This document shows, piece after piece, positions 1 through 64,000 of a stretch of 64,000 nucleotides of DNA. The notes below the pieces were generated by a model. That model did not search any database and was not told the origin of the DNA. It was given only the letters and a program-made list of their open reading frames with translations. The translations under genes and the position numbers were made by a program. The stretch is taken from positions 70,561-134,560 of IMG/VR virus record IMGVR_UViG_3300030616_000016. One strand, given 5' to 3'. The stretch comes from a virus. The stretch's first letter is position 1. Each line of letters opens with the position of its first letter.

Positions 1-576
1 CTTTGTTCTACCTTTAACAAGGAAGAAGATGTCATTGGGCTTATCAAAACCTATAGATCAAACGATAGCTCGCGTGAAACTAATGTTGTCAGAACGGTGT
101 TATCTGAATGGAAGAAGAGCCTAAACATTCCAGATGCTTGTAGTTTCTGTGGAGTTCATTCTATTCTCTCCGAGTCCCAGATGGTAGCGTTGCTAGACAC
201 TATTGATTTATATGTGTGTACTTCTCGGGGAGAAGGAATGTCAGGCCCATTAATTCATGCTATGGCAATGGGAAAGCCTGTTATTTCTTCTGACTTTAGT
301 GCTATGAGTGACTTTATTTATGGCGATACATCTTTAAAGGTTGTTCGATACTGTCTAGAACCTGTTCATTCTATGTCACACATACCTTGGTATGGTCATA
401 GACAAGACTGGGCTAGACTAAACGTTTCTGATATTAGGGAAGGAATGCGTGAAGGATATGAATTATGGAGAGATGACAGAGATAGATTTGAAGAGATTGG
501 ACAGCGTGGAAGGGATTTTGTCAGAAAGATCTACTCTGACGAAGCAGTCCAGAAACGAATTAAGGAACTTATCTGA
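1..576 (+). CDS. Glycosyltransferase (GT-B, group-1-like), C-terminal part; 5' end outside window
   Basis: Frame is open from base 1 to the stop at 574-576. LYVCTSRGEGMSGPLIHAMAMGKPVISSDF resembles the conserved GT1 donor-binding region. Confidence 0.65.
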   Translation, partial: LCSTFNKEEDVIGLIKTYRSNDSSRETNVVRTVLSEWKKSLNIPDACSFCGVHSILSESQMVALLDTIDLYVCTSRGEGMSGPLIHAMAMGKPVISSDFSAMSDFIYGDTSLKVVRYCLEPVHSMSHIPWYGHRQDWARLNVSDIREGMREGYELWRDDRDRFEEIGQRGRDFVRKIYSDEAVQKRIKELI

Positions 577-712
577 TTGCAATATATTAAAGTCAAGTCT
601 TCCTAATAAACAAATTGCATATCTCTTATTAAATGGCTATAAGCCTAAAGAGATATGCAATATGTTACGCATTTCTATAAGATCGTTTTATCGTAGACTT
701 AAACAAAACTAA
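449..712 (+). CDS. Small helix-turn-helix protein (sigma-70 region-4 / LuxR-like); start uncertain
   Basis: C-terminal LPNKQIAYLLLNGYKPKEICNMLRISIRSFYRRLKQ fits an HTH pattern. The only start codons lie inside the upstream glycosyltransferase gene. Confidence 0.3.
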   Translation: MKDMNYGEMTEIDLKRLDSVEGILSERSTLTKQSRNELRNLSDCNILKSSLPNKQIAYLLLNGYKPKEICNMLRISIRSFYRRLKQN

Positions 713-719
713 ATACTTA

Positions 720-746
720 TTTTTACTAAACAGGGTTTAGTAAAAA
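720..746. terminator. Perfect hairpin between convergent genes
   Basis: tttttactaaac-agg-gtttagtaaaaa: 12-bp stem, 3-nt loop, T/A runs in the arms. Lies between the plus-strand stop at 712 and the minus-strand stop at 878. Confidence 0.4.
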
Positions 747-877
747 TGGTTTTAACCCATGCTATTGGGCTTGTCCATATTCCCATCAGGCAATGTGTAC
801 ACTGCCCTATTCTGTATAAACTATCACCAGAAATTTACTATTTAGTTATTTTTAGTTTAGTCTTATAGAAATACTCT

Positions 878-2026
878 TTAGAACGAGTCAGCGCTTTCCT
901 TTTCTCTAACTGCTCTTTTTATTTGACTACTTAGTCTTGCGTGTGATTGCTTTTCTTTTGCTATGTCTTCTAATATTTCTATATCTTTACTGCTTAACAA
1001 CTTTCTTACTCTGATAATATCAAGGTGAGCAGCATATGATAGAGTTGCAAACAATGTTTCCAACTCCTTTTTATCACATTCATAATTCATGACTTTATGG
1101 ATCCACCCTTTATATTGCTTATATTTTTTGGATCCTATTCCACTAATTCTTCTTGCCATTGTTCTACGACTTATGTCAACTCCAAATACAACACCCAATG
1201 CACTTATTCTATTTATACCGCTTAACATAACTTTTGACTTATGTTTATTAAATCTCATTCCTTCTACTGCTACGGCCTTATTTGCGCACTTGAAAATATC
1301 ATTTATCCATTCTTTCCAGAATCTTTTAGATATGTAAGGCATAGAGCTACTTAGTTGTATGTCGTCAGCATATCTTGAATATCTGATCCTTCCATATGGC
1401 CAACCCATGCTTGACATTGTTATATCAAACTTTCTCATACATAGATTTGATATTACAGGACTTGATGGAGCACCTTGTGGTAATCCATTTGTCATTGAAA
1501 CAAGAGGTATTAATGGTATCTTATATTTTCTGCAGCATGTATCTACAGTATGTAATGATATAAGCATCTTTCTAATATGTTTTGCTTTAATAGATGGAAA
1601 GAAGTTCTTAATATCCATACTAATCATTATTCTAGCTCCATCATGTATCGACTGTAATTTGTTAATTGCAGTTTGGAAGCGTCTAGAACGTCTTAGTATT
1701 CTTCTAAAAGATTCTTGTGTTGTAAACAGCGGTTTTGGACTATATGCTAAGCTATGTCCATTTCTGTCATACTTTTGCAATAGCCATGAGACATATCTTT
1801 GTGCCGTTTTTAAGTCTTCGTCTGGCTCATGTAAATGCCTGATGCCACCTGATCTTTTTCTTATCATGTGGTGTGTATATCTTGAGTCTCTATCGTTTGA
1901 GTTTTGTTGTAAGTCTTCAAACAATTGCTGAATTGTAATACCAGATGGCAAGACTAGACTTAGAAAATTGTCAGGAGTTATATCATGAAGTCTCAGTTTC
2001 TTCTTTATCTGATTCTGTTCCATCAT
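878..2026 (-). CDS. Reverse transcriptase, retron/Abi-type (bacterial group-II-related RT)
   Basis: SGGIRHLHEPDEDLKTAQ; MDIKNFFPSI; GLPQGAPSSPVISNL; YSRYADDIQL (YADD catalytic box). The NFFPSI and LPQGAPxSPxxSN pattern is typical of retron-like RTs. The DGR-type I/LGxxxSQ motif is absent. Confidence 0.8.
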   Translation of the reverse strand: MMEQNQIKKKLRLHDITPDNFLSLVLPSGITIQQLFEDLQQNSNDRDSRYTHHMIRKRSGGIRHLHEPDEDLKTAQRYVSWLLQKYDRNGHSLAYSPKPLFTTQESFRRILRRSRRFQTAINKLQSIHDGARIMISMDIKNFFPSIKAKHIRKMLISLHTVDTCCRKYKIPLIPLVSMTNGLPQGAPSSPVISNLCMRKFDITMSSMGWPYGRIRYSRYADDIQLSSSMPYISKRFWKEWINDIFKCANKAVAVEGMRFNKHKSKVMLSGINRISALGVVFGVDISRRTMARRISGIGSKKYKQYKGWIHKVMNYECDKKELETLFATLSYAAHLDIIRVRKLLSSKDIEILEDIAKEKQSHARLSSQIKRAVREKESADSF

Positions 2027-3107
2027 CTCCGCCTTCCGATTCCGTATTGTCAGATATTAATTTGGTTATATCATTGTTTGCTGCAAATTCATATAGTGCT
2101 ATTATTCCTTGCACGCTTTCTTCGCCTATGTAGTAGTATCCACCACGCTTGGTGATTTTACCATCTACAATCATTTGATCTACTAAAAATCTTTCTTCAC
2201 TAAACCCATGATTAAAGATGAATGGATATTTTACTTCGGCTCCCTCCGGCATAGTACCAGACTGTCTAGTCTTATTGATTTTCATGTAATGCATGAAGCC
2301 AATAATTTTCTCTTTCTTCTTTCCATCTTCTTCTACAATGGCAGCTGGAGCTTCGCTTTTGCTACCTCTACGAGTCATCAGCCTTACGTGTGTAAAATGC
2401 TTAACCGCATTTCCTCCCTTAACGAGAGTTAGGTCACCATATCCACCAATATTGGTGTATATTTGACCAATCATTATGATTGTTGTGTTTGTCTTTGCTG
2501 CAGGACCACAAGCAAGTCTTAGGAACTGGCTCATTTTTCTTTGAAGAACACCGATGGTATCATCGTTTAGGCTACGGTTAGTACCGGTTTTACTTTCGAG
2601 TTCTGCGCGTGGAAGCAGACCGCCAATTGAATCAATAACTACGATGTCTACTAAATTCTCTCTCATAATGTCGAGACATTTATCTAGCATGTTCTCCATC
2701 GTATCTTTCTCAATTATAAAGAGCTCATCTGTATTGACTCCTTGTACTTTTAACCACTCTTTATCCAATGCTTCTTCTGCATCAACCCAGCATGCAATAC
2801 CATGGTTTTTCTGAACTTCTGCTACACATCTTGCACATGCAGTGCCTTTAGCTGTCTGTTCTGGTCCGGCGATTGTAACAATTTTACCTCTAGGAAAACC
2901 TCCGCCTAAATAGTCATCCCAGCCTTTAATGCCGGTTGATATTCTACCGTAATCCTCTAGTCCAAAATGTACAATTTGATTTTCATCATCGATGTCTTTG
3001 TTAATAGAAGTCGCTACTCTTTTTAGACGAGCCATCTTCTCTGCTTTTATATCTTGTGGAGATACAATCTTTTCTTCACTAGTATCTTTGCTTTTTCTCT
3101 TAGCCAT
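1983..3107 (-). CDS. recA: RecA-family recombinase
   Basis: Collinear with RecA: GGGFPRGKIVTIAGPEQTAKGT..., CWVDAEEALD, VVIDSIGGLLPRAELE, GGNAVKHFTHVRL. The 3' end overlaps the RT start by 44 nt. Confidence 0.85.
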   Translation of the reverse strand: MAKRKSKDTSEEKIVSPQDIKAEKMARLKRVATSINKDIDDENQIVHFGLEDYGRISTGIKGWDDYLGGGFPRGKIVTIAGPEQTAKGTACARCVAEVQKNHGIACWVDAEEALDKEWLKVQGVNTDELFIIEKDTMENMLDKCLDIMRENLVDIVVIDSIGGLLPRAELESKTGTNRSLNDDTIGVLQRKMSQFLRLACGPAAKTNTTIIMIGQIYTNIGGYGDLTLVKGGNAVKHFTHVRLMTRRGSKSEAPAAIVEEDGKKKEKIIGFMHYMKINKTRQSGTMPEGAEVKYPFIFNHGFSEERFLVDQMIVDGKITKRGGYYYIGEESVQGIIALYEFAANNDITKLISDNTESEGGDDGTESDKEETETS

Positions 3108-3110
3108 GTG

Positions 3111-3287
3111 TTATTCTTCCAAACAAGTTTTACAGATTAAATTCCCAACGTCATCATGACTGCTACAATCTAAACAGATTGTTTTGCCACATGAACTACA
3201 TGATCCTAGATATGTGTCGGCCATAGTTTCCATAAACATTTGGTCGCATATTTCACAGTAGTTATCATTATCGTTGTTGTCACTCAT
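3111..3287 (-). CDS. Small zinc-ribbon protein (58 aa), not in ORF track
   Basis: Hand translation: MSDNNDNDNYCEICDQMF...GSCSSCGKTICLDCSSHDDVGNLICKTCLEE. The ATG overlaps the stop of the upstream gene (ATGAGTGA). Confidence 0.4.
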   Translation of the reverse strand: MSDNNDNDNYCEICDQMFMETMADTYLGSCSSCGKTICLDCSSHDDVGNLICKTCLEE

Positions 3288-3651
3288 TATCTATGCCCTG
3301 CATTAAATATAGTAAATGATCTAGCTTCAAAGTAACAAGAGTGGTTTCATTACTAGGCTTAGCACTTCCTGAAGTACATAAGATAGGAAATCTACCAGTA
3401 TTTCTTGCTTCGCCTATCAATTTCTTCCAATCTGATTTTGATGGCATAAATATTCCATCTTTATTTGTTCTTTGTTTAGCTTCGATCTGTAATAATCGGT
3501 TTTGTATATCGCTATCAGATGCAAATACATTTCCAGAGCCTGCTGTTTCTCTTAAAGATATACCATATTGCTGTGCTCTTTCAACAATGTATCGTTGCAT
3601 TAATGCAGCGTTTTTATTCCTTCCGCCAACTCTTGACATAGGAATCTCCAT
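3280..3651 (-). CDS. PD-(D/E)XK nuclease, Holliday-junction-resolvase-like (Hjc-type pattern)
   Basis: ETAGSGNVFASDSDIQ...LLQIEAKQR gives a GSG...D...E-x-K arrangement like archaeal-type resolvases. Sits beside recA. Confidence 0.5.
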   Translation of the reverse strand: MEIPMSRVGGRNKNAALMQRYIVERAQQYGISLRETAGSGNVFASDSDIQNRLLQIEAKQRTNKDGIFMPSKSDWKKLIGEARNTGRFPILCTSGSAKPSNETTLVTLKLDHLLYLMQGIDNE

Positions 3652-3752
3652 GCTTATTGCCTTTAAGTTTCTTATAGCCTGTCCATACTAATTCCCAACA
3701 GGCTATCTTAACTACCGTAGTGTATAATCTCCAGAGAATATATCCACAATGC

Positions 3753-4139
3753 CTATTCATGGCCCATATCCTCCTCAGGATTATACAAATAGGTTTTTCT
3801 GCCTATCATAAATCCTAATATACACATCTTTGTCATGCATAAATAGATATTCTTATCAAATTCTTCATCAGTATCACTATTTTCTAATATCCATTCTAGA
3901 TGGTCTTCACATACATTATCTATGAAATGCATGAGTGATCCTTCACATTCTTCTAACCAATCTTGTATCTCATTGCTCGTCTCTCTTTCTTCGAGCAATC
4001 TGTGACATTCGGAGATTATTTCTTTGGATACCATGTTGTAATCATCAAGTGTTATTTTCTTCATTGGTTTTTGGTCTCCATGTATATTTTGCATGCCAGG
4101 TTTTCTTTGCTTCAGTTGCATTGTCGTTTGTATTATCAT
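3753..4139 (-). CDS. Hypothetical protein (start uncertain)
   Basis: Co-directional ORF with no recognisable motif. Overlaps the neighbouring ORF, so a later ATG is likely. Confidence 0.4.
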   Translation of the reverse strand: MIIQTTMQLKQRKPGMQNIHGDQKPMKKITLDDYNMVSKEIISECHRLLEERETSNEIQDWLEECEGSLMHFIDNVCEDHLEWILENSDTDEEFDKNIYLCMTKMCILGFMIGRKTYLYNPEEDMGHE

Positions 4140-4584
4140 CCTGCTTTGTTTCCTGGCTCTCGTTGGCTTCGTTCTCTGGTTTAGGATCTTCTTTCTTTTC
4201 TTCTTTGATGCGATTGTGTTGATCTAAAATATCTACATTACATGTTTTGATAAATTCATTAAAGTCTGTTTCACTTAAACAGTAATCATTAACATGAATG
4301 TGATAATGTAGATGTTCAGAATCCATCTCAGAAGAAGTTACCAGTTTACCAACAATATACAATGTAGAATCCAAATCTACAGCCTTATCTATCTCCTCTT
4401 CTTCAGGATATTCGAAGTGTAGTTCGTATATATTACTATCATTTGGAGATATACTAGTACCTCTTGCTTTATATACTTTTGTAGATAGAGCTCCTTTCTT
4501 GTCATTGTCTACGGCATCGCTCATTAAATCAATCTTGATCGCCTTCAGAACTGTCATTCCTTGATTGAACCTCTGTATTATCAT
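4045..4584 (-). CDS. Hypothetical acidic protein (start probably 4524)
   Basis: Co-directional ORF with an acidic, Lys/Glu-rich C-terminus. Confidence 0.45.
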   Translation of the reverse strand: MIIQRFNQGMTVLKAIKIDLMSDAVDNDKKGALSTKVYKARGTSISPNDSNIYELHFEYPEEEEIDKAVDLDSTLYIVGKLVTSSEMDSEHLHYHIHVNDYCLSETDFNEFIKTCNVDILDQHNRIKEEKKEDPKPENEANESQETKQDDNTNDNATEAKKTWHAKYTWRPKTNEENNT

Positions 4585-5764
4585 TATTTGCTCCTACAAA
4601 AAATCCTTCTCTCGTGTTCGATGAGTCTGATTGCTCACCGTGTTGTTCTTCTACTTTCCATAGTACTATGTTATTCTCTTCATGCTTAAGTATTTTAAGC
4701 TTGATGGTATTTGTTGCACAGCATTTAATCTGTTCTGCAAACTGTTTGATCGGCAGTAATATAGAGAAATCTTCTTCTGTTTCAGTTGTACAATTTAAGA
4801 TAATATTTGTACTGCCTTCCTCGCCATTAATATTTATTCTTATCCTTTTAACATTGTCATCGCTACCTTCTTCACCTGGAATAACAATAAAGTTAGCTAA
4901 TATTAGGCTTGGATCTTTTAGTATAAACCCTGTGAGATTAATACATTCTTCTCTATTAATAATGAAGGACGCCATTTCTATAGACTGTTCTTCTATTAAA
5001 GAAACACTATTCCATTCCGGTACAGCTTGATCAATATTGCGTTTCATACACTCAATGTTAATATACCATCTAGTGTCTGCATCAAAATGCGTGAGTCTTA
5101 TAAAGTTTAAATTATCAAATACAATAAAATTAAAGCTTGGTGAATGATTTATAATACTGCTCACGTTTGATAATACATCTCTTGTAAGTATAGATGGATT
5201 GTTTATGTCACTTAGGTCTTGTGATCTAATAATACTACTTTGAATTCTATCAATACAATACATTTTTGAGTTATCAATTGTAATTATATCGCCTAGCTGG
5301 TTAAATTCAAGCTTTGTTTTTGCCATAGCTTTAATATATTGTGGTGAAAATATTATTTTCGGTAATCCAATAGCATTAGGTGTAGCACTAAATTCATCTA
5401 TTCCGTTAGTTCCTTCTTCACATAATCTAAAGTCTCTGTTGATGTTGCCGCCGTTAATACTAATAAATCTATTATCATAGCTTATATGTATGACATCATC
5501 ACATGCAGAAATAAAATCAAGTAGCTTTTTGCAGTCATATTTAGTAATGACATTAGACTCAAGCTGTTCTTCTAGAGCATTAGCTGCCATAAATTTACCT
5601 GCTTGAGATCTTAGGCACATCATAAAGATTGAGTGACTTGTAACAAAATTGTTATCGTCATTCCAGAATCCAAAATATATGTCTGATGATTGAGCTATTT
5701 TAGTGGCATTTTGAAGTAGCTCAATCAAACGTGATTTATTAATTTGCATCTCTTCTCCCATCAA
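4529..5764 (-). CDS. Hypothetical protein, weak DnaN/sliding-clamp-like pattern
   Basis: 411-aa ORF with three roughly equal segments and clamp-like strings (ISINGGNINRDFRL; IRININGEEGSTNIILN). Pattern-level impression only. Confidence 0.5.
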   Translation of the reverse strand: MMGEEMQINKSRLIELLQNATKIAQSSDIYFGFWNDDNNFVTSHSIFMMCLRSQAGKFMAANALEEQLESNVITKYDCKKLLDFISACDDVIHISYDNRFISINGGNINRDFRLCEEGTNGIDEFSATPNAIGLPKIIFSPQYIKAMAKTKLEFNQLGDIITIDNSKMYCIDRIQSSIIRSQDLSDINNPSILTRDVLSNVSSIINHSPSFNFIVFDNLNFIRLTHFDADTRWYINIECMKRNIDQAVPEWNSVSLIEEQSIEMASFIINREECINLTGFILKDPSLILANFIVIPGEEGSDDNVKRIRININGEEGSTNIILNCTTETEEDFSILLPIKQFAEQIKCCATNTIKLKILKHEENNIVLWKVEEQHGEQSDSSNTREGFFVGANNDNTEVQSRNDSSEGDQD

Positions 5765-6218
5765 TAGTTGCTCTTTTTAATGCTTCGTCTAGTTTATTAA
5801 CTAGCTGACCAGCGCTATACGAAATTCTATTAATCTTATTATATCCTGCTATTGCTTCGACATGTGCAATATACATATCTTTAGTATTCACACGTGCTTG
5901 TCTTAATGCTTCATCTCCTGTATAGTTCTTGTTAGTTGCTTCATTCTTTGTGCCTCTTAATTCGTTATATTCCTCATCTCTAGCAATTTCTCGCTCATAG
6001 TCTGCTTGTTTCTCAGCGCCTATTAATTCTCCAACCATTGGCGAGATGCTTACTAGCAATGCAGATAGGTGTAGAAGGTCATTTTGCATATCATAGTAGT
6101 TATCCCAAGTGTTTGGTTCTCCGCCAAACTCTTCTGGTGCATACTTTTGGGAGATTCTCATAATCTCCCTTATTTCCAGCTCGATGCTTCTTCTACCTTC
6201 TTCTGTTACTTCAATCAT
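5739..6218 (-). CDS. Hypothetical protein
   Basis: Co-directional 159-aa ORF with no motif recognised. Confidence 0.5.
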   Translation of the reverse strand: MIEVTEEGRRSIELEIREIMRISQKYAPEEFGGEPNTWDNYYDMQNDLLHLSALLVSISPMVGELIGAEKQADYEREIARDEEYNELRGTKNEATNKNYTGDEALRQARVNTKDMYIAHVEAIAGYNKINRISYSAGQLVNKLDEALKRATIDGRRDAN

Positions 6219-6231
6219 AATTTACACCGCC

Positions 6232-6777
6232 TTAGACTGTTGTGAAATAGAACCTATGTGACATAAGCTCGCAATCTCCGCCACAATACGGGCAGGCAAT
6301 AGTTAATGCAACCATATCTTGTTCACTATCTGATTCAACATCATCGTGAATCAGATCACAATCTTCACATATATATAATTCATTCTTGTCAGATGCATAC
6401 ATGGTAACGATGTCGCTTAAGAAATCAGATATGAATAGTTCTAGAGACACTTTATTTTCTAGAAGACCTAAAGCATAGTCTTCTGCATCTATGGGAGATA
6501 ATGTACTTGCTTTCACAAACTTAGTCATTTTGTCTATGTCTGACTTCCCATCATTTATAATATATATAAGAGCATTGTCTTTATCAATGTGTAGCATGCT
6601 CATTCCATGTTCAGCATTTGTCGACTTTGATTCACTTATTAAGTCTTCCCACATATAGGCTAGTGCAGCTGGATGTATCATCAATTCTTTAGCTATATTT
6701 ATCAATGAAGCTTTGAATTGATCTTTCATCACATCCGAATTGACTAACGCTTTTGGTAAAATGTCTGTGTCTTTCAT
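6232..6777 (-). CDS. Hypothetical protein with C-terminal CxxC...CPYCGG zinc-binding motif (start uncertain)
   Basis: CEDCDLIH...ACPYCGGDCE at the C-terminus. The 5' part overlaps ORF 6689-7069. Confidence 0.45.
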   Translation of the reverse strand: MKDTDILPKALVNSDVMKDQFKASLINIAKELMIHPAALAYMWEDLISESKSTNAEHGMSMLHIDKDNALIYIINDGKSDIDKMTKFVKASTLSPIDAEDYALGLLENKVSLELFISDFLSDIVTMYASDKNELYICEDCDLIHDDVESDSEQDMVALTIACPYCGGDCELMSHRFYFTTV

Positions 6778-7069
6778 TTTTATGTATCCATCTGTAGAAG
6801 GTTCTATCGTTAGTCCATATAAACATTAGTTTGTGTGTATATGGTATTCTTTCTTTATAAAGATCACGAAGTATCTGTCTTAGCTCTCCTGATTCCTTAC
6901 CAGTATTATGTATTATAAGAAGTTCTGTTCTTGTATACAAAGTCTTCGCATAGAATATTTGAAGCCAATCTTTGTTTAAAATAGTATGCCATGTAGACTT
7001 AGCATTCTCAATTAGTTGCTCATCATAGTTGAATAGACTAAGAGATAACAACATTTTCTGGTATAACAT
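6689..7069 (-). CDS. Hypothetical protein
   Basis: Co-directional 126-aa ORF. Confidence 0.4.
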   Translation of the reverse strand: MLYQKMLLSLSLFNYDEQLIENAKSTWHTILNKDWLQIFYAKTLYTRTELLIIHNTGKESGELRQILRDLYKERIPYTHKLMFIWTNDRTFYRWIHKNERHRHFTKSVSQFGCDERSIQSFIDKYS

Positions 7070-7475
7070 GATCAGGTACCAATGTTACTGTTTCATAATC
7101 ACTCTCTATATACCCATAGATAATAGATTTAGTATTCATATCAATTGGCATATCTTGGTTGACTTCACATTTAACATCATGTATTTTGCCTTCTTGTATG
7201 ACACCACAAGTTGAAAACATATTGATGAAGCAACGCTTGATTGTTGTTGAAATACGATCAACAATAATGTTATTCTTAAATACTTTTGCATCACAACAAA
7301 CAAAAGTATTTTTAGCAACGTTATCAATAGATGACTTTATTATAACGGGCACGATTGAAACATGGTCTTTACCATCTTTTACATACTCTTGATATATATT
7401 AAGAAACGTATGTTCCTTGTATATACATTTAGTTATAATATAGCCACCTATGATAGCGCTGATATTTTCACTCAC
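7038..7475 (-). CDS. Hypothetical protein
   Basis: Co-directional 145-aa ORF. Confidence 0.45.
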   Translation of the reverse strand: MSENISAIIGGYIITKCIYKEHTFLNIYQEYVKDGKDHVSIVPVIIKSSIDNVAKNTFVCCDAKVFKNNIIVDRISTTIKRCFINMFSTCGVIQEGKIHDVKCEVNQDMPIDMNTKSIIYGYIESDYETVTLVPDHVIPENVVIS

Positions 7476-7477
7476 AC

Positions 7478-8476
7478 TTATTCTCCTTGATTGTCTTGTG
7501 CACTTACACGAAACTCAATGTTCTCTGATGCATCCCTAATAGCATTGATCATCTTATTGATGCCTTTGTCCGTGGCTTCCAATACATTATCATCAGCTTC
7601 TGGACAAAGCTTCGTGATTTTGTAGTCACAGAAGTGAGGAGTAAGTACACATGTACGAGAAGGGCTATCGCTATTTAGTATATTTGTTAGAGCTTCGCTA
7701 TCAACTGATGAAGTGTTAAGACCAGTAAAGAAATCATTGTTAAATTTAAGGAAGGCAACAACAGTAAAATTATTTCTTCCACTAGTTTTTCTGCTGATTT
7801 GCTCGCTCTTATATACTTCTGTCAAGATTCTAAATCCCTTGTAATAGCGGACATAGCCTTTATAGAAGTCTTCTGCAGTGATATATGCAAGCACAACGGT
7901 TCTTGGATCAGGATCATTTTTGGAGAAAGACTCACTGATCTCAAGCTCTTTAGTATTAGCACGAACCATGTCTATATATTCTTTTAATTTCTGACGCTTA
8001 AGCCTAGCAATTCTACGCTGTTCAATAATGTTAGAGATACTTCCAATGGCTTCATCAAGTACTCTAACGTTACGAATCGCAGACATAAGATCATATAGAG
8101 AGTTCTTATATATAACCGCAAAGCTCTCCAGTCTTTCAAGAGCAGCTTTAGCAACTGCTTCAGCATAACTTTGGTCGTCTATCATATTATCCATGATAGA
8201 ATCGACCTCTTTTTTTACTAGCTCCTCAGAACTGTGACAATATTCTGGTATAGTCTCTGAAATAGAATAGCCTATTGCATTTGCTAGTTCTGATGGTGTC
8301 ATATTGATTATTCTGCTGATGTTTCTTAATGTATCTCCATTAGCAACTAACCTTGGCAAAGGATTGTTGAAGTTAGGTGTATAGGAGCCTTTAACAATAA
8401 CATCAGGGATCATGATACTTAAATTTTCTGTAAGAAAATTGCGTATCTTCTCTCTTTCTGTTTTAGGTGTAGACAT
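7478..8476 (-). CDS. Hypothetical protein with HTH-like segment
   Basis: DTLRNISRIINMTPSELANAIGYS resembles an XRE-type HTH. Lies immediately downstream of the JAB gene. Confidence 0.5.
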   Translation of the reverse strand: MSTPKTEREKIRNFLTENLSIMIPDVIVKGSYTPNFNNPLPRLVANGDTLRNISRIINMTPSELANAIGYSISETIPEYCHSSEELVKKEVDSIMDNMIDDQSYAEAVAKAALERLESFAVIYKNSLYDLMSAIRNVRVLDEAIGSISNIIEQRRIARLKRQKLKEYIDMVRANTKELEISESFSKNDPDPRTVVLAYITAEDFYKGYVRYYKGFRILTEVYKSEQISRKTSGRNNFTVVAFLKFNNDFFTGLNTSSVDSEALTNILNSDSPSRTCVLTPHFCDYKITKLCPEADDNVLEATDKGINKMINAIRDASENIEFRVSAQDNQGE

Positions 8477-8492
8477 TAATTAACTCCGCTTT

Positions 8493-9485
8493 CTAGACTT
8501 TGTTGAAGTCTTTAATTACATGACTATGACATCTAGGACATTCCAGATTATTTTCATCATTAATTACAAACACATTATTACATGCAGGACATGTTATTCC
8601 TTCCTCTTCATCTGCATCTATAATAAGAGGATCAGTAATATGGTTATCAATTGGATCATCGATAGGATCGCCATATCCAGCCCAATTACGAATGTTTTGA
8701 GAAGTTCTGTGATGTCTGTTACCAAACCTAGGATTGTAATAGCTACCACCTATTGGAAACATAGTTGATTTTCCTTCAACTACTTCATCTTTGTCTTCAT
8801 CATATGAATGTGTAGTCATAGATTTTACAAGCTCATTTATCTCTTCTCTACATTTCTTATATGTTTCTGTGTAATCTGCAGTTACAACATTGAGATCAAT
8901 ATTGTCAATGACAAGCTTGGGGTTTTTCTGAACATATTTGACTAAGATGTTACCAGATTTATTTCCTACAAGCATTACTGCCCATCCATGTTGCTGAAGC
9001 ATCTCATCTGCAGCATCTACATCCTGTCCACTCCAGAATGTAGGCATGTTTACATGAGAATGCCAATGGAAATTCATGCGGCTGTATATTGATTTGCCAA
9101 TGTCTTGTTTAATAGTCAGCATATCTTCTTCTGATATATCATCAACAGATATATCTTTAAACTCCTCAGAGTCTTCAATATATTTGTTGATGTAGTTATC
9201 GATAATATCATGCTCTCCCTTAATGAGAGGAAGCTCAATTCTCTTACATCTGTCTTTATTACACAAACGAAAGTAGCCTGAGCTTGCTACTTGTTTAACG
9301 ATGAATACATTATCAATGATAAGATTACCATTCTTGTCTTGGATGATGGTACCAAGTCCACCACATTCGGTTGAACAAGCATTGATCCATCCTCTGATCT
9401 TTTCTCTTAGGATTGCTGGCATGTATATATTGATGCTTTCTTTAGTTTCTAAAGCATCTTTCTCGGATTCGTTCTTGATTTGCAT
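8493..9485 (-). CDS. JAB/MPN (JAMM) metallopeptidase with C-terminal zinc ribbon
   Basis: Exact JAMM signature HSHVNMPTFWSGQD (H-x-H-x7-S-x2-D) preceded by the conserved Glu in STECGGLG. C-terminal CPACN...CPRCH. RBS AAAGGAAAG lies before the ATG. Confidence 0.8.
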   Translation of the reverse strand: MQIKNESEKDALETKESINIYMPAILREKIRGWINACSTECGGLGTIIQDKNGNLIIDNVFIVKQVASSGYFRLCNKDRCKRIELPLIKGEHDIIDNYINKYIEDSEEFKDISVDDISEEDMLTIKQDIGKSIYSRMNFHWHSHVNMPTFWSGQDVDAADEMLQQHGWAVMLVGNKSGNILVKYVQKNPKLVIDNIDLNVVTADYTETYKKCREEINELVKSMTTHSYDEDKDEVVEGKSTMFPIGGSYYNPRFGNRHHRTSQNIRNWAGYGDPIDDPIDNHITDPLIIDADEEEGITCPACNNVFVINDENNLECPRCHSHVIKDFNKV

Positions 9486-9511
9486 ATCTTTCCTTTCTAT
9501 GCAAGGAGTTA

Positions 9512-10549
9512 TTATGATGCTGATGTATCTACGCGTCCATCAGGCAATAGTTTCAAGTCTTCTTTTTTTGCATATGCTTTCCAGTGGTCAATATCTGCAT
9601 ATGTATCGCCAGAATTACAACTTTCAAGATATTCTTTCAGAATGGCAAATATTACTCCATAACTACCACATTTAAGATACTGAGGAATGGCTCTGCTAAT
9701 ATTCCCCAAGCATGGACCACCATCAACATTAACATGAGGATGTGGATTTGAAGTTTCTTTACCTGGAGGTTCAATAACTGATGTAATGCGTATTCCTGTA
9801 CTATTATATGGAATACTAACAAGATATGTTCCCATATAATAGTACATGTCATTTTCTTTTATCCAGATAGGTGGTGTAAGCCCCTTAATTGAGTCTGGAG
9901 CGAACTCAATGTTAGCATATGCACCTGATTCATATAATTTCATTACTCCAGTAACTGCTTTGTCAATCATCATTTCTTTCTCTTCACCTTCAGGTATGTT
10001 TTCTATATCTTTTAACCTTTCCTTGGCTATTTCAAGGCGTTTCATAAGAGTAAGTTGATGTGTTTGACAAGCTTTCATTTGGTTTTCTGTGAGCCTCAAA
10101 GATGTGAGAAGACTAGTTTTCTCACTATCTACATTACCAAGAAGCTGACGATAAATACATTCCCGTACATCGTTTCTCTTGTTTGCAATGTCTCGTTGAG
10201 ATCTACGACTAGAGCCACTACCTCTTCTAGAAAGAATTATTCGCGCGTCTCTAAAACTTTTAAATGCGTTTGAGATTACTGCGTCAAATATATCTTCTCT
10301 AGAAGCAAGTATTTGTAAACAGTTTGGTGAATGGGTAATAGTTTTTCTTGACTCGTCAACAAAAGGTTCCCATACATTAGATATGTTAGGAATATCTTCA
10401 ATTGGTGTAGGATTTATAATGCAAAGAACCTCTGAAGTAAAATCCTGGAATCTATCACTAATGATAATGGTTTTTGTCAGAGAGATCTCAAATGTTCTGA
10501 AAACAGCAAATAAATCTGAGCTGTTTGCAACTCCCATATTATCAATCAT
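9512..10549 (-). CDS. E2 (UBC-fold)-like ubiquitin-conjugating enzyme with N-terminal coiled-coil extension
   Basis: The C-terminal 110 aa contain NPHPHVNVDGGPCLGNI, which mirrors the UBC HPN...G-x-x-CL active-site motif. It is preceded by a beta-meander-like segment (YYMGTYLVSIPY). Confidence 0.6.
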   Translation of the reverse strand: MIDNMGVANSSDLFAVFRTFEISLTKTIIISDRFQDFTSEVLCIINPTPIEDIPNISNVWEPFVDESRKTITHSPNCLQILASREDIFDAVISNAFKSFRDARIILSRRGSGSSRRSQRDIANKRNDVRECIYRQLLGNVDSEKTSLLTSLRLTENQMKACQTHQLTLMKRLEIAKERLKDIENIPEGEEKEMMIDKAVTGVMKLYESGAYANIEFAPDSIKGLTPPIWIKENDMYYYMGTYLVSIPYNSTGIRITSVIEPPGKETSNPHPHVNVDGGPCLGNISRAIPQYLKCGSYGVIFAILKEYLESCNSGDTYADIDHWKAYAKKEDLKLLPDGRVDTSAS

Positions 10550-10587
10550 ATTTGAAAGCCTTTCTGTGTTTTATGATTAGGGTAAAG

Positions 10588-10634
10588 AAAAGTCAAGTAC
10601 TATAGTAAGTGTTTACTATAATACTTGACTTTTT
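10588..10634 (-). terminator. Long hairpin after the Ubl gene
   Basis: aaaagtcaagtactatagtaa-gtgt-ttactataatacttgactttt gives a stem of about 20 bp. On the minus strand it is followed by TTTTCTTT. Confidence 0.5.
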
Positions 10635-10684
10635 TGTGGCCACATAACTACACAAAAGTGTAGCTACATTTTTAGGGCACTTTA

Positions 10685-10900
10685 CTACTTGCCGCCATCA
10701 ACCTTCTGCTGCAGAACGACGATGTCGCCGTTATCCAGGACTGTGTCGAGGTCAGCAGCGTCGCCGTTTACACGGACTTTACGACTGCCCAGCTCAACTC
10801 CAGCTGTTGCAAGAAGGTTCGCGACGGTTGCGTTTGCCGGAGTGAGGCTGTAAGTCTTAACTTCGCCTTCACCCTGAGCCAGCTGTACACATGTAACCAT
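10685..10900 (-). CDS. Ubiquitin-like beta-grasp protein (ThiS/MoaD-like) ending ...VDGG-K
   Basis: MVTCVQLAQGEGEVKTYSL...VRVNGDAADLDTVLDNGDIVVLQQKVDGGK. A consensus AAGGAG lies 7 nt before this ATG, so the track ORF start at 10936 is probably too long. The di-glycine is followed by one Lys. About 55% GC by hand count. Confidence 0.75.
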   Translation of the reverse strand: MVTCVQLAQGEGEVKTYSLTPANATVANLLATAGVELGSRKVRVNGDAADLDTVLDNGDIVVLQQKVDGGK

Positions 10901-10939
10901 TGCAGAACTCCTTAAATAGGGTTCATGTTTTGTCAACGT

Positions 10940-11608
10940 TCAACTACAAGGCCACACTAGCCTGTAGTCCGCTGACCCTTTTAGAAACATTAATTCATCC
11001 ATAGATAAATTATGTTCATTTGCAACTATAAATCCTATGTTTCCGTAGTCATCGAATCTCATAAGAGATATAAAGTTTTCTATTCCGAACCTATTTTTTG
11101 ATTCGTTTCCACAATAAACGCAATTTGGAAATCCGTATAGCATTTTAGAACCACATAGACCACACTCTTCTTTAGACTCCAGTTTGTAAACTCTTAGTTC
11201 TTTTAGTATTCTTTCATTAATCATAAACGATTGTTGCCCAAGTTTTACCTCTGTACGTTCATGCAAATCTACAAGAGCATCAAATGGAATTCGATTGATC
11301 CAGTAATTTAATGGTCTTAAGCTAGCTGTTCTATTTCTATATATAAGTAAGTTAACTAGTATTTTGTCTGCACATATGGGAGAGCCTTCTTTAAAAATAT
11401 ATCCCATAATTTTATTAGTTCCAATAACATTTCTAGAGCTTCCAATTTCTGGCACTGCTAATGTTAAGCGATTTGGGCTTAGGACTATATCCCATTTCTT
11501 TGATAAATCTTGAGGCTCGTCTGGGTTGTGAGGAGTTATATGCGCCAGCTTTTCTTCTATAGCTCCACGAAATATTGAGCTTTTTCTTCGCTCTAGACAT
11601 TGCGACAT
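10940..11608 (-). CDS. Zinc-ribbon protein (start 11608 or 11407)
   Basis: CGLCGSKMLYGFPNCVYCGN. The ATG at 11608 has a strong AAAGGAGA RBS but lies inside the UvrD 3' end. An alternative ATG at 11407 has no RBS. Confidence 0.5.
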   Translation of the reverse strand: MSQCLERRKSSIFRGAIEEKLAHITPHNPDEPQDLSKKWDIVLSPNRLTLAVPEIGSSRNVIGTNKIMGYIFKEGSPICADKILVNLLIYRNRTASLRPLNYWINRIPFDALVDLHERTEVKLGQQSFMINERILKELRVYKLESKEECGLCGSKMLYGFPNCVYCGNESKNRFGIENFISLMRFDDYGNIGFIVANEHNLSMDELMFLKGSADYRLVWPCS

Positions 11609-13175
11609 ATACAACTCTCCTTTCGGACTCTATTTCGTCTTCTTCTACCATTGTGCATGGATAGTATCCTTCTTCCATCCCGCACATATAAACAATATCA
11701 AACTCAAGTCCCTTTACTCCGTGAACAGTAGCTATAGTCACATCTCCTGCATCGTTATCTGAGTTGCTTGTAAGTTTGATCTTATTTACTAGGTCAATCA
11801 TTGAGTCACAAGAGTCAGACATATAATCTATAATTTCATATAAGGATATCTGATACTTACTCTCGTCCATTTCATCAAGGAGTTTACAAGCATCTTTGAC
11901 TCCTTGCATATCATTGTTTAGGATCTTGTCTATTATCTCTACTATGTCCTCATTATCAACAAGAATTTTAGATTTTTCTTGGCTATTTTCTCTGTTAATA
12001 AATTGGTTAAGAAATCGTTTGCCTAATCCTCTTTTCAAGTATGCAAGAAATTGTGAGGTTCTTTCTATATTGATTCCGTCTTCTTTATTAATAGGATGAA
12101 GCCCACATATAAGATCAATAAGTCTTTTTGTCTTACCTCTTTCTGATAGTGACAGTCCACCTATTCTAGTATATGGTATAGCACGTTGATCAAAATATAT
12201 AGCTACAGTATCTAGTTGTCTATGTGTACGACCTAATATAGCCACTGAATTGCCAGCTTCCATATATCTTTGTATGTCTCGTGCCAAAAACTGATTCTCA
12301 TCAGATTCTGAGTTGAATGGATAGAAATCAACATTAGGTATACTAGCTTCTTCTGCAGTAATTTCACTGCTATAAGTATCTGCATTGCAGGATATTAGTT
12401 TATTACAATATCCAGCAATATGATTGTCAAATCTCCATGTATATGATAATGGAAGTACTTTGGCGCCTGATTCTTTTATGAGCATTTCTGTATTTTCGTA
12501 ACATGCACCACGAAATTGGTACAAGCACTGATTTTGGTCGCCTACTACTGTGAATCCTCTGTTAAAATCATACGTAAGTTCTTTAACCATATTGTATTGA
12601 ACAGTGTTGGTATCTTGCCATTCATCCACAATAATTCCATCGCAACCTACGTCTCTCATATATTCTATGGAGTCGTAAAGAAGATCACTGAAGTCTTTGA
12701 CATGGTTCTTTAGCTTGGTAGTTTTGTATATCTTAGCGAGAGAATCTAAGCTGTCTTGTACTGACAGATTATTTACTTCTACATTATTTTGAAGCTTAAT
12801 CTTTGCAGCTTCAAGTAAAAGCTTATAGATATCACTGTCAGGAGAGTATCCCATTTTCTTTATACAGCTTCTTATCAACTCTGTAGATTCGTTCTGGTCA
12901 ATAATCTCGAATTCTTGTTTGTTATTCTTGAGGAGTTGTAAGCCCAAGCCATGGAATGTTCCAATGAAAACAGCATTGTTCCCAGTTAGTCTACTTGTAA
13001 GTTCTTTTGCTGCCTTATTAGTAAATGTAATAGCAACGAACTTGTAATCTATATCAGCAACACCATAAGCTAATGTGGTTGTTTTGCCACTGCCAGGCGC
13101 AGCCATAACTACGTTTTTGTTGGCTGGGTCTTTCATATGCAAGATAATTGCTTGCTGTTCTTCAGTTGGATTCAT
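11433..13175 (-). CDS. UvrD/Rep/PcrA-family SF1 DNA helicase
   Basis: AAPGSGKTTTL (Walker A), TFHGLG, IIVDEWQDTN, VGDQNQCLYQFRGA, TVHGVKGLEFD, VYVAMSRAKKKL. The likely start is MNPTEEQQ at 13175; the track ORF extends to 13301. Confidence 0.85.
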   Translation of the reverse strand: MNPTEEQQAIILHMKDPANKNVVMAAPGSGKTTTLAYGVADIDYKFVAITFTNKAAKELTSRLTGNNAVFIGTFHGLGLQLLKNNKQEFEIIDQNESTELIRSCIKKMGYSPDSDIYKLLLEAAKIKLQNNVEVNNLSVQDSLDSLAKIYKTTKLKNHVKDFSDLLYDSIEYMRDVGCDGIIVDEWQDTNTVQYNMVKELTYDFNRGFTVVGDQNQCLYQFRGACYENTEMLIKESGAKVLPLSYTWRFDNHIAGYCNKLISCNADTYSSEITAEEASIPNVDFYPFNSESDENQFLARDIQRYMEAGNSVAILGRTHRQLDTVAIYFDQRAIPYTRIGGLSLSERGKTKRLIDLICGLHPINKEDGINIERTSQFLAYLKRGLGKRFLNQFINRENSQEKSKILVDNEDIVEIIDKILNNDMQGVKDACKLLDEMDESKYQISLYEIIDYMSDSCDSMIDLVNKIKLTSNSDNDAGDVTIATVHGVKGLEFDIVYMCGMEEGYYPCTMVEEDEIESERRVVYVAMSRAKKKLNISWSYRRKAGAYNSSQPRRASRFIKEMGYSPKPKSLNISSARNWKL

Positions 13176-13179
13176 ATTA

Positions 13180-13389
13180 TTAGTCTGTTGTAGTGTTAAG
13201 GTGGTATTCAATCTCATCAGTAATGGATTTGGTGTCTTTATGCAGCGTTTGTTCTCCCTTAATACTGAGTTTGTACTTATTTCTTTTCTTTGGATCTGCA
13301 TATTTTGTTATAGAGATGCTTATGCGTTCATCTTTCTTTTGTGCTTGTTCTTGCGGCTGTTGTGTTTGTTCTGTTACATCACCTGGCAT
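13180..13389 (-). CDS. Small Lys/Gln-rich hypothetical protein
   Basis: MPGDVTEQTQQPQEQAQKK... with GGAG before the ATG at 13389. Confidence 0.4.
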   Translation of the reverse strand: MPGDVTEQTQQPQEQAQKKDERISISITKYADPKKRNKYKLSIKGEQTLHKDTKSITDEIEYHLNTTTD

Positions 13390-14087
13390 TTTAATATATC
13401 TCCTAATTTGTCTAGGTCTGATAAAAGATCCCATTGTTTAAACATATGAAGGTCATTTATTAGTATTTTTTTACCACAGTAATAACATTCTGTAAAGTAT
13501 TCTGTGTGTGGACCAATTAATTTGTAGCGCAATATACCATCATTAAATAAATTATATGAAGCACATGAAGGACATAGGTATGGAATTAGTGCTAACATTG
13601 TTGATAGTATATTACCACGTTTTATACGAGCTGGATTTGATTTGTATATTGTTGTAAAACCAACTACTGAATTTAATAATGATCGAGACATAGCCCCAGA
13701 TGAATTTCTTCTTAATTCTTCTAGTATTGCTGTTTTTGAGTTTATTACTATGCGTTGACATGCAATACTAATACGTTGAACAGAATCATAATGCATATAA
13801 TCTGGATATATAGGTGGTATCTTTATCTCTGACATAGTTCCAATCATTTGTTCAATGATAGGTGTAACTGACCAGTTATACAAATCTCTTCCTACTAAAG
13901 AGCATCTTGTTATAGCACATGGAGGAACATATACATGTTTTTGATAACCGGGCGACAAATTATTAGTCATAGCTTTTGTAATGTCAGCATATGATACAGT
14001 AGGCACTGTCCATTTAGGGAGTATAGTGTTTTTAAGTTCTAGTGTGGAACAGATTGCTTTATTAAGACAGTTTATACATGGATGCAT
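13374..14087 (-). CDS. Cys-rich protein (multiple CxxC pairs)
   Basis: MHPCINCLNKAIC..., CPSCASYN...CYYCGKK. Lies between the E1 and Ubl genes. Confidence 0.5.
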   Translation of the reverse strand: MHPCINCLNKAICSTLELKNTILPKWTVPTVSYADITKAMTNNLSPGYQKHVYVPPCAITRCSLVGRDLYNWSVTPIIEQMIGTMSEIKIPPIYPDYMHYDSVQRISIACQRIVINSKTAILEELRRNSSGAMSRSLLNSVVGFTTIYKSNPARIKRGNILSTMLALIPYLCPSCASYNLFNDGILRYKLIGPHTEYFTECYYCGKKILINDLHMFKQWDLLSDLDKLGDILKCQVM

Positions 14088-14107
14088 TGCTCTTTTCTCA
14101 CAGAATA

Positions 14108-14575
14108 TTATTTAGATGTCTCGTATATTGCTTTGATGTCTATGTTTGATGAGTCTTCCAATAGTAATTTTACTAGTCCTATTTTATTCTTGCTGTTAAA
14201 TGAAGACATGATTGCTTTAAGTATATTATCATTGTATGCGCCACAAAATTGGCATATAATCGAGCTTCCCAGACACATACAATTTGAACATCTTTCTGTA
14301 AGTTTAGATGTAATACTTATATAATCGCGTGATATTGTTACTGGCAAGCAACCACAACTATCTATTGCCAAAATATCATAAGTATCGTTGTCTATGTATC
14401 CAACTATTATTTTTTTTGCACGCATAAATTCTTTATATATAAGGAGATTATAAGCATTATGTTCTACTTCAAATGGTATTAATATACTATCACTGTCTTG
14501 TAAGGGTTTTGTAGACCCTTCAGAAAGTGTAAGCCCAGTGAATAATATACGATCAAAACGACACGATTTACTCAT
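14108..14575 (-). CDS. Cys-rich protein, translationally coupled to E1
   Basis: CSNCMCLGSSIICQFCGAYN and SCGCLP. Its ATG overlaps the E1 stop (ATGA). Confidence 0.5.
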   Translation of the reverse strand: MSKSCRFDRILFTGLTLSEGSTKPLQDSDSILIPFEVEHNAYNLLIYKEFMRAKKIIVGYIDNDTYDILAIDSCGCLPVTISRDYISITSKLTERCSNCMCLGSSIICQFCGAYNDNILKAIMSSFNSKNKIGLVKLLLEDSSNIDIKAIYETSK

Positions 14576-15309
14576 GGTCTTTTATCCTTAAAGATATCCC
14601 ATGTCTTGAAATTAATATCTATTCCAAATGGAATTGTTTCTTCTGTTCCATTTGCAATATGATAAATACATGAGGATATCCAGCTTGCTGTCCACATTAC
14701 TGGAAATATAATGCTCTTTTCTGTACACTTGATATCAGGCATGTCTTCATCATTATCAAGATTGTTTTCCTCGAACAGCTGAACTTCATCTGGCATGTAA
14801 GGAAGTACTGCGTATGCTTCGCATTGAGTTGCTCCAATTCTTGAGTCTATAAACATGGAAATACGAGCCATATTTTGACAACTATATTCAAACAGGAGTT
14901 GTCTTGCCTTCATGTTATCGACGGCAGAAATAATAATGTCAGCTTTTCTAGCGTATTTGTCAACATCGTCTACGCTTTCAAGTCTGTCTTTATGAAATTC
15001 CCACTCCCAGTTGGGCTTTGAATATCCGCTTATAATCTTTTCAAGTTCAGCTACTTTTAGGGCTCCAGTTTGCCGCCAATTATAAATTTGGTTTGCCTGA
15101 TTATGGACTTCAATTGAATCAAAGTCTACAATAGTACATTTGGTGATACCCATTTTTGCCATAGCAACTGCAGCAAATGAACCTATGCTTCCAGCTCCAA
15201 GCATAAATACATTAAGCTTCATCAGCTTATCAATGTCAACTAGATCAAAGTGACCTTTATAAATTTCTTCATTCTCATTGAATACAAATTCTTCTTCCTG
15301 GTTAGACAT
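14572..15309 (-). CDS. E1-like adenylyltransferase (ThiF/MoeB/HesA family)
   Basis: LNVFMLGAGSIGSFAAVAMAKMGITKCTIVDFDSIEVHNQANQ (Rossmann GxGxxG and D-x-D...N-x-x-Q). AVDNMKARQLL. The ATG at 15309 follows AAAGGA; the track ORF starts at a GTG at 15336. Confidence 0.8.
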   Translation of the reverse strand: MSNQEEEFVFNENEEIYKGHFDLVDIDKLMKLNVFMLGAGSIGSFAAVAMAKMGITKCTIVDFDSIEVHNQANQIYNWRQTGALKVAELEKIISGYSKPNWEWEFHKDRLESVDDVDKYARKADIIISAVDNMKARQLLFEYSCQNMARISMFIDSRIGATQCEAYAVLPYMPDEVQLFEENNLDNDEDMPDIKCTEKSIIFPVMWTASWISSCIYHIANGTEETIPFGIDINFKTWDIFKDKRP

Positions 15310-15328
15310 TGAGTAATTCCTTTCTGGT

Positions 15329-16042
15329 CTACTCACCGAATATTGATTGCATCGAAAAGTATGTATAACATACTAGCTCATATTCCTGAATCCATTCTTC
15401 TCTTTTTGTTCCGCTTTTATCTCTTATGATGTAGCTCGGATGATAAAGACAGATTATTGGAATATCATTATTGTTATTGTTATAGTAAAATGTTTCTCCA
15501 ACTAAATCTCCCATTTTAGTTGTAGTATTTACATCTTTTATTAATGCTATAGCTGATTGTTTGCCAAGGCAAACAATCAACCATGGATCCAGTATTTCTA
15601 ATTCTTTGTGAAGAAATGGAATACATTCTTCAACACAGTCTGTGGGTGGAGGACAAGTTTTCTCACCTTGCCTGAATGGTTTGCATCTGGCTATGTTTGT
15701 TAAGTAGCATTCTGATGCTGGCAATTCGGCGGCTTCTGTCATCTCATTGAGTTCTTGTCCAGCTGGACCACAAAATGGGATGCCTTGGCTATCTTCCTGG
15801 GCCCCAGGAGATTCGCCGATAAAAACTATGTTGTATCGGTAGCTTCCTCTGCTAAAAACAGGACTAGATGCTATATTTCTTAGTCTGCATTTTGTGCAGT
15901 CTAGTACGTCCTGTTCTAAGTCTTGGAGCTGACTTTCTTTACTTATATTTTGAGTATCTCCAGACATTTTGCGTAAATCCACTAGGGGTTTTGAGTCTAA
16001 TGCGCTCTTTGTCAATACTGACAATCTCTGAGCCTGGTACAA
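15329..16042 (-). CDS. Uracil-DNA glycosylase, family 4 (start uncertain)
   Basis: CTKCRL..., IVFIGESPGAQEDSQGIPFCGPAGQELN, LYHPSYIIR. These are the family-4 UDG motifs. Confidence 0.8.
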   Translation of the reverse strand: MYQAQRLSVLTKSALDSKPLVDLRKMSGDTQNISKESQLQDLEQDVLDCTKCRLRNIASSPVFSRGSYRYNIVFIGESPGAQEDSQGIPFCGPAGQELNEMTEAAELPASECYLTNIARCKPFRQGEKTCPPPTDCVEECIPFLHKELEILDPWLIVCLGKQSAIALIKDVNTTTKMGDLVGETFYYNNNNNDIPIICLYHPSYIIRDKSGTKREEWIQEYELVCYTYFSMQSIFGE

Positions 16043-16385
16043 AGAGCTGGGCTAGGCTCATTTCAGTATACTTTGTTGAAGTTTTGGTAAGCTCTTCTTC
16101 TGACCAACCAAACTCCTTAGCCTTTGATACAGCTTCAACAAACTCACTGTCATTATATACATCAGGATTGTATTCTATATCACCGACATCAACTACCTGA
16201 CATATGATATTCTTAATCCTTGACTTGATGAATTTTGCATCGTCGTTCATATGAATATCTTCTAGTTTACTACACATGACAAGCAAGTCACCGCATAGAT
16301 TCCATGCGGGACTTGCTTGCAGTGTTTCTAGATTTGATTCTGACAGTGGAAGTATTTGCGTGATCTTTTCAGCTATAGCTTCCAT
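15939..16385 (-). CDS. Hypothetical protein
   Basis: Co-directional 148-aa ORF. Confidence 0.5.
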   Translation of the reverse strand: MEAIAEKITQILPLSESNLETLQASPAWNLCGDLLVMCSKLEDIHMNDDAKFIKSRIKNIICQVVDVGDIEYNPDVYNDSEFVEAVSKAKEFGWSEEELTKTSTKYTEMSLAQLFVPGSEIVSIDKERIRLKTPSGFTQNVWRYSKYK

Positions 16386-16396
16386 GTTGTCCTTTC

Positions 16397-16858
16397 CTAG
16401 TCGATAACGATATAATCAGAATCGACTACTTCATCTGTTTCGGGGTCAAGAATGTCAACCTTCTGCAATTTGTCCTTGTCAGAAGTATAGCCGTTTATGG
16501 CTTTGTAAATCTTGCGTGTACCCCTCTGAATGGGATTGGCCATATCTGTGCTTGTATCAAGACGCCGGCTTCCAATTGCTTTTAGCAGACCGCTAATCGA
16601 AATACAGCCAGAGTTGTCAATCAGCTCATGATTACCAATACCAAGCACTTTTCTAAGTGCATCTTCTTCAATGATAAACTCACTATCATTGATCCTGACA
16701 GTTGCAACTACCTCCTTATAAGGAAAGAGGAAGAACAAACCGTCACCTGTTTCTGCATCCTGGATAAGTACAAAGGCATTCTTGCCTATGGGTACAATTG
16801 TTACATCTTCCCAACCATACTCATCAAGGACTGTTTGGATGTCAATATTCTCATCCAT
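16397..16858 (-). CDS. Hypothetical protein
   Basis: AAGGGAG RBS before MDENIDIQ. The track ORF begins at 16879. Confidence 0.5.
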   Translation of the reverse strand: MDENIDIQTVLDEYGWEDVTIVPIGKNAFVLIQDAETGDGLFFLFPYKEVVATVRINDSEFIIEEDALRKVLGIGNHELIDNSGCISISGLLKAIGSRRLDTSTDMANPIQRGTRKIYKAINGYTSDKDKLQKVDILDPETDEVVDSDYIVID

Positions 16859-16903
16859 TACTAACTCCCTTCTGGACATGTTAATTAATCACAGCGCGCA
16901 TTC

Positions 16904-18661
16904 TCATGAATGCTTCCAAGCGCTGTATGAGATATCAATTATCTCTGTATCTAATATTTCGTTGGCCACTTGTTGTAAAACAAGTCTTGCAGGTAAGAAA
17001 GGTTTTAGCCTATTAAATGGCAGGCCTAAATTAACCTCAATAATTCCGTTGGAATATTTATATTCAGCTGACTGAATCACATGATAAACCTTAGGAGTTA
17101 CAAGGTTTTTAACTGAATATACTATTTTGTTTATTGTTTCCTTTTTGTTTGACGACATTATAGTATTGATTCTTTTAATTTCATCCAGTATAACACTTGA
17201 ACTTTCAGTGTTTCTTCTTACTGGTGGCAATTCTCTAAATGGTATTATTTCTGCAGGATATTGTCTATCGAATCCTAAGATGGTACTATTTAGAGATTTA
17301 GATACCTTCTTCCAGTTAGATAGGCTAAAGCCTGCAGGTGAACCATAGACTGTATAGAATAGATATACATCTCCGTTCTTAATCTTTCTAGACAGGCTCA
17401 TGATATGATCTTGCCATAACAGTATTGCTTCCATTTTTTGCTGGCTAAGAGGCATGACATAGTTTTCTTCAAAGCTTCTGAATTTGATTACACCTACTAC
17501 CTGAGTGCTAGATATATCAAACTTGGATAGTAGCTTTTTGTAGTCTATATCATTCTCTTCTGCGAATTTGTGTGCTCTTTCGTCACTCTTGCGTACAACT
17601 TCTACATCAATATTATGACCAAGTTCTTCCATAGACCATCGTTCTGACATAACGCCATAGTGTTTGTCAGAATCGACTACGTCGATAATATTGAACGACT
17701 TCTTGGTTTCTGTGATTCTAGCACCCCTGCCAATACACTGCATATACAGAACTTTAGAGGCTGTAGGCCTACCAAGAACTATTGTATCTATATCTGGTAC
17801 ATCTACACCCTCTGTATATATCTCACAGTTTATAAGGGTCTGAATTTTACCTTTGTAAAATGCCTCATTAATTTCTCTTCGTTCTTTTTTGGTATTCTCT
17901 TGAGATATCATTACAGGATTAAACTCTTCGAGTTCTTCAAGTAATGATTTGGCGTGAGTATTATCTACTGCGAATATAAGGGTCTTTCCTAAATATTCTG
18001 CGTCTCTCATGCCTTGTAGAATAGCCTTATTTCTTGCTTCGCTATTGACTTGCTTTAATGATTCTCTGGTAAATCTACCATTGACTTTCTTTAAGTCTAG
18101 TTTAATGCCAGTTCTTACTATATTGTATGAAGGTTTTGCGAGCCAGCCTTTTTCAACCATGTCATAGAATGTGCGTTGATAAGAAATAGAATCGAATCCT
18201 AGGTCTTTACCGTCTAATCTGGTTGGAGTTGCTGTAAGTCCTAGGATACGATTCCATTTAATTCTTTGAATTATGCCATCATCTCCTGATATGCTTGGCA
18301 TAGGGAAATGATGTGCTTCGTCACATACTATAGTATCGACTTCAGGAAGTTCATTATGTAATTCTGATGTAGATAGTATACTGGCGATTATGATATCTCC
18401 GCCAGCATCTTTCTCATCGGCATTCCATATTGTCACTTTAGAACCAAGAGACTCGAATGCACCATAGGCTTGAGATATTAGCTCATTTCTGTGTGCAAGC
18501 CAAAGAGTTTTTCTCTTCTTTGCATGAATCCAAGATGCCGCTGTAAATGTCTTACCTGTTCCAGTTGGAAGACATAACAGTGATTTCTTTCCAGGCTTGA
18601 GCTTCTTACTCATAGCTTTATGTGCTTCTTTTTGATAATCTCTTAGTTGTTTCTTAGCCAA
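16904..18661 (-). CDS. SF2 DEAD/DEAH-box helicase (type III restriction Res-like core) with C-terminal extension
   Basis: LPTGTGKTFTAA (motif I), CDEAHH (II), GLTATP (III), TEGVDVPDIDTIVLGRPTASKVLYMQCIGRGAR (V/VI). Confidence 0.85.
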   Translation of the reverse strand: MAKKQLRDYQKEAHKAMSKKLKPGKKSLLCLPTGTGKTFTAASWIHAKKRKTLWLAHRNELISQAYGAFESLGSKVTIWNADEKDAGGDIIIASILSTSELHNELPEVDTIVCDEAHHFPMPSISGDDGIIQRIKWNRILGLTATPTRLDGKDLGFDSISYQRTFYDMVEKGWLAKPSYNIVRTGIKLDLKKVNGRFTRESLKQVNSEARNKAILQGMRDAEYLGKTLIFAVDNTHAKSLLEELEEFNPVMISQENTKKERREINEAFYKGKIQTLINCEIYTEGVDVPDIDTIVLGRPTASKVLYMQCIGRGARITETKKSFNIIDVVDSDKHYGVMSERWSMEELGHNIDVEVVRKSDERAHKFAEENDIDYKKLLSKFDISSTQVVGVIKFRSFEENYVMPLSQQKMEAILLWQDHIMSLSRKIKNGDVYLFYTVYGSPAGFSLSNWKKVSKSLNSTILGFDRQYPAEIIPFRELPPVRRNTESSSVILDEIKRINTIMSSNKKETINKIVYSVKNLVTPKVYHVIQSAEYKYSNGIIEVNLGLPFNRLKPFLPARLVLQQVANEILDTEIIDISYSAWKHS

Positions 18662-18662
18662 G

Positions 18663-18932
18663 CTATGCTCCCTGTATTATCTGTCGTACAGTGAGACAAC
18701 ATGCCTTTCTGAAAGATATTTTACCATGTTTATTGACAACTTCACTAAACGCAGGCCTAAAAATCTTGTCTCGAAAGTGGACTGCTGCCTCAATACTATC
18801 AAATGGAACCGGTATCATAGTAACTACAGGCTCATTGATAATAATGTAGTTTTGACCTTCTTCCTCAATAATACAACTGGATATACTAGTGTTACCAGTG
18901 ATTATTATATTATCCTGATCGTTCTTTGGCAT
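18663..18932 (-). CDS. Hypothetical protein
   Basis: GGAGG RBS before MPKNDQDN at 18932. The track ORF is longer. Confidence 0.45.
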   Translation of the reverse strand: MPKNDQDNIIITGNTSISSCIIEEEGQNYIIINEPVVTMIPVPFDSIEAAVHFRDKIFRPAFSEVVNKHGKISFRKACCLTVRQIIQGA

Positions 18933-19251
18933 AAGGATCCTCCGGGTCGACTGCCAGGCTGAATCTTGGTCTGTTGCCGCTCTGGTCTCTGTTTTCAAAC
19001 AAGGCAATCTTAATTTGTTTGTTGTCTCTCAAAGCACCGTCAACGATGTCTTTGATTTTGTCATCGGACTCAGGGTCTTTACCAAAAAGTTCAAGTACAC
19101 CACTGTGAACTGTATCACTTCTTGTTGTCCATAATGCTCCTACAAAGAGCTTATCGCTACCCTTCTGATATCCTCTGCCACGACCTCGGTCGTCATTTCT
19201 TCCTCTGTCGTCTCTTCTCGAACTACTATTGTTTCCGCGCCAGCTCATATT
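18910..19251 (-). CDS. RG/RGG-rich small protein (possible nucleic-acid binder)
   Basis: AGGAGG RBS before MSWRGNNSSSRRDDRGRNDDRGRGRGYQKG. Confidence 0.5.
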   Translation of the reverse strand, partial: NMSWRGNNSSSRRDDRGRNDDRGRGRGYQKGSDKLFVGALWTTRSDTVHSGVLELFGKDPESDDKIKDIVDGALRDNKQIKIALFENRDQSGNRPRFSLAVDPEDPYAKERSG

Positions 19252-19568
19252 TATCCTCCTATGGTATAAAGTATAGCTGTGTCCCAGTTTGCTCCGCATA
19301 CTTTACATTTGTATCCGGATGTATATAAAGGTTTTAATATAGTTGTAGAACATGTTGCACATTTATATATTCTATTGTGACTCATATTGCCAACAGCATC
19401 TTCTTTATTTCTTCTATCCAGCTCTTCCATTACATAATTATCAAGAGGAGCACGAAGGGGAGTATTATCTAGCCATACTAAATATGCTGTTGGTATTTGA
19501 GCTAAAAACGTGCCTTTATGCTTTCCAAAGGGTATTCTAAAGTTCTGAGCAGACATATTTGTCACCAT
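19251..19568 (-). CDS. DUF3820-like protein
   Basis: FGKHKGTFLAQIPTAYLVWL is the characteristic FGKHKG...P..YL.WL motif. C-terminal CxxC pairs. Confidence 0.55.
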   Translation of the reverse strand: MVTNMSAQNFRIPFGKHKGTFLAQIPTAYLVWLDNTPLRAPLDNYVMEELDRRNKEDAVGNMSHNRIYKCATCSTTILKPLYTSGYKCKVCGANWDTAILYTIGG

Positions 19569-20196
19569 TCAAGTAATCGTCTATTTTGTTTGCTTCTAGC
19601 TCAATGCCTGGTAGAAATGATGCTTGTTTTCTACTGGCAATAAAGTCCGCTAGCTGCACAATTTTTACTTCAATATCATCACATTTTACTGCGAGATCGG
19701 CTTCAATTTTTGGTTTAGAAAATCTATACATATGGAATCTGACACACCGTGCTAGCATCATTTCAGTTACTTGAAATGAATACGTGTCTCTAAAGCTCAT
19801 AATATATTCAAAACCTAGGATGCCATGCCGATAATCTGTTTTATCTTTCCACCTATGTCCATTCTTTCTTATGTCATGTACAATAGCTGCACCGACTACT
19901 GCATCTTTCATATCTCCTGGTATGTCAAAGTATGTGGCGAGCTGTCCTGCTATATACATAACTTTGATAGTATGTCTAAGCAAGCCATGCTCTCCATTAT
20001 CTTCTGGTGGATGATATTTACCACTAGATGATGCAGCGGCATAGAAGAATTGTTCATCTGCTTCTTTCAGTGCACTTGATACTAGATTTCTTATATTTTT
20101 GTCTTTTATATTGAGTACAATACGGTTAATGAAATTGTCAATGTTCATATATTCTTCTTTCTTATTTTGATGCCCACCTATCTCTATATTTAGCAA
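19537..20196 (-). CDS. HD-domain phosphohydrolase
   Basis: LLRHTIKV...AAIVHDIRK...D gives an H...HD...D arrangement. Confidence 0.65.
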   Translation of the reverse strand: MLNIEIGGHQNKKEEYMNIDNFINRIVLNIKDKNIRNLVSSALKEADEQFFYAAASSSGKYHPPEDNGEHGLLRHTIKVMYIAGQLATYFDIPGDMKDAVVGAAIVHDIRKNGHRWKDKTDYRHGILGFEYIMSFRDTYSFQVTEMMLARCVRFHMYRFSKPKIEADLAVKCDDIEVKIVQLADFIASRKQASFLPGIELEANKIDDYLNGDKYVCSEL

Positions 20197-20386
20197 AAGT
20201 GTTGTGCATTGCTTTATTCATTTCCTCTATTTTATGAGGCATGTCACACAATTCATGAACAATCTTATTGTTAAAAGATTTGCCACGGAATAGCTGTAGA
20301 GTTGCTCTGATAAATATGGTTATTATTACCCATATAATATATAGGTATAAGAACAATTTGTCAAGCAATAATAATTTATTTGTCAT
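20162..20386 (-). CDS. Small membrane protein
   Basis: One hydrophobic helix: LFLYLYIIWVIITIFI. Confidence 0.4.
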   Translation of the reverse strand: MTNKLLLLDKLFLYLYIIWVIITIFIRATLQLFRGKSFNNKIVHELCDMPHKIEEMNKAMHNTFAKYRDRWASK

Positions 20387-20536
20387 CTAGTTTATTCTCA
20401 AAAGAGAAAGAAAAGCTATTATCTTTGGCGCTTGCCATATAGAGTTCCCACTAAATATGAGACAAGCTGTAAATGATATACTCCTTAGTAGGTGTAGTTA
20501 TTTACTTAGATAATAGCTTTTCATAGTAATGACAGA

Positions 20537-20851
20537 CTATGTAGCACCAAGATCCCATGGTTCTTTTGGTGGTTCAGTCGCGTCTCCGTTAGTTACAGCT
20601 TGTAATGTTTGCTCCACATTGTGTTTAAATCTCATTGCAAACTGACTAGGCTTAAGGCTTGTAATACCGCAAACCTTAGTTAACGCCTCCTTATAAACAT
20701 TATAAATATTATCTCTTTCCTCAGAGCTAAGTATTTTGCCTTGTAATAGCGTCAGGCAGCTTACTATTTCAACCATACGTTTTAAATCTTCTTTGTCTAC
20801 ATAGTAATTACCTTCTAAGCTCTGCTTGTTCATAATACAGTTCCATAGCAA
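20537..20851 (-). CDS. Hypothetical protein
   Basis: Co-directional ORF downstream of a sigma-70-like promoter. Confidence 0.5.
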   Translation of the reverse strand: MLWNCIMNKQSLEGNYYVDKEDLKRMVEIVSCLTLLQGKILSSEERDNIYNVYKEALTKVCGITSLKPSQFAMRFKHNVEQTLQAVTNGDATEPPKEPWDLGAT

Positions 20852-20904
20852 CTGGTTTTGATTTATATCCCATACTCCTTTAAAGAGTGTAAGATAAAAC
20901 TTTT

Positions 20905-20932
20905 ATTATATCATAAATGTGTGTAATATCAA
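20905..20932 (-). promoter_or_regulatory. Sigma-70-like promoter TTGATA-N16-TATAAT
   Basis: The minus strand reads TTGATAttacacacatttatgaTATAAT, about 50 nt upstream of gene 20537-20851. Confidence 0.5.
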
Positions 20933-20948
20933 CCTTTATGTTTCAAAA

Positions 20949-21001
20949 AACGGGTACTTACTCTACTTCGATTAAAAAAAGAAACGGGTACTTACTCTAC
21001 T
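20949..21001. repeat. Two identical 19-bp direct repeats (operator-like)
   Basis: aacgggtacttactctact at 20949-20967 and 20983-21001. Each copy is flanked by A-runs. Both lie just upstream of the promoter above. Confidence 0.7.
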
Positions 21002-21036
21002 GATAAAAAAGAACTTATGCACACAAAAAACAAGAT

Positions 21037-21195
21037 TCACTTCTTTTCGTCACCACAAATAGTACATCTGTGACCTGAGGATGTTTTGTTGTGGACGCGC
21101 TGAAACTTTCCGTATCTCTTGTCCTGAAAGATAGCGCCGGCTTTATTCATCTTGCCGTTTGCAATATGACCTTCACAAGTACAAGTTTTTATCAT
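21037..21195 (-). CDS. Small zinc-ribbon protein (52 aa), not in ORF track
   Basis: Hand translation: MIKTCTCEGHIANGKMNKAGAIFQDKRYGKFQRVHNKTSSGHRCTICGDEKK. Confidence 0.45.
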   Translation of the reverse strand: MIKTCTCEGHIANGKMNKAGAIFQDKRYGKFQRVHNKTSSGHRCTICGDEKK

Positions 21196-21221
21196 GATGT
21201 GCTCCAAATTGGTAAAAGATA

Positions 21222-21273
21222 GAGACCATCTAAAGTAATATTCTATTCAAAGAGTATTAAAGTAGATGGTCTC
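21222..21273 (-). terminator. Hairpin terminator after gene 21459-21845
   Basis: gagaccatcta...tagatggtctc forms an 11-bp stem with an inner taata/tatta pairing. On the minus strand it is followed by TATCTTTT. Confidence 0.5.
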
Positions 21274-21458
21274 ATGATTTGATGCGATGGAAATTAATTC
21301 CAATCTCATCAATGAATGAAAGATAGCCCAGAGCGATTAACGCTATTTTCGTGCTATCAATTCATATATAATATTATCTGAAATTAATATTAGTGCATAG
21401 TCGCTTCTCCGTCAGAATTTAGATTTCTGGAATTGTTATTCTTGAATGTTATTTGAAA

Positions 21459-21845
21459 TTATCTGGTGTCAATTTTGCTACTCTCTCCTGTTTCTATGCA
21501 ATAATGGACTGTTGTTTCATGACCTGTCATTACTATCATATGATTTCCGCACATATTTATTACATTAGTACTTTCTAAATCATATACATTAAATACCTTT
21601 TGCAGTTCTTTGTCTTTGAATATGAAGACAAGATCCATATCGAACGCACTAAACTGTGTGTTAGTATCTGATACATTTATTATGTAGTCGAAATCTATCT
21701 TTTTATTGATGGATTCTTCAAGATATTCTTGATAATTTTCATCAATATCCTGAGGGTCTTCTACTCCATATACTTCTGATATTTCTTCTTCTGTCAAGAC
21801 TTCCTTGATTGTTTTGCCTTCGATTTCATCAATGTTTCTATACAT
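21459..21845 (-). CDS. Hypothetical acidic protein
   Basis: The likely start MYRNIDEIEG at 21845 follows AAAGGA. The longer track ORF (to 21872) takes its ATG from the IS right end. Confidence 0.5.
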   Translation of the reverse strand: MYRNIDEIEGKTIKEVLTEEEISEVYGVEDPQDIDENYQEYLEESINKKIDFDYIINVSDTNTQFSAFDMDLVFIFKDKELQKVFNVYDLESTNVINMCGNHMIVMTGHETTVHYCIETGESSKIDTR

Positions 21846-21865
21846 TGAATTTCCTTTCTGAGAGA

Positions 21866-23164
21866 GTGACATTACCCCACGCCTAAAGGCGGGGGCTTCC
21901 TAATTCATCGAAAATTGCGTTCCATACTGGCTACGTCTTACATCTTCTCCAAAGGCTTTAGGTTCCCCTTGCCCAGGGGTACAAAATGCAAAATTCAAAA
22001 TATTACTAGATGCAAGGGCATCTCTATCGTGTTTGGCACCACAAGTGCAAGTCCAATATCTGTCACTTAGCTTAAGATTATTATTTATAGCGCCGCACTG
22101 GTTACACATCTTGCTGGATGGTTCAAATCTTCCTATAGTCAAAACATGCTTTCCATACCAACCTGCCTTATACTCAAGAAAGGTACGAAAAGTATACCAT
22201 CCAACATCAGAGATAGCCTTGGCCAAACAATGATTCTTCACCATTCCAGAAACGTTTAAATCCTCAAGACACACTGCTTGGTTCTCGTCAATGAGCCTTT
22301 TGGACAATTTATGCAAAAAATCTTTACGTTGATTAGAAATCTTCTCATGTATCAACGCTACCTTCCTACGAGCCTTGTTTCTATTTGAAGAACCTTTCTT
22401 CTTCTTTGATAATTGTTTTTGCTTTCTTGCCAATCTTCTTTCAAGTTTCTTTAGGTATCTTGGATTATCTATTTTCTCGCCTGTTGATAGTGTTGCAAAA
22501 TGTTTTAATCCAACGTCAACACCTACACTATTATCTCGTTCAGGATTACATTTGATAGGTAATTCTTCTCCATTGTCAACCAAAATAGAAGCAAAGTATT
22601 TCCCAGAAGGAGCCATGAATATAGTTACAGTTTTAATATTGCCTTCAAATTGTCTATGGAATTTGCATTTGATGCCATCACGGAATTTCATTACATATAG
22701 CCTATTATTATCAAAATCCACATTACTTCCTTGTGGAAATTGACAAGATTGCTTTTTGAATTTCTTCTTAAATTGAGGATATCTTGCCTGTTTCTTAAAA
22801 AACCGCCGGAAAGCATTGTCAAGGTTTCTAAAGGCCATTTGCAAAGATTGACTATTAACTTCCTTCAGCCAACCATGCTCAGATTTCATATGTTTCAATT
22901 GCTTTATCAAATCAAAACAGGAAGGAGATTTCCCCGTTTTTTGATAAGACTCTGTTTTCTTTTGGAGTCCCAAATTGTATATGAACCGTACACAACCAAA
23001 ATGCTTCACAAGAAGCTCCTGTTGTTTTTTGTTGGGGTATATTTTGTATTTATATGCTCGTATCATTATATTTATAGTATAGCACAGGTTTCTGTAAATG
23101 TCAAGAGAAAAACGCATTCTTATATCCCCATGGCTAAAGCCAGGGGTCTTACGAATGCACCTTG
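21866..23164 (-). mobile_element. IS200/IS605-family element carrying tnpB only (IS1341-like), 1.3 kb
   Basis: The ends are defined by comparison with copies at 33637-33883 and 62734-62781. The left end (LE) starts CAAGGTGCATTCGTAAGACCCCTGGCTTTAGCCATGGGG immediately after TTAT. The right end (RE) finishes CCCCCGCCTTTAGGCGTGGGGTAATGTCAC. Both ends have subterminal imperfect hairpins. No tnpA is present. Confidence 0.8.
21900..23066 (-). CDS. tnpB: TnpB (OrfB) RNA-guided-nuclease-family protein
   Basis: MIRAYKYKIYPNKKQQELL, GVDVGLKHFATLSTGEKIDNP (RuvC-I Asp), VCLEDLNV (RuvC-II Glu), CNQCG...CTCG (zinc finger), HDRDALASSNI (RuvC-III Asp). Confidence 0.9.
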   Translation of the reverse strand: MIRAYKYKIYPNKKQQELLVKHFGCVRFIYNLGLQKKTESYQKTGKSPSCFDLIKQLKHMKSEHGWLKEVNSQSLQMAFRNLDNAFRRFFKKQARYPQFKKKFKKQSCQFPQGSNVDFDNNRLYVMKFRDGIKCKFHRQFEGNIKTVTIFMAPSGKYFASILVDNGEELPIKCNPERDNSVGVDVGLKHFATLSTGEKIDNPRYLKKLERRLARKQKQLSKKKKGSSNRNKARRKVALIHEKISNQRKDFLHKLSKRLIDENQAVCLEDLNVSGMVKNHCLAKAISDVGWYTFRTFLEYKAGWYGKHVLTIGRFEPSSKMCNQCGAINNNLKLSDRYWTCTCGAKHDRDALASSNILNFAFCTPGQGEPKAFGEDVRRSQYGTQFSMN

Positions 23165-23296
23165 ATAAAAGAGCAGGAGGAAGGTATCCTCTTCCCCCTG
23201 CCAGGTTTCATTATCAAAAGCTCCAGCTGCTTTCAATTATCAGTTGAACGCTGGAATTCAATGAAATGTTGCATTTATGTTGTCTACGGCGCTATA

Positions 23297-23411
23297 GCCA
23301 ATTTTTAGATCTAAGTACCTGCGACCTGCCATTAGTCCAAGGACACATAAGGAATAAAATGGAGTGTCCTGAGGGACTTGAACCCTCAACTCAGGCATAG
23401 TTAATATTGGC
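23297..23411 (-). ncRNA. Circularly permuted tRNA-like element (3' half, encoded CCA, 13-nt linker, 5' half)
   Basis: Minus strand: GCCAAT-ATTAACTA-TGCCTG-AGTT-GAGGG-TTCAAGT-CCCTC-AGGACAC-T-CCA-TTTTATTCCTTAT-GTGTCCT-TG-GACT-AATGGCA-GGTC-G-CAGGTA-CTTAGATCTAAAA-ATTGGC. All four cloverleaf stems pair, but only across the permuted order. Confidence 0.4.
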
Positions 23412-23489
23412 GTTCGAGAAGACAACGCAACAAATGCTGAGCTTTCAGGGAATAGTCTGAATTTAGCGTGCTTTCATATTATCACCAGC

Positions 23490-23553
23490 TTTCGCCGCGT
23501 ATGCCAGTTCCGCCATCTTCCCATATAGTGGGAAGAGCAGGGTTCGAACCTGC
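23490..23553 (-). ncRNA. Second tRNA-like module (T-arm, 3' acceptor, 7-nt loop, 5' acceptor, D-arm)
   Basis: Minus strand: GCAGG-TTCGAAC-CCTGC-TCTTCCC-ACTATAT-GGGAAGA-TG-GCGG-AACTGGCAT-ACGC. Canonical U8, A14, G18G19 and A21 are present. No convincing anticodon stem was found. Confidence 0.3.
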
Positions 23554-23608
23554 ACGGTGAAGGAAAGTACTTATTTCAGCTTAACCTTAAGCTTCAGCTT
23601 GCCCTGTA

Positions 23609-24346
23609 TTATCCGAAAATGAAGTTACAGATGTCCTTGCCGATTTCTTTGCGTTCAACAGACGTGTTGTTTGCTTCTTCTCGTGCAAACTTGACTGCTC
23701 TCATAAGAACAGCAATTTTGTCAAGCATTTCTTTCTTACGAGTTGCAGAAATACATGTACTGAGCTTTGTAGTAGTCCAGTAACCGATAATCTCATCGCT
23801 GACTACAAGCTGAGTCTGTGCAGGATGCTTTTCAGTAGCAGCATAAAGAACGATAGGTTTCTCAACCTTACGTGTTTTATGTGTCTGACGCGCGCCTGAT
23901 TTGAACATTCCGGAATCTTCATCACGAGCCCATGTTTCTGCTGGATCCAGTTCAGGAAGTTTCTCGACATATGTTTTAATATCGTTCAGCTGTTTTTCGA
24001 GGTACAGCAAGAATGTGGGAGGGGCGTCTTTTACAATTACTGTGTCGCCAACCTTAATATCTGCTTTTGCAATGGTATTGCCAAAGTCTTTAGTTGCAGT
24101 AACATCAAACAGATCTGCGAGAGATTCCGCTACTTCGTTAATTACATTGTTCAGATTTTCTTGTACCTTTACTGATTCTTCTGGAAAGTTCTCACCTTCT
24201 TCGTCTTTAGGCTCATATACTTTATGAAGGCCATTGAATATTTGTGGTGCATCTGACAAACGATGAGCCTGAGTAATGATAGAATTATGGCGGGATTTTT
24301 CGCCCTTCTCAACTGCAATAATCTGATTAAGTTTAACTTCAGACAT
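23609..24346 (-). CDS. Conserved-looking hypothetical protein
   Basis: 245-aa ORF, visibly more GC-rich than its neighbours. It begins MSEVKLNQIIAVEKGEKSR. No family name recalled with confidence. Confidence 0.6.
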   Translation of the reverse strand: MSEVKLNQIIAVEKGEKSRHNSIITQAHRLSDAPQIFNGLHKVYEPKDEEGENFPEESVKVQENLNNVINEVAESLADLFDVTATKDFGNTIAKADIKVGDTVIVKDAPPTFLLYLEKQLNDIKTYVEKLPELDPAETWARDEDSGMFKSGARQTHKTRKVEKPIVLYAATEKHPAQTQLVVSDEIIGYWTTTKLSTCISATRKKEMLDKIAVLMRAVKFAREEANNTSVERKEIGKDICNFIFG

Positions 24347-24371
24347 TTGTTACCTCCTTCTGTAAGATTTA

Positions 24372-25121
24372 TTATTCAATTATTTCTTTTATTTCTTTTA
24401 TGATACTTTCTTTTGATTTAATTTTTGGTTTTGACTCATGCAATATATTATTAGTACTTTCTTGTATCATATAATCTTCAACTTGGATAGATTTTAATGT
24501 GTCTTTATACAAGTCATCGATTGTTATATCTGAAATATCATTTACACTATCAGAATATGTTGATATCATGTTATTAAATTTTGATTTAAGCTCTACTTGT
24601 TTAGACTTTGCCCTCAGAGAAATGAGCTTAGAATCATATTCATTACATTTCTTTTCATATTCTTTTATCTTATTTTCCCAGCTAATCAGAATTTTTCTTA
24701 AAGAGCTTAGTGTTTCTTTTTTAAGCTTAACTTCTTCTTTCATTTTCTTTAGAACAAGTGACCTAGAATGAATCGTTTCTAGTTCTTTTAGGTTTCGCTC
24801 TACATTTGATTCTTTTAGATTTTTCTTTATGTTACTTGTAACTTCTTGTATATTTTGTTCAAGTCCATAAACTTCTTCTTCCAGAAACTTTATATCTATT
24901 TTTAACTCTATTGCCTGTGATTTACTTACTTTCAAATTACTTTTCAGGTCATCTATAACGACCTCGATTCTATCAATTTTTACATCTGTAGGAATTGATT
25001 TTTCTATCTTCTTAACAGTAGTTTTCTGTGCTGTTTTGACATAGCTTTTAACTCTGCTGTATCCAATAAATACGATTGCTAATATTGTTATTATGGCTAC
25101 GACAACAAGTTTTTTAATCAT
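24372..25121 (-). CDS. Single-pass membrane protein with long coiled coil
   Basis: N-terminal helix LVVVAIITILAIVFIGY followed by a Lys/Glu-rich heptad-like sequence. Confidence 0.55.
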   Translation of the reverse strand: MIKKLVVVAIITILAIVFIGYSRVKSYVKTAQKTTVKKIEKSIPTDVKIDRIEVVIDDLKSNLKVSKSQAIELKIDIKFLEEEVYGLEQNIQEVTSNIKKNLKESNVERNLKELETIHSRSLVLKKMKEEVKLKKETLSSLRKILISWENKIKEYEKKCNEYDSKLISLRAKSKQVELKSKFNNMISTYSDSVNDISDITIDDLYKDTLKSIQVEDYMIQESTNNILHESKPKIKSKESIIKEIKEIIE

Positions 25122-26298
25122 TCAATTTCTCCTCTGATTTTGTTGATTTTTGTAGATTATATTGCATTATGTTTTTATCAAATTCTCTAATCTGTGTCTT
25201 CATTTCTTCTGATTCTTTTATAAGTTTGCTATATTTATGTTTGATAATAGCTTTAGAATGTAATAAGCCAATATGTTCAATAAGTTTATTAAATTTGTAA
25301 GCGAATCTAGTAGCTTTTGCTGGAATTTCTGTCAATGCTTCTACTTCTTGATCAGTTAGAGTTGAAGTTTTTAATTTATCAACTCTTGATTTTAATTCAT
25401 TAAGTTTACTTTGTGGTAATTTCAACTTATTTAATTGGTATTTGAAATCATCTTTGAGGAGATCTGCGAACTTTCCTTCTTTTGCTTCAAGTATATTATC
25501 AAAGAATCCTGTACCTTTCTTAGGTTCTTCTTCTATATATTTATCAAATCTAGTTACGGGTTCTTCCGGAGCACTCGCAAGTTCTTTCAGATACTCTGAA
25601 GGCTTAGGTAATGTTTTAGGTTCTTCTGTTGTTATTTTCTGTTGTAATGATCTTATCCACTCAGCACGTCCATCAAACTTGATGCTGTTTAAAGAAATAT
25701 GGTTATAATAATATTCAATAAGACAATCTGTTACATTTTTTAATATTTGTTCTTTTGGCATTTGATATATACAAGTCTTAAGACATTTTTTACTAATACT
25801 TTCCAAAACATTTTCTTTAATGTTTGGATATTCTGCTTTAATGTATTCTTTTATTAATGGAAGTCTTCTTTCAATAAGTTCATTATTTCTAAGATTATTC
25901 ATCATTAATAATATTACGATTGTTAAGCAAGTTCCAAAAATATATGGATTTATTTTGGTCTCAACTTTTGCAGCATCTCCATATAAGCTATGCCATATTA
26001 CAATAAGTTTTCCTGCTTGGATTATTGAATATACAATTAATGGGATAAATAATATGTATCCTAATGCCTCATATGCACTCATATATGGAAGTGTATTTAT
26101 ATTCATTATTGGCATTGGCTCCTTGGTTTGTGGAACATGGACATTGCTAAGTATTGATATAAGAATAAGTACAAACGAGATTATTAGTGCACAAAATAAT
26201 GACTTACTGGTTTGTATGATTTCAGATAAAAGTATTATCAATGCAAGTAATGGTAATCCAATACAAATGATTATTATAATGTATATAAGCACTACCAT
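25114..26298 (-). CDS. Polytopic membrane protein with C-terminal coiled-coil domain
   Basis: At least four hydrophobic helices in the first 130 aa. Overlaps the downstream gene by 8 nt. Confidence 0.55.
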   Translation of the reverse strand: MVVLIYIIIIICIGLPLLALIILLSEIIQTSKSLFCALIISFVLILISILSNVHVPQTKEPMPIMNINTLPYMSAYEALGYILFIPLIVYSIIQAGKLIVIWHSLYGDAAKVETKINPYIFGTCLTIVILLMMNNLRNNELIERRLPLIKEYIKAEYPNIKENVLESISKKCLKTCIYQMPKEQILKNVTDCLIEYYYNHISLNSIKFDGRAEWIRSLQQKITTEEPKTLPKPSEYLKELASAPEEPVTRFDKYIEEEPKKGTGFFDNILEAKEGKFADLLKDDFKYQLNKLKLPQSKLNELKSRVDKLKTSTLTDQEVEALTEIPAKATRFAYKFNKLIEHIGLLHSKAIIKHKYSKLIKESEEMKTQIREFDKNIMQYNLQKSTKSEEKLND

Positions 26299-26300
26299 AA

Positions 26301-27305
26301 TTATCTCATTAAATATAGATTGCGTAGTTCATCTCTATCATAAAACACATTACGGATTTCTTGTCTAATATTATAGTCTTGAAATATTCTATCATAAAAA
26401 CTAGTAGTATCTCCACCAAGAAATTCTATTGCATCATTTATTGGTTGAGTTGTATTATGGTCTGGAGTAATTCCAATTCCTTCTTTCTCGACTCCATATA
26501 TATCATATATAATTCCTGCTGTGTAATTGAATCCATCGCCTCTATAAAACTTATATGCTTGTACGGCTCTAAAAGCACCAAATGTTTTAGAGCCAAATAT
26601 TGTAGCTTCTGAATAGTATTTCATTGCTGAAACAAATATTTCTGCGAATTGAAATGTACAAGCACTCGTAAGTATACACATATTATTTTTATGAAGCCAT
26701 GTATTTTCTGTTTGCACAGACATATCTGCAAAATCACTAAACGCAAATGCTGTATTATTAATTGCTGCAACTAATTCATTAGAATAAGTTTTGTGAGTAA
26801 ATCCAGCAAGCAGTTTTATGTATTCGCCTAATCCGCCATTATTACAATATCTAAGATCGAGAATTAAAGAATTGCATTCGAATTCATACATGTAATGGTT
26901 GACATTAAGCATAACAGTTTCTGCCATTCCAGCAGACATTTTATCTACAGATATATATAATATATCTGGTTCAATTTTATATATTTTTAATGTTCCTGAT
27001 GCTTCATTATCTGATATGGCTGCTTCCATTTCTTCGCTGTTTATATACCTTGTATATAAATCTGTTTCAGAACGGAGTCTATTTATATATGATTCTAAAG
27101 TATCTGAAGTTAAAGGTGGTTGAACGTTTCCATAAATATAGCCTTGTGATAATACCGAATATGCTTCTTGTAGATATTCTTCATCTACGTTTGTAATTTG
27201 ATTTTCTGTATTTGGATTGCTACTATTTCCTCCTCCTCCACAGCCATTACAAAATATAATTATGATACATAATATGAACAAATTAATTTTGATATTTTTT
27301 ATCAA
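26301..27305 (-). CDS. Lipoprotein, S41 (C-terminal processing peptidase)-like domain
   Basis: Signal and lipobox LFILCIIIIFCNGC|GGGG. LILDLRYCNNGGLGEY resembles the S41 DLR-x-N-x-GG motif. GSKTFGAF aligns with the G-x-x-T-x-G-K region but lacks the Lys. TTG start with an AAGAGG RBS. Confidence 0.45.
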   Translation of the reverse strand: MIKNIKINLFILCIIIIFCNGCGGGGNSSNPNTENQITNVDEEYLQEAYSVLSQGYIYGNVQPPLTSDTLESYINRLRSETDLYTRYINSEEMEAAISDNEASGTLKIYKIEPDILYISVDKMSAGMAETVMLNVNHYMYEFECNSLILDLRYCNNGGLGEYIKLLAGFTHKTYSNELVAAINNTAFAFSDFADMSVQTENTWLHKNNMCILTSACTFQFAEIFVSAMKYYSEATIFGSKTFGAFRAVQAYKFYRGDGFNYTAGIIYDIYGVEKEGIGITPDHNTTQPINDAIEFLGGDTTSFYDRIFQDYNIRQEIRNVFYDRDELRNLYLMR

Positions 27306-27428
27306 GACTACCTCTTTCTGTTTAATAATGGTTGTAATGAATAGGAAAGTCTCTGGTAAGGCAAAAGGATGAAGAGCACGAGGGCTCTTTGGGGGAAGTC
27401 GAAAATTCTCACCAGAGACGGGATATAT

Positions 27429-28220
27429 TTAGAAATCAGTTGATTTTGCGGTTCTCATACCGCGAGCCATCATTTCTTTCACAAAGTCTTCTCCAAGACT
27501 TTCGAAGGTCGCTACATTTGAAGTTGTATCTTCAATTAATACAAACTTCTTAATATTCTCATCGCCGAAGTTATCAGCAATGTCTCTTACTGTATTTGCA
27601 ACACAGTGTGACAGAGCTTCTCCAGTTATGAGAATATCGTCTGCTTCCAGTAGGCTATCAAGAAGATTGCCATTAAGTCTTGTAGTAGGGTCAGACGGGT
27701 CTTCTACATCGGCTTTTACTGCTGAGTAGTGTTCTGTAAAAGGATTAGACCCTTTAGTAACATAGTCAATCATAGCAAACTGATTTTCCCACTCAGTTAT
27801 TGCTTCGAACACATTAGCATCGATTGAATGTCCTTGCGAACCAATAAGACAATGTGGCCGCCAGATGCAGAGAACATATCTGCCATTGTCTTCAAGTGTT
27901 TTTGTATAATCTGAAGCTTTCTGTTGAAGAGCTGGGTTATAGGAATGCCAGACACCATTTTTTACATCATCATGGGATATTACTGTAAATGGGTTTGGAT
28001 GTTTACCATCTTTATCAACCCAGAATATAGGATGTGCAATATGAATGGTTCTGTGAGAATCCATTGTAATATGGATATCATCTAATCCGTCTTTCATTCT
28101 GTTGACCATTTCTGCAAGACGTTTCATATCCTCATCTGCTCTAGGAACAACTAGGGCTCCTTTTGGATTACAGAAGTCATATTGAGGATCAATAGCAAGA
28201 AGATGAGTTTTCTTGTTCAT
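27429..28220 (-). CDS. pncA: Nicotinamidase / isochorismatase-family cysteine hydrolase
   Basis: LLAIDPQYDFCNPKGALVV (catalytic Asp region), MDSHRTIHIAHP (metal-binding D-x-H...H), ITGEALSHCVANTV (catalytic Cys). Confidence 0.7.
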   Translation of the reverse strand: MNKKTHLLAIDPQYDFCNPKGALVVPRADEDMKRLAEMVNRMKDGLDDIHITMDSHRTIHIAHPIFWVDKDGKHPNPFTVISHDDVKNGVWHSYNPALQQKASDYTKTLEDNGRYVLCIWRPHCLIGSQGHSIDANVFEAITEWENQFAMIDYVTKGSNPFTEHYSAVKADVEDPSDPTTRLNGNLLDSLLEADDILITGEALSHCVANTVRDIADNFGDENIKKFVLIEDTTSNVATFESLGEDFVKEMMARGMRTAKSTDF

Positions 28221-28239
28221 AATTGCTGACCTTTCTTAG

Positions 28240-29895
28240 TTATTTTTTAATACTGATAGAGAACATTTCTTTATCCTCTGTAAAGTATACACTGGTACCA
28301 TCAGTGTATAGTGGCATTGATGAGTCTATCGGCGGATTAGTAATAATGCGTTTTTGATTATCTTTAGAGATCTCAATCTTTTGATCGCTAAATACATCAA
28401 TGCAAACTCCATTATTAAGAACAATGAAATTGATATTATCAACATCGCGCTCTTCTTTGTCTAGCAGAATACCTTTATTTTCTTTGCTGCATAGTTTGAA
28501 TCGGAATCTATAATATTTACCAGATTCTTCTGCTATGCATACTAGAATTCCTCTGCTATGTTTTGCATTGATTATTCTAAGTCCATGGAGTTCCTCAATA
28601 GGACCTAGAAAACTACCAGAATCTTCTAATGGCGCATATGCCCAACATTTGTCTAGGAAGTTGCTAATTACTACTCCACTAAACATTTGATTCATAGTAC
28701 CAAGATTTTGGGATGGATTCGAGCATGCCGCGCTCTTATTCCCCATATTTTTTGCATATACCTCATATACTGAGGCGCCGTTTCTGCAAAATATACTACC
28801 ATTGTATATCATGGCTTTGTCTGCGGCAAATTTACCTGGTATATCCGTTTCTATTTCTACACAGCCATTATCAATTATGCCTAACACAGGGTCAGGAGAT
28901 AGATTGCATAGAAATGCCTTTTTATTGGATATATCCTTAAATATGGATTTACCACAGTATATTGCCTTATCCGTAAATGTATAGAAAATACCATTTAGGA
29001 ATTGTATTGATTTAATCGGCTCATTGTACTTATACATTGATTTAATGTCAAAATTTGCTGTGCTTCTTATAGTCTTTTGAACCATAGCTATATTAATTGT
29101 AGCGTCAGGTTTAGGTGGAGCGCTGCGTTTATTCTCAATGAATATTGACTTAAACCACTCCATATGAGCTTTAGGAATAACTGAGAAGTCTTGACATACG
29201 GATGGAATGGTAACCTTACTATCAAATACGGATATACCATCATCCATTCGCTTAGTAAATTCTCTTGGTTTATAGTCTGGGTGTTTACCCTTATAAGGAT
29301 GGATACCAACATAAAGCTGAAATGCTATTACTGCAAACGAGAACCAATCGCTTAGTTCTGTGAACTTTTTGGCTAAGCGGTCTCTTATTGAATCCATAAT
29401 AGCATTAGCTGGAAATGACTTTGTCTGATAACTGTCAACGTCAATAAAGTAAGGTACTTTATGACCTTTGTCTATCAGAAAGTTCATTTCATTCATATCT
29501 ACTATCAGGCATTGTTTAGAATGAATGTGCTCGACCGTGTCTTGTATATTGCGCACAATTTCTAATACTTGATTAGGAGATATATTATTATCTTTTCTGT
29601 ACTGCTTAGTAAAGAGCTTGCATAGAGCACTTGTCTCTTTAATATACTTCATTGTATATCCGATGACATTGCTTGTCTTTTTATCGCAAACAATATCTTC
29701 CGGTTTGATAACATTGCCGGCTGTTATATAGCCAAGCTCTTCAATCTTTCTTAATGGTATCATATGCTTGATATCATTATAAATCTTGAAGGCAATATTG
29801 TCTTTTTTATATACAGAACCTTGACCACCAGATGCAATAAAATCATTGTCTTTCAGGTCAAATGAAGCCTTTGTTCTATTTACAATGACTCTCAT
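28240..29895 (-). CDS. Ser/Thr protein kinase with large C-terminal domain
   Basis: IASGGQGSVYKKDNIAFKIY (Gly-rich loop and Lys). HSKQCLIVDMNEMNFLI (catalytic-loop D..N). FIDVDSY (DFG-equivalent). Confidence 0.7.
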   Translation of the reverse strand: MRVIVNRTKASFDLKDNDFIASGGQGSVYKKDNIAFKIYNDIKHMIPLRKIEELGYITAGNVIKPEDIVCDKKTSNVIGYTMKYIKETSALCKLFTKQYRKDNNISPNQVLEIVRNIQDTVEHIHSKQCLIVDMNEMNFLIDKGHKVPYFIDVDSYQTKSFPANAIMDSIRDRLAKKFTELSDWFSFAVIAFQLYVGIHPYKGKHPDYKPREFTKRMDDGISVFDSKVTIPSVCQDFSVIPKAHMEWFKSIFIENKRSAPPKPDATINIAMVQKTIRSTANFDIKSMYKYNEPIKSIQFLNGIFYTFTDKAIYCGKSIFKDISNKKAFLCNLSPDPVLGIIDNGCVEIETDIPGKFAADKAMIYNGSIFCRNGASVYEVYAKNMGNKSAACSNPSQNLGTMNQMFSGVVISNFLDKCWAYAPLEDSGSFLGPIEELHGLRIINAKHSRGILVCIAEESGKYYRFRFKLCSKENKGILLDKEERDVDNINFIVLNNGVCIDVFSDQKIEISKDNQKRIITNPPIDSSMPLYTDGTSVYFTEDKEMFSISIKK

Positions 29896-30731
29896 GGCTT
29901 ATCCTTAAGCAGTGTAGCACATGCTATATCATCAAAGTGCTTATTGTTTATTTTGGAATCCATGATGCGTATTTTCTTCATTCTTCTTTTTACAAACTCT
30001 CCTTTGAAGGTTTTATATACAGTCATTCGTATAGCGTTATCAAGCACACTTGTATTTTCAAAAGAGCTTATACCATCAGTGAACAGGCTTATGCTCATTC
30101 CTTCTGCCATTGGCGCACTAGACATTATGTATGGCTCGAACATGGGGATTGTAGAGCTCTTAAAGTCTTCGTCTGGGTTATATGACAATACTGTTTTTTC
30201 TGGATTGCCCAATATATCCATAGTATTCATATAGTCTTTAATCTTTTCATCTTCCATGCGATATGCAAGATAGTATGGCATGTTAGATGTATATGATATT
30301 TCTTCAATACGAATCCATGGATTTGGGTCATTCGCTCTATCAAAACCATCATTAAAGACAACTACTCCATCTCCCCATACTGCTATGCCAAATCCCTCAT
30401 TATTGGCTATTACTACCATAAGCGTGGCATAGAATGTCTGGATGTCAAGACAAAGAGCTATTGCTACTTTTGATAGCGCTCCCAACACTTTATTTTCAAA
30501 TGAACAAAGAGCAGTTGATAATGTCTTGTGTCCAAACATAACTATTGAGCTTCTTAATGCTTGTTCTGCAGCAATTCCAAGTATTTTTGCACCAAGGTCT
30601 GTGTTTTGTGCAGAAGAACAGCCGTCACAGACGATACCATAGGAATAACCATAGATATCGCCTGTGATAGCATAATCTTCACACATATCATGACTGGCAC
30701 CAATTTCTACAAAACTATCTTTCTGTATCAT
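29892..30731 (-). CDS. PP2C-family protein phosphatase
   Basis: IGASHDMCEDYA, VCDGCSSAQNTDLGAKI, LFTDGISSF. This is the PP2C_2-type pattern. Overlaps the kinase start by 4 nt. Confidence 0.65.
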   Translation of the reverse strand: MIQKDSFVEIGASHDMCEDYAITGDIYGYSYGIVCDGCSSAQNTDLGAKILGIAAEQALRSSIVMFGHKTLSTALCSFENKVLGALSKVAIALCLDIQTFYATLMVVIANNEGFGIAVWGDGVVVFNDGFDRANDPNPWIRIEEISYTSNMPYYLAYRMEDEKIKDYMNTMDILGNPEKTVLSYNPDEDFKSSTIPMFEPYIMSSAPMAEGMSISLFTDGISSFENTSVLDNAIRMTVYKTFKGEFVKRRMKKIRIMDSKINNKHFDDIACATLLKDKP

Positions 30732-30747
30732 TGGTACTCCCAGTCAT

Positions 30748-31497
30748 TTAGAAGTTAAGAATTGAAGATGCCGAGCCGGATCCAAGAGACTGTGATTGTG
30801 AGGATATGCTTTGACTCACAAATTCAGCCAGCTTTGCAAGCTTGGATGGAGTAGCTTCTCCGACAGATACGTATTTATCAAGGTTTGCATTATCCTTGAA
30901 TGTAGTCAAGAAATTCTTGACTGCAGGATCTTTATCAATCCCGATAAGAACCGTAATAATTGATTCGAGGCTTTCTTCTCTTGTGATATCATCTACTAAC
31001 GTAGCAACTTGTACTGGCGCATTATTTGATTGATTATCAGCGCCATCTGTAATGATAAATACAATTGCATTTGTTAGGAGATCTACTTTATCATACATCT
31101 GCTTGCTATACTGATGTGTTGCTTCGATGCCTTCATATGTTGCATCAAATAATGCAGTTGTACCGCCTGTACGGATGATATTAGAGTATTCATCATCACT
31201 AATATCACTTAGGAGGCGGAAACCATGCATTTCGTTCAGATTAGCATTGAATGTAGTGAAGCGAACCATTAAGTTTTCTGCACGTGGAGACTTTTTGCAT
31301 GATTCGATTACAGTTTTCAGCATATCCTCAATATCATCTTTGTATGGAGACACTGAAGAAGATACGTCGATAATAATTGAAACGAGTGTATATTCAGAAG
31401 CACCTAGTTCATCAAGCTTTACAGCACTGAATCTGAAGTTTGATGCAGTCTGCATACTGGTTATGTTTGCAAGATCTTTATCCATTAATCTTGGCAT
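30748..31497 (-). CDS. von Willebrand factor A (vWA) domain protein, TerY-like
   Basis: MIDAS residues: IIIDVSSSVS (DxSxS), GGTTALFDA (Thr), FIITDGADN (Asp). Confidence 0.75.
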   Translation of the reverse strand: MPRLMDKDLANITSMQTASNFRFSAVKLDELGASEYTLVSIIIDVSSSVSPYKDDIEDMLKTVIESCKKSPRAENLMVRFTTFNANLNEMHGFRLLSDISDDEYSNIIRTGGTTALFDATYEGIEATHQYSKQMYDKVDLLTNAIVFIITDGADNQSNNAPVQVATLVDDITREESLESIITVLIGIDKDPAVKNFLTTFKDNANLDKYVSVGEATPSKLAKLAEFVSQSISSQSQSLGSGSASSILNF

Positions 31498-31499
31498 GG

Positions 31500-32486
31500 T
31501 TATTTCCTTTCTTTGTTAAGCCTGTTTCCTTCTCCTAAATGCATAAGGGGAAGCGGTTTAGGGCTATCACCATTTAGGAAGTATACCTTGGTAGCCGGGT
31601 CTTTTGTAATTGTACCTAGTGCTTTAAGTGCTTCAAGCTGGATATATGCAGGATTATTTGCAATAGCATCGTTAACTTTCTGAATTTCATATGCTTTTGC
31701 GTCTGCAAGGATCTTCTGTTTTTCTGCTGAAAGCATTGCGGCGTCTTTATCTGCCTGAGCAGTTTTAACTTTCTTCTGCTGTTCAGTCTCAAACCTGCGC
31801 AACTCTGCTTTCTCACGTTCAGCTTCCTGCTCGCGTTTCTTCTTACTCTCAACACCTTGCTGGATTGTGTTGGGAAGTTGAATATTTCTAATGAGAACAG
31901 CTTCAACATCAAGGCCCTTTGGTGCAACGTATTCTTTAATTGAAGTAAGAAGATTTGCCTGCATCTTTTGCTGAATTTCTTCCCTAAAGAATGACTCTGC
32001 AGTTTTCACACTTTTACCTTGTTCTCGCAATAAGCTTCGGAACTTGGGTAACATGTGTACTTCCATAAGGTCTTTAGGATTACCGGTTTCTTGCAGAATG
32101 TCTGGAGCCATAGACTTGATAATTCGATACTGACAGCTTACATCGAATGTCGTAACAAGCTGGTCCATACTTGGGATGGGAACCTGGCTCATTGTAATAC
32201 TTTTCTGACGACAATCGAATTCTTCCCAATCATACAAAGGATTGGTAAGGTGAATGCCTGCTTCATAGGGCTGATCAACGACTTTACCAAAGAATGTAGC
32301 TACTCCAATATGTCCTGGAGGTATTGAGATAACACATGAAGCGATGAGAGTAATAGCGCCGACGGCTCCTACCAGTAGACCGCCAAGAATATAAGGACGC
32401 CTTTTTTCTTCTGATTTAGCCATAAGACCATATACAAACACCAACAAACCGATTAATGCAATTATAATACCAAGAGCAAGTATCAT
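31500..32486 (-). CDS. SPFH/Band-7 (prohibitin/HflK/C-like) membrane protein
   Basis: Two N-terminal TM helices, then IPPGHIGVATFFGKVVDQPYEAGIHLTNPLYDW and a C-terminal Lys/Glu/Ala coiled coil. Confidence 0.75.
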   Translation of the reverse strand: MILALGIIIALIGLLVFVYGLMAKSEEKRRPYILGGLLVGAVGAITLIASCVISIPPGHIGVATFFGKVVDQPYEAGIHLTNPLYDWEEFDCRQKSITMSQVPIPSMDQLVTTFDVSCQYRIIKSMAPDILQETGNPKDLMEVHMLPKFRSLLREQGKSVKTAESFFREEIQQKMQANLLTSIKEYVAPKGLDVEAVLIRNIQLPNTIQQGVESKKKREQEAEREKAELRRFETEQQKKVKTAQADKDAAMLSAEKQKILADAKAYEIQKVNDAIANNPAYIQLEALKALGTITKDPATKVYFLNGDSPKPLPLMHLGEGNRLNKERK

Positions 32487-32508
32487 ATTACTACCTTTCT
32501 AAATCAAA

Positions 32509-32646
32509 TTACTTTTTAGTATATATACCAATGAAACCATTCCACTGGTAATTTTTGTACTTAATACCACAAATGAATCCAAACAATAGTGTAGATAGAA
32601 CAACAAAGCCTATCATTATTAAAGTAGCTTTTGCTAATTGTTTCAT
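32509..32646 (-). CDS. Small membrane protein (45 aa), not in ORF track
   Basis: MKQLAKATLIMIGFVVLSTLLFGFICGIKYKNYQWNGFIGIYTKK, directly upstream of the SPFH gene. Confidence 0.35.
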   Translation of the reverse strand: MKQLAKATLIMIGFVVLSTLLFGFICGIKYKNYQWNGFIGIYTKK

Positions 32647-32921
32647 TCTACACCTCTATAATAAGTAAGTTTCCGTATAGCAGCCAACTCCTGGGGAAAT
32701 CGACATTAGGAAAGCATGTCGACTAACTATATGTCTCCATATAGAACAGGTGAAACGTTGGTTTCTCGATTAACTTTCACCTTTCAGCTGTCAACTTTCA
32801 AATCCTGAACTTTGAATTTTAAAGTTTGAGCTTTGAAGGGCTAAGTTTAGTTCGTATTATGAGTACGATACGTAATTCCTATTTTCTTTTCTCCCTCTTC
32901 GCTATGGAAAACTTATTGTAT

Positions 32922-33440
32922 TTATTCTATTGTAATAGTAGTCGTTGCATTGATCATTGACAGCTTACCGTCAATTTCATCTTCAATTTCGCCAAGCTCT
33001 TCCAGTTTCTTATGAACACTTGGTGCATCGACACTGATGACAAGTCCCGCACTGTCTTTGTCGAAGCTGTTGTTCATCGATTCTTCTTGCTTTACATGGC
33101 TATAAACTTGCATATATGAAGTTTTAATTGAAGGGAGAGTTTCTCTTCTCCAAATTAGCCATTCTGCAATTGTCATTTCATAATTGCCAATTTTAACAAC
33201 AGTTGCTTCATTTGCAAGCTGAATTGCCATTCTGATGTTCTTTTTGCGTTCGGCAAGATCAGTGATTGTTTGCATTGTATCTTGCACGAATTTTGCTGAT
33301 CCGCCTTCATTTTCGTATGGATCCTTAAATTTCTCATTCCTTATAGAAACATCAATAACTGCTTTAGTTTTCTTGTTAATCTTATTATTGATGAGTTTAA
33401 TTTCTGCGAGCCCTTCCGTAATAGTCATGTTTGATTCCAT
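32922..33440 (-). CDS. DIP1984-family-like protein
   Basis: The GAGGAAAGG RBS precedes the MESN initiator at 33440; the family-like architecture begins at MTITEGLAEIKLINNKINKK. LAERKKNIRMAIQLANEATVV...TIAEWLIWRRETLP...EEIDGKLSMINATTTI matches the family architecture as recalled. Confidence 0.55.
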   Translation of the reverse strand: MESNMTITEGLAEIKLINNKINKKTKAVIDVSIRNEKFKDPYENEGGSAKFVQDTMQTITDLAERKKNIRMAIQLANEATVVKIGNYEMTIAEWLIWRRETLPSIKTSYMQVYSHVKQEESMNNSFDKDSAGLVISVDAPSVHKKLEELGEIEDEIDGKLSMINATTTITIE

Positions 33441-33636
33441 GCTGAACCTTTCCTCTCTATTAATTTGTTTTAACCAAAAATTCACCAAACAACACAACTT
33501 GCTTATTAAATGATAATTAGATAGTTACTTAGATAATCAAATTATTTGATAGATCGGTAACATATCTCAATTATGCAATTTTTTGGTAATATATGTATAT
33601 CACTGTGCCTTAAAATGAGTACCTATTATCGTTTAT

Positions 33637-33883
33637 CAAGGTGCATTCGTAAGACCCCTGGCTTTAGCCATGGGGATATAAGAATGCGTTTTTCTCTTGA
33701 CATTTACAGAAATCTGTGCTATACTTTTGCTAATGATCGAAAACCAAGATCATTGGCAAAGAATTTAGATACCGCAGGGCATGCGGAAATTTACGCCTTT
33801 GGAGAAGATGTAAGACTTGTCTGCTTGAAAGCAGTCTTCAGTGAATTAGGAAGCCCCCGCCTTTAGGCGTGGGGTAATGTCAC
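33637..33883 (+). mobile_element. Non-autonomous miniature derivative (MITE/PATE-like) of the tnpB element, 247 bp
   Basis: The first ~97 nt match the IS LE with one mismatch. The last ~41 nt and an internal 22-nt block (gcctttggagaagatgtaagac) match the IS RE and tnpB 3' end. Preceded by TTAT. Track ORF 33573-33866 is an artefact of this element. Confidence 0.8.
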
Positions 33884-33887
33884 CTGA

Positions 33888-35558
33888 TTAGTTTATAAGG
33901 CAAAACAGATACTTCTGAATTCTGTCACTGCCTGTTGCATATTCGTCTATCAGGCGATATAAGAGCTTGTCCCAGCCTTTAGATAGCATCAACTGCATTA
34001 CAGTGATGTATATCCTTGTTCCAGACCTCTTACCACTATTTGCATATATTCCATCATCAGATAGCTTACGACTGCATGCATGAGTATTTGTCTGGTGGCT
34101 GAACTTATCTAATACTATCCAGAACACTTTCCCAGACCATGCCTCAACTGTCTGTCCGTTATAAGTATGCTTTTGTGGCTTGCATTCTTTTATAAGAGCA
34201 GATGGTATATTCCCATCTTCTCCTTCTAGAAAGTGAGGAACGGGCGCCGGCCCTGATTCCTCTGCAATATTATTAAGCATAGCTTCTACTATCTGACCTG
34301 GATTCCTACGCTTTAGAGTTGCAAGAGCGTTGGTTACCACTTCTGCTGGTTTGCCATCTATCTTAGGCATTTGCTCGTCTGGTATAATATTTACTATACC
34401 TTTATTACCGTGACGATTTGTAATTTTGTCGCCACTTCTGAGAATATGAAATCTCTCGTATTCGACAATAAGTTTTGTACAAACTGTGTTTGCTACTTTT
34501 GTTCTTATCTCACTGATATTAGACAGTTTAGCTTCACGCTTGACATGACATTTAAGCGTGATTGTTTCTTCTCCATCAGAATAAGAACCAATTATCTGAT
34601 TTGGTCTTACAATGTCTCCGGCTTTGGCTTCCATCTTTAGGCTTTGTTTGCACCATCCTGGTACTACGAATGTCTGTTTCTCAGGAATGACACATGTCAT
34701 TTTTCTAGCTGCTGACTTACTCATAACAATCTGTTCTTTGTATACACCAGGCATGATTGCATGAACTGTAAGTAAGTGCTTGCCATTAAGATTGTTATCA
34801 TAATCTTCTGGAAACACCATAGGTTTATCTGGACTAACTAGCTTGCTGGAAGCCTTGAAATTAGATGCAGTGGTTCTGCGGCGATTATATTCTGGTACAA
34901 TAAGATTCTTATTGAGTATATCGCAATAAACCCGACCTCTTTTGGTGAAGCATCCAATATCGTTTATTTTGCATTCTTCAGCCATGTACATTGTGCGACC
35001 ACAATTCCCCGATGACTGACTTATACTTGTCCAATCAAGAATGCCTTCTGTATTGAATGGCATAAATTCATCCGTTCGTTCTTGAAATAGCTCTAATGAT
35101 ATTTTGGGTCCATAGTGAGTAGCTATTCCCTTTACGACATGAGATAATCTTGAAGTTTTAAGTAAATTATCGAGCTTCATTTGAGCTGTGGTAGAATCTT
35201 CTTGATGTCCGAACATAAAGAAGTCTGACAGTTGTGTAGCATATGCTTGCTTAATGAATTTAAGAAGAAGCTCGTATGGTGTTGATAAATATGTGTGATT
35301 AATATTCATACATCTGTTATTAAAGATTGGCATTGGATTAAGTGTATAGCATAATTGCCGGCTTATTCCATTTACAGAAAACATACCCTTGTTATCAATC
35401 TTAGGTATATTTAGTTTTACGACTGTTTGCATGCTCTGGGATGCCTCTTTAACAAGCATTTTTGTATGAAATAGGTCATCATATTCTTCTATATGACAGT
35501 CAACAGGCAAACAATTACATATAGGAAACAATCTTGCAAGATGAGACTTATTCATCAT
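33888..35558 (-). CDS. Multisubunit RNA polymerase beta-like subunit, C-terminal fragment
   Basis: RSGDKITNRHGNKGIVNIIPDEQMPKIDGKPAEVVTNALATLKRRNPGQIVEAML is collinear with the RpoB GDK..RHGNKG...DMP...NP...R.N.GQ region. Confidence 0.75.
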   Translation of the reverse strand: MMNKSHLARLFPICNCLPVDCHIEEYDDLFHTKMLVKEASQSMQTVVKLNIPKIDNKGMFSVNGISRQLCYTLNPMPIFNNRCMNINHTYLSTPYELLLKFIKQAYATQLSDFFMFGHQEDSTTAQMKLDNLLKTSRLSHVVKGIATHYGPKISLELFQERTDEFMPFNTEGILDWTSISQSSGNCGRTMYMAEECKINDIGCFTKRGRVYCDILNKNLIVPEYNRRRTTASNFKASSKLVSPDKPMVFPEDYDNNLNGKHLLTVHAIMPGVYKEQIVMSKSAARKMTCVIPEKQTFVVPGWCKQSLKMEAKAGDIVRPNQIIGSYSDGEETITLKCHVKREAKLSNISEIRTKVANTVCTKLIVEYERFHILRSGDKITNRHGNKGIVNIIPDEQMPKIDGKPAEVVTNALATLKRRNPGQIVEAMLNNIAEESGPAPVPHFLEGEDGNIPSALIKECKPQKHTYNGQTVEAWSGKVFWIVLDKFSHQTNTHACSRKLSDDGIYANSGKRSGTRIYITVMQLMLSKGWDKLLYRLIDEYATGSDRIQKYLFCLIN

Positions 35559-37074
35559 TATCTTTCTCCAATACTAGGACTCTGTCCCTGAGATACTTGA
35601 TGAGTTGATTTTTGTCTTCGTTATTCAGTACATTCATGATGTGTTCTATGGCTAGAGTATAGAAAGCGTCGCCTTCTACCATGCTTAGTCTAGGATCAAA
35701 CACTGCATAGAATATAGAATTCTCTGCGTCTACTATATCATTAATTAACTTAGGGTTATCCCTATTATATAGTAGATTAAGATATGGCTCGACTTGTTCT
35801 ACGTCTATCTCACAATCTTTAAGTATTTCGCGAGCTACGTTTATGTCGCTAATACCATCATTTTTAAGTACTTTAATGAGACTGACATATGATTCATCAA
35901 GTTTATGTTTAGAATCAAATAGGCGCTGGTTTGCTTGTTCTGATAGCTTATCTGCAGCTTTGGCTATTTCTATATTGCCATCTGCCAATACTCTTGCACG
36001 ACATGCTGCGGCTCCAGCCTTGCCAATCTCTGATTTCTGGAGAATGAGGCCTTTTGCAACCTTGATGTCGTCTTCTCGTATTTCAGATAAGGACTTGCCT
36101 TTAAAGAATCCTGTAAGGTCCTTAACGTCAATGTCTTCTGCATTACACATGGCTTTTATTGTCTCAGAATTTTCTGTGTCAATAAGGTCATGTGGTCCAA
36201 TTACTCTGAATTTTGAGATTCTTTTTACACCATCATCTATTATGTTTTCCAAGTCAGGGGTTTCTTCTTGATTATCGATAAGAAACTCTTTGTCCCACTT
36301 TGTTGTGGACCAGTCTTCTTCTATATCAATATCAGGATACCCAAGTACTGTTTCAATTAGATCTCCATCGGAATCAGCACCCATGCCATCAGTAATAATG
36401 GGATGAATAATGATCCTGTTGGATTTAGTAGGAAGTATGTATAACTTGCGCATAGAATCGTTGTGTAGCAAGGGATTTCTGAATGCAATTACATAAGGCT
36501 TCCCTTCTGTATTGGACTCTTCTTTCCTTTCTTTCCACTTTTCTATGAACTTGACATATATATGCTGAGGTAATTTTATGTGGTCATAAGGCATTCTGAA
36601 GTCGGTAGCAATATGGCCTTTACCAGAATATAATGCTCTGAAACCAAGGATATATGTATTAAACAATCCTGATTTACCGACCAGCTCTTTAGCCATTATT
36701 TTCCATACTCTTTCAGCACTATCTTCCACTACTTCTGTGTCAATATTGCCAATACCAAGTTGGCTAATTGACACAAGTAGTTTTTCTGTAGCGATTTGTA
36801 TATCATTTAATACTATGTGCCCGGCTACTGGTCCTGGCATATTCATATTAGGGATTATTACTTTTTGAACCTTCTTGCCGAAGTAATTATTTATTTCAAT
36901 CGGCAAGTGTACATACCCGCCATACTGAAGTACATCTTCATCAAGTATGGTGTTTTTGAGGTTCTTATTAAGTAAATCCGGTTTTGAAATGATCGCTTTT
37001 GTTGTATTCGAAAATAGATTTCTTCGTATCTGTATATTACCACACTGTTTCGATAAACTCGTCAGATTCATCAT
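35548..37074 (-). CDS. Multisubunit RNA polymerase beta-prime-like subunit, N-terminal fragment
   Basis: LVGKSGLFNTYILGFRALYSGKG, AFRNPLLHNDSM (NRxPxLH) and ITDGMGADSDGDLIE (variant of the catalytic NADFDGD). Confidence 0.7.
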   Translation of the reverse strand: MMNLTSLSKQCGNIQIRRNLFSNTTKAIISKPDLLNKNLKNTILDEDVLQYGGYVHLPIEINNYFGKKVQKVIIPNMNMPGPVAGHIVLNDIQIATEKLLVSISQLGIGNIDTEVVEDSAERVWKIMAKELVGKSGLFNTYILGFRALYSGKGHIATDFRMPYDHIKLPQHIYVKFIEKWKERKEESNTEGKPYVIAFRNPLLHNDSMRKLYILPTKSNRIIIHPIITDGMGADSDGDLIETVLGYPDIDIEEDWSTTKWDKEFLIDNQEETPDLENIIDDGVKRISKFRVIGPHDLIDTENSETIKAMCNAEDIDVKDLTGFFKGKSLSEIREDDIKVAKGLILQKSEIGKAGAAACRARVLADGNIEIAKAADKLSEQANQRLFDSKHKLDESYVSLIKVLKNDGISDINVAREILKDCEIDVEQVEPYLNLLYNRDNPKLINDIVDAENSIFYAVFDPRLSMVEGDAFYTLAIEHIMNVLNNEDKNQLIKYLRDRVLVLEKDNDE

Positions 37075-37417
37075 CTATGTCTCCGTCTTCAATTTTTGTT
37101 TTATACCAGAAAGATATTGTATCATTTCCATAGTTCTTTCCAGGGATTCTGGAACCATGGAGTTCTCCGAATGCTGCGTTGCTTTCGCAACTCCAGGGAA
37201 GATTTATATGCATCTTATTCTTTAATCTTCCGTCTTCGGCTCTTTCTAACTTTCTGACTTTAACAAAAACTGGAACAGGCACGTATACAGAACCATCTTC
37301 TTCCTTTTTAACTGGCAATCCGCATATTTTGCCCTCTTGATCCTTTGAACTTGTGAATCTTACTGCTTGATCGATAATCTCAGTGAAGCGCTGATTAGGC
37401 TTGAGAAACGTTAGCAA
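37037..37417 (-). CDS. Hypothetical protein
   Basis: 126-aa ORF upstream of the RNAP genes. Confidence 0.45.
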   Translation of the reverse strand: MLTFLKPNQRFTEIIDQAVRFTSSKDQEGKICGLPVKKEEDGSVYVPVPVFVKVRKLERAEDGRLKNKMHINLPWSCESNAAFGELHGSRIPGKNYGNDTISFWYKTKIEDGDIDDESDEFIETVW

Positions 37418-37525
37418 TTGGCAACTCCTTACGTCTTTTTTGAGGTAGGAAGGGAATAAAAAGAGCTGGAATACTTACCAATAAAGGTAAATATTCCAGC
37501 TCAATCCATGTTTGGAGACATTGGA

Positions 37526-38344
37526 TTAGATTTCGTCGACGCTGAACTCTCCGACAACACCACTGTTACTTGCACTGAGTACATCAGACGGATCTCCAAT
37601 GAGAATATCGTCTGTAGCAACGTTATTGTCGCTGTTTGACCTTGCATTATTGTTACCATACATGATCCTATCGATCACTATACGGTGGAACAGAGGTTGT
37701 ACAATTGCTCTTTCATTATTGTCTCCGACCCATCCTTCGAGGGTCTCAGCAGGACCTGGATCTGATTCCAGATGACCAATAATATAGGAGCGAGGAGAAT
37801 CTTCGATATTGAGTCGATGCTCACGACGCATGATATGAATCCATGCAGGAACGTCATCAAGTGACTTTCCCATGATGACACGAGACTTACTATTATGGTA
37901 AGGCTTGGCCTCACCTTTGGCAATAATTGATCCGGCACACTGAGTAGAATGACGTGTCTGCGGGATTTCTTCATCCGCAACAGTTACGATTCCGTCTACA
38001 TAATTAAGCCTGAATCCTTCCTTGGTAACTACGTTTCCTTCCTCATCAGTAGCCTTTATAACTTTACCATCTTCAGTATTGTATGTAAAGGGCATATCGA
38101 TGATTTTGGAGCGCATATTGCCAATTACAATGACGTATTCGCCATGTTTGATCTCGCGTTTTGATACTACCTGAATGATGTTTTCAAAGAAAGAACCACC
38201 ATTGCGAGCCCTCCGTTTTGCAGATACAGTCGACAGAAAACCGAGTCCGTCAATGTGAATCCCACCAAAGCTCTGACCGATAACGGTTACACCCACACTG
38301 GGTCTATCCGCATTGTTTGCACTATTGTTCCTTGTAATGAACAT
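37526..38344 (-). CDS. Hypothetical protein with acidic C-terminal tip
   Basis: 272-aa ORF, relatively GC-rich, ending GEFSVDEI. An SSB-like role is only a guess. Confidence 0.55.
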   Translation of the reverse strand: MFITRNNSANNADRPSVGVTVIGQSFGGIHIDGLGFLSTVSAKRRARNGGSFFENIIQVVSKREIKHGEYVIVIGNMRSKIIDMPFTYNTEDGKVIKATDEEGNVVTKEGFRLNYVDGIVTVADEEIPQTRHSTQCAGSIIAKGEAKPYHNSKSRVIMGKSLDDVPAWIHIMRREHRLNIEDSPRSYIIGHLESDPGPAETLEGWVGDNNERAIVQPLFHRIVIDRIMYGNNNARSNSDNNVATDDILIGDPSDVLSASNSGVVGEFSVDEI

Positions 38345-38446
38345 GTGCTAACTCCTTCCTACAAATAAGATTAGAACGATTACCAACACAAAATATTCAC
38401 AACTATACACACCAATACAAGCTGAACAAAAGTCAAATTGGGACAA

Positions 38447-38770
38447 TTATTCCATGATTTTAATGTGTGGTTTGGTTATTTTCTCGAACCTTACGTTGTC
38501 TTGATATAAAGTTGTATCAGTTAAATCAGGCTTTTCTTTTGGCTTTTCATCCTTGTTTTCTTTGCCATTTATGGTGACTTCGAAGCGTTTTAACATGCTT
38601 TTAGGAAGCACTTCTCTTGCTACTTTTCTGTATAATTCTGCCTCCTGAGGCTTGGTTTTCATTAGTTTAACAAGAGATGACATGGCTTTATCATGGCCAT
38701 TTTCTTTGAGTTCTTTTACCAAGTTTTCGTACTTTTCTCTTGCTTTCTGCTTCTTTTCTGCGCGTGTCAT
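38447..38770 (-). CDS. Lys-rich small protein
   Basis: MTRAEKKQKAREKYENLVKELKENG... Confidence 0.45.
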   Translation of the reverse strand: MTRAEKKQKAREKYENLVKELKENGHDKAMSSLVKLMKTKPQEAELYRKVAREVLPKSMLKRFEVTINGKENKDEKPKEKPDLTDTTLYQDNVRFEKITKPHIKIME

Positions 38771-38936
38771 TGACTGCTCCTAAAAAATAGATACTGTTTT
38801 TGGTGTCACAAATTTCCAACTAGTTCGACACCAATATTGCTACTAGGATTGAAATTGCCAGAAATCCCCTTATTATAATAGGATTTCTTACACCTCTAGT
38901 GCCAGTTGCCCCAAACGGTTAGTTTTTGAGCAAAAA

Positions 38937-39185
38937 TTATTTTTTGTTCATTTTTATAGACTTCATATTGAACACAAGAACTTCGTCTTTATCAGAGATT
39001 CTTGTGTCAAGATCGTCTACTATTACACCATTCAGAATAACAATTCCATCTTTAGCAATTTGATTTACTTCTGACTTCTTCATTCCCTTAGATAGTAAAT
39101 CAAGAATAGTTGCTTGCTTTTTGACACGTATATCCTCAGATCTACTGACAAGAATACGTGCGCCAACTCTTAGACGTACCTTCAT
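38937..39185 (-). CDS. Small beta-grasp (ThiS/MoaD-like) or S4-like protein without terminal GG
   Basis: IVILNGVIVDDLDTRISDKDEVLVF parallels VRVNGDAADLDTVLDNGDIVVL of the Ubl at 10685-10900. It ends ...NMKSIKMNKK. Confidence 0.4.
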   Translation of the reverse strand: MKVRLRVGARILVSRSEDIRVKKQATILDLLSKGMKKSEVNQIAKDGIVILNGVIVDDLDTRISDKDEVLVFNMKSIKMNKK

Positions 39186-39254
39186 GTTGCACCCTCAGTG
39201 TATTTTATGATTATCTTGTAGATTAGCATAATCATATTATAGCACATCCAGATG

Positions 39255-39737
39255 CTAAGTCCAACGAAATAATTTTGAATCTAGAAACAGATGCACTAAC
39301 CATCCGATGGACATAGAGATACAAATTAAAAGAATATTTACAAGTTCTTCGTCTGTATCTTTCCTTAAACAGTATACCATGACAAACGCTATTGTAGGGC
39401 AAAGTATAGCAAAGACTTGTGAATGCATGTATCCACGGTGTTTTGAAGTTTGTGGAAGCAGTGCACATATTGCTACTATATTGGCAATAGCATGTTGTTT
39501 AACAATGAACATGATTAGAAGCGCCAGACAAACAAAACGATTGAACCATCTTTGTGGAATGGATCCAATGTCGAGGTCTGGGATTAGTGAACCACTGAAT
39601 GTGAACAAGCCGCACGCTATTGCTATATCTGGTTTATGACATAAATAGTATGCGCCTGTAGATGTAGCAATGGAAGTTAGTACTCCCATACTACAATGTG
39701 CTTTGAAATTCATTGTCATTCTCCAATTAGAACACAT
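39255..39737 (-). CDS. Membrane-bound metal-dependent hydrolase (YdjM/DUF457-like)
   Basis: Four hydrophobic helices. LIPDLDIGS and SKHRGYMHS match the family PD-x-D ... HRG-x-x-HS motifs. Confidence 0.55.
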   Translation of the reverse strand: MCSNWRMTMNFKAHCSMGVLTSIATSTGAYYLCHKPDIAIACGLFTFSGSLIPDLDIGSIPQRWFNRFVCLALLIMFIVKQHAIANIVAICALLPQTSKHRGYMHSQVFAILCPTIAFVMVYCLRKDTDEELVNILLICISMSIGWLVHLFLDSKLFRWT

Positions 39738-40083
39738 TGCCTTCCATATCGCTTGCCCATCGACTTACTATATCTTCTGATTCTTCAAGACTCATCTGAG
39801 TAATACGGGCAATTAGTATGACTGTAGCGTTAGATACTTCTTTGTCATTACTAACATTTTTGCCTATATTGTCCTTAAATGAATTTTCAATGAACTTAAG
39901 TGCCTGTTCTTTATCAGCTTCATAGGCGCTTTTTATTATCATGAACGCCGCGTCTATGTTTCTCATCATAGCAAGAAGTATTTTCTGATTATCCAGGTTA
40001 TAGATCATATCATAGCCGATGCTTCTTGCAATTTCTTCCATAAGTTTATTTTTGCATTCTGACATTTTGCTACTCCTTCTCAT
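39727..40083 (-). CDS. Hypothetical protein
   Basis: Co-directional 118-aa ORF. Confidence 0.45.
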   Translation of the reverse strand: MRRSSKMSECKNKLMEEIARSIGYDMIYNLDNQKILLAMMRNIDAAFMIIKSAYEADKEQALKFIENSFKDNIGKNVSNDKEVSNATVILIARITQMSLEESEDIVSRWASDMEGNVF

Positions 40084-40414
40084 CTTCGTTTACTAAGTGT
40101 GGGAATTTATTCACAATTATCTTGCATTGTAGTACTGACTCAAGTTTTCTGATTGTGTCCTTTGTTGTACATACTTCTAAACCGATTGATCTGTCGCCGC
40201 ATAAGTAGAACTGATCGTTTGCTTTTAGTAAGGTACCAGCAGCAAATGCAACGCTCTTATCTTCTTTCTCATCAAGAAGCTCGTCGCTTCTGGTTAAGTG
40301 ATTAAGATTATATTCAATGAATCGCATATCGCCACCTGTTGTTTCAAGAAACTTTATAACGATATTGTTCTTTCTATGAATATCTTCCACCGATAGTATC
40401 TTTTTATTGTGCAT
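40070..40414 (-). CDS. Hypothetical protein
   Basis: Co-directional 114-aa ORF. Confidence 0.45.
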   Translation of the reverse strand: MHNKKILSVEDIHRKNNIVIKFLETTGGDMRFIEYNLNHLTRSDELLDEKEDKSVAFAAGTLLKANDQFYLCGDRSIGLEVCTTKDTIRKLESVLQCKIIVNKFPHLVNEDEKE

Positions 40415-40598
40415 TACCTTGCTCCTTGAAATCTTTATTGGTTATCATGTTACCATTTGCTCTATCTTTTGGAGGTACATAATTATGGTTTAGGGCCTCA
40501 TTTTTTGTAATGCCATGCTCCAATTCTACTCTATTCCAATCTATAAGATCTGATATGCTACTTAGAAAACGTACTGAATCATTTTTATCTTGCGACAT
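40404..40598 (-). CDS. Hypothetical small protein
   Basis: Co-directional 64-aa ORF. Confidence 0.35.
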   Translation of the reverse strand: MSQDKNDSVRFLSSISDLIDWNRVELEHGITKNEALNHNYVPPKDRANGNMITNKDFKEQGNAQ

Positions 40599-40631
40599 CT
40601 TTATCTCCGATAATAATTCATTCTATACATA

Positions 40632-40974
40632 TGGTATATTTATTCTTCGTGATTCATTCGTTTGGCATGGTATTTCAATTTGCTTGATTCGCTAATGAGT
40701 AGTGGTGTTTCAATATTTTTGGCTCATTTTAATACTTTGTTCTATTCTTTCATATGATTCATTCCTTGGTCCTGGTATTTTAGGGCTGATGGCTCATTCA
40801 GTACAATTGGTATTTTCGTGTTCATAATTCATTCTTGTTGTTTGGTATTTCCACCAAGATGACTCATTCTAATAAAGTGGTTGTTCAAATAAAGTGATTC
40901 ATTCTTCCACGTTGATGTATTCAATTGCATAGTTCATTCTTTTCTTGTGATATTTCGTGTAGATTGATTCATTC
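40632..40974 (+). repeat. Array L: 10 phased units of a 35-bp bipartite repeat
   Basis: TGGTATTTC-N9-GATTCATTC-N8. The A boxes fall at 40668, 40703, 40738 ... 40948, exactly 35 bp apart. The N segments are unrelated to each other. No ORF. Confidence 0.9.
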
Positions 40975-41610
40975 ATGAAAACTATGATATTCACTCCAGA
41001 ATAACTTTTCTCTGTAATCCTTACATGCTTTCATGTATTCTTCTAAAGTCTGTAGAAATGATTTCTGTTCTTTTCTATTGTATGTTATAGGCATAGGAGG
41101 AAATCTTTTTATATATTCCTCTTGCTTTTTCTTTTGTATCTTCTTACGCCTATTTTTTCTTGCAAGTTTTCTTCTTGCTTTCATGCGTTGTGTTTTATTA
41201 AGTTGTACAATTTCACTTGTAATTGTTCTTCTATGAATAATCCACGATTTCCTAAGTTCTTGTTTAAATTCCTTAAAGAAATCCCATTCTTCTATAGCTC
41301 TGATTTTTCTTTTGAGACGCCTTCTTATTTTAATCCTTGATTTTCTAATGTGATTAAGTGTGAATATTTTACTACTTATATCTTTGGGCTCATGTTTATC
41401 GAATCCTGGTATCCAGTTATATTCACACCATAGGGTAAGATCTTTTGTAATTTGTTGAACATGCTCGTAATCTGGTTTTACATAATATGTTCTATATTCT
41501 GGAAGATAATGATTGTTTCTTTGTTCTTCAACGAGTTTGTTTGCTACAATAATTACGCAGCCTTTTAGTGATTTTATTAGATGTTCTCTAACAGATTTTG
41601 TTCGATTCAT
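40969..41610 (-). CDS. Highly basic protein flanked by the repeat arrays (candidate array-binding / initiator protein)
   Basis: 213 aa with long Arg/Lys runs (IRKSRIKIRRRLKRKIR; KARRKLARKNRRKKIQKKKQ). Its stop lies inside the last repeat unit of array L. Confidence 0.55.
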   Translation of the reverse strand: MNRTKSVREHLIKSLKGCVIIVANKLVEEQRNNHYLPEYRTYYVKPDYEHVQQITKDLTLWCEYNWIPGFDKHEPKDISSKIFTLNHIRKSRIKIRRRLKRKIRAIEEWDFFKEFKQELRKSWIIHRRTITSEIVQLNKTQRMKARRKLARKNRRKKIQKKKQEEYIKRFPPMPITYNRKEQKSFLQTLEEYMKACKDYREKLFWSEYHSFHE

Positions 41611-41637
41611 TTAGTTTATCCTTATATACAATATGCT

Positions 41638-42030
41638 TTAGAACAAAAACCTTACGTTTGGATACTCCTTGAGACATTCAAGACCGGGTTTGATTACTTC
41701 CTGGAAGATATTATATCTGTTAGCTAGCCCGCCACCTAATCTGCTAATTAAGAAGATATAATCATCATATTCTTCTATTCTTCTCTCTAGCTTGGCTAGT
41801 TCTGTTTGGAATTTAGGCTTATATTCTTCTGGCTTATAAAAGCTACCGTCATTGTTATTAGGCGCCTTCTTTGTTACGAATCCATATGTATTTGGCATAT
41901 CACGCAGCTTAGCAGCTCCGCCATATCCCTTATGTAATAGATTGTCGCCAAATACAAATATTTCATATCTATGTCTCTTTAAATAGGCCCTTGTTATTTT
42001 TGTCTCACCGCCGCTTCTATTAGATTCCAT
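41638..42030 (-). CDS. Hypothetical protein (FVFGDN...GYGGAA...LGGGLAN motifs)
   Basis: 130-aa ORF with conserved-looking Gly-rich motifs. Family not named with confidence. Confidence 0.5.
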   Translation of the reverse strand: MESNRSGGETKITRAYLKRHRYEIFVFGDNLLHKGYGGAAKLRDMPNTYGFVTKKAPNNNDGSFYKPEEYKPKFQTELAKLERRIEEYDDYIFLISRLGGGLANRYNIFQEVIKPGLECLKEYPNVRFLF

Positions 42031-42079
42031 TTATATCTCCCTTAATAAATTTGAGCCGCAATTATTACGCAGGATTCAA

Positions 42080-42298
42080 TTGAGAGCAGAGGTAGTTGGT
42101 GTCCAATGTCTGTTGGTCAATCCTGCTTACACATCCCAGACTTGTTCAAAGTGTGGTTATGTCCACAAGCTCAATCGGAATGGTGAGATATTTAATTGCA
42201 GGAATTGTGGCTGCAAAGGGGATGCTGATTTAAATGCATCTCGAAATATCTTGAATCTTGGATTGGCTCAGGAGTCTATAGTCCCTGAAAAAACATAA
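42080..42298 (+). pseudogene. TnpB/OrfB C-terminal relic (zinc finger and RuvC-III only)
   Basis: NPAYTSQTCSKCGYVHKLNRNGEIFNCRNCGCKGDADLNASRNILNLG corresponds to the last ~70 aa of TnpB. The N-terminal ~300 aa are missing. Its sequence differs from the intact tnpB. Confidence 0.7.
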
Positions 42299-42329
42299 AA
42301 GAATATTCCTCTATAAATATTCTAACTAT

Positions 42330-42916
42330 TGGTGTTTTCCTTTTTGTGATTCATTCATTATAACTGATGTTTCTATAAGTGTGATTCATTCTTTAATAAT
42401 GGTAATTTAATGGCTTTGATTCATTTTTCCCCAATGGTATTTCTTATGTAATTATTCATTCTTTATACTTGATATTGTGACTACATTGATTCATTTGTAT
42501 GGACTGGTATTTCATATTTAGTGATTCACTCACTTATTTTGGTATTTCCATGGGTGTGGTTCATTCCGGCATGATGGTACTTCTAGGCAATTAATTCATT
42601 CTTATAGTCTGGTACATTGTCCTATCTGATTCATTCCTTCTTTATGGTATTTCGTGACTGATAATTCATTCTGTTCAGCTGGTATTTTGGAGCTTATGAT
42701 TCGTTCGCAATTAATGGTACTTTCTGATTTATAACTCATTTTCTCCGAATGGTATTTCAGATTGAGTGATTCATTTGTTCATGTTGAATTATTGTGCAAA
42801 GTGATTCATTCTCGCGACATGGTATTTTGGGGCTAATGATTCATTCATAATATATGATATTTTTTGGATAATGATTCGTTCATGTTGCATGGTAATTCTA
42901 GGACGCTGACTCGCTC
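42330..42916 (+). repeat. Array R: 17 phased units of the same 35-bp bipartite repeat
   Basis: The A boxes fall at 42330 + 35n for n = 0 to 16, without a single indel. Same orientation as array L. Core consensus TGGTATTTC / GATTCATTC. Confidence 0.9.
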
Positions 42917-43009
42917 CAAGGGCTTGTAATCTTAACGGATTTGGCTTATGCTATTTATTAGTAAAACAGGGCAAGCCATTGTAGCTTGCCCTGTAATATA
43001 TTCTTCATA

Positions 43010-44020
43010 TTACCAAGGCCAGTTAGGGACCTCGATCTTATGAACATGTTTCAAGTGATCGAATGCATAAGGCTGGAAAGGCGCTTCGACGCCATAATGA
43101 GCACGATAAGCAACTTCCCACCAGTGAGACAGGAATATCTTAGTAGCCCATCTCTTACTTCTCATATGAATCTGACTATTGGGGAGCTTGCCTTCGCGAT
43201 ATATTGCCCTCTGTTTATGACCAGGCACTCTTCGAAGAACTTCTCGTGCAATATGCGCATATTCCTTGGCTTCATTCTTACGCGACTCGATAATCTTCCT
43301 TTCAACAACAAGATGTCCATAGAGATCTTTTGGATTGTTGCATGTCATATTGAAAGACTCACCGATTTTCCAGCAGAGTGTTTTCAGTTCTGAATTCCAG
43401 GGACGCATTGACAGACCTCTGTAAAGCGTCTTGCCTGTATGAACTCCGCCTCCTTTCTGTAATGAGAGACGAAGTGCGGTAGCTGCTTTGATTCCTCCGG
43501 CTTCTTGTATCGCATTTGCTACCTTAATAGCATCTTCTTCAGATACTCTTCTTGTACTATCAGGATTAATACCGGCTTCGTCAACCATGATTTCTCTTGT
43601 AACTTTCTTGCCAAGCCAGCGCTTTCCGTCTACAAGACCAGCATAGCTATAGATATGTCCTGGAGTCTTAGCTTTGTCCATATCTATATGGGCAATAAGA
43701 CCGGCGCTGATAACAGGGCCAATACCTACAACTGATTGAGCCCATGTACCAATTTTTGTTGATAATGAGAAATGATTGAGCGCGAGCTTCACCTGATTCT
43801 CAAGACGCTCCGCATTCTTAAGAAACCAATCAAGCACTTCCATTGGAGGGTCGTCTACGCCCTGCTCTGCTGCTCTAAGCTGACCAGCAAGCCTGATTCT
43901 CTGGTTCTGCATGGTATAATAACTATCTACCAGATAGCGGGCTTCCTGACGCGTAATCTTTCTTGACGCGTTTCTTATGTCTTTACCTACTCTTTCAATA
44001 ATTTCTTCAATAGCCATCAC
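43010..44020 (-). CDS. Protein with IS110/IS116/IS902-type transposase C-terminal (HhH) domain-like region
   Basis: VVGIGPVISAGLIAHIDMDKAKTPGHIYSYAGL resembles the GIGP..A..L.AEI....F......YAGL motif. I could not see the N-terminal DEDD catalytic domain. Confidence 0.4.
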   Translation of the reverse strand: MMAIEEIIERVGKDIRNASRKITRQEARYLVDSYYTMQNQRIRLAGQLRAAEQGVDDPPMEVLDWFLKNAERLENQVKLALNHFSLSTKIGTWAQSVVGIGPVISAGLIAHIDMDKAKTPGHIYSYAGLVDGKRWLGKKVTREIMVDEAGINPDSTRRVSEEDAIKVANAIQEAGGIKAATALRLSLQKGGGVHTGKTLYRGLSMRPWNSELKTLCWKIGESFNMTCNNPKDLYGHLVVERKIIESRKNEAKEYAHIAREVLRRVPGHKQRAIYREGKLPNSQIHMRSKRWATKIFLSHWWEVAYRAHYGVEAPFQPYAFDHLKHVHKIEVPNWPW

Positions 44021-44038
44021 AATGTCTCCAAAAATTAA

Positions 44039-45196
44039 TTAAAGCATGTTTACCATGCTATTATATAGACCCGCATACTCTTGCGGGCCTGAACGTTTGC
44101 CTGGGTTATCGGACAATTTAACAGTAGGAACAAAGCCCTCTCTATTATATGAACAGGCAGTCATTTTAATAACGATATTAAGAGGATCTACTCCAACATC
44201 ATTAGTGAAATTAGTGCCTATACCATATACTGTTTTGATTCTTTTGTTTACATATTCTTCTATCTCAAGAACCTTGTCAACATCAAGAGAGTCTGAGAAT
44301 ACAATGGTTTTTGTACTTGGATCTATACCAAGGCTCTCATAGTGTTTTATTATTTTGTCAGCAAATTCCATAGGATCGCCTGAATCTTGCCTTACACCAT
44401 CCCAAAGACTCGCTCTGACATAATCAAATGATCTTAGAAACCAATCAGTTGTATAAGTATCAGTAAGCGCTATGCCTAGTTTGCCCTTATATGTCTCTGC
44501 CCATTTATCAAGGGCAATAGAAGTAGCCATTTGAGGACCAAATATGGCGCCGTGGAACATAAACCACTCATGAGCTTGTGTGCCAATTGGTCGCATGTTA
44601 TGAGTGGTTGCTAATAATACATTACTTGTACCAAGACAGTATTGTGAAATTTGTTTTCTTGTAGACATGTCATCCAGAAGTTCATTCTGTACACCAAATG
44701 AAAATCTGCGTCTGGTTCCGAATTCTATGAAGTTGACTTTGTGCTTGATGAGTTTGTCAACCTTGTCTACATTTGTTTTATATCTTTCTTTCCTGAACTT
44801 AGGCGCTATACCAAGCTTAAGATAGTATAGCTCGCTAATAGCCGCTAATAGCGGTACTTCCCATAGTATAGCAGAATACCATGGCCCGCATATTTCTACT
44901 TTGAGATCTTCGTCTGTTTGTGTAACACATACTTCATTAGGATTGAATCGATGATGTCGTAGGTATTCTAGATATGTTGAATCAAAGACTCCAATCTTTC
45001 GCATAGCTGTAATACTATCGTCTATAAAGTATGTATGTTGCATATGATCAATAAACTCATTTAATTCCTTTTGCATACTTTCAGGGAACTCAGTCTTTGT
45101 TCTTGACTTGAATTCATATTTTACTAATGCAGATGGATAGTGTTTAAGTACTGCATTTTGCATGGCGAACTTATAGAAATCATTGTCTGCTGCCAT
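44039..45196 (-). CDS. pncB: Nicotinate phosphoribosyltransferase
   Basis: NDFYKFAMQNAVLKHYP (TD-x-YK-x-TM region). LGTSNVLLATTHNMRPIGTQAHEWF (GTSN...GT.AH). 385 aa. Confidence 0.75.
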   Translation of the reverse strand: MAADNDFYKFAMQNAVLKHYPSALVKYEFKSRTKTEFPESMQKELNEFIDHMQHTYFIDDSITAMRKIGVFDSTYLEYLRHHRFNPNEVCVTQTDEDLKVEICGPWYSAILWEVPLLAAISELYYLKLGIAPKFRKERYKTNVDKVDKLIKHKVNFIEFGTRRRFSFGVQNELLDDMSTRKQISQYCLGTSNVLLATTHNMRPIGTQAHEWFMFHGAIFGPQMATSIALDKWAETYKGKLGIALTDTYTTDWFLRSFDYVRASLWDGVRQDSGDPMEFADKIIKHYESLGIDPSTKTIVFSDSLDVDKVLEIEEYVNKRIKTVYGIGTNFTNDVGVDPLNIVIKMTACSYNREGFVPTVKLSDNPGKRSGPQEYAGLYNSMVNML

Positions 45197-45219
45197 TGTT
45201 ATCTCCGATAATGAATATG

Positions 45220-45642
45220 TTAATATATAGCATCTAATCCTTCACCTGCACGAAATATTTCTGCCTTTTCTATGGCTTCTAATAAACCCTTACATTCACA
45301 ACCGCAATGTATACATATTGCTAATTCTTTTGGATCTACTCGATCTTTCTTATTCAAAAGCTCATTGTTAAATTCTCTGGATCCACAGTAATTACATTGT
45401 GCTCTAAATACTTCTTCAAGTAACCAAGTAGAAATACCCTCTTTCCCTGTTGTGCATGTATGTTCTGGCTCCATACTTGTCAGATGGATATAATCATTTG
45501 GATAAGTTATAGTTTCTGTTCTTATAACTCTATGAAAATATCCAATACATTTCCTTAGTTGTTCTCGATAATCGCTATCTGGGCCAAGATCATCTGCTAT
45601 TTCATATGGTAATAGAATTTCTCCAACATTATATGTTTCCAT
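45220..45642 (-). CDS. Small protein with C-terminal double CxxC (zinc-ribbon family relative)
   Basis: GGAG RBS before METYNVGEIL. CNYCGSREF...CIHCGCEC. Confidence 0.5.
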   Translation of the reverse strand: METYNVGEILLPYEIADDLGPDSDYREQLRKCIGYFHRVIRTETITYPNDYIHLTSMEPEHTCTTGKEGISTWLLEEVFRAQCNYCGSREFNNELLNKKDRVDPKELAICIHCGCECKGLLEAIEKAEIFRAGEGLDAIY

Positions 45643-45644
45643 GA

Positions 45645-46190
45645 CTACTCCATCCCGATGGTATCTATGAAGTATTGTCCATCTCTTAATAATGTCACAC
45701 AAGAATGTTTGGATAATAGTTCGCGTGTATCAAATGGCTCTGTAATTATATGACAGCCATTTAAGGTATCAATTTTGGCTACTTGATTATCAGAAGGAAG
45801 TAGATTCATGATATCGATTATTGTATCTTGATCTGTAGTATCTACATCAAGCATAAACATCTTATCACTATGTGCATGCTCTTTTTGCATTAGAGCAGTG
45901 CGCCACCATGAATCAATAGAAGCTGATATTTCTGGATGGTCAATCATCTTCTTCATAAGCCATTTCATTGCTGCTTCACAATTACGGCTATTGACAGTCT
46001 TGTAAATACGCCACATTCCTCCCCTAATAGTGAGTTCTTCTTTAAGAATTTCTAGATCTATATCATGATCTTTAATAACGCGACGAATACATTTAGGCTT
46101 ATTATCGTTTATCTCCTGGTCTTTATTTCTTCGAACTGCAATGAACAAATCCACAAACTTTGAATAAAATGTTGGCTCTTTGTTTGACAT
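45645..46190 (-). CDS. Hypothetical protein
   Basis: AAAGGA RBS before MSNKEPTFYS. The track ORF starts at a GTG at 46205. Confidence 0.5.
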   Translation of the reverse strand: MSNKEPTFYSKFVDLFIAVRRNKDQEINDNKPKCIRRVIKDHDIDLEILKEELTIRGGMWRIYKTVNSRNCEAAMKWLMKKMIDHPEISASIDSWWRTALMQKEHAHSDKMFMLDVDTTDQDTIIDIMNLLPSDNQVAKIDTLNGCHIITEPFDTRELLSKHSCVTLLRDGQYFIDTIGME

Positions 46191-46327
46191 TTCTATTCCT
46201 TTCACAATAAATTGCCACAGAAGCTACCTAGCAATACAGAAATTGTGCCAAGAAGTAATCCTATGAGCAGTGGCCATACTGCTTCAAGCATCTTTTTAAA
46301 ATCTTCCATAATAATAACTCCTTGCAT

Positions 46328-46669
46328 TCAATTGACTGATTTGGATCCACAGTTTGGACATTCAAATAAGAGTTTAATATCATAGCCACAATAAAAGCAT
46401 TGATTATACGGCTCAAGATATTTTATAGTATTGACTGTATTAATAGTTGTGCCAAGTGCGACATTGCTATTAGGGTTTAGAGTGGCATTAGAAAGCTGAA
46501 ACATATTCCATTTTAATCTTTTAGTTATATATACATTGTGCTTATGAGTCCAATTGTATATATAATTCCTATGTACATCGGAAATATCTTCGTTACAAGT
46601 AAGTATGTTCTTGTGATATCTGACGCGTATGTGTCGCTTCATTACTTTTGCGGCTTCTCTATATTTCAT
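46328..46669 (-). CDS. Small protein with C-terminal zinc ribbon
   Basis: CFYCGYDIKLLFECPNCGSKS. Confidence 0.5.
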   Translation of the reverse strand: MKYREAAKVMKRHIRVRYHKNILTCNEDISDVHRNYIYNWTHKHNVYITKRLKWNMFQLSNATLNPNSNVALGTTINTVNTIKYLEPYNQCFYCGYDIKLLFECPNCGSKSVN

Positions 46670-46854
46670 TGTGATGGTCCATTTCCGAATACGACTCCGT
46701 CTCTGTACCCTTCTGTATGTCCAGCATTATATCCTGCCGCATAGGCTTTCTTTGCTAGTTCTTTTTGCTTTTTATCTTTTATACTAGCAGCTCTACACCA
46801 TTTCTTGAATTCCTTCTCACTGTATTCCATCATCCTCCTCCTCATAGCGGTCAT
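46666..46854 (-). CDS. Hypothetical small protein
   Basis: 62-aa ORF whose stop overlaps the next start. Confidence 0.4.
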   Translation of the reverse strand: MTAMRRRMMEYSEKEFKKWCRAASIKDKKQKELAKKAYAAGYNAGHTEGYRDGVVFGNGPSQ

Positions 46855-46910
46855 CTTCAGTCATCTTATGGCGACTTAAGAATGCCCATATTATTATGAT
46901 TATCAATAAT

Positions 46911-47099
46911 TCAACCCCCATTGTTGTCTCCATCTACATGATGATTTTTGCAAATTCTTACCTTGTGTCCTTGATAGTCAATTTCTTTTGTATCCGCCAT
47001 GGCATTCAATCTGCCACAAATAATACATCTTCCAACTGACTTTCTCTTTTCAGCTATTTTATTGCCCAGCAATGCTTTACTATCATTATTTTTGCTCAT
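46911..47099 (-). CDS. Small zinc-binding protein
   Basis: AGGAG RBS before MSKNNDSK. CIICG...CKNHH. Confidence 0.45.
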   Translation of the reverse strand: MSKNNDSKALLGNKIAEKRKSVGRCIICGRLNAMADTKEIDYQGHKVRICKNHHVDGDNNGG

Positions 47100-47109
47100 A
47101 AAAATTCTC

Positions 47110-47403
47110 CTATTGGTTATGTTGTTGTCTGATAACATTAAGGAATGCATCAATTCTATCAGAAGGTCTTTTGCGCAATTCTTGAATATAAATCGCGCGT
47201 CTTTTGGTAAGATTATCTATCCTCTCTTTTAGTTTCACTTCTTTCCTTGAAATATAAAACTTTCTTACTATTGGTGATAGAACAAACCATCTACTCTTTA
47301 GTTTTTCGTACTTTACTTTCAATAGCCATATTTCATCATTTAAATTGTTTATGGCAATAGATAAATCAGCACCTGACATTTTTGGAATAAGGTTAGTTTT
47401 CAT
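47110..47403 (-). CDS. Hypothetical coiled-coil protein
   Basis: GGAGAG RBS before MKTNLIPK. Confidence 0.45.
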   Translation of the reverse strand: MKTNLIPKMSGADLSIAINNLNDEIWLLKVKYEKLKSRWFVLSPIVRKFYISRKEVKLKERIDNLTKRRAIYIQELRKRPSDRIDAFLNVIRQQHNQ

Positions 47404-47417
47404 GCTCTCTCCATATT

Positions 47418-47759
47418 TCATAATAATGTAGAGCCGCATAAATCACAAATCTTCTGCTCTATATTAATATCTTTATTCCCACAAAATGGACATAATGCTA
47501 AATGAATGTTCTGAATGTCTGTTGATGTTAATGCTGCTGTATGCCAATAAGAGTCTATGACTATTGATTTATACTCCATGTGTATTCTAGATATTTTGAT
47601 ACTCTTGTTTGCTATAGTATTTGGAAGCCTGCATTGATACATTGTTGTACCATCTCCTTTATCATATATAGCACCATTAATAAGAGGAGAGTTTTCATCT
47701 TGTACATAAATTACAGACCATTGGTTTTCGTATGCAATAACACATTCTTCATAGGTCAT
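47418..47759 (-). CDS. Zinc-ribbon paralogue family member
   Basis: AAGGAG RBS before MTYEECVIAYENQ. C-terminal LCPFCGNKDINIEQKICDLCGS. Confidence 0.6.
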   Translation of the reverse strand: MTYEECVIAYENQWSVIYVQDENSPLINGAIYDKGDGTTMYQCRLPNTIANKSIKISRIHMEYKSIVIDSYWHTAALTSTDIQNIHLALCPFCGNKDINIEQKICDLCGSTLL

Positions 47760-47784
47760 TATGATACTCTCCTTCAATAATCAA

Positions 47785-48108
47785 TTAGTATTCTATAATG
47801 ACTTCTGGCTGTTTATACTCATTTGTATCTTTGTTAGTTTTAACCGGCGGCAAGACATTAATGATCCTACCATATGTGTCTTTTACTGTGCGGCTCGCTT
47901 CAAATTCTTCTTGTGTTAGTTCATTGGGATTGCCATACTGTTTGACCCATCCATTATATAGCTGCTTAGCATTTCTTTCTCTTTTTTGTATGATGCTTTT
48001 GCTGCTTCTAAATGTACATATAATCATTGATGAAAGTATGCAGATTATCGCTAATAGTACTACTAATTCAATAAAGGCAAACCCTTTATTACACTTTAAT
48101 ATTTTCAT
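47785..48108 (-). CDS. Protein with type-IV-pilin-like N-terminus (prepilin cleavage/methylation motif)
   Basis: MKILKCNKGFAFIELVVLLAIICILSSMI fits the G|F-x-x-x-E hydrophobic pilin signal. Confidence 0.55.
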   Translation of the reverse strand: MKILKCNKGFAFIELVVLLAIICILSSMIICTFRSSKSIIQKRERNAKQLYNGWVKQYGNPNELTQEEFEASRTVKDTYGRIINVLPPVKTNKDTNEYKQPEVIIEY

Positions 48109-48119
48109 GATATCTCCTG

Positions 48120-48488
48120 TTAGTCAATGTACCCATTTTTCTTAAAGCTAACTAATACTATCTTATTTTTCTCGCGATCATGTTGAAGCTTGATGTATAC
48201 TTTGGTATTACCTATTACTGTTTTGTATACATCCATATATTTTCTTACGTATAGATTTGCTTTTGTTGCATAAGCAAAATCTGGCTCTTTTAAGTTGAGC
48301 AGAGTTTCTACAACTTGGCTTTTTGAAAAGCTAAAGTCTTTTTGCGCATGATATCTCGCATCTCTTAATATCATATATCTATCATTCTTAATGAGAGTTT
48401 TTGCGCCTTCTAACTCAATAGAAGGCATGGCTCTCCTTTTTATGACAGGGAGATCTATGTCATTATTATTTGCTAAAGATACTTTCAC
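48120..48488 (-). CDS. mqsR: MqsR-family toxin-like protein
   Basis: LKEPDFAYATKANLYVRKYMDVYK...TKVYIKLQHDREKNKIVLVSFKKN aligns by eye with E. coli MqsR LSESDFYKSMTT...WQDVYR...QVYLKITVIHDVLIVSFKEK. Confidence 0.55.
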   Translation of the reverse strand: MKVSLANNNDIDLPVIKRRAMPSIELEGAKTLIKNDRYMILRDARYHAQKDFSFSKSQVVETLLNLKEPDFAYATKANLYVRKYMDVYKTVIGNTKVYIKLQHDREKNKIVLVSFKKNGYID

Positions 48489-48516
48489 TGGTCATTACTC
48501 CTCTGACAAAAAATGT

Positions 48517-48912
48517 TCATGGTAGTTCTGAATCGCAGCCGCAATTATTGCAAGCCTTATGCTTAATGTCTATATCTTGATTACCGCAATATTTGCATCT
48601 TATTACTTCAAGATCCTCAATTGATACATTTAGGTATAGAATTGTTTCTCCATCTGATACTGCAAATCCGCCTACATTCTCTGAATTTATCACATTAAGT
48701 TCATCTTTTACTATATCGACTCCTACAATATTTAGTGTCTTACCACGAAATATATCCACATAACAAGGCCCACAAATTGATGATTGTGAGACACAACCAT
48801 TTTCATCTATGTCAGCATGTCTTGCAGTTAAATTATATTCTTCATGTTCACCTATATTTAAGAATACAGGTGTTTTGTTAATATATGCCCGAACTGCCTC
48901 TTTGAACGTCAT
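48517..48912 (-). CDS. Zinc-ribbon paralogue family member
   Basis: MTFKEAVRAYINK... and C-terminal RCKYCGNQDIDIKHKACNNCGCDSE. Confidence 0.6.
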   Translation of the reverse strand: MTFKEAVRAYINKTPVFLNIGEHEEYNLTARHADIDENGCVSQSSICGPCYVDIFRGKTLNIVGVDIVKDELNVINSENVGGFAVSDGETILYLNVSIEDLEVIRCKYCGNQDIDIKHKACNNCGCDSELP

Positions 48913-49036
48913 GATTTATCCTCACGGTCTTTAAAGATTATCAATAGTATTTTTAGCGAAATAACATACAGTATGAGAATACCTAGAAATAGCTTTAACC
49001 ATAGAAATAGCATCGAATATTCTTCTCGATAGTATA

Positions 49037-49381
49037 TTATTTCGCTTCACGGACATCAATCCCAAGTTTGTCTTTAATCCACTTTGCAACAAGATGTCTG
49101 TGACAAAACTTCGTTGATCCTTCCCAGCATAATAGTATGGGTTCGCCGTCTACTAGCTCATGAATTTCATCATAAACTTCAGCGGCATTTAATTTACTTA
49201 GAATCTTGTCGTATTCTCGTACATAGGCTATTTTATCCAAGTTTCTTCTATAGGACTGTAATAATTCTTGTGATGGAGCTAATGTACGATATGTTGAGCC
49301 TATATAGAATTTTGGAGGAAATAGCGCTATAGACACTGCATCTGGATGAGTACCATAATTTCTGAAGTATGAAGTTTTCAA
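49037..49381 (-). CDS. DUF488-family protein
   Basis: LAPSQELLQSY...ILLCWEGSTKFCHRHLVAKWI (LLC.E....CHR..va.w). Confidence 0.6.
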   Translation of the reverse strand: MKTSYFRNYGTHPDAVSIALFPPKFYIGSTYRTLAPSQELLQSYRRNLDKIAYVREYDKILSKLNAAEVYDEIHELVDGEPILLCWEGSTKFCHRHLVAKWIKDKLGIDVREAK

Positions 49382-49614
49382 TTATCTTCTCCTTTGCTTT
49401 TATTATAATAGTATCTGTAAGCTTCTGTGGCTAATGCGCTCATCATAATTAGTGTGGAAGAACGATTGATATCATTTATTCTTATGAACTCATCAGTGAG
49501 CATACGTAATTTGCAATCGCCAATTTCTCCCTTATCTCTTAGAGTTTCATAATTAGATAGCAGTTCTTTTCTATCTTCGTCTGTCATTTCACCAATATAT
49601 TCTTCCATACTCAT
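49378..49614 (-). CDS. Hypothetical protein
   Basis: 78-aa co-directional ORF. Confidence 0.4.
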   Translation of the reverse strand: MSMEEYIGEMTDEDRKELLSNYETLRDKGEIGDCKLRMLTDEFIRINDINRSSTLIMMSALATEAYRYYYNKSKGEDN

Positions 49615-49617
49615 TAT

Positions 49618-50052
49618 TTAATCTCCATTGAGAGTTTCTATTGCACGCTCTTTAATGATTTCTTTTACTTTGTCTTCTATCTCATCCATTTTATCTTCAT
49701 CAAGATTATTTGATTCTGGTTTACGAGGACAGCTTGATTCCCAGTCACATTCGAAATCTACTGCAGATTTATCTGGTTCAATTGTGTATGTAGCACGACC
49801 ATGATAATCTTGATATCTCCAATCAGTACTTACTGTCTGTACTGATTTATAATTGGAGAGTTTTACTGTATTATGCTCTCTTGCTTCTTGTATATCATCC
49901 TGGATTTGTTCTTGTGTAACAATCTTATAGATTTGAGTAATATACTTTTTATTACAAGAAGTTTTCATAGCTGCATCATGTATGGTTTCTGCTTCTATGA
50001 TCTCGCTTTGTCCATTACAGCATAATACCTCAAAATGTGCTTTATTACTCAT
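49618..50052 (-). CDS. Hypothetical protein
   Basis: 144-aa co-directional ORF. Confidence 0.45.
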   Translation of the reverse strand: MSNKAHFEVLCCNGQSEIIEAETIHDAAMKTSCNKKYITQIYKIVTQEQIQDDIQEAREHNTVKLSNYKSVQTVSTDWRYQDYHGRATYTIEPDKSAVDFECDWESSCPRKPESNNLDEDKMDEIEDKVKEIIKERAIETLNGD

Positions 50053-50294
50053 TGCTTGTCCTCCTTCTCCATGAATTCAAGTGTATTGTAATCAATAGCT
50101 TTGAAGCCCTTCTCTTCGAATGTTTCCATATATTTAAGCTGGCGCTCAAGATCTTTCAACAAAGCTTGAGCATTTGCTCTAGGAGAGCCTTCTGCAGGTA
50201 TGTTCTTCTTAACAAGATCAATTTTATCTCTGAGCTTCTGCTTAAATACATTCCTGTGTTTCATTGTCTCAGGGATATTTACTTTATGTGGCAT
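50049..50294 (-). CDS. Hypothetical protein
   Basis: 81-aa co-directional ORF. Confidence 0.4.
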   Translation of the reverse strand: MPHKVNIPETMKHRNVFKQKLRDKIDLVKKNIPAEGSPRANAQALLKDLERQLKYMETFEEKGFKAIDYNTLEFMEKEDKQ

Positions 50295-50295
50295 A

Positions 50296-51069
50296 TTACT
50301 CCCTTTCTAGACAGAATGTCTCCATCATGTGATTTTGAACTCCTCTGTATTGCCATTGAAAAGTACAATTGACTCCCTTAATCTTAGGAAACTCTCCAAC
50401 ATTTCTATCTTGTATTTTGCTATTTCTTGAGTCACTCTGAATAGTTATGAAAATTAACTTACAATCGCTTTTGTTCACGAGATGTTTGACTGAAGATATT
50501 CTTTGATGCGTTAGTGGACCATTATAATCTAAGTGTGCTACATCAATGTCTATACGACTACATTTCTTGAGAAATGAATCGACATTCTGGTTTATCAGTT
50601 TTACATCCTTACTTAGCTTGCTCTTTATCGAGTTTTCGCAGATTGTATATATACTGTTTTTCGCCTCAAAGGCTAGAATGTTGTATGTATCTACTCCAAC
50701 CATGTTATTAATTATTACTAATTCAGTTCCTAGGTATGGTAGACATAGAAATTTGATGCTTCTTAGTCCTTTTGAGTGAATAATATTGCCTATGCTAGTA
50801 ATGCTATACCGCTTACCTATTGTGGCATATTTATCATTATTAGCGTCAATATTATTCTTTTTCTTAATGATTGGAAGGTTGGTTCTAACTTTTGTTTTGA
50901 TGTTATGCAAATGTGTCTCAACAGTTCTTGGCTTTATATCAAGCTTAGCTGATATTTGAGGAATAGAAAGACCACGCATGAATAGATCAACATGTTCTTT
51001 TTCTCTCTTTGTAAACAAATGCTTTTTATTAGAGACATCTGACGGCAAATGAACTTTTGTCCTATTCAT
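50296..51069 (-). CDS. LuxR/GerE-type HTH protein with uncharacterised C-terminal domain
   Basis: LFTKREKEHVDLFMRGLSIPQISAKLDIKPRTVETHLHNIKTKV. Confidence 0.6.
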   Translation of the reverse strand: MNRTKVHLPSDVSNKKHLFTKREKEHVDLFMRGLSIPQISAKLDIKPRTVETHLHNIKTKVRTNLPIIKKKNNIDANNDKYATIGKRYSITSIGNIIHSKGLRSIKFLCLPYLGTELVIINNMVGVDTYNILAFEAKNSIYTICENSIKSKLSKDVKLINQNVDSFLKKCSRIDIDVAHLDYNGPLTHQRISSVKHLVNKSDCKLIFITIQSDSRNSKIQDRNVGEFPKIKGVNCTFQWQYRGVQNHMMETFCLERE

Positions 51070-51310
51070 CTGGATTCCTTTCTGCTGAAGTATCTCTATC
51101 TGGTCCTCTTACTATTGATCTTAAACTCCATGATTTAGACTGTGGACAGGTTACGAAATGGCTTGTAAAGCATTCTGTTAAATGCCACTTCCCATTTTTA
51201 TCTTTTGTCCAAGCTTTTATTGGATCGACATCTAATGGCATACGTTTGCCATTGGCTGTTGTGATCCATTTAATATTTGCTTCACATGTTCTGCATTTCT
51301 CATATCCCAT
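51062..51310 (-). CDS. Small zinc-binding protein
   Basis: CRTCEANIKWITTANGKRMPLD...SHFVTCP (C-x2-C ... H-x3-C). Confidence 0.5.
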   Translation of the reverse strand: MGYEKCRTCEANIKWITTANGKRMPLDVDPIKAWTKDKNGKWHLTECFTSHFVTCPQSKSWSLRSIVRGPDRDTSAERNPDE

Positions 51311-51330
51311 ATCTTTCTCCTATCTTTGTT

Positions 51331-51621
51331 CTAAAGTCCAAACAGTTTTCTGTCTGATCCTAGGTGATCAACTATTTCACGAGCTAATCTTCTAGTAACG
51401 AGAATACGTATCATATCATCATCTGCATATGGCTCCTTTCTTTCAAAGTTCAATTGAAGATGTTCTTCTTGTGTGCGCAGTGCAATGACTATTTCAGCAA
51501 ACCACGATTCCATTTTACTGACTTCCATTTTTGCTTTATGTAGCTCGGAACTCATCTCCCAACATTTTTTATTTAGCTTCTTTTCGAGCTCTGTTTTTGG
51601 TTTTTGATTATGACAGTTCAT
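51331..51621 (-). CDS. Hypothetical protein
   Basis: 96-aa co-directional ORF. Confidence 0.45.
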   Translation of the reverse strand: MNCHNQKPKTELEKKLNKKCWEMSSELHKAKMEVSKMESWFAEIVIALRTQEEHLQLNFERKEPYADDDMIRILVTRRLAREIVDHLGSDRKLFGL

Positions 51622-51693
51622 TTTTTTCCTTCCTGTTGGACAGAAATATATGGGGTCGGGCTCTATTCCCTTATGCTAAAATTATATGTTAGT

Positions 51694-51972
51694 TTACCAC
51701 CCTTCCAAAAAACCTAAATTTTCCCAATGGATGTTTTCTTCCTTGTCTTTTTTCCATCCTCGTACTACAGTAACTTTCCTAAACCACTTTGTTTTAAAGT
51801 TTATTGTTACCGGTAGTATGGCAAACCAAGTTTTTATTTCTATCTCTGTTTCATCTCTTTCAGGATCTAAAAATCTCGCCAGTTCCCATCTTTTATCAAT
51901 CATACATTCCATTATTGCGACTACTTGTTCCAACCATCGAGTTTCATTATTAGTTTTGCTCGTCGCTGGCAA
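51694..51972 (-). CDS. WFALLPVT-repeat protein; N-terminus separated by a C7 tract (see findings)
   Basis: Two WFA(L/I)LP(A/V)T...(ETR)W units. The frame stays open upstream to a stop beside a homopolymer. The track start is a TTG. Confidence 0.45.
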   Translation of the reverse strand: MPATSKTNNETRWLEQVVAIMECMIDKRWELARFLDPERDETEIEIKTWFAILPVTINFKTKWFRKVTVVRGWKKDKEENIHWENLGFLEGW

Positions 51973-52128
51973 TAATGCAAACCAAGACTTAATTTCTACA
52001 TCACCACAAACAGGGGGGGTTTACGTTTACGCTTTATTCTCATTTCTCTTATATCCTTAACAAAAAAGTCAGTGGACCGGTTACTACTCAGACTACATCT
52101 TTACCTATTAATTCTATTGCTATGAACT

Positions 52129-52560
52129 TCATGTCTTGTCCTCTCGCCTAACTAAAAATGGCCCGCTTTGGTTATCCTTCACAAGCCTTTGTATTGTACC
52201 CTCGTCCAACTCAAAGCATTCCAAATTAGCCGATGTATGAGCAGACGGGACATGCGGAGCATAATCAGGATGTGATGACAAGCCCGCAGATGTTCTTAAA
52301 ATTCCCTTATCAAAAGGAAGCTCAAATACAGTAAAGTAACCATTATCGTTAGTAGCTTGTATTGCTTTTGATTGAGCTTGCTTCGAATTAAATCCGGTTG
52401 TTCTAACTTCATAATTAAAAATACAAAGCACATCACCAGATTTCAAGTCAGAAGCGTTATGTACTACAACCAAATTAAACTTATCTTGGATTTCTTTGCT
52501 AAAGTTAAAGCATCCTCCAGCTTCTACTATTTCATCAGACATTTTTGACTCCTTATCCAT
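52129..52560 (-). CDS. Hypothetical protein
   Basis: 143-aa co-directional ORF. Confidence 0.5.
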   Translation of the reverse strand: MDKESKMSDEIVEAGGCFNFSKEIQDKFNLVVVHNASDLKSGDVLCIFNYEVRTTGFNSKQAQSKAIQATNDNGYFTVFELPFDKGILRTSAGLSSHPDYAPHVPSAHTSANLECFELDEGTIQRLVKDNQSGPFLVRREDKT

Positions 52561-52696
52561 TAAGGTCTTTGTGCCGGTGGTGCTATATCGGGCTTTGGTG
52601 TTTTAGGAGGCTCGTTTACACCACCTTTTTGATATGCCCTTCTTTAATTGGATGTACTTGTCCCAGCACCTCCTAGCCCCGCCCTGAGAATATAAA

Positions 52697-52754
52697 CCTT
52701 GACTGGGCAAAACAAACCTGCTTCCCCTCAGGAAATCGAAAATCCCAGTCAAGG
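52697..52754 (-). terminator. Compound hairpin after the ligase gene
   Basis: CCTTGACTGGG...CCCAGTCAAGG forms an 11-bp stem enclosing CCTG-AGGGGAAG-CAGG. On the minus strand it is followed by TTTATATT. Confidence 0.45.
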
Positions 52755-52761
52755 AGGTTAA

Positions 52762-54402
52762 TTACTTATCGAGATGCCATGAATCGAATTGCGCGGCTCT
52801 TCCTTCATGCCCACCAAAATGATTAACTTTTGCGACTCTACCAATATAATCATTTGGATTGTTCATAATTTGGATTACCTCTTCGCGGCTTCCCATACTT
52901 GAAGCTCCAATCTTAAATGGCTTGCCTGATTCTAGGCTTTCGAAATTGACAACGCCGGCTATTCCGCCTTTGTCACCTGGTTTAAGATTGACACTTGTTA
53001 CTTCCCAATCTGCCTCATCGTCCTTAAACTTGAACTTTCTTCCGTCATTAATAGAGGCGTTGGCAGGAACACCAACAAACCCTTCAATATCTCTATGTCT
53101 ATCGATATTGTTTATGTCTGCCTTTTCGGGTAATTTGATTAATCCGCCGCTTTTTGATACAAGAGACTTAAGTATGCTGTGATTATCAGACTGGCTGACT
53201 TCTCCAATAGACTTATTGTCTATTTTATCTGCCCGATATGCTCTTATCTCAGGTTTGATTGTTGGATCAAGGTTAGATCCATTGAGAATACCACCAATCT
53301 CATGCGCTTTGAGATATTTGCCATCTCTCTTAAAAGTAAGCTCGCCCATTGATAGCATCTTCTTGGAAGTCTTTATTTTCTCAATACCAGGAACTTTTGC
53401 GGTATATTCAATACGCTGACCAGTCTTCTTGCTAATTCTTGGAGACCAAAGCCTTGTGCCTTTGGGTCCGCTTTCAATATAAGCACTAGCACCGTCGTAT
53501 TTTATTCTTACATCACCATCTTTACCAACAATTCTTTTGAACTTATCAATATCCTGGTCATATGTTAGATGGAGCCTGTCTTTAACAGCCGGCGCGTTTG
53601 GTTTCTTAACTCCAAGACTAATAATAGGCACACTTCTATTATCATTCTTATCCATGATTTTATATAGATAGAGTTTTCTATTATTGATAATATGAGGCGC
53701 GCTTATCTCTAGTGAGTTCTCACTACCATGCATATATATTGTCTTAGATGAAACTACCTGTCTGGATTCGCCTGCTCCATAGCCTGTAGGCCCATTCTCT
53801 TCTCCTATCCAGGATGTTTCTGCATCCTTAGGAGAATGATCAAGATTTTGTGCCAGCCAGGCATTACCTTCAAATTCAGACCTGACAAGCTGCATGATTC
53901 TATCTTTAGTTGCTTCAGTAATAGAACCATCAGTATTTTTGCTTATCTTAAAATCTTGTGGAAGACGCTTCACAATACTAATGTTACCAATGTGTATATC
54001 TACATGGTTACCTGCCTTATTTGCTTCATGTAATATAATGACCATTTTGGTAAATTGCGCCTTAGCCTTAGTAAATTCATTTGTTCTTCCTGCAGATAGA
54101 TTGTTAGCAGAAGTAGGACGGCTTGTGTTTACAATTGATGTTAGCATTCTTGCACAAGACTTTGCACATGGTTTTCTTACTGCTTTATTGAACAACATAT
54201 TACCAATATGCTCAGGAAGCCTGTCTTTCTTGTATGCATCATACAACTTGTAAGCACTTCTGAATCTTCTGGCTCTACTAATTACTTTTGCAAGTCTTCT
54301 GCTCTTGAAAATGAGCGGACCTACAATTAGCTCTTCTGCTACTTCTCTATATAGAAATTCAGCGTCATGAGTTTTCTTCTCAACTCTCGCTAGAATGTTC
54401 AT
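52762..54402 (-). CDS. ATP-dependent ligase-like nucleotidyltransferase fused to LigD-type 3'-phosphoesterase-like N-terminal domain
   Basis: N-terminal half: ILHEANKAGNHVDIHIG...FEGN...GYGAG (LigD PE-like H-x-A...H-x-D-x-R/H...FEG...YGAG). C-terminal half: RIKYDGASAY (motif I KxDG), SMGELTF (III), EGFVGV (IV), RKFKFK (V). Confidence 0.55.
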   Translation of the reverse strand: MNILARVEKKTHDAEFLYREVAEELIVGPLIFKSRRLAKVISRARRFRSAYKLYDAYKKDRLPEHIGNMLFNKAVRKPCAKSCARMLTSIVNTSRPTSANNLSAGRTNEFTKAKAQFTKMVIILHEANKAGNHVDIHIGNISIVKRLPQDFKISKNTDGSITEATKDRIMQLVRSEFEGNAWLAQNLDHSPKDAETSWIGEENGPTGYGAGESRQVVSSKTIYMHGSENSLEISAPHIINNRKLYLYKIMDKNDNRSVPIISLGVKKPNAPAVKDRLHLTYDQDIDKFKRIVGKDGDVRIKYDGASAYIESGPKGTRLWSPRISKKTGQRIEYTAKVPGIEKIKTSKKMLSMGELTFKRDGKYLKAHEIGGILNGSNLDPTIKPEIRAYRADKIDNKSIGEVSQSDNHSILKSLVSKSGGLIKLPEKADINNIDRHRDIEGFVGVPANASINDGRKFKFKDDEADWEVTSVNLKPGDKGGIAGVVNFESLESGKPFKIGASSMGSREEVIQIMNNPNDYIGRVAKVNHFGGHEGRAAQFDSWHLDK

Positions 54403-54414
54403 GGTCTTTCTCCG

Positions 54415-54747
54415 TTAGTGTTGTGAGCCACAGCTTGAACACACGCGTGTATCTACTGAAACATCTCCCCCACAAAATTTGCATATAAAGTTCTTTGTAT
54501 CTTTTATGTTTTTGACACTGCACGACTCACATACGTTACTATATTTCGCTATTGTTTCTATATCTATGTTCTGTGGAACAAGGAATGCGACTATTTGTTC
54601 GTATTTCCCAGCAGTGTAGTAATCTTGACAGGTTATGCAAACGCATTCCTCGATGAACTGATATACATCATACTTATATGTATCAGGGTCTACCCATTTT
54701 TTGATTTTAATTAAGTCTCCTTGTATGAACTTTAGGTATGTCCTCAT
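54415..54747 (-). CDS. Zinc-ribbon paralogue family member
   Basis: C-terminal ICKFCGGDVSVDTRVCSSCGSQH. Confidence 0.6.
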   Translation of the reverse strand: MRTYLKFIQGDLIKIKKWVDPDTYKYDVYQFIEECVCITCQDYYTAGKYEQIVAFLVPQNIDIETIAKYSNVCESCSVKNIKDTKNFICKFCGGDVSVDTRVCSSCGSQH

Positions 54748-54756
54748 CTGAATCTC

Positions 54757-55101
54757 CTAAATACTTGTCTCACATCCGCAGTTCTTACAAACACCTTTTT
54801 GTATTTCATCGCTGCCACAGAATTCACAAATTGCTAATTTCGCATATCTAATCGATTCGGATATTAAAAAATATTTTGAACCATTTGATACTATAAAGCA
54901 ATCGGTAGGAAATAGTGCATCAACAGACTGTATGGTACAAATTTTATCTCTTATTAAGTCTTCCACAAGTACATCAAATAGTTCTGTGCTTCTAATTCCT
55001 TTTGCATCAGTAAGTGTTGTTTTCATAGGATATGAACGAGGTATATCGAATACGATTTTTAGCTTATGTTTTATGGCATGCATTGCTTCTTCTATGGTCA
55101 T
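54757..55101 (-). CDS. Zinc-ribbon paralogue family member
   Basis: AAAGGA RBS before MTIEEAMHAIKHK. C-terminal AICEFCGSDEIQKGVCKNCGCETS. The track ORF is longer. Confidence 0.6.
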   Translation of the reverse strand: MTIEEAMHAIKHKLKIVFDIPRSYPMKTTLTDAKGIRSTELFDVLVEDLIRDKICTIQSVDALFPTDCFIVSNGSKYFLISESIRYAKLAICEFCGSDEIQKGVCKNCGCETSI

Positions 55102-55124
55102 AATATTATCCTTTGGAAATGATA

Positions 55125-55328
55125 TTAGGCAGCAAGCTTCCATACTCCAGCTGAGGCGCCTGCTAATGCCCATGTAGAAGAAATGCCCATATATGTCAAT
55201 ATACTTGCTCCTCCAAGAGTGGAGAGGCATAGCAATGAGAATCCTTTCCAGTGATTAGCTATTCCTAAAAAGAAATTTTTTGCTGATGACACGAATGAGT
55301 TTGTAGTTCTTGTAATAAAGTCTTTCAT
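55125..55328 (-). CDS. Small Gly/Ala-rich membrane protein
   Basis: LLCLSTLGGASILTYMGISSTWALAGASAGVW, with an AGAGG RBS. Confidence 0.45.
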   Translation of the reverse strand: MKDFITRTTNSFVSSAKNFFLGIANHWKGFSLLCLSTLGGASILTYMGISSTWALAGASAGVWKLAA

Positions 55329-55355
55329 CAATATACCTCTGATAAAATGTTAGTT

Positions 55356-55544
55356 TTAGTAATTTGCTATCTGACATAGTGTCACTGCAATAAGAGTTGT
55401 TACGACTATGGCGAAGCTTATTGACGCAAGTGAGCCGCATCCCATTAGATTTGTAAAGAAATATATGGCCGCGCCGCATCCTCCTCCAATAGCTCCATTC
55501 ATAAACTTCTGCATTTTTGTTAGTTTTCTTTTGTTATCGTACAT
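55356..55544 (-). CDS. Small Gly-zipper membrane protein
   Basis: TAGGAGA RBS before MYDNKRKL. GAIGGGCGAAIYFF and a second TM helix. Confidence 0.45.
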   Translation of the reverse strand: MYDNKRKLTKMQKFMNGAIGGGCGAAIYFFTNLMGCGSLASISFAIVVTTLIAVTLCQIANY

Positions 55545-55554
55545 GTTGGTTCTC

Positions 55555-55866
55555 CTAAGTATTAGTTTCACATCCACAATTGCAGCATACTTCATCTTGA
55601 ATCTCCTTACTGCCACAAAATTGACATTGTATTTCATAAGGAATTATATATCCTTCATCTACCCAGCGTCTGAGAGTAGTTGCTGTAATTGCGCTCCAGT
55701 TACTGCCACACCCTATTTCATTTAGATTACAATCTAGTCCAATCAGATAAAATGCAGCATCGCAAACGGAATGACGTTCTACTCTGAATATTTGTCCTGA
55801 ATTGCGCTCAATTTTATCTGTCCATTGCCATAGCTCACCAACTTGTGGCATTCTTGTTTCACTCAT
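55555..55866 (-). CDS. Zinc-ribbon paralogue family member
   Basis: AAGGAGGAG RBS. C-terminal IQCQFCGSKEIQDEVCCNCGCETN. Confidence 0.6.
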   Translation of the reverse strand: MSETRMPQVGELWQWTDKIERNSGQIFRVERHSVCDAAFYLIGLDCNLNEIGCGSNWSAITATTLRRWVDEGYIIPYEIQCQFCGSKEIQDEVCCNCGCETNT

Positions 55867-56038
55867 TTCTCCTCCTTAGATGACAGTGCGCAATATATGC
55901 CATATCTGCTATTACTCCTGCAAATAGTGAATTTGAGAAGTCGGCGCCAAGTGCCTTCATAAGAGAAAACATGATAAGTCCAATAACTGTTGCTATAAGA
56001 ATTTCCTTACTAGCATTATATGTTTCTTTAGAGCTCAT
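55859..56038 (-). CDS. Small membrane protein (59 aa), not in ORF track
   Basis: MSSKETYNASKEILIATVIGLIMFSLMKALGADFSNSLFAGVIADMAYIAHCHLRRRNE. Its stop overlaps the next start. Confidence 0.35.
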   Translation of the reverse strand: MSSKETYNASKEILIATVIGLIMFSLMKALGADFSNSLFAGVIADMAYIAHCHLRRRNE

Positions 56039-56099
56039 TATTATATCTCCTATTATTTGCTATGCATTTCTTGTCAAAAGTTGCCAAAAACGTGTGCGT

Positions 56100-56312
56100 G
56101 CTTCTTGTTCCCATGCTATACGCCGGTCTTTTACGTCAGGGCCATCGCATTACACGTCTCAGATTTGTTCTGAGTGCGGCAAAAATGTCAAGAAATCGTT
56201 GTCCGCAAGAACCCACATATGCTCCTGCGGATTCGTTGCGAATCGAGATCACAACGCAGCGTTGAATATTTTGCGACTCGGGATGGAGTCGCTTGCAGCT
56301 TCGACTGCATAG
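56100..56312 (+). pseudogene. Second TnpB/OrfB C-terminal relic
   Basis: YTSQICSECGKNVKKSLSARTHICSCGFVANRDHNAALNILRLG (zinc finger and RuvC-III). GC-rich relative to its surroundings. Followed by the hairpin ctcggcaa-ttca-ttgccgag. Confidence 0.65.
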
Positions 56313-56324
56313 ATGCTCGGCAAT

Positions 56325-56756
56325 TCATTGCCGAGAGCATTCACTTTTGCGTTCTTCTATAGGCATTTCTGAATTGCAGCCGCAATTTAAACATACATCC
56401 TTAATCTCATTATGCCCGCAGAATTTGCATATGGCAATAGACAGCTCACGTGGCTCGATAATTATATAGATATCTGATGTCCATTCTAAGATAACAAAGT
56501 CTATCTTCTCTCCATCATAACCCGTTTCTTTATAGACTCTTGCTATCTTCAATGGTTCGTGGTCTGCGCACTCAAGTGAGATACATAATAGCACGCCTTC
56601 TTCATCTACAATATAGCGTTCTTTATTATGTATTACATTTTGAGCCTTAAGCGCGGCAGGATTAAATGCATACCATGCATAATTATCATTAGGATCAACT
56701 ATAACCATAACCTTTAGTCCATTCTTGTAGCACTGCCTTACTTCTTTCAGTTTCAT
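56325..56756 (-). CDS. Zinc-ribbon paralogue family member
   Basis: MKLKEVRQCYKNG... and C-terminal AICKFCGHNEIKDVCLNCGCNSE. Confidence 0.6.
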   Translation of the reverse strand: MKLKEVRQCYKNGLKVMVIVDPNDNYAWYAFNPAALKAQNVIHNKERYIVDEEGVLLCISLECADHEPLKIARVYKETGYDGEKIDFVILEWTSDIYIIIEPRELSIAICKFCGHNEIKDVCLNCGCNSEMPIEERKSECSRQ

Positions 56757-56786
56757 TATTTTTTCTCCAATATGGATTCACTTGTT

Positions 56787-57083
56787 CTAACTATCAATCG
56801 TAAAATCTATTGGATGGTGTATAGTATCGCCTCCTGGTTGTACTTTTGTGTCTTCTCTACTTTGTTGGTCTGTAAATTCGACATTGACCCATTTAAGAAA
56901 ACGCATTGGCTCATATGTAAAATCACTAAATGACATTAACTCCTGTGCCTCTTGAACTACTGTTACTCGTTCCAGCCATCGTGTTTCTTTAATGTTATTC
57001 TTACATATGGTTACTGGCAATAATGCAAACCATGATTTTACACGTCTATTGCCTTCTTTCATTTCTTTCTTTTGGAATCTCAC
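56787..57083 (-). CDS. WFALLPVT-motif protein (paralogue of 51694-52043)
   Basis: GAGGAG RBS before a GTG start. MRFQKKEMKEGNRRVKSWFALLPVTICKNNIKETRWLERV. Confidence 0.5.
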   Translation of the reverse strand: MRFQKKEMKEGNRRVKSWFALLPVTICKNNIKETRWLERVTVVQEAQELMSFSDFTYEPMRFLKWVNVEFTDQQSREDTKVQPGGDTIHHPIDFTIDS

Positions 57084-57085
57084 GC

Positions 57086-57331
57086 TTAATCTCCTCTCAT
57101 TTCCTCAAGTAGGATATTCAGTGCTTCCCTAGCACGGTCTGTAAGCCATTGTTGGTCACATGACATACGTAATAATGTGCATTTCATCGGCTTTTCTTCG
57201 CTATACATCCATTCAATAAGCTCCTCTGCTTGCTCCCTGTCTGCAACCTCGACAGTCAGGTAAACAATTTTCTTTCTTGTAAGCATATCTACTATGCCGT
57301 TAAAAGTTTTCTCTGCTTGTTCAGGGTTCAT
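57086..57331 (-). CDS. Hypothetical protein
   Basis: The likely start is MNPEQAEK. The track ORF extends to 57439 and overlaps its neighbour. Confidence 0.4.
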   Translation of the reverse strand: MNPEQAEKTFNGIVDMLTRKKIVYLTVEVADREQAEELIEWMYSEEKPMKCTLLRMSCDQQWLTDRAREALNILLEEMRGD

Positions 57332-57413
57332 CTGTATCACCGCCTTTCTTTGCCATAATCGATCTCCTATAGCGTTAATATAACAACTGTAGCGTATCCC
57401 CTTACATCTCCTT

Positions 57414-57644
57414 TCAATATACGATACCGTTAATGTCAAATTCTTCTATCTTATTTTCTACAGGCCCGATTTTATTACCTAATATGATTCCAGCTGCAAA
57501 ACATTTTGCACATATAATACCTACATCCAAGTTACCTTGTGATCCATGTAGCTTGGAATAATTACTTTGATTTATTTCATGATGTGTTATTGTTAATCTT
57601 GATTTGCCTTCAGTTCTAACTAAATAAACATATGTTTTATTCAT
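57414..57644 (-). CDS. Hypothetical protein
   Basis: 76-aa co-directional ORF. Confidence 0.4.
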   Translation of the reverse strand: MNKTYVYLVRTEGKSRLTITHHEINQSNYSKLHGSQGNLDVGIICAKCFAAGIILGNKIGPVENKIEEFDINGIVY

Positions 57645-57669
57645 TGCTTATTCCTTTCATATTTTGGCA

Positions 57670-58047
57670 TTACAAAAGCATTGCGATTTCTTGAATAATA
57701 AATAGTTTGGGAGCAACGCATATTTTAACTAAGCATATTGTATTACAAATTATAAATGGTATAGAAACCAATCCGCAAGTAATTCCTGCTACCCAATAAA
57801 ACACTTCTTTATTATCGCAAGAATCAAACTCCTTGGTAATCAAGCAGTAAAAACAATAAATAGCTGTTGTCAATAATATAATGCCTGCTGTAACTCCAAT
57901 TATAGACAACCAGAAATTATACCTTAGGAGCTGATTGACTATATCTGGAGCCTGAGAAATAGCAAAATCCTTGGTTTTGACTATTGATTCCAGAATTTCC
58001 TTGACTAACGACATTGATTCTTTCTCCATATTAAATTTCCTTTCCAA
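57670..58047 (-). CDS. Membrane protein (three predicted helices)
   Basis: FWLSIIGVTAGIILLTTAIYCFYCLI; VFYWVAGITCGLVSIPFIICNTICLV. Confidence 0.5.
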   Translation of the reverse strand: MERKFNMEKESMSLVKEILESIVKTKDFAISQAPDIVNQLLRYNFWLSIIGVTAGIILLTTAIYCFYCLITKEFDSCDNKEVFYWVAGITCGLVSIPFIICNTICLVKICVAPKLFIIQEIAMLL

Positions 58048-58073
58048 TAAGGGTTAAATTGGCCTAATTCTTT

Positions 58074-58403
58074 TCACGATTGTTCACTTCCGCAGTTTGT
58101 GCATGTAGTACCACTAAGATTTGTATAGCCACAATATTTACAACTGGCTGTTTCTACAACACTACTGTATGTCCAATAGTATCCTCCTGCAGATATGCAT
58201 ACCAATAAGTATTCGTCTATCTTTGATGCACTTGTTTTTATAGTATCAATTATAAATGGAATGTTAAGCGGCGGCTGCATGGTCTCAGATAAGGAGTAAT
58301 GGTCGTGCTGTGTTCCAAAACTTGGATATTCATTAGGTGTATGCCTTCTAATAACACACTTGGTTTTATTCTCCTTGGCTATTTGAAGCTCTTGAATTGT
58401 CAT
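58074..58403 (-). CDS. Zinc-ribbon paralogue family member
   Basis: MTIQELQIAKENK... and C-terminal SCKYCGYTNLSGTTCTNCGSE. Confidence 0.6.
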   Translation of the reverse strand: MTIQELQIAKENKTKCVIRRHTPNEYPSFGTQHDHYSLSETMQPPLNIPFIIDTIKTSASKIDEYLLVCISAGGYYWTYSSVVETASCKYCGYTNLSGTTCTNCGSEQS

Positions 58404-58476
58404 TTGATATTATCCTAACCATGGTAATATTCTTCAAGTTCTTCTACGAACTCATGCAATTCTTTAAAGACTGTTT

Positions 58477-58740
58477 CTACGCATTTGAGACTATGCCATC
58501 CGGCTTCTTTCCACTTTTGCAATTTCCTCTGTTGTAATATCCACTGTTGTTTTTCTCATCTACAGCCACTTTAATATCCTCCTTTGACAGATTTTTAACA
58601 AGTTTTATTTTATTTGTACACGCCTTATCCGAACATACTATACGGTCATTGTCAAATCCACATCCGTACACTGGCAACATGATTTCACCACAAATATCAC
58701 ACTTGATCTGCACCTCAATAGCCCTTATAAATTGGTTCAT
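58477..58740 (-). CDS. Small zinc-finger protein
   Basis: CDICGE...CSDKAC. Confidence 0.45.
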   Translation of the reverse strand: MNQFIRAIEVQIKCDICGEIMLPVYGCGFDNDRIVCSDKACTNKIKLVKNLSKEDIKVAVDEKNNSGYYNRGNCKSGKKPDGIVSNA

Positions 58741-59105
58741 TGTTCACCGTCCTTCAATAATTCCGGGTTCTCGTGGATGTTGCCGATAATTTTGCCACTT
58801 GTGGCACCATAAAAAATTTGCCCGTCTTCGGTTTCAATATAAAAAGTTCCTCCCATCCATTTAACTACACCAATGAGGACGATTTCGAGATCGTATTTTA
58901 TAATATCACCTTGATAAACATCTTTGTCATCCCTGTCTTTAATATCGGTGAAGAACTCAGCAATACAGCCCTTTGCCAGCCTCTGAAAATAAGTGTGTCT
59001 AAGGTCAGCAACACAAAGCTCGCCGTTTGGGTTGAGGTAATATTCATCTTCGTCATGGTCATACTTGCCTTCGTTTTCATTCCATACCCTGAATTTACCA
59101 GTCAT
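58737..59105 (-). CDS. YopX-family protein
   Basis: FRVWNE...VYQGDII...GKIIGNIHENPELL (characteristic C-terminal GNIHENPELL). Confidence 0.7.
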   Translation of the reverse strand: MTGKFRVWNENEGKYDHDEDEYYLNPNGELCVADLRHTYFQRLAKGCIAEFFTDIKDRDDKDVYQGDIIKYDLEIVLIGVVKWMGGTFYIETEDGQIFYGATSGKIIGNIHENPELLKDGEQ

Positions 59106-59153
59106 TGTTCTCCGTCCTCCTGTTCTGGTTCTGGTTCCGGTCCACCGTCTGGA

Positions 59154-59615
59154 CTATTGCTCTGATCCCACCACCTCAAACCACCGACACCGATATTTAT
59201 TTCCAGCTTGATGAATTTCAGATAATTTAGTTCGTACTTTAATAATCTCTACCTTATTGACACTGTATTCTTTCGCATGTCGCAAAGTGGGCCATAAATA
59301 TAAGCCGGGATGACATTCTGTGGTGCATACTGAGAAAAAATCAGCCGAGTAAAACCGACCATCTCTATATTTATCAATATGCCCAGCTTCCCGAGTTCGA
59401 TAACCAATAGCATAACCTTCGTCAATTTCGGGCCAGTCCGTTGGCGTGTTTAATGTCGCGTTCGGATCTAAAACGGTGTTCGACAAATTGGCTCCGGACA
59501 GATTAGCTCCGGACAGGTTGGCTCTGTACAGATTAGCTCCGGACAAATAGGCTCCGGACAAAGATGTCCCTTCGATCTCTTTTAACAATATTCCATCTTT
59601 ATTTTTGATTTTCAT
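59154..59615 (-). CDS. Pentapeptide-repeat protein with C-terminal globular domain
   Basis: LSGAYLSGANLYRANLSGANLSGANLSNTVL. Confidence 0.7.
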   Translation of the reverse strand: MKIKNKDGILLKEIEGTSLSGAYLSGANLYRANLSGANLSGANLSNTVLDPNATLNTPTDWPEIDEGYAIGYRTREAGHIDKYRDGRFYSADFFSVCTTECHPGLYLWPTLRHAKEYSVNKVEIIKVRTKLSEIHQAGNKYRCRWFEVVGSEQ

Positions 59616-59835
59616 TTTTTATCTCCATCAGCCACTGCCTTTCCCGATAATAATCGTCCCATCTTTCCTTCCAATACGCATCGTTCTCTTTCCTGCAATC
59701 CGGGCAGAGTGTAACCCAATTTTTCTCTTCATCAGTAAAAAGCGTGTTCTGTCTATATCTTTCAGCGTCATTTGCACCGCACGCTTGACATTTATTCTCT
59801 TTTTTAATATCCTTTAACTGAGATTCTGTTTTCAT
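59599..59835 (-). CDS. Small zinc-ribbon protein
   Basis: CQACGAND...CPDCRKEN. Confidence 0.45.
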   Translation of the reverse strand: MKTESQLKDIKKENKCQACGANDAERYRQNTLFTDEEKNWVTLCPDCRKENDAYWKERWDDYYRERQWLMEIKNENQK

Positions 59836-60335
59836 TGTTCACCGTCCTTCCAGACGATGCCGACGATTTTGGCACGCTTAATTTTTTTGTAATCTAAATG
59901 GTATAACGAATTGTACCAGCCGCCGCTGTTTGCCCCAAACCAGCCATGAGTAGTGCTTATTATATAATTATCAGGACGGCCCGGTTCCACCTGTAGCAGG
60001 CCGAGGCATTGGTTGAGATCCATGAGTTTGGATTCTGTTTTTAAAAGACCGTATATTTTATATAGTCTTTTAGTTCCAAATCTTTCTTTGTGACGTTTTT
60101 TCTCCGGCTCAATTAATCTGTACCCCTCTGGCAACTGGTAAATAGGCTTCTCTGGCTCTAGCTCTTTGAGTTCCAAGCCGATTTCTTCTGGGTCGGTGTA
60201 TCCCATTGGGCTGTTATAACCACAACAACATACTATATAGTTTGACATTGTACTTAGTGTAAGTTTATGGCCAAGCGAGGTTGCTGCTTTGTTTATCACA
60301 TTCTCATACGGACATTTATAATCTTCAATCTTCAT
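59832..60335 (-). CDS. Hypothetical protein
   Basis: 167-aa co-directional ORF. Confidence 0.5.
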   Translation of the reverse strand: MKIEDYKCPYENVINKAATSLGHKLTLSTMSNYIVCCCGYNSPMGYTDPEEIGLELKELEPEKPIYQLPEGYRLIEPEKKRHKERFGTKRLYKIYGLLKTESKLMDLNQCLGLLQVEPGRPDNYIISTTHGWFGANSGGWYNSLYHLDYKKIKRAKIVGIVWKDGEQ

Positions 60336-60634
60336 TCACCATCCTCCTGTGGTTTGATAGTTATTTTGCCATCTAAACAAAAGTGTTTGCAGTTTTTTCT
60401 TCTACCTTTTATTGATTTACATAGTATATTTTTATATGCGTAGCAAACTGCAAAATAAGAAATATTCCACGCTGAAATACCCCATGCTGAAATGTCCCAT
60501 GCTGAAATATTCTCTGCTGAAATATTTCTTGCTGAAATATCCCCTGCTGAAATACTAAAACTAATATCAATGTCACAGCATATGCACACATCATCATCAA
60601 TAACAGCAGTATTAGTTTTATCAACGTATTTCAA
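60332..60634 (-). CDS. Small protein with ISAxN/D pentapeptide-type repeats
   Basis: SAGDISARNISAENISAWDISAWGISAWNISYF, encoded by 15-nt tandem repeats at 60471-60555. Confidence 0.5.
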   Translation of the reverse strand: MKYVDKTNTAVIDDDVCICCDIDISFSISAGDISARNISAENISAWDISAWGISAWNISYFAVCYAYKNILCKSIKGRRKNCKHFCLDGKITIKPQEDGE

Positions 60635-60681
60635 TAACTCTTCCTGTTTTTTATTATAATCATTCTCCGTCCTCCTCTGGT

Positions 60682-61008
60682 TCAGTCAATAACGTTTCGT
60701 ATTTCATTTTCAAATGGATCGACCTCACGTACAATTCCGATTTTATATTTGCCGGGCGATAGTGTTACTGGTCCATGCTCCTGATGCATAACGATTGCCT
60801 CTTTATCAACATAGCAATAGTGTTCGCCAGTGGCATCTTCCATTAGCATAACTCCGTCTGCAACACACGAATGATGGTGCCCTGTGACTTTTCCTTCAGC
60901 AAAAGTAACAAGTCCTTTTCGTGTGTTTTTTACCGGCTTTAAATTCGCAGGTATGCTATCAACTTCCTTAAACAGTACATCTCCCTGCTGTATTAAACGT
61001 TTCTCCAT
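60682..61008 (-). CDS. Conserved phage protein (QGDV...GHHH... motif, small beta-barrel-like)
   Basis: QQGDVLFKEV...AEGKVTGHHHS...MHQEHGPVTLSPGKYKIGIVREVDPF. A decayed second copy lies at 63842-63912. Confidence 0.55.
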   Translation of the reverse strand: MEKRLIQQGDVLFKEVDSIPANLKPVKNTRKGLVTFAEGKVTGHHHSCVADGVMLMEDATGEHYCYVDKEAIVMHQEHGPVTLSPGKYKIGIVREVDPFENEIRNVID

Positions 61009-61019
61009 TATTTAAACTC

Positions 61020-62240
61020 CTATGTCAATTGTTCTGGAATAAGCTCGCTTTGATTTCTCCAATTTAGAGCTTGTTCCACTGTTTTGATATTTTGTGGTAC
61101 GCATTCCATGTGCCATGTACCAATGCTTGGATTTAGCATTTTAAGATAAGGCCATTTGCCGGTCTCACCCTTCAGATCTACTACAACCAATTCATAATCT
61201 CCTTGCGTGTCCAGTGATTCAGCGCCCGTAGATTTGACAATTCGTTCTATACCTACCTTTCTTATAAACTCCCTACGGACTTCTGCATTATCAAGTTCTG
61301 CGAATTTAGCAGGGTCAATGTCATGCTCATTCGTTTCTGCTAACCACTGCGGAACTCGTACATTATTCAAATGCCACAGTCCCCAACCGTCCGCAAATTT
61401 TACAGACATTCCTCCATCTTTATGCAGATGACTGGCTTTCCAGTTTATTTCGATTGGATTCCGACTTACAATAGCAACATTTTTATACAGTGCGCTTGAG
61501 GATATTTTTCTGTTGTAATTTAGAAATATATCATATTTTTCTTTCTCATATTTAACGCCTATATATTTCCCAAACTCGTAAACTCCGCACCAATCATTCC
61601 ACCATATGTTTATATACTGCTCGGTTTTTAATTTGTTGGCACTAAGCCTGTCACGAAGGCTGTCACGAAGGCTGTCACGAAGGCTGGCATCAAGACTGTT
61701 ACGAAGACCGGCACTAAGACTATCATAAAAACTATTATGAAGACTGTCATAAAGACTGTTACGAATATTGTCATGAAGGCTGTTACGAAGACTTTTATGA
61801 AGACTGGCATAAAGACTGTCATAAAGACTGGCATAAAGTTTGTCATAAAGATTGTCATGGAGACTGTTACGAAGACTTTTACGAAGACTTTTACGAAGAC
61901 TGGCATCAAGACTGTAATAAAGACTGTCATAAAGACTGGTATAAAGTTTGTCATAAAGATTGTCATGGAGACTGTTACGAAGACTTTTATGAAGATTGTC
62001 ATGAAGATTGTTATGAAGATTGTCACTAAGCAAATGTTCTGTTAGTGCTGTTGTTAATGGGCTATCACAGATTATAATTTTAATGGCATTATCTGCACCA
62101 GTCATTTTTACAATAGGCAATACTGCGTGTTTAATTTCTTCATCACTGTATTGCGCCGATATGAGGTTTAAACAGCGATTTATATGTCTTGGTATCATTT
62201 TTTCTTGTTCTTTTGTTAAACTCATAATTTCCTCTTTCAT
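61020..62240 (-). CDS. Repeat protein: central (x-S-L-x)n tract and a C-terminal DUF6745-like domain
   Basis: About 130 aa of LHDNLYDKLYASLYDSLRNSL... repeats. C-terminal HLHKDGGMSVKFADGWGLWHLNNVRVPQW...DNAEVRREFIRKVG. Confidence 0.6.
   Translation of the reverse strand: MKEEIMSLTKEQEKMIPRHINRCLNLISAQYSDEEIKHAVLPIVKMTGADNAIKIIICDSPLTTALTEHLLSDNLHNNLHDNLHKSLRNSLHDNLYDKLYTSLYDSLYYSLDASLRKSLRKSLRNSLHDNLYDKLYASLYDSLYASLHKSLRNSLHDNIRNSLYDSLHNSFYDSLSAGLRNSLDASLRDSLRDSLRDRLSANKLKTEQYINIWWNDWCGVYEFGKYIGVKYEKEKYDIFLNYNRKISSSALYKNVAIVSRNPIEINWKASHLHKDGGMSVKFADGWGLWHLNNVRVPQWLAETNEHDIDPAKFAELDNAEVRREFIRKVGIERIVKSTGAESLDTQGDYELVVVDLKGETGKWPYLKMLNPSIGTWHMECVPQNIKTVEQALNWRNQSELIPEQLT
61641..62030. repeat. 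Roughly 32 tandem copies of a degenerate 12-nt unit inside gene 61020-62240
   Basis: Units such as gactgtcataaa / gactgttacgaa. There is a higher-order duplication of a ~100-nt block. All three frames on both strands are open, which produces the artefact ORFs 61628-62026 and 61737-62045. Confidence 0.85.
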
Positions 62241-62512
62241 TCTGCGTCCTCCTGTTCTGGTTCTGGTCTTGTTACTTTAAATCCCATGTTTTCAACTTCA
62301 TCCAAAGTATAAGCATCCTTCCGTGGTTCTTTATATTTTCTGCTTAATTCTATCCATTTATTACAACTTGGACAACGGCTATACATGTTCCTGATTTCTG
62401 TAGGGTCAACCTTATTCAGCATGCACTCTCCATCTTTGCTTTGAAATGAATCAACAGTGGTTCCACAAAAAGGGCAATACATTTCAAAGTTTACATAGTC
62501 ATACATTCCCAT
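62237..62512 (-). CDS. Small zinc-ribbon protein
   Basis: YDYVNFEMYCPFCGT...CPSCNKW. Confidence 0.5.
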   Translation of the reverse strand: MGMYDYVNFEMYCPFCGTTVDSFQSKDGECMLNKVDPTEIRNMYSRCPSCNKWIELSRKYKEPRKDAYTLDEVENMGFKVTRPEPEQEDAE

Positions 62513-62733
62513 TCTACGTCCTCCTCAATTATTTTTTGAAGACTTTTGAAATCTGACTTTAAGTCAAAAATTGCTTTTATCATCCATCCTATCGATGTTA
62601 GTATAAATGTGATAAAGCAATAGAAAACTATATCCATTTGGTATTCTCCTGTATGTGTATCCGGCCATTTATTAGGCCAAAATGGCCTGATTGATAATTA
62701 AGTTTGTTCGATAGGCGCCGCTTAACCGCTTAT

Positions 62734-62781
62734 CAAGGTGCATTCGTAAGACCCCTGGCTTTAGGCGTGGGGTAATGTCAC
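62734..62781 (+). mobile_element. 48-bp minimal relic of the tnpB element (LE start fused to RE end)
   Basis: TTAT|CAAGGTGCATTCGTAAGACCCCTGGCTTTAGGCGTGGGGTAATGTCAC. The junction falls in the CTTTAG loop shared by the LE and RE hairpins. Confidence 0.75.
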
Positions 62782-63024
62782 TTCTAAATCTAGTTCATAT
62801 TTAATTGTTTTTACTAGATCATTAATTAATTCTGGACGTGTAGCCATAGTTTCTACATTCCAATTTCTGTTGATGTATTGTGGTTTACATCTTAAATTAA
62901 AATTTCCTCCAATATCAGAGATAGATTCAATTATAGCTTTGATTCTTTCAGGAGTTAAACCAGCATTATGATAGTCTTCAAAACTCAAATGGATTATTGT
63001 TGTTGTATAATAATTAAGTTTCAT
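62761..63024 (-). CDS. Hypothetical protein whose last five codons and stop derive from the IS relic
   Basis: The C-terminal ...EVTLPHA* is encoded by gtgacattaccccacgcctaa, the reverse complement of the RE end. Confidence 0.45.
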   Translation of the reverse strand: MKLNYYTTTIIHLSFEDYHNAGLTPERIKAIIESISDIGGNFNLRCKPQYINRNWNVETMATRPELINDLVKTIKYELDLEVTLPHA

Positions 63025-63274
63025 TGTTCAATTCCTTTAGTTTAGCTTTCCATTGTTTTTCTGAATACCATTTGCCATCGAGACACCAAGCCTTATCTCC
63101 ACTAGCCCACTCAATTGAAGGTCCATCTTCTCTGTGATATTTGTCATTAATACACCAATACTTACTTCCATTGAAACCCTCAATTGCTGGAGCACCTTTT
63201 CGATGTAAGATTTTGTTTTTATCATAATGATCAAGAATGCTACCATCTTTATAATAGAATTTACTTCTTCTCAC
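63014..63274 (-). CDS. MORN-variant repeat protein
   Basis: HRKGAPAIEGFNGSKYWCINDKYHREDGPSIEWASGDKAWCLDGKWY (repeated G-P-[AS]-I-E...G-x-K-x-W...G-K-x-H). Confidence 0.55.
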   Translation of the reverse strand: MRRSKFYYKDGSILDHYDKNKILHRKGAPAIEGFNGSKYWCINDKYHREDGPSIEWASGDKAWCLDGKWYSEKQWKAKLKELNNET

Positions 63275-63318
63275 GTTTAGCCCTTTCTCTTATTAAATAA
63301 TTAATCTATTTTCAATAT

Positions 63319-63792
63319 TTAAGTGGTTTGTAACTCGGCAATAAGTAATGTGTTTCGTAAGATACTGCGCACGCTCTCAAAACTAAGATACAAATCGCTG
63401 TAGCAATCATTACATGACTCATATGGATAGTTATTGTATATATTATCACTCCCACAAAATGGACATGTTAATTTATATAAACTATCAGATACACATTTGT
63501 TAATATTGAATGTGAATAATTTTAATGTTAGTGCGTTGCCTTCATCGAGCGGGACTTTGAACAATAAACTATAGGTACATATATTGTCACTCCCCTTTTT
63601 TCCTATACTTTCTAGATAAAGCGGCAATTTTCTTTGTTGGCCTATGTTAAGTTCTTGAGATACAACAGTCTCCTCCTCATCTGTCATATGGAACCTATAG
63701 TTAGTCGTTTGAGTCTCGTTAAGTGTATATGGGTTAGCAATATAAATAAGCGGCCATTTCTCTTTCATAGCCTTAAGTAAGTTCAATTCCAT
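63319..63792 (-). CDS. Zinc-ribbon paralogue family member (divergent)
   Basis: MELNLLKAMKEKW... and C-terminal LTCPFCGSDNIYNNYPYESCNDC. Confidence 0.5.
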   Translation of the reverse strand: MELNLLKAMKEKWPLIYIANPYTLNETQTTNYRFHMTDEEETVVSQELNIGQQRKLPLYLESIGKKGSDNICTYSLLFKVPLDEGNALTLKLFTFNINKCVSDSLYKLTCPFCGSDNIYNNYPYESCNDCYSDLYLSFESVRSILRNTLLIAELQTT

Positions 63793-63841
63793 ATTTGATT
63801 GCTCCTTCTTGCCATCAATGTTGTTTTATACATTGATTATA

Positions 63842-63912
63842 TTAGTCACGAACCATGTTAATTTCTTTTTTGAATGGATCTACTTCTCTTACAATGTCTA
63901 TCTTTTCTCCAT
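63842..63912 (-). pseudogene. Internally deleted, frameshifted copy of gene 60682-61008
   Basis: ATGGAGAAAAGATAG... keeps the MEK(R) start, then jumps out of frame to the last 22 codons (EKIDIVREVDPFKKEINMVRD*). Confidence 0.6.
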
Positions 63913-63922
63913 TGTTTGACTC

Positions 63923-64000
63923 CTATGTCAATTGTTCTGGAATAAGCTCGCTCCGATTTCTCCAATTTAGAGCTTGCCGCACTGTTTTGATATTTTGTGG
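63923..64000 (-). CDS. 3' end of a second copy of the DUF6745-like repeat-protein gene (continues beyond window)
   Basis: 63921-64000 is near-identical to 61018-61097 (a handful of substitutions). It encodes ...PQNIKTVRQALNWRNRSELIPEQLT*. Confidence 0.7.
   Translation of the reverse strand, partial: PQNIKTVRQALNWRNRSELIPEQLT

Follow-up and report, generated by a model that had tools for sequence, protein, structure and literature searches.

A jumbo phage carries five minus-strand genes (10940-14575) flanked by the genes of a ThiF-type E1 and a GG-ended Ubl. Tentatively, and with slightly less than even confidence, we read this block as a helicase module inside a phage Ubl operon, in which zinc-ribbon accessories are co-expressed with an E3-less Ubl pathway, and not as a RING-type E3 set. 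The window (the whole 64,000-nucleotide stretch analysed) comes from a metagenomic jumbo-phage contig of 231 kb. The five genes that the earlier note had placed between E1 and Ubl are real, and all were found there on the minus strand, with these neighbours:

8493..9485, minus strand: JAB/JAMM metallopeptidase, 330 aa, with a C-terminal CxxC..CxxC putative zinc ribbon
9512..10549, minus strand: E2-like protein, 345 aa, with a putative C-terminal UBC-like domain
10582..10669, minus strand: two strong hairpins 3′ of Ubl (12 bp and 21 bp), the second followed by UUUUCUUU
10685..10900, minus strand: Ubl, 71 aa, ThiS/MoaD-like, ending in DGG plus K
10940..11608, minus strand: CysC, predicted zinc-ribbon protein, CxxC-x10-CxxCG
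11433..13175, minus strand: UvrD/PcrA-type SF1A helicase, 580 aa from ATG 13175
13180..13389, minus strand: small peptide, 69 aa from ATG 13389, with an AGGAG ribosome-binding site
13374..14087, minus strand: CysB, 237 aa, with three CxxC pairs and PC-x4-C
14108..14575, minus strand: CysA, 155 aa, containing CSNCMCLGSSIICQFCG; its ATG overlaps the E1 stop as ATGA
14572..15309, minus strand: E1, single-domain ThiF-type adenylating enzyme, 245 aa

The order is E1, CysA, CysB, the 69-aa peptide, UvrD, CysC and Ubl, all on the minus strand. We compared three genomes, namely the window's phage and the only two related phages that were found, L002 (the closer of the two) and L004. CysB, the peptide, UvrD and CysC were present in all three, placed between E1 and Ubl in L002 and L004 alike, while CysA was present in two. 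As to the proposed check on co-occurrence with the Ubl set, four genes are kept in both relatives with that set, and CysA is gone from L002. Three extra tandem CxxC genes lie between the peptide and uvrD in L004. The whole region, from a DEAD helicase to RecA, is syntenic in all three genomes, so that co-occurrence lends no independent support to a functional link. Given this synteny, the conserved gene order could be simple descent. Searches of IMG/VR, JGI metagenomes, GTDB genomes and GenBank phages for the Ubl set yielded no distant carrier. The neighbourhood consists of DNA-metabolism genes (DEAD/ResIII helicase, UDG, UvsX/RecA, ligase-like and RT-like polymerase).

Judged from sequence, the components of a general Ubl conjugation pathway (E1, E2, a Ubl with GG, and JAMM) all appear to be present, and the flanking genes agree with their earlier assignments in the ThiF match of the E1, the DGGK end of the Ubl, and the motifs of the E2-like protein and the JAB. 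The E1 matched Pfam ThiF (1.4e-21) and PADLOC CBASS E1-E2 models (up to 5.5e-18), and its best PDB match was UBA5 (1.3e-9). In the alignment, C58, C195 and C214 were conserved, Cys195 lying in KCTEKSIIFPVM; no CxxC zinc site was found in the E1. The Ubl matched Pfam ThiS weakly (0.0025; 0.0028 for its L004 homologue). No other stretch of the window is as GC-rich (GC 0.55, GC3 0.56), and the neighbouring block genes have a GC3 of 0.19-0.31. The tail after its GG varies, being K here and KIS and TAGALAA in the relatives. The JAB matched Pfam Prok-JAB (0.0018) and PADLOC JAB (6e-4), with HWHSH..S..D, C299, C302, C316 and C319 invariant.

The UBC fold of the E2-like protein is weakly supported. 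The protein had no match in Pfam, and neither it nor the Ubl had one in PADLOC. Its N-terminal part is a region without an assigned fold plus a coiled coil, preceding the UBC-like domain, in which the motif PHPHV..G.PC280LGNIS was invariant in the alignment. An hhalign comparison with UBE2D2 paired, at low probability, HPH/C280 with HPN/C85 and NPGD with NPDD. The order of secondary structure in the AF2 model (pLDDT 52) fits a UBC fold, and the top Foldseek matches of the E2-like protein were Knl1 RWD domains (E 0.1).

The helicase gene is an intact SF1A gene of the UvrD/PcrA type by both domains and all core motifs, as the earlier note had stated. Both Pfam domains exceeded the cutoff (UvrD-helicase PF00580, 7.8e-37; UvrD_C PF13361, 5.8e-37), and the protein matched PHROG 1967 (5.7e-92). 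Motifs I, II (DExQD), III, V and VI were invariant in the three genomes, as GSGKT, DEWQDTN, GDxxQxLYxFRGA, TVHxVKGLEFD and SERRxxYVAxSRAK. An assignment as a UvrD/PcrA orthologue (NCBIfam equivalog) was rejected, because the scores stayed under the curated cutoffs: pcrA gave 9.9e-69 and 232 bits with a cutoff of 911, and uvrD gave 205 bits with a cutoff of 1144. The protein ends about 37 aa past motif VI and thus lacks a C-terminal accessory domain. At 580 aa it is shorter than the NCBIfam pcrA/uvrD models (715-725), and, unlike in UvrD/PcrA/Rep helicases, with which it shares PHROG 1967, both Pfam domains and intact core motifs, an overlapping zinc-ribbon ORF follows. Its identity to any GenBank phage helicase was at most about 30%.

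Several features suggest that the block is expressed as a unit. Starts overlap or are closely spaced in a chain from E1 to CysC, most of all in L004. The hairpins after Ubl (RNA fold -43.7 kcal/mol, z = -6.6 in the window) are terminator-like and would end an E1-to-Ubl transcription unit. L002 (z = -4.4) and L004 (z = -3.9) have an analogous hairpin and U-run behind Ubl, and this recurrence in all three genomes suggests co-transcription of the five genes with Ubl. Since the block is tightly packed head to tail and the terminator-like hairpin comes directly after Ubl, co-expression with E1 and Ubl is likely.

CysC was found at the place where a further CxxC...CxxC protein had been noted. It has 155 aa from ATG 11407, the first ATG past the uvrD stop, or 222 aa from ATG 11608, which lies inside uvrD motif VI in the +1 frame, 7 nt downstream of an AGGAGA. 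In all three genomes, the +1 frame stays open across the ~58 codons at the end of uvrD; only 2.4% of comparable windows are open in this genome. The internal AGGAGA, which appears Shine-Dalgarno-like, is built from AGG, an uncommon codon accounting for 13% of Arg codons. The opening of the CysC frame inside uvrD behind this AGGAGA ties CysC to the helicase.

On the other side of uvrD, the small peptide overlaps the end of CysB by 16 nt, and its stop lies 4 nt before the uvrD ATG. The source gene caller gave it 84 aa; the 69-aa start noted earlier is backed by both L002 and L004. Its N-terminus is polar and Gln/Glu-rich, and its C-terminal ~45 aa are conserved and Lys-rich (RISISITKYADPKKRNKYKLSIKGEQTLHKD..EIEYHL), with identities of 52% to the L002 homologue and 41% to the L004 homologue. 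No family or PDB match was found for it. CysB, in which several CxxC pairs had been reported and three were found, has two separate predicted Zn sites, C4/C7/C57/C62 and C172/C175/C201/C204, and the motifs PARxK and KQW are conserved in the homologue alignment. It is the sole clearly basic protein (pI 8.9) in a block most of which is acidic. In a full HMMER scan of 1.84 billion representatives with CysB, the only matches were CysB, its homologue in L002 and a single spurious repeat protein.

From gene order, overlap and charge we infer that the Cys proteins and the peptide are linked to the helicase. CysB, the peptide and CysC may be small zinc-ribbon or basic accessory subunits that bind DNA or a partner, replacing domains that cellular UvrD carries itself; CysA may be an optional accessory. 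Beside these, a minimal Ubl pathway of E1, E2 with HPH..Cys, JAB and Ubl might run without an E3, like bacterial Bil and CBASS Cap2/Cap3, and the JAB would have to trim the residues after the Ubl GG. Co-expression suggests that the helicase module and the Ubl pathway act in one process, which could be phage DNA replication or repair, and the module may itself be a target of the pathway. Other jumbo phages have distant relatives of this UvrD (23-27% identity), but no homologue of CysB, CysC or the peptide was detected near them, so that a general helicase-accessory association is not demonstrated.

The earlier note had taken the Cys-rich proteins as part of a candidate specificity or target module, since RING/RING-like E3s and some prokaryotic Ubl-system adaptors are built from zinc-chelating modules. 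A RING has eight Cys/His ligands in a cross-brace around two zinc ions, with the pattern C-x2-C-x9-39-C-x1-3-H-x2-3-C/H-x2-C-x4-48-C-x2-C. Neither CysA, CysB and CysC nor their homologues matched a permissive regex of this eight-ligand pattern. The conserved ligands number five in CysA, four plus four in CysB, more than 100 residues apart, and four in CysC; the knuckles are invariant in all homologues, with two CxxC knuckles 6-25 residues apart. A zinc ribbon carries two conserved CxxC knuckles on a pair of beta-hairpins; the sequences conform to this motif, and the zinc-ribbon fold is putative. No family match was found for the three proteins in Pfam, PHROG, NCBIfam, PADLOC or PDB; PDB profile searches gave non-significant matches to the Cys motif only, and the relatives' Cys proteins had weak, sub-threshold matches to zinc-ribbon Pfam families. 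They share paired CxxC with generic zinc ribbons and rubredoxin-like knuckles, but each is joined to a lineage-specific domain. An identity as RING, U-box or other treble-clef E3 is not supported, given the single C4/C5 knuckles and the lack of sequence or profile similarity. Zinc ribbons are also common here: paired CxxC motifs occur in 19 of ~100 naive genes in the window (~19%), small zinc-ribbon genes are plentiful in the genome, including a paralogue family at 47-58 kb, and three Cys-rich genes in five, set against the window background, give a binomial P of ~0.05. A 4-nt overlap is found in 7 of 99 adjacent gene pairs in the window and some overlap in about a third. Therefore both the Cys-richness and the ATGA overlap are ordinary by the standards of this genome.

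CysA was found as described earlier, with 155 aa and the ATGA overlap with the E1 stop. Its N-terminal part is predicted to be beta-rich and is followed by the knuckle C-x2-C-x-C-x6-C-x2-CG (C96, 99, 101, 108 and 111) and a C-terminal tail; this signature occurs once in the window, with 0 occurrences expected. The pLDDT of a monomer structure model was 35.5. No homologue was found in a search of 5.8 billion proteins, and no family match in Pfam, PHROG, PADLOC or NCBIfam. L004 has a homologue (25% identity) with an identical ATGA overlap, but CysA is absent from L002, although that phage keeps E1, Ubl, E2 and JAB. This is the situation, a Cys protein missing while the Ubl set is kept, that the earlier note had said would speak against its interpretation. 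The coupling of CysA to E1 had been the main argument for a functional link. Kept in two genomes, the E1-CysA ATGA coupling would fit a partner of E1 equally well. Of the earlier interpretation as a whole, the reality of the genes, the conservation of four of the five and their likely co-expression stand; the argument from CysA and the RING pattern are not supported.

One or more of the zinc-ribbon proteins might still be E3-like adaptors or specificity factors that bind a target as well as E2~Ubl (or E1), and the helicase would then be their partner or substrate. CysB and CysC do lie between E1 and Ubl in every genome with the Ubl set, the E1-CysA overlap is kept in the window and L004, and co-transcription with Ubl is apparent. 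Their sequences evolve two to three times faster than those of the enzymes (identities across relatives of 24-34% versus 41-70%), which would suit target recognition, and the archaeal Ub operon holds a small Zn-finger E3. However, CysA is dispensable in L002, similar motifs are widespread in the window, the eight-ligand cross-brace and any RING, U-box or other family similarity are absent, and co-occurrence is confined to syntenic close relatives. Moreover, no E3 is needed in those bacterial Ubl pathways that have been characterised (PMC10557695). We consider such adaptors unlikely.

A second explanation, also improbable in our estimate, is that the helicase or its complex is a regulated substrate, with conjugation by E1/E2 and removal by the JAB switching UvrD activity or location, and with the zinc proteins as bystanders or helicase subunits. 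CBASS Cap2/Cap3, which prime their cyclase, would be the model. The conservation of uvrD in the E1/Ubl transcription unit, directly upstream of Ubl, the CBASS E1-E2 models as best defence-model matches of the E1, and the DNA repair and replication neighbourhood all point this way. Context is, however, its sole basis, no conserved acceptor site was identified, and the distant UvrD homologues of other jumbo phages have no Ubl set. The absence of any functional link, with the Cys genes as fast-turnover accessories (for example in host takeover or anti-defence) whose order reflects descent, is quite unlikely: the gene flux in the block (CysA present or absent, three extra CxxC genes in L004), the restriction of the Cys proteins to this phage lineage in protein searches and the genome's wealth of small zinc-ribbon genes agree with it, but at 41-57% core-enzyme divergence the positions and overlaps of CysB, the peptide and CysC are exactly preserved while other small genes come and go, and the start of CysC inside uvrD, with which it overlaps, is conserved.

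The phage pathway, which we prefer to regard as E3-less, resembles several known systems and differs from each. Bil consists of E1, E2, DUB and Ubl with no E3 (PMC10557695). In it, bilA-B-C-D are contiguous, and BilD combines two adenylation domains in tandem, one inactive and one active (IAD/AAD), with a four-Cys zinc site (PMC10557695). The likeness lies in a separate E1, E2, JAB-type deubiquitinase and Ubl, the lack of an E3 gene, and a Ubl that must expose its C-terminal Gly (PMC10557695). Here, in contrast, the system is phage-encoded, the E1 is one 245-aa ThiF domain without zinc site or tandem domains, and it is split from Ubl-E2-JAB by the helicase and four small genes. Membership in BilABCD was rejected for the single ThiF domain, the lack of a conserved CxxC in the E1 and the interruption of the order by five genes. 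As for type II CBASS, the E1 domain best matches its E1-E2 models (5.5e-18) and the JAB weakly matches its JAB models, but E1 and E2 are separate here (Cap2 is an E1-E2 fusion), the Ubl is free, and there is no CD-NTase or effector. The Caldiarchaeum Ub operon, which reportedly encodes a small RING-finger E3 with Ubl, E1, E2 and an Rpn11-like JAB, likewise combines a small zinc-binding protein with these components in one operon. Its RING has an eight-ligand cross-brace, whereas CysA, CysB and CysC have single C4/C5 knuckles and no RING similarity.

Yeast Srs2, a UvrD-family helicase, is recruited by SUMO-PCNA at replication and recombination sites. It likewise ties such a helicase to Ubl modification, and here a RecA/UvsX gene lies nearby; the link is by analogy only. 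That the phage Ubl pathway is wired to the UvrD-family helicase through dedicated, non-RING zinc-ribbon adaptors, with attachment and JAB removal controlling the helicase complex while phage DNA is replicated or repaired, seems to us quite unlikely. If true, the phage would offer a viral and prokaryotic parallel to helicases under Ubl control, of which Srs2 with SUMO-PCNA is an example.

To our knowledge, bacterial Ubl pathways (Bil, CBASS Cap2/Cap3, Bub) have so far been described as host defences in compact operons with no E3. Here, a jumbo phage appears to carry a complete E1/E2/JAB/Ubl set among DNA-metabolism genes, with a helicase module conserved between E1 and Ubl. If the small proteins are helicase accessories only, the arrangement would be ordinary phage gene packing, and the argument from zinc ribbons would be unfit for calling E3s in such operons. 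If they are true adaptors, a prokaryotic system would for the first time have a specificity factor other than a RING, and the E3-like adaptors would be of a new kind. Should the helicase or its zinc partners prove to be targets or adaptors, a viral Ubl pathway would gain a concrete substrate that can be tested.

Gene order was taken from the minus-strand sequence between 15400 and 10500, together with an ORF list and the source's own gene calls. All five genes that the earlier note had placed between E1 and the gene for the ubiquitin-like protein (Ubl) were found there, at 10940-14575.

15329-15967, minus strand, UDG
14572-15309, minus strand, E1 (ThiF, 1.4e-21)
14108-14575, minus strand, CysA, with an ATGA overlap with the E1 stop
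13374-14087, minus strand, CysB
13180-13389, minus strand, peptide of 69 aa
11433-13175, minus strand, UvrD, 580 aa
10940-11407, or up to 11608, minus strand, CysC
10685-10900, minus strand, Ubl, C-terminus DGGK
135 nt, intergenic region between Ubl and the E2-like gene
9512-10549, minus strand, E2-like protein
8493-9485, minus strand, JAB peptidase with a C-terminal zinc ribbon

The window lies within a metagenome contig of 231.6 kb (ENA ERZ27252234:k141_1275754). Its genes are all on the minus strand, its GC content is ~36%, and no tRNAs were found in it. It is jumbo phage DNA, with genes for a phage multisubunit-RNAP beta-like protein, UvsX/RecA, a ligase-like protein, NAMPT and a reverse-transcriptase-like polymerase; it had no nucleotide match to GenBank phages. 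The reverse-transcriptase-like gene (878-3107) is directly downstream of UvsX/RecA. At 21900-23117 the phage genome carries an IS605 OrfB/TnpB (Cas12f-like) gene, whose source gene call matched HTH_OrfB_IS605, OrfB_IS605 and Cas12f1-like_TNB in Pfam.

Just two homologues of the E2-like protein were present in a set of 5.8 billion proteins, P0003 (57% identity) and P0004 (45%). Their contigs, L002/L003 and L004, come from two related phages and share synteny with the window over the stretch that runs from the DEAD/ResIII helicase to RecA. Queries with E2, JAB, E1 and Ubl against IMG/VR, JGI metagenomes, GTDB genomes and GenBank phages turned up no other carrier of the Ubl set (E1, E2-like protein, JAB and Ubl) apart from a fragment (1.4 kb) belonging to the L004 phage. 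The order in L002 is E1, CysB, peptide, UvrD, CysC, Ubl, E2, JAB, with CysA absent and a spacer of 41 nt between E1 and CysB. The order in L004 is E1, CysA, CysB, peptide, three extra tandem CxxC genes, UvrD, CysC, Ubl, E2, JAB, and its CysA again has an ATGA overlap with E1. Besides the window's own contig, only L004 has the Cys signature of CysA; CysA is dispensable. L002 also keeps the pairing of UvsX/RecA with the reverse-transcriptase-like polymerase (17700-19817), and its counterpart of that polymerase matches RVT_1. Directly after JAB, all three genomes have a gene for a protein of 310-374 aa with no assigned function (window 7478-8476; L002 12055-13179; L004 7503-8435), which could be part of the Ubl unit.

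Identity to the window protein in the two related phages
Ubl: L002 70%, L004 56%
E1: L002 67%, L004 54%
E2: L002 57%, L004 46%
UvrD: L002 54%, L004 41%
JAB: L002 52%, L004 42%
Peptide: L002 52%, L004 41%
CysB: L002 34%, L004 27%
CysC: L002 27%, L004 24%
CysA: L002 absent, L004 25%

Transcription of the five genes together with E1 and Ubl is very probable, as implied by the short junctions from E1 to Ubl (spacers of 0-40 nt, or overlaps; in L004 nearly all junctions from E1 to CysC overlap) and by what follows Ubl. Strong hairpins with a U-run stand directly after Ubl in all three genomes (window 10582-10669, z-score -6.6; L002 9835-9930, -4.4; L004 5365-5405, -3.9). This conserved element is terminator-like and divides the Ubl set between two units, E1 to Ubl and E2-JAB, with E2 and JAB beyond it. 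A sigma-70 promoter scan was uninformative (58 matches found, 51 expected). No other 216-nt stretch of the 64-kb window is as GC-rich as the Ubl gene itself (GC 0.55, GC3 0.56). GC3 is 0.19-0.41 in the genes of the block from the DEAD helicase to p411, and 0.19-0.31 in Ubl's immediate neighbours. In L002, too, the Ubl gene looked rich in GC on visual inspection beside its AT-rich flanks. Such a composition could have arisen by recent transfer or through selection for expression.

The association of the five genes with the Ubl set held for CysB, the peptide, UvrD and CysC in three of three genomes, but not for CysA, which is missing from L002. The power of this comparison is limited because these four genes accompany the Ubl set only within one syntenic lineage. 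At the distant UvrD loci of other jumbo-phage contigs (L006-L010), neither the Ubl set nor homologues of the Cys proteins were found. The small genes may be unrelated hitch-hikers. The insertion of three CxxC genes in L004 alone shows gene flux inside the block; these are tandem paralogues (2050-2941, 89-96 aa, starting MDAAT) between the peptide and uvrD.

Cys-richness and the ATGA junction are both ordinary in this genome, as judged from base rates in the window. Paired CxxC motifs occur in 19 of ~100 naive genes, so that three such genes among the five of the block have P ~0.05. An exact 4-nt overlap is found at 7 of 99 adjacent gene pairs, and about one-third of pairs overlap in some way. 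The ATGA overlap, from which a functional link between CysA and E1 had been argued, is present in the window and in L004. Within 47418-58403, the window also holds seven small paralogous proteins (103-157 aa; genes at 47418, 48517, 54415, 54757, 55555, 56325 and 58074), mostly with a C-terminal CxxC..CxxC. This zinc-ribbon family had no Pfam assignment, and no relatedness of CysA, CysB or CysC to it was detectable.

The helicase is intact, as the earlier note had it: both Pfam domains matched at ~1e-37 and PHROG 1967 at 5.7e-92, and the three genomes share invariant motifs I, II, III, V and VI. It lacks a C-terminal accessory domain, since the protein ends ~37 residues past motif VI. In each of the three genomes the CysC reading frame, +1 relative to uvrD, already lacks stop codons over the final ~58 codons of uvrD (window 11433-11614; L002 8922-9103; L004 4466-4629). 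Of comparable windows in this genome only 2.4% are free of stops, and just 2 of 50 genes have a frame that stays open across the final 58 codons. An internal ATG for CysC occurs at the same position inside uvrD motif VI in all three genomes, with AGGAGA 7 nt ahead of it in the window and L002 and AGGCGG in L004. The Shine-Dalgarno-type AGGAGA is built from an AGG Arg codon, which accounts for 13% of Arg codons here. Given the open frame, the shared ATG and AGGAGA, CysC is probably a 222-aa protein with its translation start inside uvrD; a +1 frameshift extension of UvrD is less likely. In both cases CysC is tied to the helicase. Within the block, CysB alone is clearly basic (pI 8.9), and the peptide contains a Lys-rich core that is conserved.

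CysA, CysB, CysC, the peptide and the relatives' homologues gave nothing above noise against Pfam, PHROGs, NCBIfam and PADLOC, and PDB profile searches with alignments of the small proteins (A1-A4) returned Cys-motif noise only. No CysA homologue was found in the word-indexed set of 5.8 billion proteins. With CysB as query, a full HMMER scan of 1.84 billion representatives recovered CysB itself, its L002 homologue and one HYR/EGF repeat protein, with no others. The last (P0006, 2481 aa, eukaryote-type) was rejected as an artefact, its E value of 2.4e-19 having been inflated by the summing of 18 weak repeat matches. Residues 71-108 of CysA showed a weak local likeness to the archaeal Spt5/NusG KOW domain (PDB 3p8b_B, E ~1), with PVTIxxDY in common, which hints at an SH3-like barrel ahead of the CysA zinc knuckle. 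CysA modelled alone was unusable (pLDDT 35.5). The paralogy of CysA and CysC suggested by hhalign (81% probability) was limited to the ribbon and the tail that follows it and was not robust.

The conserved ligands are C-x2-C-x-C-x6-C-x2-C in CysA, C4, C7, C57 and C62 plus C172, C175, C201 and C204 in CysB, and CxxC-x10-CxxC in CysC. None of the three fits the eight-ligand cross-brace of a RING, and with no family match either, the proposal that they are RING-like E3s is unsupported at the level of sequence. By precedent, an E3 would not be required.

E1 is a protein of 245 aa with a single ThiF domain and a conserved Cys195 within KCTEKS. Its best PDB match was the minimal E1 UBA5, and its best matches among defence models were those for CBASS E1-E2. 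It has no CxxC zinc site, in contrast to SUMO E1, NEDD8 E1 and BilD, the E1 of the bacterial Bil operon, which have a four-Cys structural zinc site (PMC10557695). Supply of this site in trans by CysA was rejected: in L002 the E1 has no such site either, yet CysA is missing there, and the CysA knuckle is self-contained. The E2-like protein has the invariant motif PHPHV..G.PC280LGNIS; hhalign against UBE2D2 placed this motif, at low probability, on the HPN/Cys85 loop and NPGD on NPDD. Ubl has 1-7 residues beyond GG in the window and relatives, implying processing by the JAB peptidase.

The zinc proteins may be adaptors for this Ubl pathway, or the helicase may be its substrate. The best-supported reading, which we favor tentatively at somewhat short of even confidence, is that UvrD and CysC, probably also with CysB and the peptide, would form a helicase module to which CysA would be an optional extra. 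This module would be co-expressed with a phage Ubl pathway that lacks an E3, within a gene cluster for DNA metabolism.

Follow-up and report, generated by a model that had tools for sequence, protein, structure and literature searches.

Transposition in the IS200/IS605 family requires a left end and then a right end on one strand (PMC10055086), and the closest described counterparts of the locus reported here are ISDra2 of Deinococcus radiodurans (PDB 8EXA, 8H1J) and the IS1341-group ISGst families of Geobacillus stearothermophilus (Meers et al., PMC10055086). In the ISGst families tnpB lies alone between conserved ends, mobilisation is presumed to be by TnpA acting in trans, and retention of the element is attributed to TnpB cleavage of the site left empty (PMC10055086). 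The gene-less PATEs have hairpin-bearing left and right ends and no open reading frame, and often encode omega RNAs that require a TnpB in trans (PMC10055086).

The window analysed here is a 64-kb stretch (64,000 nucleotides) of a 231.6-kb jumbo-phage-like contig, and it contains three copies of an element of this kind (Table 1). The full copy has tnpB alone between conserved ends, as in the ISGst families, the miniature has the hairpin-bearing ends without a gene that are typical of PATEs, and the micro copy had been missed by the first-pass annotation. There are several features that tie the copies together. First, all three are preceded by TTAT, while their right-end flanks are unlike one another (TCTC, CTGA and TTCT). 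Second, inspection of the copies in the window reveals neither target duplications nor terminal inverted repeats, the element ends CAAGGTGC... and ...AATGTCAC not being inverted repeats of each other. Third, a 29-nt and a 39-nt end motif are each present three times in the window and not once in 100 shuffles. Finally, the full copy and the miniature form three pairs of inverted-repeat arms, at the coordinates first reported for these repeats: 23076-23172 with 33629-33725 (97 nt, 98% complementary), 21866-21922 with 33827-33883 (57 nt, 91%), and 21935-21981 with 33770-33816 (47 nt, 83%). A shared left end of about 97 nt with one mismatch had been proposed, and the mismatch stands, but 8 nt of this length are flank and 89 nt lie within the element; of the shared right end, put at about 41 nt, the terminal 42 nt are identical and the homology runs about 74 nt further at about 73% (116 nt, 82.8% overall). 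As described previously, each left end abuts a TTAT and points into the 10,472 bp between the two copies. Most probably these copies represent three independent colonisations by a single lineage of non-autonomous IS200/IS605 elements with insertion sites 3′ of TTAT, and the two flanking copies do not form a cargo unit.

Table 1. Coordinates of the element copies, their parts and the adjoining RNA locus in the 64-kb window.
Feature	Position	Strand	Evidence or comment
Full tnpB-only IS200/IS605 (IS1341-type) element, 1,299 bp	21866..23164	-	Non-autonomous; boundaries by alignment with the two shorter copies
TTAT next to left end of full element	23165..23168	-	Target and presumed TAM
tnpB, 388 aa	21900..23066	-	Pfam, source-contig gene call, ISDra2 match, dN/dS
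Left-end promoter TTGACA-17-TATACT with extended TG	23076..23104	-	11/12 consensus matches
Left-end subterminal imperfect hairpin CCCCTGGC-TTTA-GCCATGGGG	23126..23146	-	DNA fold -9.4 kcal/mol, z -3.1
Right-end subterminal hairpin CCCCGCC-TTTA-GGCGTGGGG, then TAATGTCAC	21875..21894	-	DNA fold -8.2 kcal/mol, z -2.6; same sequence in miniature
Omega (reRNA) scaffold of full element	21866..21989	-	R1 34.3 bits, E 2.4e-8, full length
Presumed 20-nt guide of full element (TCTCTCAGAAAGGAAATTCA)	21846..21865	-	Analogy with ISDra2 and ISGst TnpB
Gene-less miniature (PATE-type), 247 bp	33637..33883	+	Alignment with full copy
TTAT next to left end of miniature	33633..33636	+	
Retained left-end promoter TTGACA-17-TATACT of miniature	33697..33725	+	Consensus match
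Miniature-specific 13-bp hairpin in place of tnpB body	33726..33760	+	DNA fold -9.4 kcal/mol, z -4.9
Omega-RNA scaffold, complete, in miniature	33762..33883	+	R1 26.7 bits, E 4.6e-6, positions 1-111 of 111
Presumed guide of miniature (CTGATTAGTTTATAAGGCAA)	33884..33903	+	Inferred; complementary to 3′ end of RNA-polymerase beta fragment gene
Micro copy, 48 nt (third copy)	62734..62781	+	End-motif search
TTAT preceding micro copy	62730-62733		
Conserved structured non-coding RNA locus, outside the transposon, downstream of DUF7873	23172..23608	-	Alignment A4

The assignment of the full copy as a tnpB-only IS200/IS605 element is borne out by Pfam domains (OrfB_IS605 PF01385, 6.7e-34; TNB PF07282, 2.2e-19; HTH PF12323, 4e-19) and by an end-to-end alignment with ISDra2 TnpB (residues 3-378, E 2.8e-67) in which the RuvC D/E/D residues are conserved. 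The second zinc knuckle differs from that of ISDra2 in being C-x-C rather than C-x-x-C, a variant also present in the Clostridium homolog L030. The true start of the gene is the ATG at 23066, the ATG at 23117 being merely mechanical, and the gene call of the source contig gives an identical product; the same protein is also encoded in a near-identical 231,647-bp JGI contig. The nearest homologs are 52-55% identical in genomes (Methanosarcina) and 73-87% identical in metagenomes. TnpB is intact in length, equal to its relatives, and tnpB has a dN/dS of 0.05-0.12 against the relatives L105 and L106; by this sequence comparison, the protein is under purifying selection. The left-end promoter, predicted from a consensus match alone, is conserved in L105 and L106, which are preceded by TTAC. 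An in-frame ATG that the right end was thought to donate to the adjacent open reading frame does exist, at 21872, but the extension is a mechanical one, and the source-contig call for that gene begins at the downstream ATG at 21845, with AAAGGAAA as its ribosome-binding site.

The element departs from ISDra2 in lacking tnpA, in being preceded by TTAT rather than TTGAT, and in residing in a phage-like genome; as in ISDra2, the target motif beside the left end is presumably also the TAM. A tblastn search of the 64-kb window with two approximate queries found no Y1 transposase TnpA (best E 1.2), and the same queries located TnpA beside tnpB in L081, L041, L077, L056, L037 and L028. Because none of the three copies encodes TnpA, their movement would need TnpA in trans, with the host or another part of the genome as its source. 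Such mobilisation is also presumed for the ISGst families, although the phage element is a separate sequence lineage.

The guide-RNA scaffold likewise follows the ISDra2 layout, overlapping the right end and the last approximately 30 codons of tnpB. We built a covariance model (R1, 111 positions) exclusively from foreign tnpB loci, using their 3′ ends; the consensus from 18 such loci has 27 pairs, 21 of them with compensatory changes. R1 matches the 64 kb in only two places, each time over its full length: at the tnpB 3′ end and in the miniature. The next best match has an E value of 0.49. One U-U pair in helix P1 is mismatched in both window copies in the R1 alignment. Synonymous divergence falls in the codons that overlap the RNA (dS 0.09 vs 0.70 upstream). 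In a further difference from ISDra2, no Rfam family detects the scaffold at its gathering score in the window, nor in 20 homolog loci. The presumed guide of the full element has no other TTAT-adjacent match in the window.

It had been suggested that the miniature keeps the guide scaffold, that its middle is a different hairpin, and that it might provide the one TnpB with an alternative guide. All three proposals agree with our results: the independently derived model R1 matches the miniature in full, the segment 33726-33760 is unrelated to the full element, and, with a complete scaffold and the element's own promoter, the miniature could act as such a guide source. Below the level of family membership, the miniature also resembles known RNAs, with weak covariance-model matches to RAGATH-18 (RF03064; IS607 TnpB reRNAs, PMC11061315; 21.2 bits, E 0.17) and to the Helicobacter pylori sRNA HPnc0580 (20.4 bits) and a layout common to these (CCU..GGAG ... 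GAUGAA..AGGAA). These scores are far under the gathering scores of 44.9 and 37, and we reject membership of RAGATH-18 in favour of resemblance only; scanning the full copy's 3′ end (21700-22300) at an E-value threshold detected neither family. A 97-aa open reading frame that overlaps the miniature (33573-33866) has its start outside the element and matches no family.

The gene-less copies could instead be inert deletion relics with no RNA function, leaving the full element as the only copy that matters. Deletion readily yields gene-less derivatives, and the micro copy fits this description: the outermost 30 nt of the left end and the outermost 18 nt of the right end meet within the hairpin loop, and the fusion has no promoter and no R1 match. 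Compared with PATEs it is extremely reduced, with one hybrid hairpin left. The 247-bp copy is different. Its promoter is intact, and its scaffold scores on a par with genuine tnpB-linked copies (L105, 26.2; L106, 29.2). Where it differs from the resident copy, base pairing is maintained: stem A has two fully compensated pair changes, and there are G-U/G-C switches (95% of cells paired, vs 33-60% when slid). Moreover, its interior is like the L105 lineage while its ends are like the resident copy, so it is not the product of a recent, simple deletion in the resident element. Loss of RNA function in both short copies is thus unlikely in our judgement, and the evidence of the sequence points to the miniature as a PATE-type promoter-plus-omega-RNA cassette that the single TnpB could serve in trans. 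Retention of the element's own promoter with the full scaffold, and a mosaic origin from two sub-lineages, set it apart from other PATEs.

Composite transposons also consist of two related IS-derived copies around accessory genes, and the first-pass annotation proposed that the full element works with the miniature as such a pair, or as an element-assisted transposon, moving the 10.5-kb segment between them as cargo. The copies do sit on or close to the borders of a region that varies among relatives, and the last conserved gene, that of the RNA-polymerase beta fragment, is no more than 4 nt from the miniature, which begins 4 nt past its stop codon and is antisense to it. However, the left ends face inward and no left end is followed by a right end around 23165-33636 on either strand, and inverted copies without both ends on one strand form no composite for single-strand peel-and-paste transposition. 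Orientation and mechanism together thus bar the joint mobilisation seen in composite transposons.

The contents of the segment argue in the same direction, part of the supposed cargo being ancestral. Relatives L004, L005 and L008, which have no element at this place, carry orthologs of both the DUF7873 gene and the RNA locus, and DUF7873 identity (56%) is in line with that of RNA polymerase (50-52%); on this comparative evidence, both are vertically inherited. The RNA locus had been described as tRNA-like, but neither ARAGORN, which finds no tRNA in the window, nor Rfam identifies one, and it is instead a conserved structured RNA of about 440 nt (alignment with L004 and L008: 71% column identity and 106 predicted pairs, 42 of them compensatory). 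It is conserved in relatives, with its intrinsic terminator (23172-23202), right up to TTAT, and it is the T-tract of this terminator that supplied the insertion site of the full element; the homologous terminator in L004 and L005 ends in ...TTTTTAT with TTAT unoccupied. No same-strain empty site was found.

The remaining bracketed genes are different in every relative, and the segment is a mosaic. Only a four-gene module (263aa/249aa/PP2C/kinase) recurs, in 16 metagenome loci, none of which has an R1 match. Relative L002 lacks the whole interval together with the 128-aa and 52-aa genes, so that the variable interval extends about 1 kb beyond the full element, and L002 carries related left-end and right-end remnants at other sites. 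In composition the segment does not differ from its surroundings (35.0% GC, vs 35.6-36.7% in the flanks), and among the relatives compared it does not come and go as one element-bounded block. We consider transport of the segment by this pair extremely improbable; the flanking copies arrived independently and did not carry the 10.5-kb block as cargo. We infer that the region between them is hypervariable in the phage lineage for unrelated reasons. Nonetheless, the left boundary of the variable interval coincides with the miniature within a few bases, and the elements may therefore have a role in island turnover.

The inverted arrangement also raises the question of whether the left ends (89 nt, 99% identical) recombine homologously and invert the 10.5-kb block in a switch akin to phase variation, which would leave the block genes reversed relative to phage transcription. 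The repeat is long and nearly perfect, and a UvsX/RecA-like recombinase is encoded in the window (1983-3107). Against this, 89 nt is still short, inversion would place ten genes antisense to transcription with likely deleterious consequences, and all of the block genes are co-directional with the flanks in the assembly, so a single orientation is seen. Such a switch appears very unlikely.

If the copies are independent colonists, the bracketing pair would be simple intergenic insertions, one behind the RNA-locus terminator, the other 4 nt past a stop codon. TnpB would load the omega RNA transcribed from the 3′ end of its own gene and, judging from the scaffold and promoter, very probably also the RNA derived from the miniature, the guide of each being the approximately 16-20 nt immediately past the right end. 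With guides taken from beyond the right ends, cleavage by TnpB would be directed at each site in its TTAT-flanked ‘empty’ form, the predicted target under miniature guidance being TTAT+CTGATTAGTTTATAAG. Recombinational repair after cutting, which the UvsX/RecA-like recombinase could support, would then restore the element (homing or retention). The concept of a PATE omega RNA served in trans has already been published, and one full TnpB transposon accompanied by gene-less copies is an ordinary arrangement for the IS200/IS605 family.

A repeat search of the window recovers a 97-nt inverted repeat (23076–23172 and 33629–33725, 98% complementary) and adjoining arms at the opposite ends (21866–21922/33827–33883, 91%; 21935–21981/33770–33816, 83%), confirming the repeats described in the first-pass annotation. 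They correspond to a full tnpB element and a gene-less miniature copy. The left end common to the two elements spans 89 nt, of which one differs, and the remaining 8 nt of the repeat are T-rich flank. At the right end the final 42 nt match exactly, and the homology continues at ~73% for another ~74 nt; a 13-bp hairpin private to the miniature lies between these shared ends. TTAT precedes both left ends, and both point into the intervening 10,472 bp, which agrees on both strands with the earlier description. A third, micro copy, absent from that description, also follows TTAT; it is a fusion, made within the hairpin loop, of the left end's first 30 nt and the right end's last 18 nt, and has neither promoter nor scaffold. 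The end motifs have no occurrences in shuffled sequence. The ends (right end ...TAATGTCAC; left end CAAGGTGC...) form subterminal imperfect hairpins, terminal inverted repeats and target duplication both being absent, and the vacant-site junctions corresponding to the three copies would be TTAT joined to TCTCTCAGAAAGG, to CTGATTAGTTTAT and to TTCTAAATCTAG. A single IS lineage has inserted three times in the window, each time specifically at TTAT. A short putative ORF (62782–62846, minus strand) has the micro copy at its 3′ end, and the copy, as read from the sequence, alters the predicted C-terminus from ...DLEISG-stop to ...DLEVTLPHA-stop.

Locations of the element copies and of other features discussed in the text (window positions unless a contig is named)
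Feature	Position	Strand	Description
Full element	21866–23164	-	1,299 bp; both strands read and copies aligned
Miniature	33637–33883	+	247 bp; both strands read and copies aligned
Micro copy	62734–62781	+	48 nt, after TTAT; end-motif search across the window
~440-nt non-coding RNA locus	23172–23608; L004:13402–13890; L008:16774–17260	- (window)	71% column identity
DUF7873 gene	23609–24346		
Four-gene module	27429–31497	-	249-aa protein, PP2C phosphatase, 551-aa Ser/Thr-kinase-like protein, 263-aa protein
Hydrophobic ORF	32540–32645	-	~35 aa
Split RNA-polymerase beta-like genes	33888–37074	-	508 and 556 aa
IS110-type ORF	43010–44020	-	336 aa
Reverse transcriptase ORF	878–2026	-	382 aa
UvsX/RecA-like gene	1983–3107		

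The full element is a non-autonomous tnpB-only (IS1341-type) member of the IS200/IS605 family, and its initial naming as a tnpB-only IS605-family element was correct. Its ORF contains three TnpB Pfam domains, the alignment with ISDra2 TnpB spans the whole protein (E 2.8e-67) with the RuvC Asp/Glu/Asp residues conserved. Across the full element and the miniature, all of the defining sequence features of IS200/IS605 elements and of PATEs (gene-less IS200/IS605 derivatives) are present. No Y1 transposase gene (TnpA) is detectable in the 64-kb window using approximate queries, the same queries locating one beside several clade relatives. The mechanically called ORF of 405 aa begins too early, and the 388-aa product from the ATG at 23066 is the exact gene call on the source contig (ENA ERZ27252234 k141_1275754, 231,593 bp); the ATG that the right end was thought to donate to the adjacent ORF is, judged from the sequence and gene call on that contig, a mechanical artefact. 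The tnpB gene is intact and under selection: dN/dS values of 0.05–0.12 against its close relatives L106 (87%) and L105 (79%) indicate that it is maintained by selection, and TnpB relatives of 73–87% identity have equal or similar lengths. The second zinc knuckle is C-x-C; we considered this as a decisive defect and rejected it, since a Clostridium homolog (L030) has the variant too and purifying selection acts on the gene. A near-consensus promoter, TTGACA-17-TATACT, lies in the left end and is kept in L105 and L106.

At gathering score, Rfam has no match in the window and none in 20 homolog loci; E-value scans yield matches below threshold only, among them those of the miniature with RAGATH-18 and an H. 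pylori sRNA. IS607 TnpB guide RNAs derive from RAGATH-18 (PMC11061315). Single-sequence RNA folds are uninformative (z −1.6 and −2.4). As Rfam offered only sub-threshold matches, an independent covariance test of the omega-RNA scaffold was built. A genome scan yielded 80 tnpB loci whose 3′ regions have a clear common layout; the element ends, sought at the DNA level in these loci, gave no match because they are too diverged, and the 3′ regions were therefore extracted by structure and motif. The resulting model (R1) derives from an alignment of 18 of the 80 loci, excluding the window sequence, and its consensus of 27 pairs has compensatory changes in 21. Run across the whole window with filters off, R1 gives just two matches, each spanning the full model: 21866–21989 (minus strand, 34.3 bits, E 2.4e-8) and, within the miniature, 33762–33883 (plus strand, 26.7 bits, E 4.6e-6); the next-best match has an E-value of 0.49. 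The miniature's score is similar to those of the tnpB-linked scaffolds of L105 (26.2) and L106 (29.2), neither of which is in the model.

The miniature and the resident copy differ in ways that preserve pairing. In a four-way alignment, stem A has two fully compensated pair changes (C-G to G-C and U-A to A-U) and P2 has G-U/G-C switches, with pairing in register in 95% of cells compared with 33–60% when the partners are slid. Within the last 38 tnpB codons of the full copy, dS is 0.09 versus 0.70 (against L106) and 0.34 versus 2.7 (against L105), a collapse that is the signature of an overlapping functional RNA. By these results the miniature is a cassette of promoter, scaffold and right end. 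The window holds two scaffolds of conserved structure, both preceded by the same promoter, and the sequences indicate selection on the RNA structure of the miniature cassette, which strengthens the original suggestion that this copy carries a guide scaffold. The interior of the miniature resembles the L105 lineage (AAATTyACGCC, GACTTG) and its ends match the resident element; it is a mosaic and did not arise by a fresh deletion from the resident copy.

Phage-borne TnpB genes have been described already, as have PATEs that carry omega RNAs. By analogy with ISDra2 and ISGst, the scaffolds of the full element and the miniature would each be transcribed jointly with the 16–20 nt past the right end, and this stretch would act as a TnpB guide against TTAT-flanked vacant sites. 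The element would be restored by recombination, for which the window has a UvsX/RecA-like gene. The miniature would be served in trans by the single TnpB, exactly as has been proposed for PATEs, and transposition itself would require TnpA, none of which was found in the window. A reverse transcriptase ORF (RVT_1, 7.6e-20) adjoins the UvsX/RecA-like gene, and elsewhere in the window an IS110-type transposase match (Pfam Transposase_20 7.7e-5; PHROG 4285 'transposase' 5e-32) marks a second mobile element, unrelated to the tnpB element.

The inverted arrangement of the two larger copies is eye-catching, and the first-pass annotation proposed that the pair mobilizes the enclosed segment as cargo. 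This is not supported. The comparison uses the contigs that carry homologs of the adjacent RNA-polymerase beta fragment. First, in the related phage contig L002 (66% identity) a single unrelated gene separates the polymerase genes from homologs of the window genes that lie at and below 20.8 kb, and the whole window interval 33.9–20.85 kb is missing, including ~1 kb past the full element. Second, in the related contigs L004/L005 (53%) and L008 (51%), 6–11 genes unrelated to those of the window come after the polymerase and precede a DUF7873 gene, which at 56% identity is taken as the ortholog of that in the segment; the left end of the full element abuts the terminator ...CTCTTTTAT in the window, and the homologous ...CCCCTTTTTTAT is vacant in L004/L005. 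No R1 scaffold was found in L002, L004, L005 or L008. Third, a metagenome scan with the mid-segment kinase recovered 16 loci that share only a four-gene module (263-aa, 249-aa, PP2C, kinase); SPFH, S41, PspA-like and DUF7873 genes are in none of the 16, nor is there an R1 match. GC content does not distinguish the segment from its surroundings. The region thus turns over in relatives without these elements, and, with the orthologous gene and RNA locus present in their absence and the rest mosaic, the bracket is seen to be an ancestral gene and RNA locus plus a mosaic of accessory genes. Finally, IS200/IS605 elements move as a single strand, which must carry both a left and a right end (PMC10055086); with inverted copies whose left ends face inward there is no such pair around the segment, and the arrangement does not belong to the composite-transposon class. 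The most that the pair could do is offer the 89-nt inverted repeat of the left ends as a substrate for recombinational inversion, but the assembly contains the co-directional orientation only.

Among the bracketed genes, PADLOC and PHROGs identified no known defence system, only weak kinase-domain matches. The four-gene module, for which PADLOC has no system match, is 30–50% identical to its counterparts in the 16 metagenome contigs (L089–L104), in which the 263-aa gene has a rotated position, and a 37%-identical TnpB lies ~4 kb from the module in L089 and L093. The hydrophobic ORF (MKQLAKATLIMIGFVVL...) directly upstream of the SPFH/Band-7 gene is reminiscent of small membrane partners of SPFH proteins.

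The ~440-nt non-coding region 3′ of DUF7873 is shared by the window, L004/L005 and L008 lineages, ends in the same terminator in each, and is conserved above the level of the flanking proteins. Its consensus fold has 106 pairs, 42 with compensatory changes among three sequences only, and includes two T-arm-like hairpins (GCAGGTTCGAAcCCTGC and GAGGGTTCAAGTCCCTC) in addition to the conserved terminator. ARAGORN finds no tRNA in the window, and neither ARAGORN nor Rfam recognizes this region; the 'tRNA-like locus' initially reported in the segment is thus not a recognizable tRNA and probably corresponds to this conserved structured RNA. The region seems to be a large structured RNA, linked to DUF7873, of a kind not described before.

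A more elaborate role for the pair is that one TnpB with two outward-facing omega RNAs drives the whole island into co-infecting relatives. The layout of the pair is that required for homing of the island with two guides. Both elements are predicted to be transcribed outward, so that the guides match conserved DNA just outside the hypervariable island: the RNA-polymerase gene at its 3′ end for one, the leader of the 128-aa gene for the other. In a co-infecting related phage without the insertions, a single TnpB with its pair of omega RNAs could cut at either border, and gap repair by the UvsX-like recombinase could copy the 13-kb interval, with both elements and the accessory genes, into the rival genome. 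The transposon and miniature would then be a joint selfish drive for a phage accessory island, a scenario that we regard as very improbable.

The phage lineage is very sparsely sampled. Megablast of 20000–36000 against 50,697 phage records (INPHARED) gives no match, and a protein search of that collection with the RNA-polymerase fragment gives remote matches only. IMG/VR scans with the right end and with the RNA-polymerase protein find nothing, an IMG/VR scan with a 22-nt scaffold core finds only the L105 contig, a metagenome scan with a 22-nt right-end motif finds none, and the adjacent RNA-polymerase beta fragment has only four homologs among 5.8 billion proteins. The polymerase beta-like gene is split, nearly all genes of the 231.6-kb contig share one strand, and most large ORFs lack a PHROG match; these features and the paucity of homologs suggest a lineage of jumbo phages that branches deeply and is barely sampled. 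The same sample also contains a 53%-related phage (L007). An archaeal host, suggested by best genome homologs in Methanosarcina, was not adopted: these are only 52–55% identical, the closest relatives (79–87%) are in metagenome and phage contigs, and the window has a bacterial-type RecA/UvsX and sigma-70-like signals. L002 has a left-end-like sequence (405–460, minus strand; 79% over 57 nt, after TTTAT) and a right-end-like remnant (8011–8040, minus strand; CCCCCGCCTTTAGGCGTTGGGGAGGATGTCAC), both at sites other than those in the window, which suggests that the same IS lineage visited this phage group repeatedly. With the closest full relative of the element (79%) in a 38-kb IMG/VR viral contig, these remnants suggest that the family circulates among phages.

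At 388 aa the TnpB is compact, its TTAT target motif is short and T-rich, and its scaffold measures ~120 nt; it could be tried as an editor. In a very poorly sampled jumbo-phage lineage, the window would provide a clean natural case of a modular TnpB system, with one nuclease gene and a separate promoter-equipped guide-RNA cassette. Such an arrangement would be one step on the route by which multi-guide Cas12 systems are proposed to have arisen from transposon TnpB, with phages as a suspected arena.

What the first reader, a model, noticed from the sequence alone, without database searches (positions are those of the whole stretch)
23297..23553. Tandem tRNA-like modules with the 3' half encoded upstream of the matching 5' half
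On the minus strand there are two canonical T-arms: GCAGG-TTCGAAC-CCTGC and GAGGG-TTCAAGT-CCCTC. Each is followed by a 7-nt 3' acceptor strand, then a short linker (7 or 13 nt), then the perfectly complementary 5' acceptor strand. After that comes U8 and a D-arm with A14, GG and A21 in place.

For the second module the rest of the cloverleaf also closes. CAGGTA after the D-arm pairs with TGCCTG, which lies 4 nt upstream of the T-stem. CCA is encoded. The outer leader and trailer can pair (GCCAAT/ATTGGC).

No ordinary 5'-to-3' tRNA can be drawn. This is the gene order of circularly permuted tRNAs, known from a red alga, or of permuted intron-exon arrangements that yield circular RNA. I am not aware of either in phages. 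The tnpB element has inserted about 130 nt downstream and may have disrupted part of the locus.
Basis: seen in the sequence. Interest (0 to 1): 0.65.

Follow-up and report, generated by a model that had tools for sequence, protein, structure and literature searches.

The report
Two-domain tRNA-mimic RNA beside DUF7873
The two "back-to-front tRNAs" are real, but they are domains of one conserved ~440-nt non-coding RNA that always follows a gene of unknown function (DUF7873) in hundreds of bacteria and many phages, and this RNA-protein pair appears to be undescribed.

Summary
On the minus strand, 23553-23297 holds two cloverleaf-like modules in the order T-arm, loop-closed 7-bp acceptor stem, U8, D-arm. 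Module 2 also has a closing anticodon-like stem and an outer helix.

They are not isolated genes. Both are domains of one ~440-nt RNA (23606-23167) that starts 3 nt after the stop codon of a DUF7873 gene and ends in a conserved terminal hairpin. The tnpB element lies beyond that hairpin and did not disrupt the RNA.

The gene-RNA pair recurs in 78 of 80 sampled bacterial genomes (at least 589 species carry the gene), in about 72 of 80 viral contigs, and in cultured phages (Mimi, Phendrix, RHph_Y65), where it is unannotated and sits inside tRNA arrays. All stems covary strongly, and the tRNA tertiary signature (U8, A14, the 15:48 pair, the T-loop) is kept.

The closest known class is the YrlA Y RNAs, which are already described as circularly permuted tRNA mimics and are known in phages. 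This family fails the YrlA tests: no Ro60 neighbour, no Ro-binding motif and sub-threshold Rfam scores. Maturation into working tRNAs is unlikely.

Most likely it is a new tRNA-mimic RNP. Its function is unknown.

The parts
23609..24346 (-). DUF7873 gene (245 aa). It is the invariable upstream partner of the RNA, and its stop codon lies 3 nt before the RNA's conserved 5' end.
   Evidence: Pfam PF25283, E = 8e-90. Found upstream of the RNA in RNA-anchored hits. The RNA is found downstream in protein-anchored hits.
23167..23606 (-). The whole conserved non-coding RNA, about 440 nt: leader, module 1, inter-module block, module 2 on a long stem, 3' hairpin domain and terminal hairpin.
   Evidence: Collinear conservation with L003 and L005. 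Group-wise consensus folds. Fold z-score -4.4.
23591..23606 (-). 5' leader CAGGGCAAGCUGAAGC. This is the 5' strand of the basal helix that encloses module 1.
   Evidence: Pairs with 23460-23433. It covaries between groups: CAGGG/CCCUG in the phage group, CUUGGA/UUCCAAG in Acidobacteria, GGAGCG/CGCUCC in Actinobacteria.
23554..23567 (-). Module 1 closing stem, 5' strand (CUUUC..UCACC), followed by GU.
   Evidence: Pairs with GGUGA..GAAAG at 23486-23471. Relatives have equivalent stems of different sequence, for example GUUGUC/GACAAC in L003.
23537..23553 (-). Module 1 T-arm, GCAGG-UUCGAAC-CCUGC.
   Evidence: 100% paired in 23 diverse sequences, with compensatory changes at 2 of 5 pairs.
23516..23536 (-). 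Module 1 closed acceptor stem-loop: UCUUCCC, loop ACUAUAU, GGGAAGA.
   Evidence: 100% paired, with 6 of 7 pairs showing changes on both sides. The discriminator-like A is kept in 106 of 116 sequences.
23497..23515 (-). Module 1 U8, G9 and a tRNA-Leu-type D-arm (GCG-GAACUGGCAUA-CGC).
   Evidence: U8 and A14 in 64 of 64 loci. The D-stem covaries G-C to C-G. The segment from U8 through the D-arm matches a genuine phage tRNA-Leu at 18 of 19 positions.
23471..23496 (-). Extra small hairpin (GGC-GAAA-GCU) and the 3' strand of module 1's closing stem.
   Evidence: MFE and consensus folds. A hairpin is present at the same position in the acidobacterial members.
23433..23460 (-). Inter-module conserved block UCAGACUAUUCCCUGAAAGCUCAGCAUU. 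This is the 3' strand of the basal helix.
   Evidence: Nearly invariant in L003 and L005. Conserved as TCAGACTnTTnCnC..AGAnTCAGCAT across phyla. Pairing shown.
23398..23432 (-). 5' strand of the long irregular stem under module 2, including outer helix P1 (GCCAAU, 23411-23406) and junction strand AUUAACUA.
   Evidence: Covaries in the phage group: GUUGUC/GACAAC in the window, GUCAUUC/GAAUGAC in L003, GUUGUUC/GAACAAC in L005. For P1, all 6 pairs show changes on both sides, with 54-66% of cells paired.
23388..23397 (-). Module 2 anticodon-like closing stem, 3' strand (UGCCUG), and the 4-nt variable region AGUU.
   Evidence: All 5 pairs show changes on both sides, with 77-85% of cells paired. U48 pairs with A15, and this Levitt pair covaries to G:C in 3 loci.
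23371..23387 (-). Module 2 T-arm, GAGGG-UUCAAGU-CCCUC.
   Evidence: 100% and 99.9% paired, with 4 of 5 pairs showing changes on both sides.
23340..23370 (-). Module 2 closed acceptor stem-loop: AGGACAC, loop UCCA + 13 nt, GUGUCCU.
   Evidence: 98-99% paired, with 7 of 7 pairs showing changes on both sides. N-CCA is present in 44 of 100 distinct members.
23323..23339 (-). Module 2 U8, G9 and D-arm (GACU-AAUGGCA-GGUC).
   Evidence: 4 of 4 pairs show changes on both sides, with 88-94% of cells paired. U8 in 64 of 64 loci and A14 in 62 of 64.
23297..23322 (-). G26, closing stem 5' strand CAGGUA, anticodon-loop-like CUUAGAU, junction CUAAAA, and the P1 3' strand AUUGGC.
   Evidence: CUNAGA is kept in about a quarter of members only. 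Rotation gives an ARAGORN tRNA-Leu(tag) call.
23268..23296 (-). 3' strand of module 2's long stem, UAUAGCGCCGUAGACAACAUAAAUGCAAC. It includes the conserved (U)UAAACGYCGU-type block.
23221..23256 (-). 3' domain: a 7-bp stem (UUCCAGC/GCUGGAG) enclosing a 5-bp stem with a 7-nt loop (CUGAUAA). It occupies the position where some bacterial members carry a complete ordinary-order tRNA-like element.
   Evidence: Ordinary tRNA-like elements with freely varying anticodons sit at this position in 24 of 119 loci.
23163..23202 (-). Terminal hairpin (12 bp, GGAUAC loop) followed by a U-run. It is the RNA's 3' end and an intrinsic terminator.
   Evidence: Terminator scan. A hairpin with a GGAUAC or GGCUAC loop and a ...CCGCU tail is conserved across phyla, including high-GC members that lack a T-run.

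Best explanation
Shown: the finding is part of one structured non-coding RNA of about 440 nt (23606-23167, minus strand). It starts 3 nt after the DUF7873 stop codon and ends at a conserved terminal hairpin.

It contains two tRNA-shaped domains whose strand order is circularly permuted relative to a tRNA: variable region, T-arm, loop-closed 7-bp acceptor stem, U8, D-arm, closing stem. Both domains keep the nucleotides that make the tRNA elbow: U8, A14, G18-G19, the 15:48 Levitt pair and the UUCRA T-loop. Each domain sits on a stem made from its own flanks. A basal helix joins the 5' leader to the inter-module block. The DUF7873 gene plus this RNA form a self-contained, ancient two-part module found across bacterial phyla and in many phages. 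In phages it usually lies inside tRNA gene arrays, on the same strand.

Inferred: the RNA is co-transcribed with DUF7873, because only 3 nt separate them and no strong promoter intervenes. It folds into two L-shaped tRNA mimics and works as a ribonucleoprotein with DUF7873. The tRNA-like domains would engage proteins that recognise tRNA shape, by analogy with YrlA Y RNAs and Ro60.

The acceptor loops are probably opened by RNase P, with the 3' end trimmed or CCA added, as shown for M. smegmatis YrlA. The support is a strict 7-bp stem, G+1 in 80-85%, a discriminator base, and N-CCA enriched to 34-44%. That would leave a nicked, multi-piece RNA held together by its acceptor stems. The cellular role is unknown. 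The placement in phage tRNA arrays points to tRNA metabolism, tRNA quality control or protection of the tRNA pool.
For: Conservation and linkage:
- Relatives whose DUF7873 is only 57% identical carry the same RNA.
- RNA-anchored hits have DUF7873 directly upstream at 32-40% identity.
- In 80 protein-anchored genomes from at least 589 matching species, the module 2 model gives full-length hits of 60-112 bits in 78.
- About 72 of 80 viral loci have a hit.
- Cultured phages Mimi, Phendrix and RHph_Y65 have it in unannotated gaps.

Structure:
- Module 2: T-arm 100%, acceptor 98%, D-arm 94%, closing stem 77-85% paired. 26 of 27 pairs have changes on both sides. Covariation score 0.76 against 0.24 in shuffles, 0 of 500.
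- Module 1: 100% paired, 10 of 15 pairs compensatory, 0 of 500.
- Long-range helices covary between phyla.
- Tertiary signature: U8 64/64; A14 64/64 and 62/64; 15:48 is A:U or G:C in 127 of 128.

No other conserved neighbour.

tRNA-array context in phages: 50 of 80 loci have tRNAs within 3 kb, and 225 of 225 are on the same strand.

RNase P-type features.

Precedent: YrlA has the same arm order, is modified by TruB and DusA, and M. smegmatis YrlA is cut by RNase P and gets CCA added (PMC4201824; 10.1101/312249).

Closest Rfam family for a Streptomyces module 1 is YrlA: 27.1 bits, E = 0.0014.
Against: - No expression, processing or binding data were available. RNP formation with DUF7873 rests only on genomic linkage.
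- The DUF7873 model (pLDDT 86.5) has no informative structural or sequence relative and no recognisable RNA-binding domain.
- U at -1, which RNase P prefers, is present in only 36% (module 1) and 60% (module 2).
- Some acceptor loops are only 6 nt.
- CCA is absent in over half of members.
- The window itself has no tRNA genes, so the tRNA-array context does not apply to this particular phage region.
- One genome (L080) has the gene without a detectable RNA, and one (L042) has the RNA on the opposite strand.
Confidence: 0.68

Rival explanations
1. These are genuine circularly permuted tRNA genes. The transcript is cut and ligated at the anticodon-side junction to give a circle. RNase P and RNase Z then open the acceptor loop, giving a normal decoding tRNA.
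For: - Rotated module 2 is called tRNA-Leu(tag) by ARAGORN, and with the junction left in, a tRNA with an intron.
- The 7-bp acceptor, discriminator base and enriched N-CCA are all present.
- The 7 nt after the closing stem read C-U-N-A-G-A-N in many non-actinobacterial members.
- In phages the RNA sits in tRNA arrays.
Against: - There is no bulge-helix-bulge motif. The junction is an 8-nt/13-nt internal loop between two 6-bp helices.
- No splicing endonuclease is known in bacteria (noted in 10.1101/312249).
- The anticodon-like heptamer is kept in only about a quarter of members.
- Module 1 has no anticodon-loop equivalent.
- The modules never occur alone. They are always a pair inside a larger RNA with conserved non-tRNA blocks, next to DUF7873.
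- Acceptor sequences differ widely between close relatives, which does not fit a fixed amino-acid identity.
Confidence: 0.05
2. It is a nicked acceptor RNA. RNase P and 3' processing open the loops. The CCA-ended modules are then aminoacylated or bind a synthetase. Module 1 would be a minimal tRNA-Leu-like substrate or a LeuRS decoy. DUF7873 would use or regulate that charged RNA outside normal translation.
For: - Module 1 keeps discriminator A in 106 of 116, A15:U48 in 64 of 64, and a D-arm that matches a genuine phage tRNA-Leu at 18 of 19 positions.
- From my own recollection of the E. coli LeuRS literature, not checked here: A73 and the D/T tertiary core are the LeuRS identity set, and the anticodon arm is dispensable.
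- N-CCA is enriched more than 20-fold over chance.
- M. smegmatis YrlA is cut by RNase P and receives CCA (PMC4201824).
Against: - There is no experimental evidence.
- Actinobacterial members have a different module 1 D-arm type.
- Module 2's discriminator is U or G.
- Many loops lack CCA.
- DUF7873 shows no similarity to any aminoacyl-tRNA-using enzyme.
Confidence: 0.1
3. It is a bona fide Y RNA of the YrlA/YrlB type that binds a Ro60/Rsr protein encoded elsewhere in the genome. DUF7873 would be only a neighbouring gene.
For: - The arm order is the same as in YrlA (PMC4201824).
- The best Rfam match for a Streptomyces module 1 is YrlA, full-length at 27.1 bits.
- Tandem Y RNAs processed from one precursor are known (YrlA and YrlB in M. 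smegmatis).
- Module 2 sits on a long irregular stem, as a Y RNA's Ro-binding stem does.
Against: - No TROVE gene lies within 2.5 kb in any of 86 loci, and none is in the 64-kb window. YrlA genes lie within 4 kb of Ro60.
- The GNCGAAN0-1G motif occurs at chance frequency, 25 of 118 against 23.5 expected, with no fixed position.
- Scores fall below Rfam's threshold, and the window has no YrlA hit even at E <= 10.
- The invariable linkage is to DUF7873.
Confidence: 0.07
4. It is a cis-acting 3'-UTR element of the DUF7873 mRNA, acting as a stabiliser or processing signal with no function in trans. Alternatively it is simply decayed remains of tandem tRNA genes.
For: - It starts 3 nt after the stop codon with no strong promoter between.
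- The junction of two tandem copies of one tRNA gene gives the same local order, a point also made in 10.1101/312249.
- Two false-positive pattern hits were exactly such adjacent tRNAs.
Against: - About 440 nt of multi-domain structure with compensatory changes across phyla, plus conserved single-stranded blocks, is far more than a stabiliser needs.
- Decay is excluded by purifying selection and by an identical layout in more than 150 loci.
- In L042 the RNA is on the opposite strand from the gene and still scores 80 bits.
Confidence: 0.06

Closest known systems
YrlA-type bacterial and phage Y RNAs (Rfam RF02553; Chen et al. 2014, PMC4201824; Wang et al. 2018, bioRxiv 10.1101/312249)
   Same: - A tRNA-mimic domain with the same permuted order: V region, T-arm, loop-closed acceptor stem, D-arm, then a stem formed by the RNA's own flanks.
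- The tRNA tertiary nucleotides are conserved.
- It occurs in bacteria and phages.
- Tandem copies from one precursor are known.
[quoted passage not shown]
- YrlA is the best Rfam match for a Streptomyces module 1.
   Different: - The partner gene is DUF7873, not Ro60/TROVE.
- There is no GNCGAAN0-1G Ro-module motif.
- Scores fall below Rfam's gathering threshold, and the window has no YrlA hit at all.
- Two modules are fixed within one ~440-nt RNA, with a basal helix, conserved single-stranded blocks, a 3' domain and a terminal hairpin.
- The acceptor stem is strictly 7 bp, whereas most YrlA stems are shorter.
Circularly permuted tRNA genes of Cyanidioschyzon merolae and other algae, and of Thermofilum pendens (PMC3978253, PMC3218864)
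   Same: The 3' half (T-arm and 3' acceptor strand) is encoded upstream of the 5' half. The acceptor stem is initially closed by a loop, and the ends pair at the anticodon side. Rotating module 2 gives a tRNA call.
   Different: - Those precursors carry a bulge-helix-bulge motif and are matured through a circular intermediate into decoding tRNAs in organisms that have the splicing endonuclease. Here there is no such motif.
- There is no conserved anticodon.
- The hosts are bacteria and phages.
- The modules are parts of a larger RNA tied to a protein gene.
Two-piece (permuted) tmRNA of alphaproteobacteria, cyanobacteria and some betaproteobacteria
   Same: It is a bacterial precedent for a permuted tRNA-like domain in which the T-arm and 3' acceptor strand precede the 5' acceptor strand, with the intervening segment processed out.
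   Different: ARAGORN, which detects permuted tmRNA, finds nothing. There is no G3:U70 alanine identity pair and no tag reading frame. Here a full D-arm is present.
Large ornate phage-associated RNAs found near tRNAs (GOLLD, ROOL)
   Same: They are large, multi-domain non-coding RNAs, often carried by phages and often adjacent to or embedded among tRNA genes.
   Different: No Rfam match to either family. The architecture here is built from tRNA-like domains and is tied to one specific protein gene. The resemblance is of context only and is recalled from memory.

Membership tests
YrlA Y RNA (RF02553) | tRNA-like domain in the order T stem-loop, closed acceptor-like stem-loop, D stem-loop | tested here: met
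   Both modules have this order, and it is supported by covariation.
YrlA Y RNA (RF02553) | Encoded within about 4 kb of a Ro60/TROVE gene on the same strand (PMC4201824) | tested here: not met
   The window ORFs scanned with Pfam contain no TROVE domain. There is none in the flanks of L070, L024 or L043. No conserved neighbour family exists in 86 loci within 2.5 kb. A Ro60 gene elsewhere in these genomes was not tested.
YrlA Y RNA (RF02553) | Ro60-binding module carrying the GNCGAAN0-1G motif | tested here: not met
   The motif occurs in 25 of 118 RNAs against 23.5 expected from shuffles, at no consistent position.
YrlA Y RNA (RF02553) | Reaches Rfam's gathering score of 69 bits | tested here: not met
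   The window has no hit at the gathering threshold or at E <= 10. L070 module 1 scores 27.1 bits. None of 13 loci reaches the gathering score.
YrlA Y RNA (RF02553) | Physically bound by Ro60/Rsr | not testable with these tools
   This needs immunoprecipitation.
Circularly permuted tRNA gene | 3' half upstream of 5' half, with the rotated sequence forming a cloverleaf | tested here: met
   ARAGORN calls rotated module 2 a tRNA. Module 1 lacks an anticodon arm, and its rotated test used an artificial loop.
Circularly permuted tRNA gene | Bulge-helix-bulge motif at the leader/trailer junction for the splicing endonuclease | tested here: not met
   By inspection, the junction is an asymmetric 8-nt/13-nt internal loop between the 6-bp closing stem and 6-bp P1. 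There is no 3-nt bulge, 4-bp helix, 3-nt bulge arrangement.
Circularly permuted tRNA gene | Yields a mature tRNA with a conserved anticodon and identity | tested here: not met
   The anticodon-like CUNAGA is present in only about a quarter of members, and acceptor stems and discriminators vary freely. The mature products themselves are not testable here.
Ordinary tRNA (RF00005) | Detected by ARAGORN, or reaches Rfam's gathering score of 29 bits | tested here: not met
   ARAGORN finds 0 genes. The best Rfam tRNA hit is 17.4 bits at 23529-23603.
Two-piece tmRNA | Permuted tRNA-like domain with G3:U70 and a tag reading frame, detectable by ARAGORN | tested here: not met
   ARAGORN's tmRNA search is negative. 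Acceptor position 3:70 is G-C in both modules.

The most novel reading that the evidence does not exclude
DUF7873 and this RNA form a previously unrecognised, widespread RNP. RNase P opens the two acceptor loops to create CCA-ended, nicked tRNA mimics. Module 1 keeps the apparent LeuRS identity set (A73, A15:U48 and a tRNA-Leu D-arm) and is charged by, or sequesters, leucyl-tRNA synthetase. The complex would then sense or buffer the tRNA or aminoacylation machinery. Phages would carry it within their tRNA arrays to manipulate or protect host translation during infection.
Probability: 0.1. Interest if true: 0.9.

Novelty: new variant of a known kind. Interest (0 to 1): 0.72.

Why it matters
**A possible new RNA-protein class.** If the linkage reflects a real RNP, this is a second major class of bacterial and phage tRNA-mimic RNPs beside Ro60-Y RNA. 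It has a protein partner of unknown fold family and a much more elaborate RNA. The gene is present in at least 589 sampled bacterial species, including Streptomyces, myxobacteria and Acidobacteriota. It is also in at least 115 viral contigs and 75 cultured phage records.

**An annotation gap.** It explains a 400-500 nt gap that is left unannotated in the three cultured phage records examined.

**A testable link to tRNA biology.** The pair is embedded in phage tRNA arrays, a region currently discussed in terms of codon usage and evasion of tRNA-targeting defences.

**Tractable systems exist.** Candidates are Arthrobacter phage Mimi, Gordonia phage Phendrix, Ralstonia phage phiRSL1 and Streptomyces.

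**Open questions it bears on.** These are how tRNA mimics arise (from dimeric tRNA precursors) and whether bacteria can process permuted tRNA-like RNAs.

Tried and rejected
- **Megablast of the region against phages:** no match.
- **Single-protein scan of viral contigs:** no relative found.
- **Exact 24-mer of module 2:** no hit.
- **Invariant 16-mer AGACTATTCCCTGAAA in viral contigs:** 7 hits, all chance matches inside coding sequence.
- **Composite module 1 pattern:** also picked up ordinary adjacent tRNA pairs (L015, L017), which I discarded.
- **Literature:** no paper mentions DUF7873, and no description of such an RNA was found. The Y RNA paper's supplements are not held.
- **Is the ordinary tRNA after module 2 always a Leu tRNA?** Rejected. 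It is present in 24 of 119 loci with very diverse anticodons.
- **Is the CUNAGA 'Leu anticodon loop' universal?** Rejected. About a quarter of members have it.
- **Palindrome UUAGAUCUAA in the module 2 junction as a dimerisation site:** not conserved in relatives.
- **Weak ordinary-order tRNA hit using module 1's T-arm:** its upstream D-arm-like sequence is not conserved in relatives, so I treat it as coincidental.
- **tnpB disruption of the locus:** rejected.
Full report
**1. The observation**

- Module 1: T-arm GCAGG-TTCGAAC-CCTGC (23553-23537), 3' acceptor strand TCTTCCC, 7-nt loop ACTATAT, 5' acceptor strand GGGAAGA (23522-23516), U8, then a D-arm (23513-23497).
- Module 2: T-arm GAGGG-TTCAAGT-CCCTC (23387-23371), AGGACAC, a loop beginning TCCA, GTGTCCT (23346-23340), U8, then a D-arm (23337-23323).
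- In module 2, CAGGTA pairs with TGCCTG, which lies 4 nt before the T-stem. GCCAAT pairs with ATTGGC outside that.

ARAGORN finds no tRNA or tmRNA anywhere in the window. Rfam has no hit at gathering thresholds. A permissive local search gives only a 17.4-bit ordinary tRNA match (threshold 29) that borrows module 1's T-arm. The ~450-nt gap between the upstream ORF and a terminator folds well below shuffled controls, z = -4.4. The MFE structure draws both modules as multi-branch junctions sitting on stems made of their own flanks.

**2. The surroundings**

The window is part of a 231.6-kb metagenomic contig. Its content looks like a jumbo phage: a split RNA polymerase beta-like ORF, NAPRTase, helicases, a reverse transcriptase, TnpB, and nearly all genes on one strand.

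The RNA region begins 3 nt after the stop codon of a 245-aa ORF that matches Pfam DUF7873 at E = 8e-90. Downstream there is a 12-bp hairpin plus T-run at 23202-23172. Only after that comes a strong TTGACA-17-TATACT promoter (23104-23076) and tnpB.

**3. Relatives**

Close-match searches found nothing. A homolog search for DUF7873 returned 5,368 proteins. The nearest (57% identity) lie on phage-like contigs, where the gene is again followed by a ~500-nt gene-free gap.

Reading those gaps shows the whole region is conserved and collinear with the window, and neither relative has a tnpB:

- both modules, with different but complementary acceptor stems
- a 5' leader
- a nearly invariant inter-module block
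- a block after module 2
- a hairpin domain
- the terminal hairpin

So tnpB inserted beyond the RNA's 3' end and did not disrupt it. An independent short contig from another sample is identical.

**4. The linkage holds from both directions**

A pattern taken from module 1 found further viral contigs. tblastn showed DUF7873 immediately upstream in them at only 32-40% identity.

In the other direction, a DUF7873 profile matched at least 589 species genomes: Streptomyces and other actinomycetes, Myxococcota, Acidobacteriota, Abditibacteriota and Herpetosiphon. In the 80 loci fetched, a simple structural regex already found the modules about 90 nt and about 260 nt after the stop codon in most.

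A covariance model of module 2 (R1) gave these results:

| Sample | Result |
|---|---|
| 80 bacterial genomes | full-length hits of 60-112 bits in 78; one at 46.6 bits (L047); one with none (L080) |
| 80 viral contigs (of at least 115 that carry the gene) | about 72 with hits of at least 52 bits |
| The window | 110 bits, E = 5e-27, at 23290-23427; module 1 as a partial T/acceptor/D match; no other copy |

One of the 78 bacterial hits (L042) is on the opposite strand. Clustering all flanking ORFs showed that nothing else is conserved next to the pair beyond within-genus synteny. Pfam scans of flanks in three phyla found no TROVE/Ro60.

**5. Structure and covariation**

Module 2, on an unguided MAFFT alignment of 24 diverse sequences:

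| Helix | Cells paired | Pairs with changes on both sides |
|---|---|---|
| T-arm | 100% | 4 of 5 |
| Closed acceptor stem | 98.2% | 7 of 7 |
| D-arm | 93.8% | 4 of 4 |
| Closing anticodon-like stem | 77.3% | 5 of 5 |
| Outer helix P1 | 54.1% | 6 of 6 |

The covariation score is 0.760, against 0.237 in shuffles (0 of 500) and 0.144-0.286 in slid controls. On 145 distinct model-aligned sequences the figures are 99.9% (T-arm), 99.3% (acceptor), 87.4% (D-arm), 85.2% (closing stem) and 65.9% (P1).

Module 1 has 100% of cells paired in its T-arm, acceptor and D-stems, 10 of 15 pairs compensatory, and 0 of 500 shuffles.

The tRNA tertiary signature is kept. U8 is present in 64 of 64 loci in both modules. 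A14 is present in 64 of 64 and 62 of 64. The Levitt pair 15:48 is A:U, or covaries to G:C, with a single exception.

Group-wise consensus folds add three features:

- A basal helix between the 5' leader and the inter-module block. It covaries between phyla: CAGGG/CCCUG, CUUGGA/UUCCAAG, GGAGCG/CGCUCC.
- A long irregular stem under module 2 that covaries within the phage group.
- A terminal hairpin with a conserved GGAUAC or GGCUAC loop. High-GC members keep it even without a T-run.

The object is therefore one multi-domain RNA of about 440 nt, not two genes.

**6. Is it a permuted tRNA?**

Topologically, yes. Rotating module 2 makes ARAGORN call a tRNA, while the native order gives nothing.

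The evidence is against maturation into decoding tRNAs:

- The junction is an 8-nt/13-nt internal loop between two 6-bp helices, with no bulge-helix-bulge motif.
- The anticodon-like C-U-N-A-G-A after the closing stem is kept in only about a quarter of members.
- Module 1 has no anticodon-loop equivalent.
- Acceptor sequences vary freely, with 28 and 36 distinct 3' strands among 64 loci.
- The modules never occur outside this larger RNA.

In 24 of 119 loci an ordinary-order tRNA-like element follows module 2 at a fixed distance. Its anticodon changes freely, even between close relatives, and is sometimes malformed. That is how a structural tRNA-like domain behaves. The window has a reduced stem-enclosed hairpin at that position (23256-23221).

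**7. Processing clues**

Across 116 (module 1) and 100 (module 2) distinct sequences:

| Feature | Module 1 | Module 2 |
|---|---|---|
| Acceptor stem paired 7/7 | 95% | 91% |
| G at +1 | 85% | 80% |
| Discriminator | A in 91% | U or G in 93% |
| N-CCA directly after the 3' strand (about 1.6% expected by chance) | 34% | 44% |
| U at -1 | 36% | 60% |

Chen et al. showed that M. smegmatis YrlA, the Y RNA with a 7-bp acceptor stem, is cut by RNase P and receives CCA (PMC4201824). Together these make RNase P opening of the loops plausible. This is inference, not shown here.

The segment from U8 through module 1's D-arm in the window matches phage Mimi's genuine tRNA-Leu(gag) at 18 of 19 positions. 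L020's module 1 D-arm is closest to that genome's own tRNA-Leu(taa). From my recollection of the E. coli LeuRS literature, which I did not check here, A73 plus the D/T tertiary core make up the LeuRS identity set. That motivates the speculative 'novel case'.

**8. Comparison with what is known**

The closest known class is the YrlA Y RNAs. Chen et al. 2014 describe the same order of T stem-loop, closed acceptor stem-loop and D stem-loop, in more than 250 bacteria and 22 phages. Wang et al. [quoted passage not shown] A Streptomyces module 1 gives a full-length but sub-threshold YrlA match: 27.1 bits against 69, E = 0.0014.

Membership fails on the defining features:

- No Ro60/TROVE neighbour.
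- The GNCGAAN0-1G motif is at chance frequency with no fixed position.
- No gathering-level Rfam hit in 13 loci or in the window.

So it works like a YrlA-type tRNA mimic but is not a member of that family. tmRNA and ordinary tRNA are excluded.

**9. The protein**

**10. Phage context**

Seventy-five cultured phage records encode DUF7873. They include Arthrobacter Mimi, Racecar and Talia1610; Rhodococcus NiceHouse; Gordonia Phendrix, GodonK and Ronaldo-like phages; Rhizobium RHph phages; Klebsiella and Serratia phages of about 300 kb; Ralstonia phiRSL1; and Vibrio and Pseudanabaena phages.

In the three I inspected, the gene lies inside the phage's tRNA array and is followed by an unannotated 400-500-nt gap. 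The RNA model hits that gap at 79, 75 + 54 and 43 bits (sequence).

Across 80 viral loci, 50 have tRNAs within 3 kb and 27 have three or more. All 225 of those tRNAs are on the same strand as the gene. Among bacterial loci, 19 of 80 have a tRNA nearby, one each apart from a single locus with two. The window itself has no tRNA genes.

**11. Verdict**

The best-supported reading is a new, widespread tRNA-mimic non-coding RNA with two permuted tRNA-like domains. It is probably co-transcribed with DUF7873 and probably acts together with it. Its acceptor loops are likely processed by RNase P. Phages have repeatedly acquired it and placed it among their tRNA genes.

The structural and genomic claims are strongly supported. 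RNP formation, processing and function are inferred. As far as Rfam 15 and the searchable literature show, the family is undescribed.

Noticed in passing
window 21900-23150 (-): An IS605-family TnpB-only element. The ORF has OrfB_IS605, Cas12f1-like TNB and HTH domains, and the source contig calls it 388 aa starting at 23066. It has its own strong promoter (TTGACA-17-TATACT, 23104-23076) and a left-end-like hairpin CCCCTGGCTTTAGCCATGGGG, at about 23130-23150 by eye. It inserted about 15-20 nt past the RNA's terminator. Its omega/reRNA was not examined.
   Followed up: partly
window 23529-23603 (-): A weak ordinary-order tRNA match (17.4 bits) that combines module 1's T-arm with an upstream AGCTTAAGGTTAAGCT 'D-arm'. 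The upstream part is not conserved in relatives, so it looks coincidental.
   Followed up: yes
window 23305-23314 (-): A perfect 10-nt palindrome, UUAGAUCUAA, in the module 2 junction. It overlaps the anticodon-loop-like CUUAGAU. It is also palindromic in L024 and L037 but not in most relatives. A possible kissing or dimerisation site was not tested.
   Followed up: partly
window 28240-30731 (-): An adjacent Ser/Thr protein kinase-like ORF (551 aa; weak PADLOC hits to mad6 and PD-T4-6 kinases) and a PP2C phosphatase (279 aa). They lie upstream of an S41 peptidase and a PspA/IM30-like protein. This may be a phage signalling or anti-defence cassette.
   Followed up: no
window 878-2026 (-): A reverse transcriptase (RVT_1, E = 8e-20) in a jumbo-phage-like genome. 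Whether it is a group II intron, a DGR or a retron-like RT was not determined.
   Followed up: no
window 43010-45196 (-): An IS110-family-like transposase fragment (Transposase_20) next to a phage NAPRTase. In relative L005, NAMPT/NAPRTase and NUDIX genes lie just upstream of DUF7873, so NAD-salvage genes recur near the pair in the phage group.
   Followed up: no
L014 8395-8863 (+): A high-GC viral contig with three partial T/acceptor/D-type hits to the module model (22.6-34.9 bits) but no DUF7873 detectable by tblastn. It may be a divergent or protein-less version of the RNA.
   Followed up: no
L042 4177-4302 (-); L080: Exceptions to the rule. In L042 the RNA (80 bits) lies about 1 kb away on the strand opposite to DUF7873. 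In Herpetosiphon aurantiacus (L080) the gene has no detectable RNA within 2.5 kb.
   Followed up: no
L183 3734-3808 and 4506-4580 (Gordonia phage Phendrix): Two annotated tRNA-Leu genes of only 75 nt, which is class I length with no long variable arm. Their D-arms (UAGCCCAACUGGCAGAGGC and UGGCCCAAUCGGCAGAGGC) closely resemble the actinobacterial-type module 1 D-arm. The first lies directly after the RNA.
   Followed up: partly
L025 and L037, first ~200 nt after the DUF7873 stop; acidobacterial group generally: Some bacterial members have extra 5' hairpins and spacer sequence between the gene and the RNA's conserved leader, so module 1 starts 214-257 nt after the stop rather than about 50-110 nt. 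The RNA may therefore have its own promoter in those lineages.
   Followed up: no
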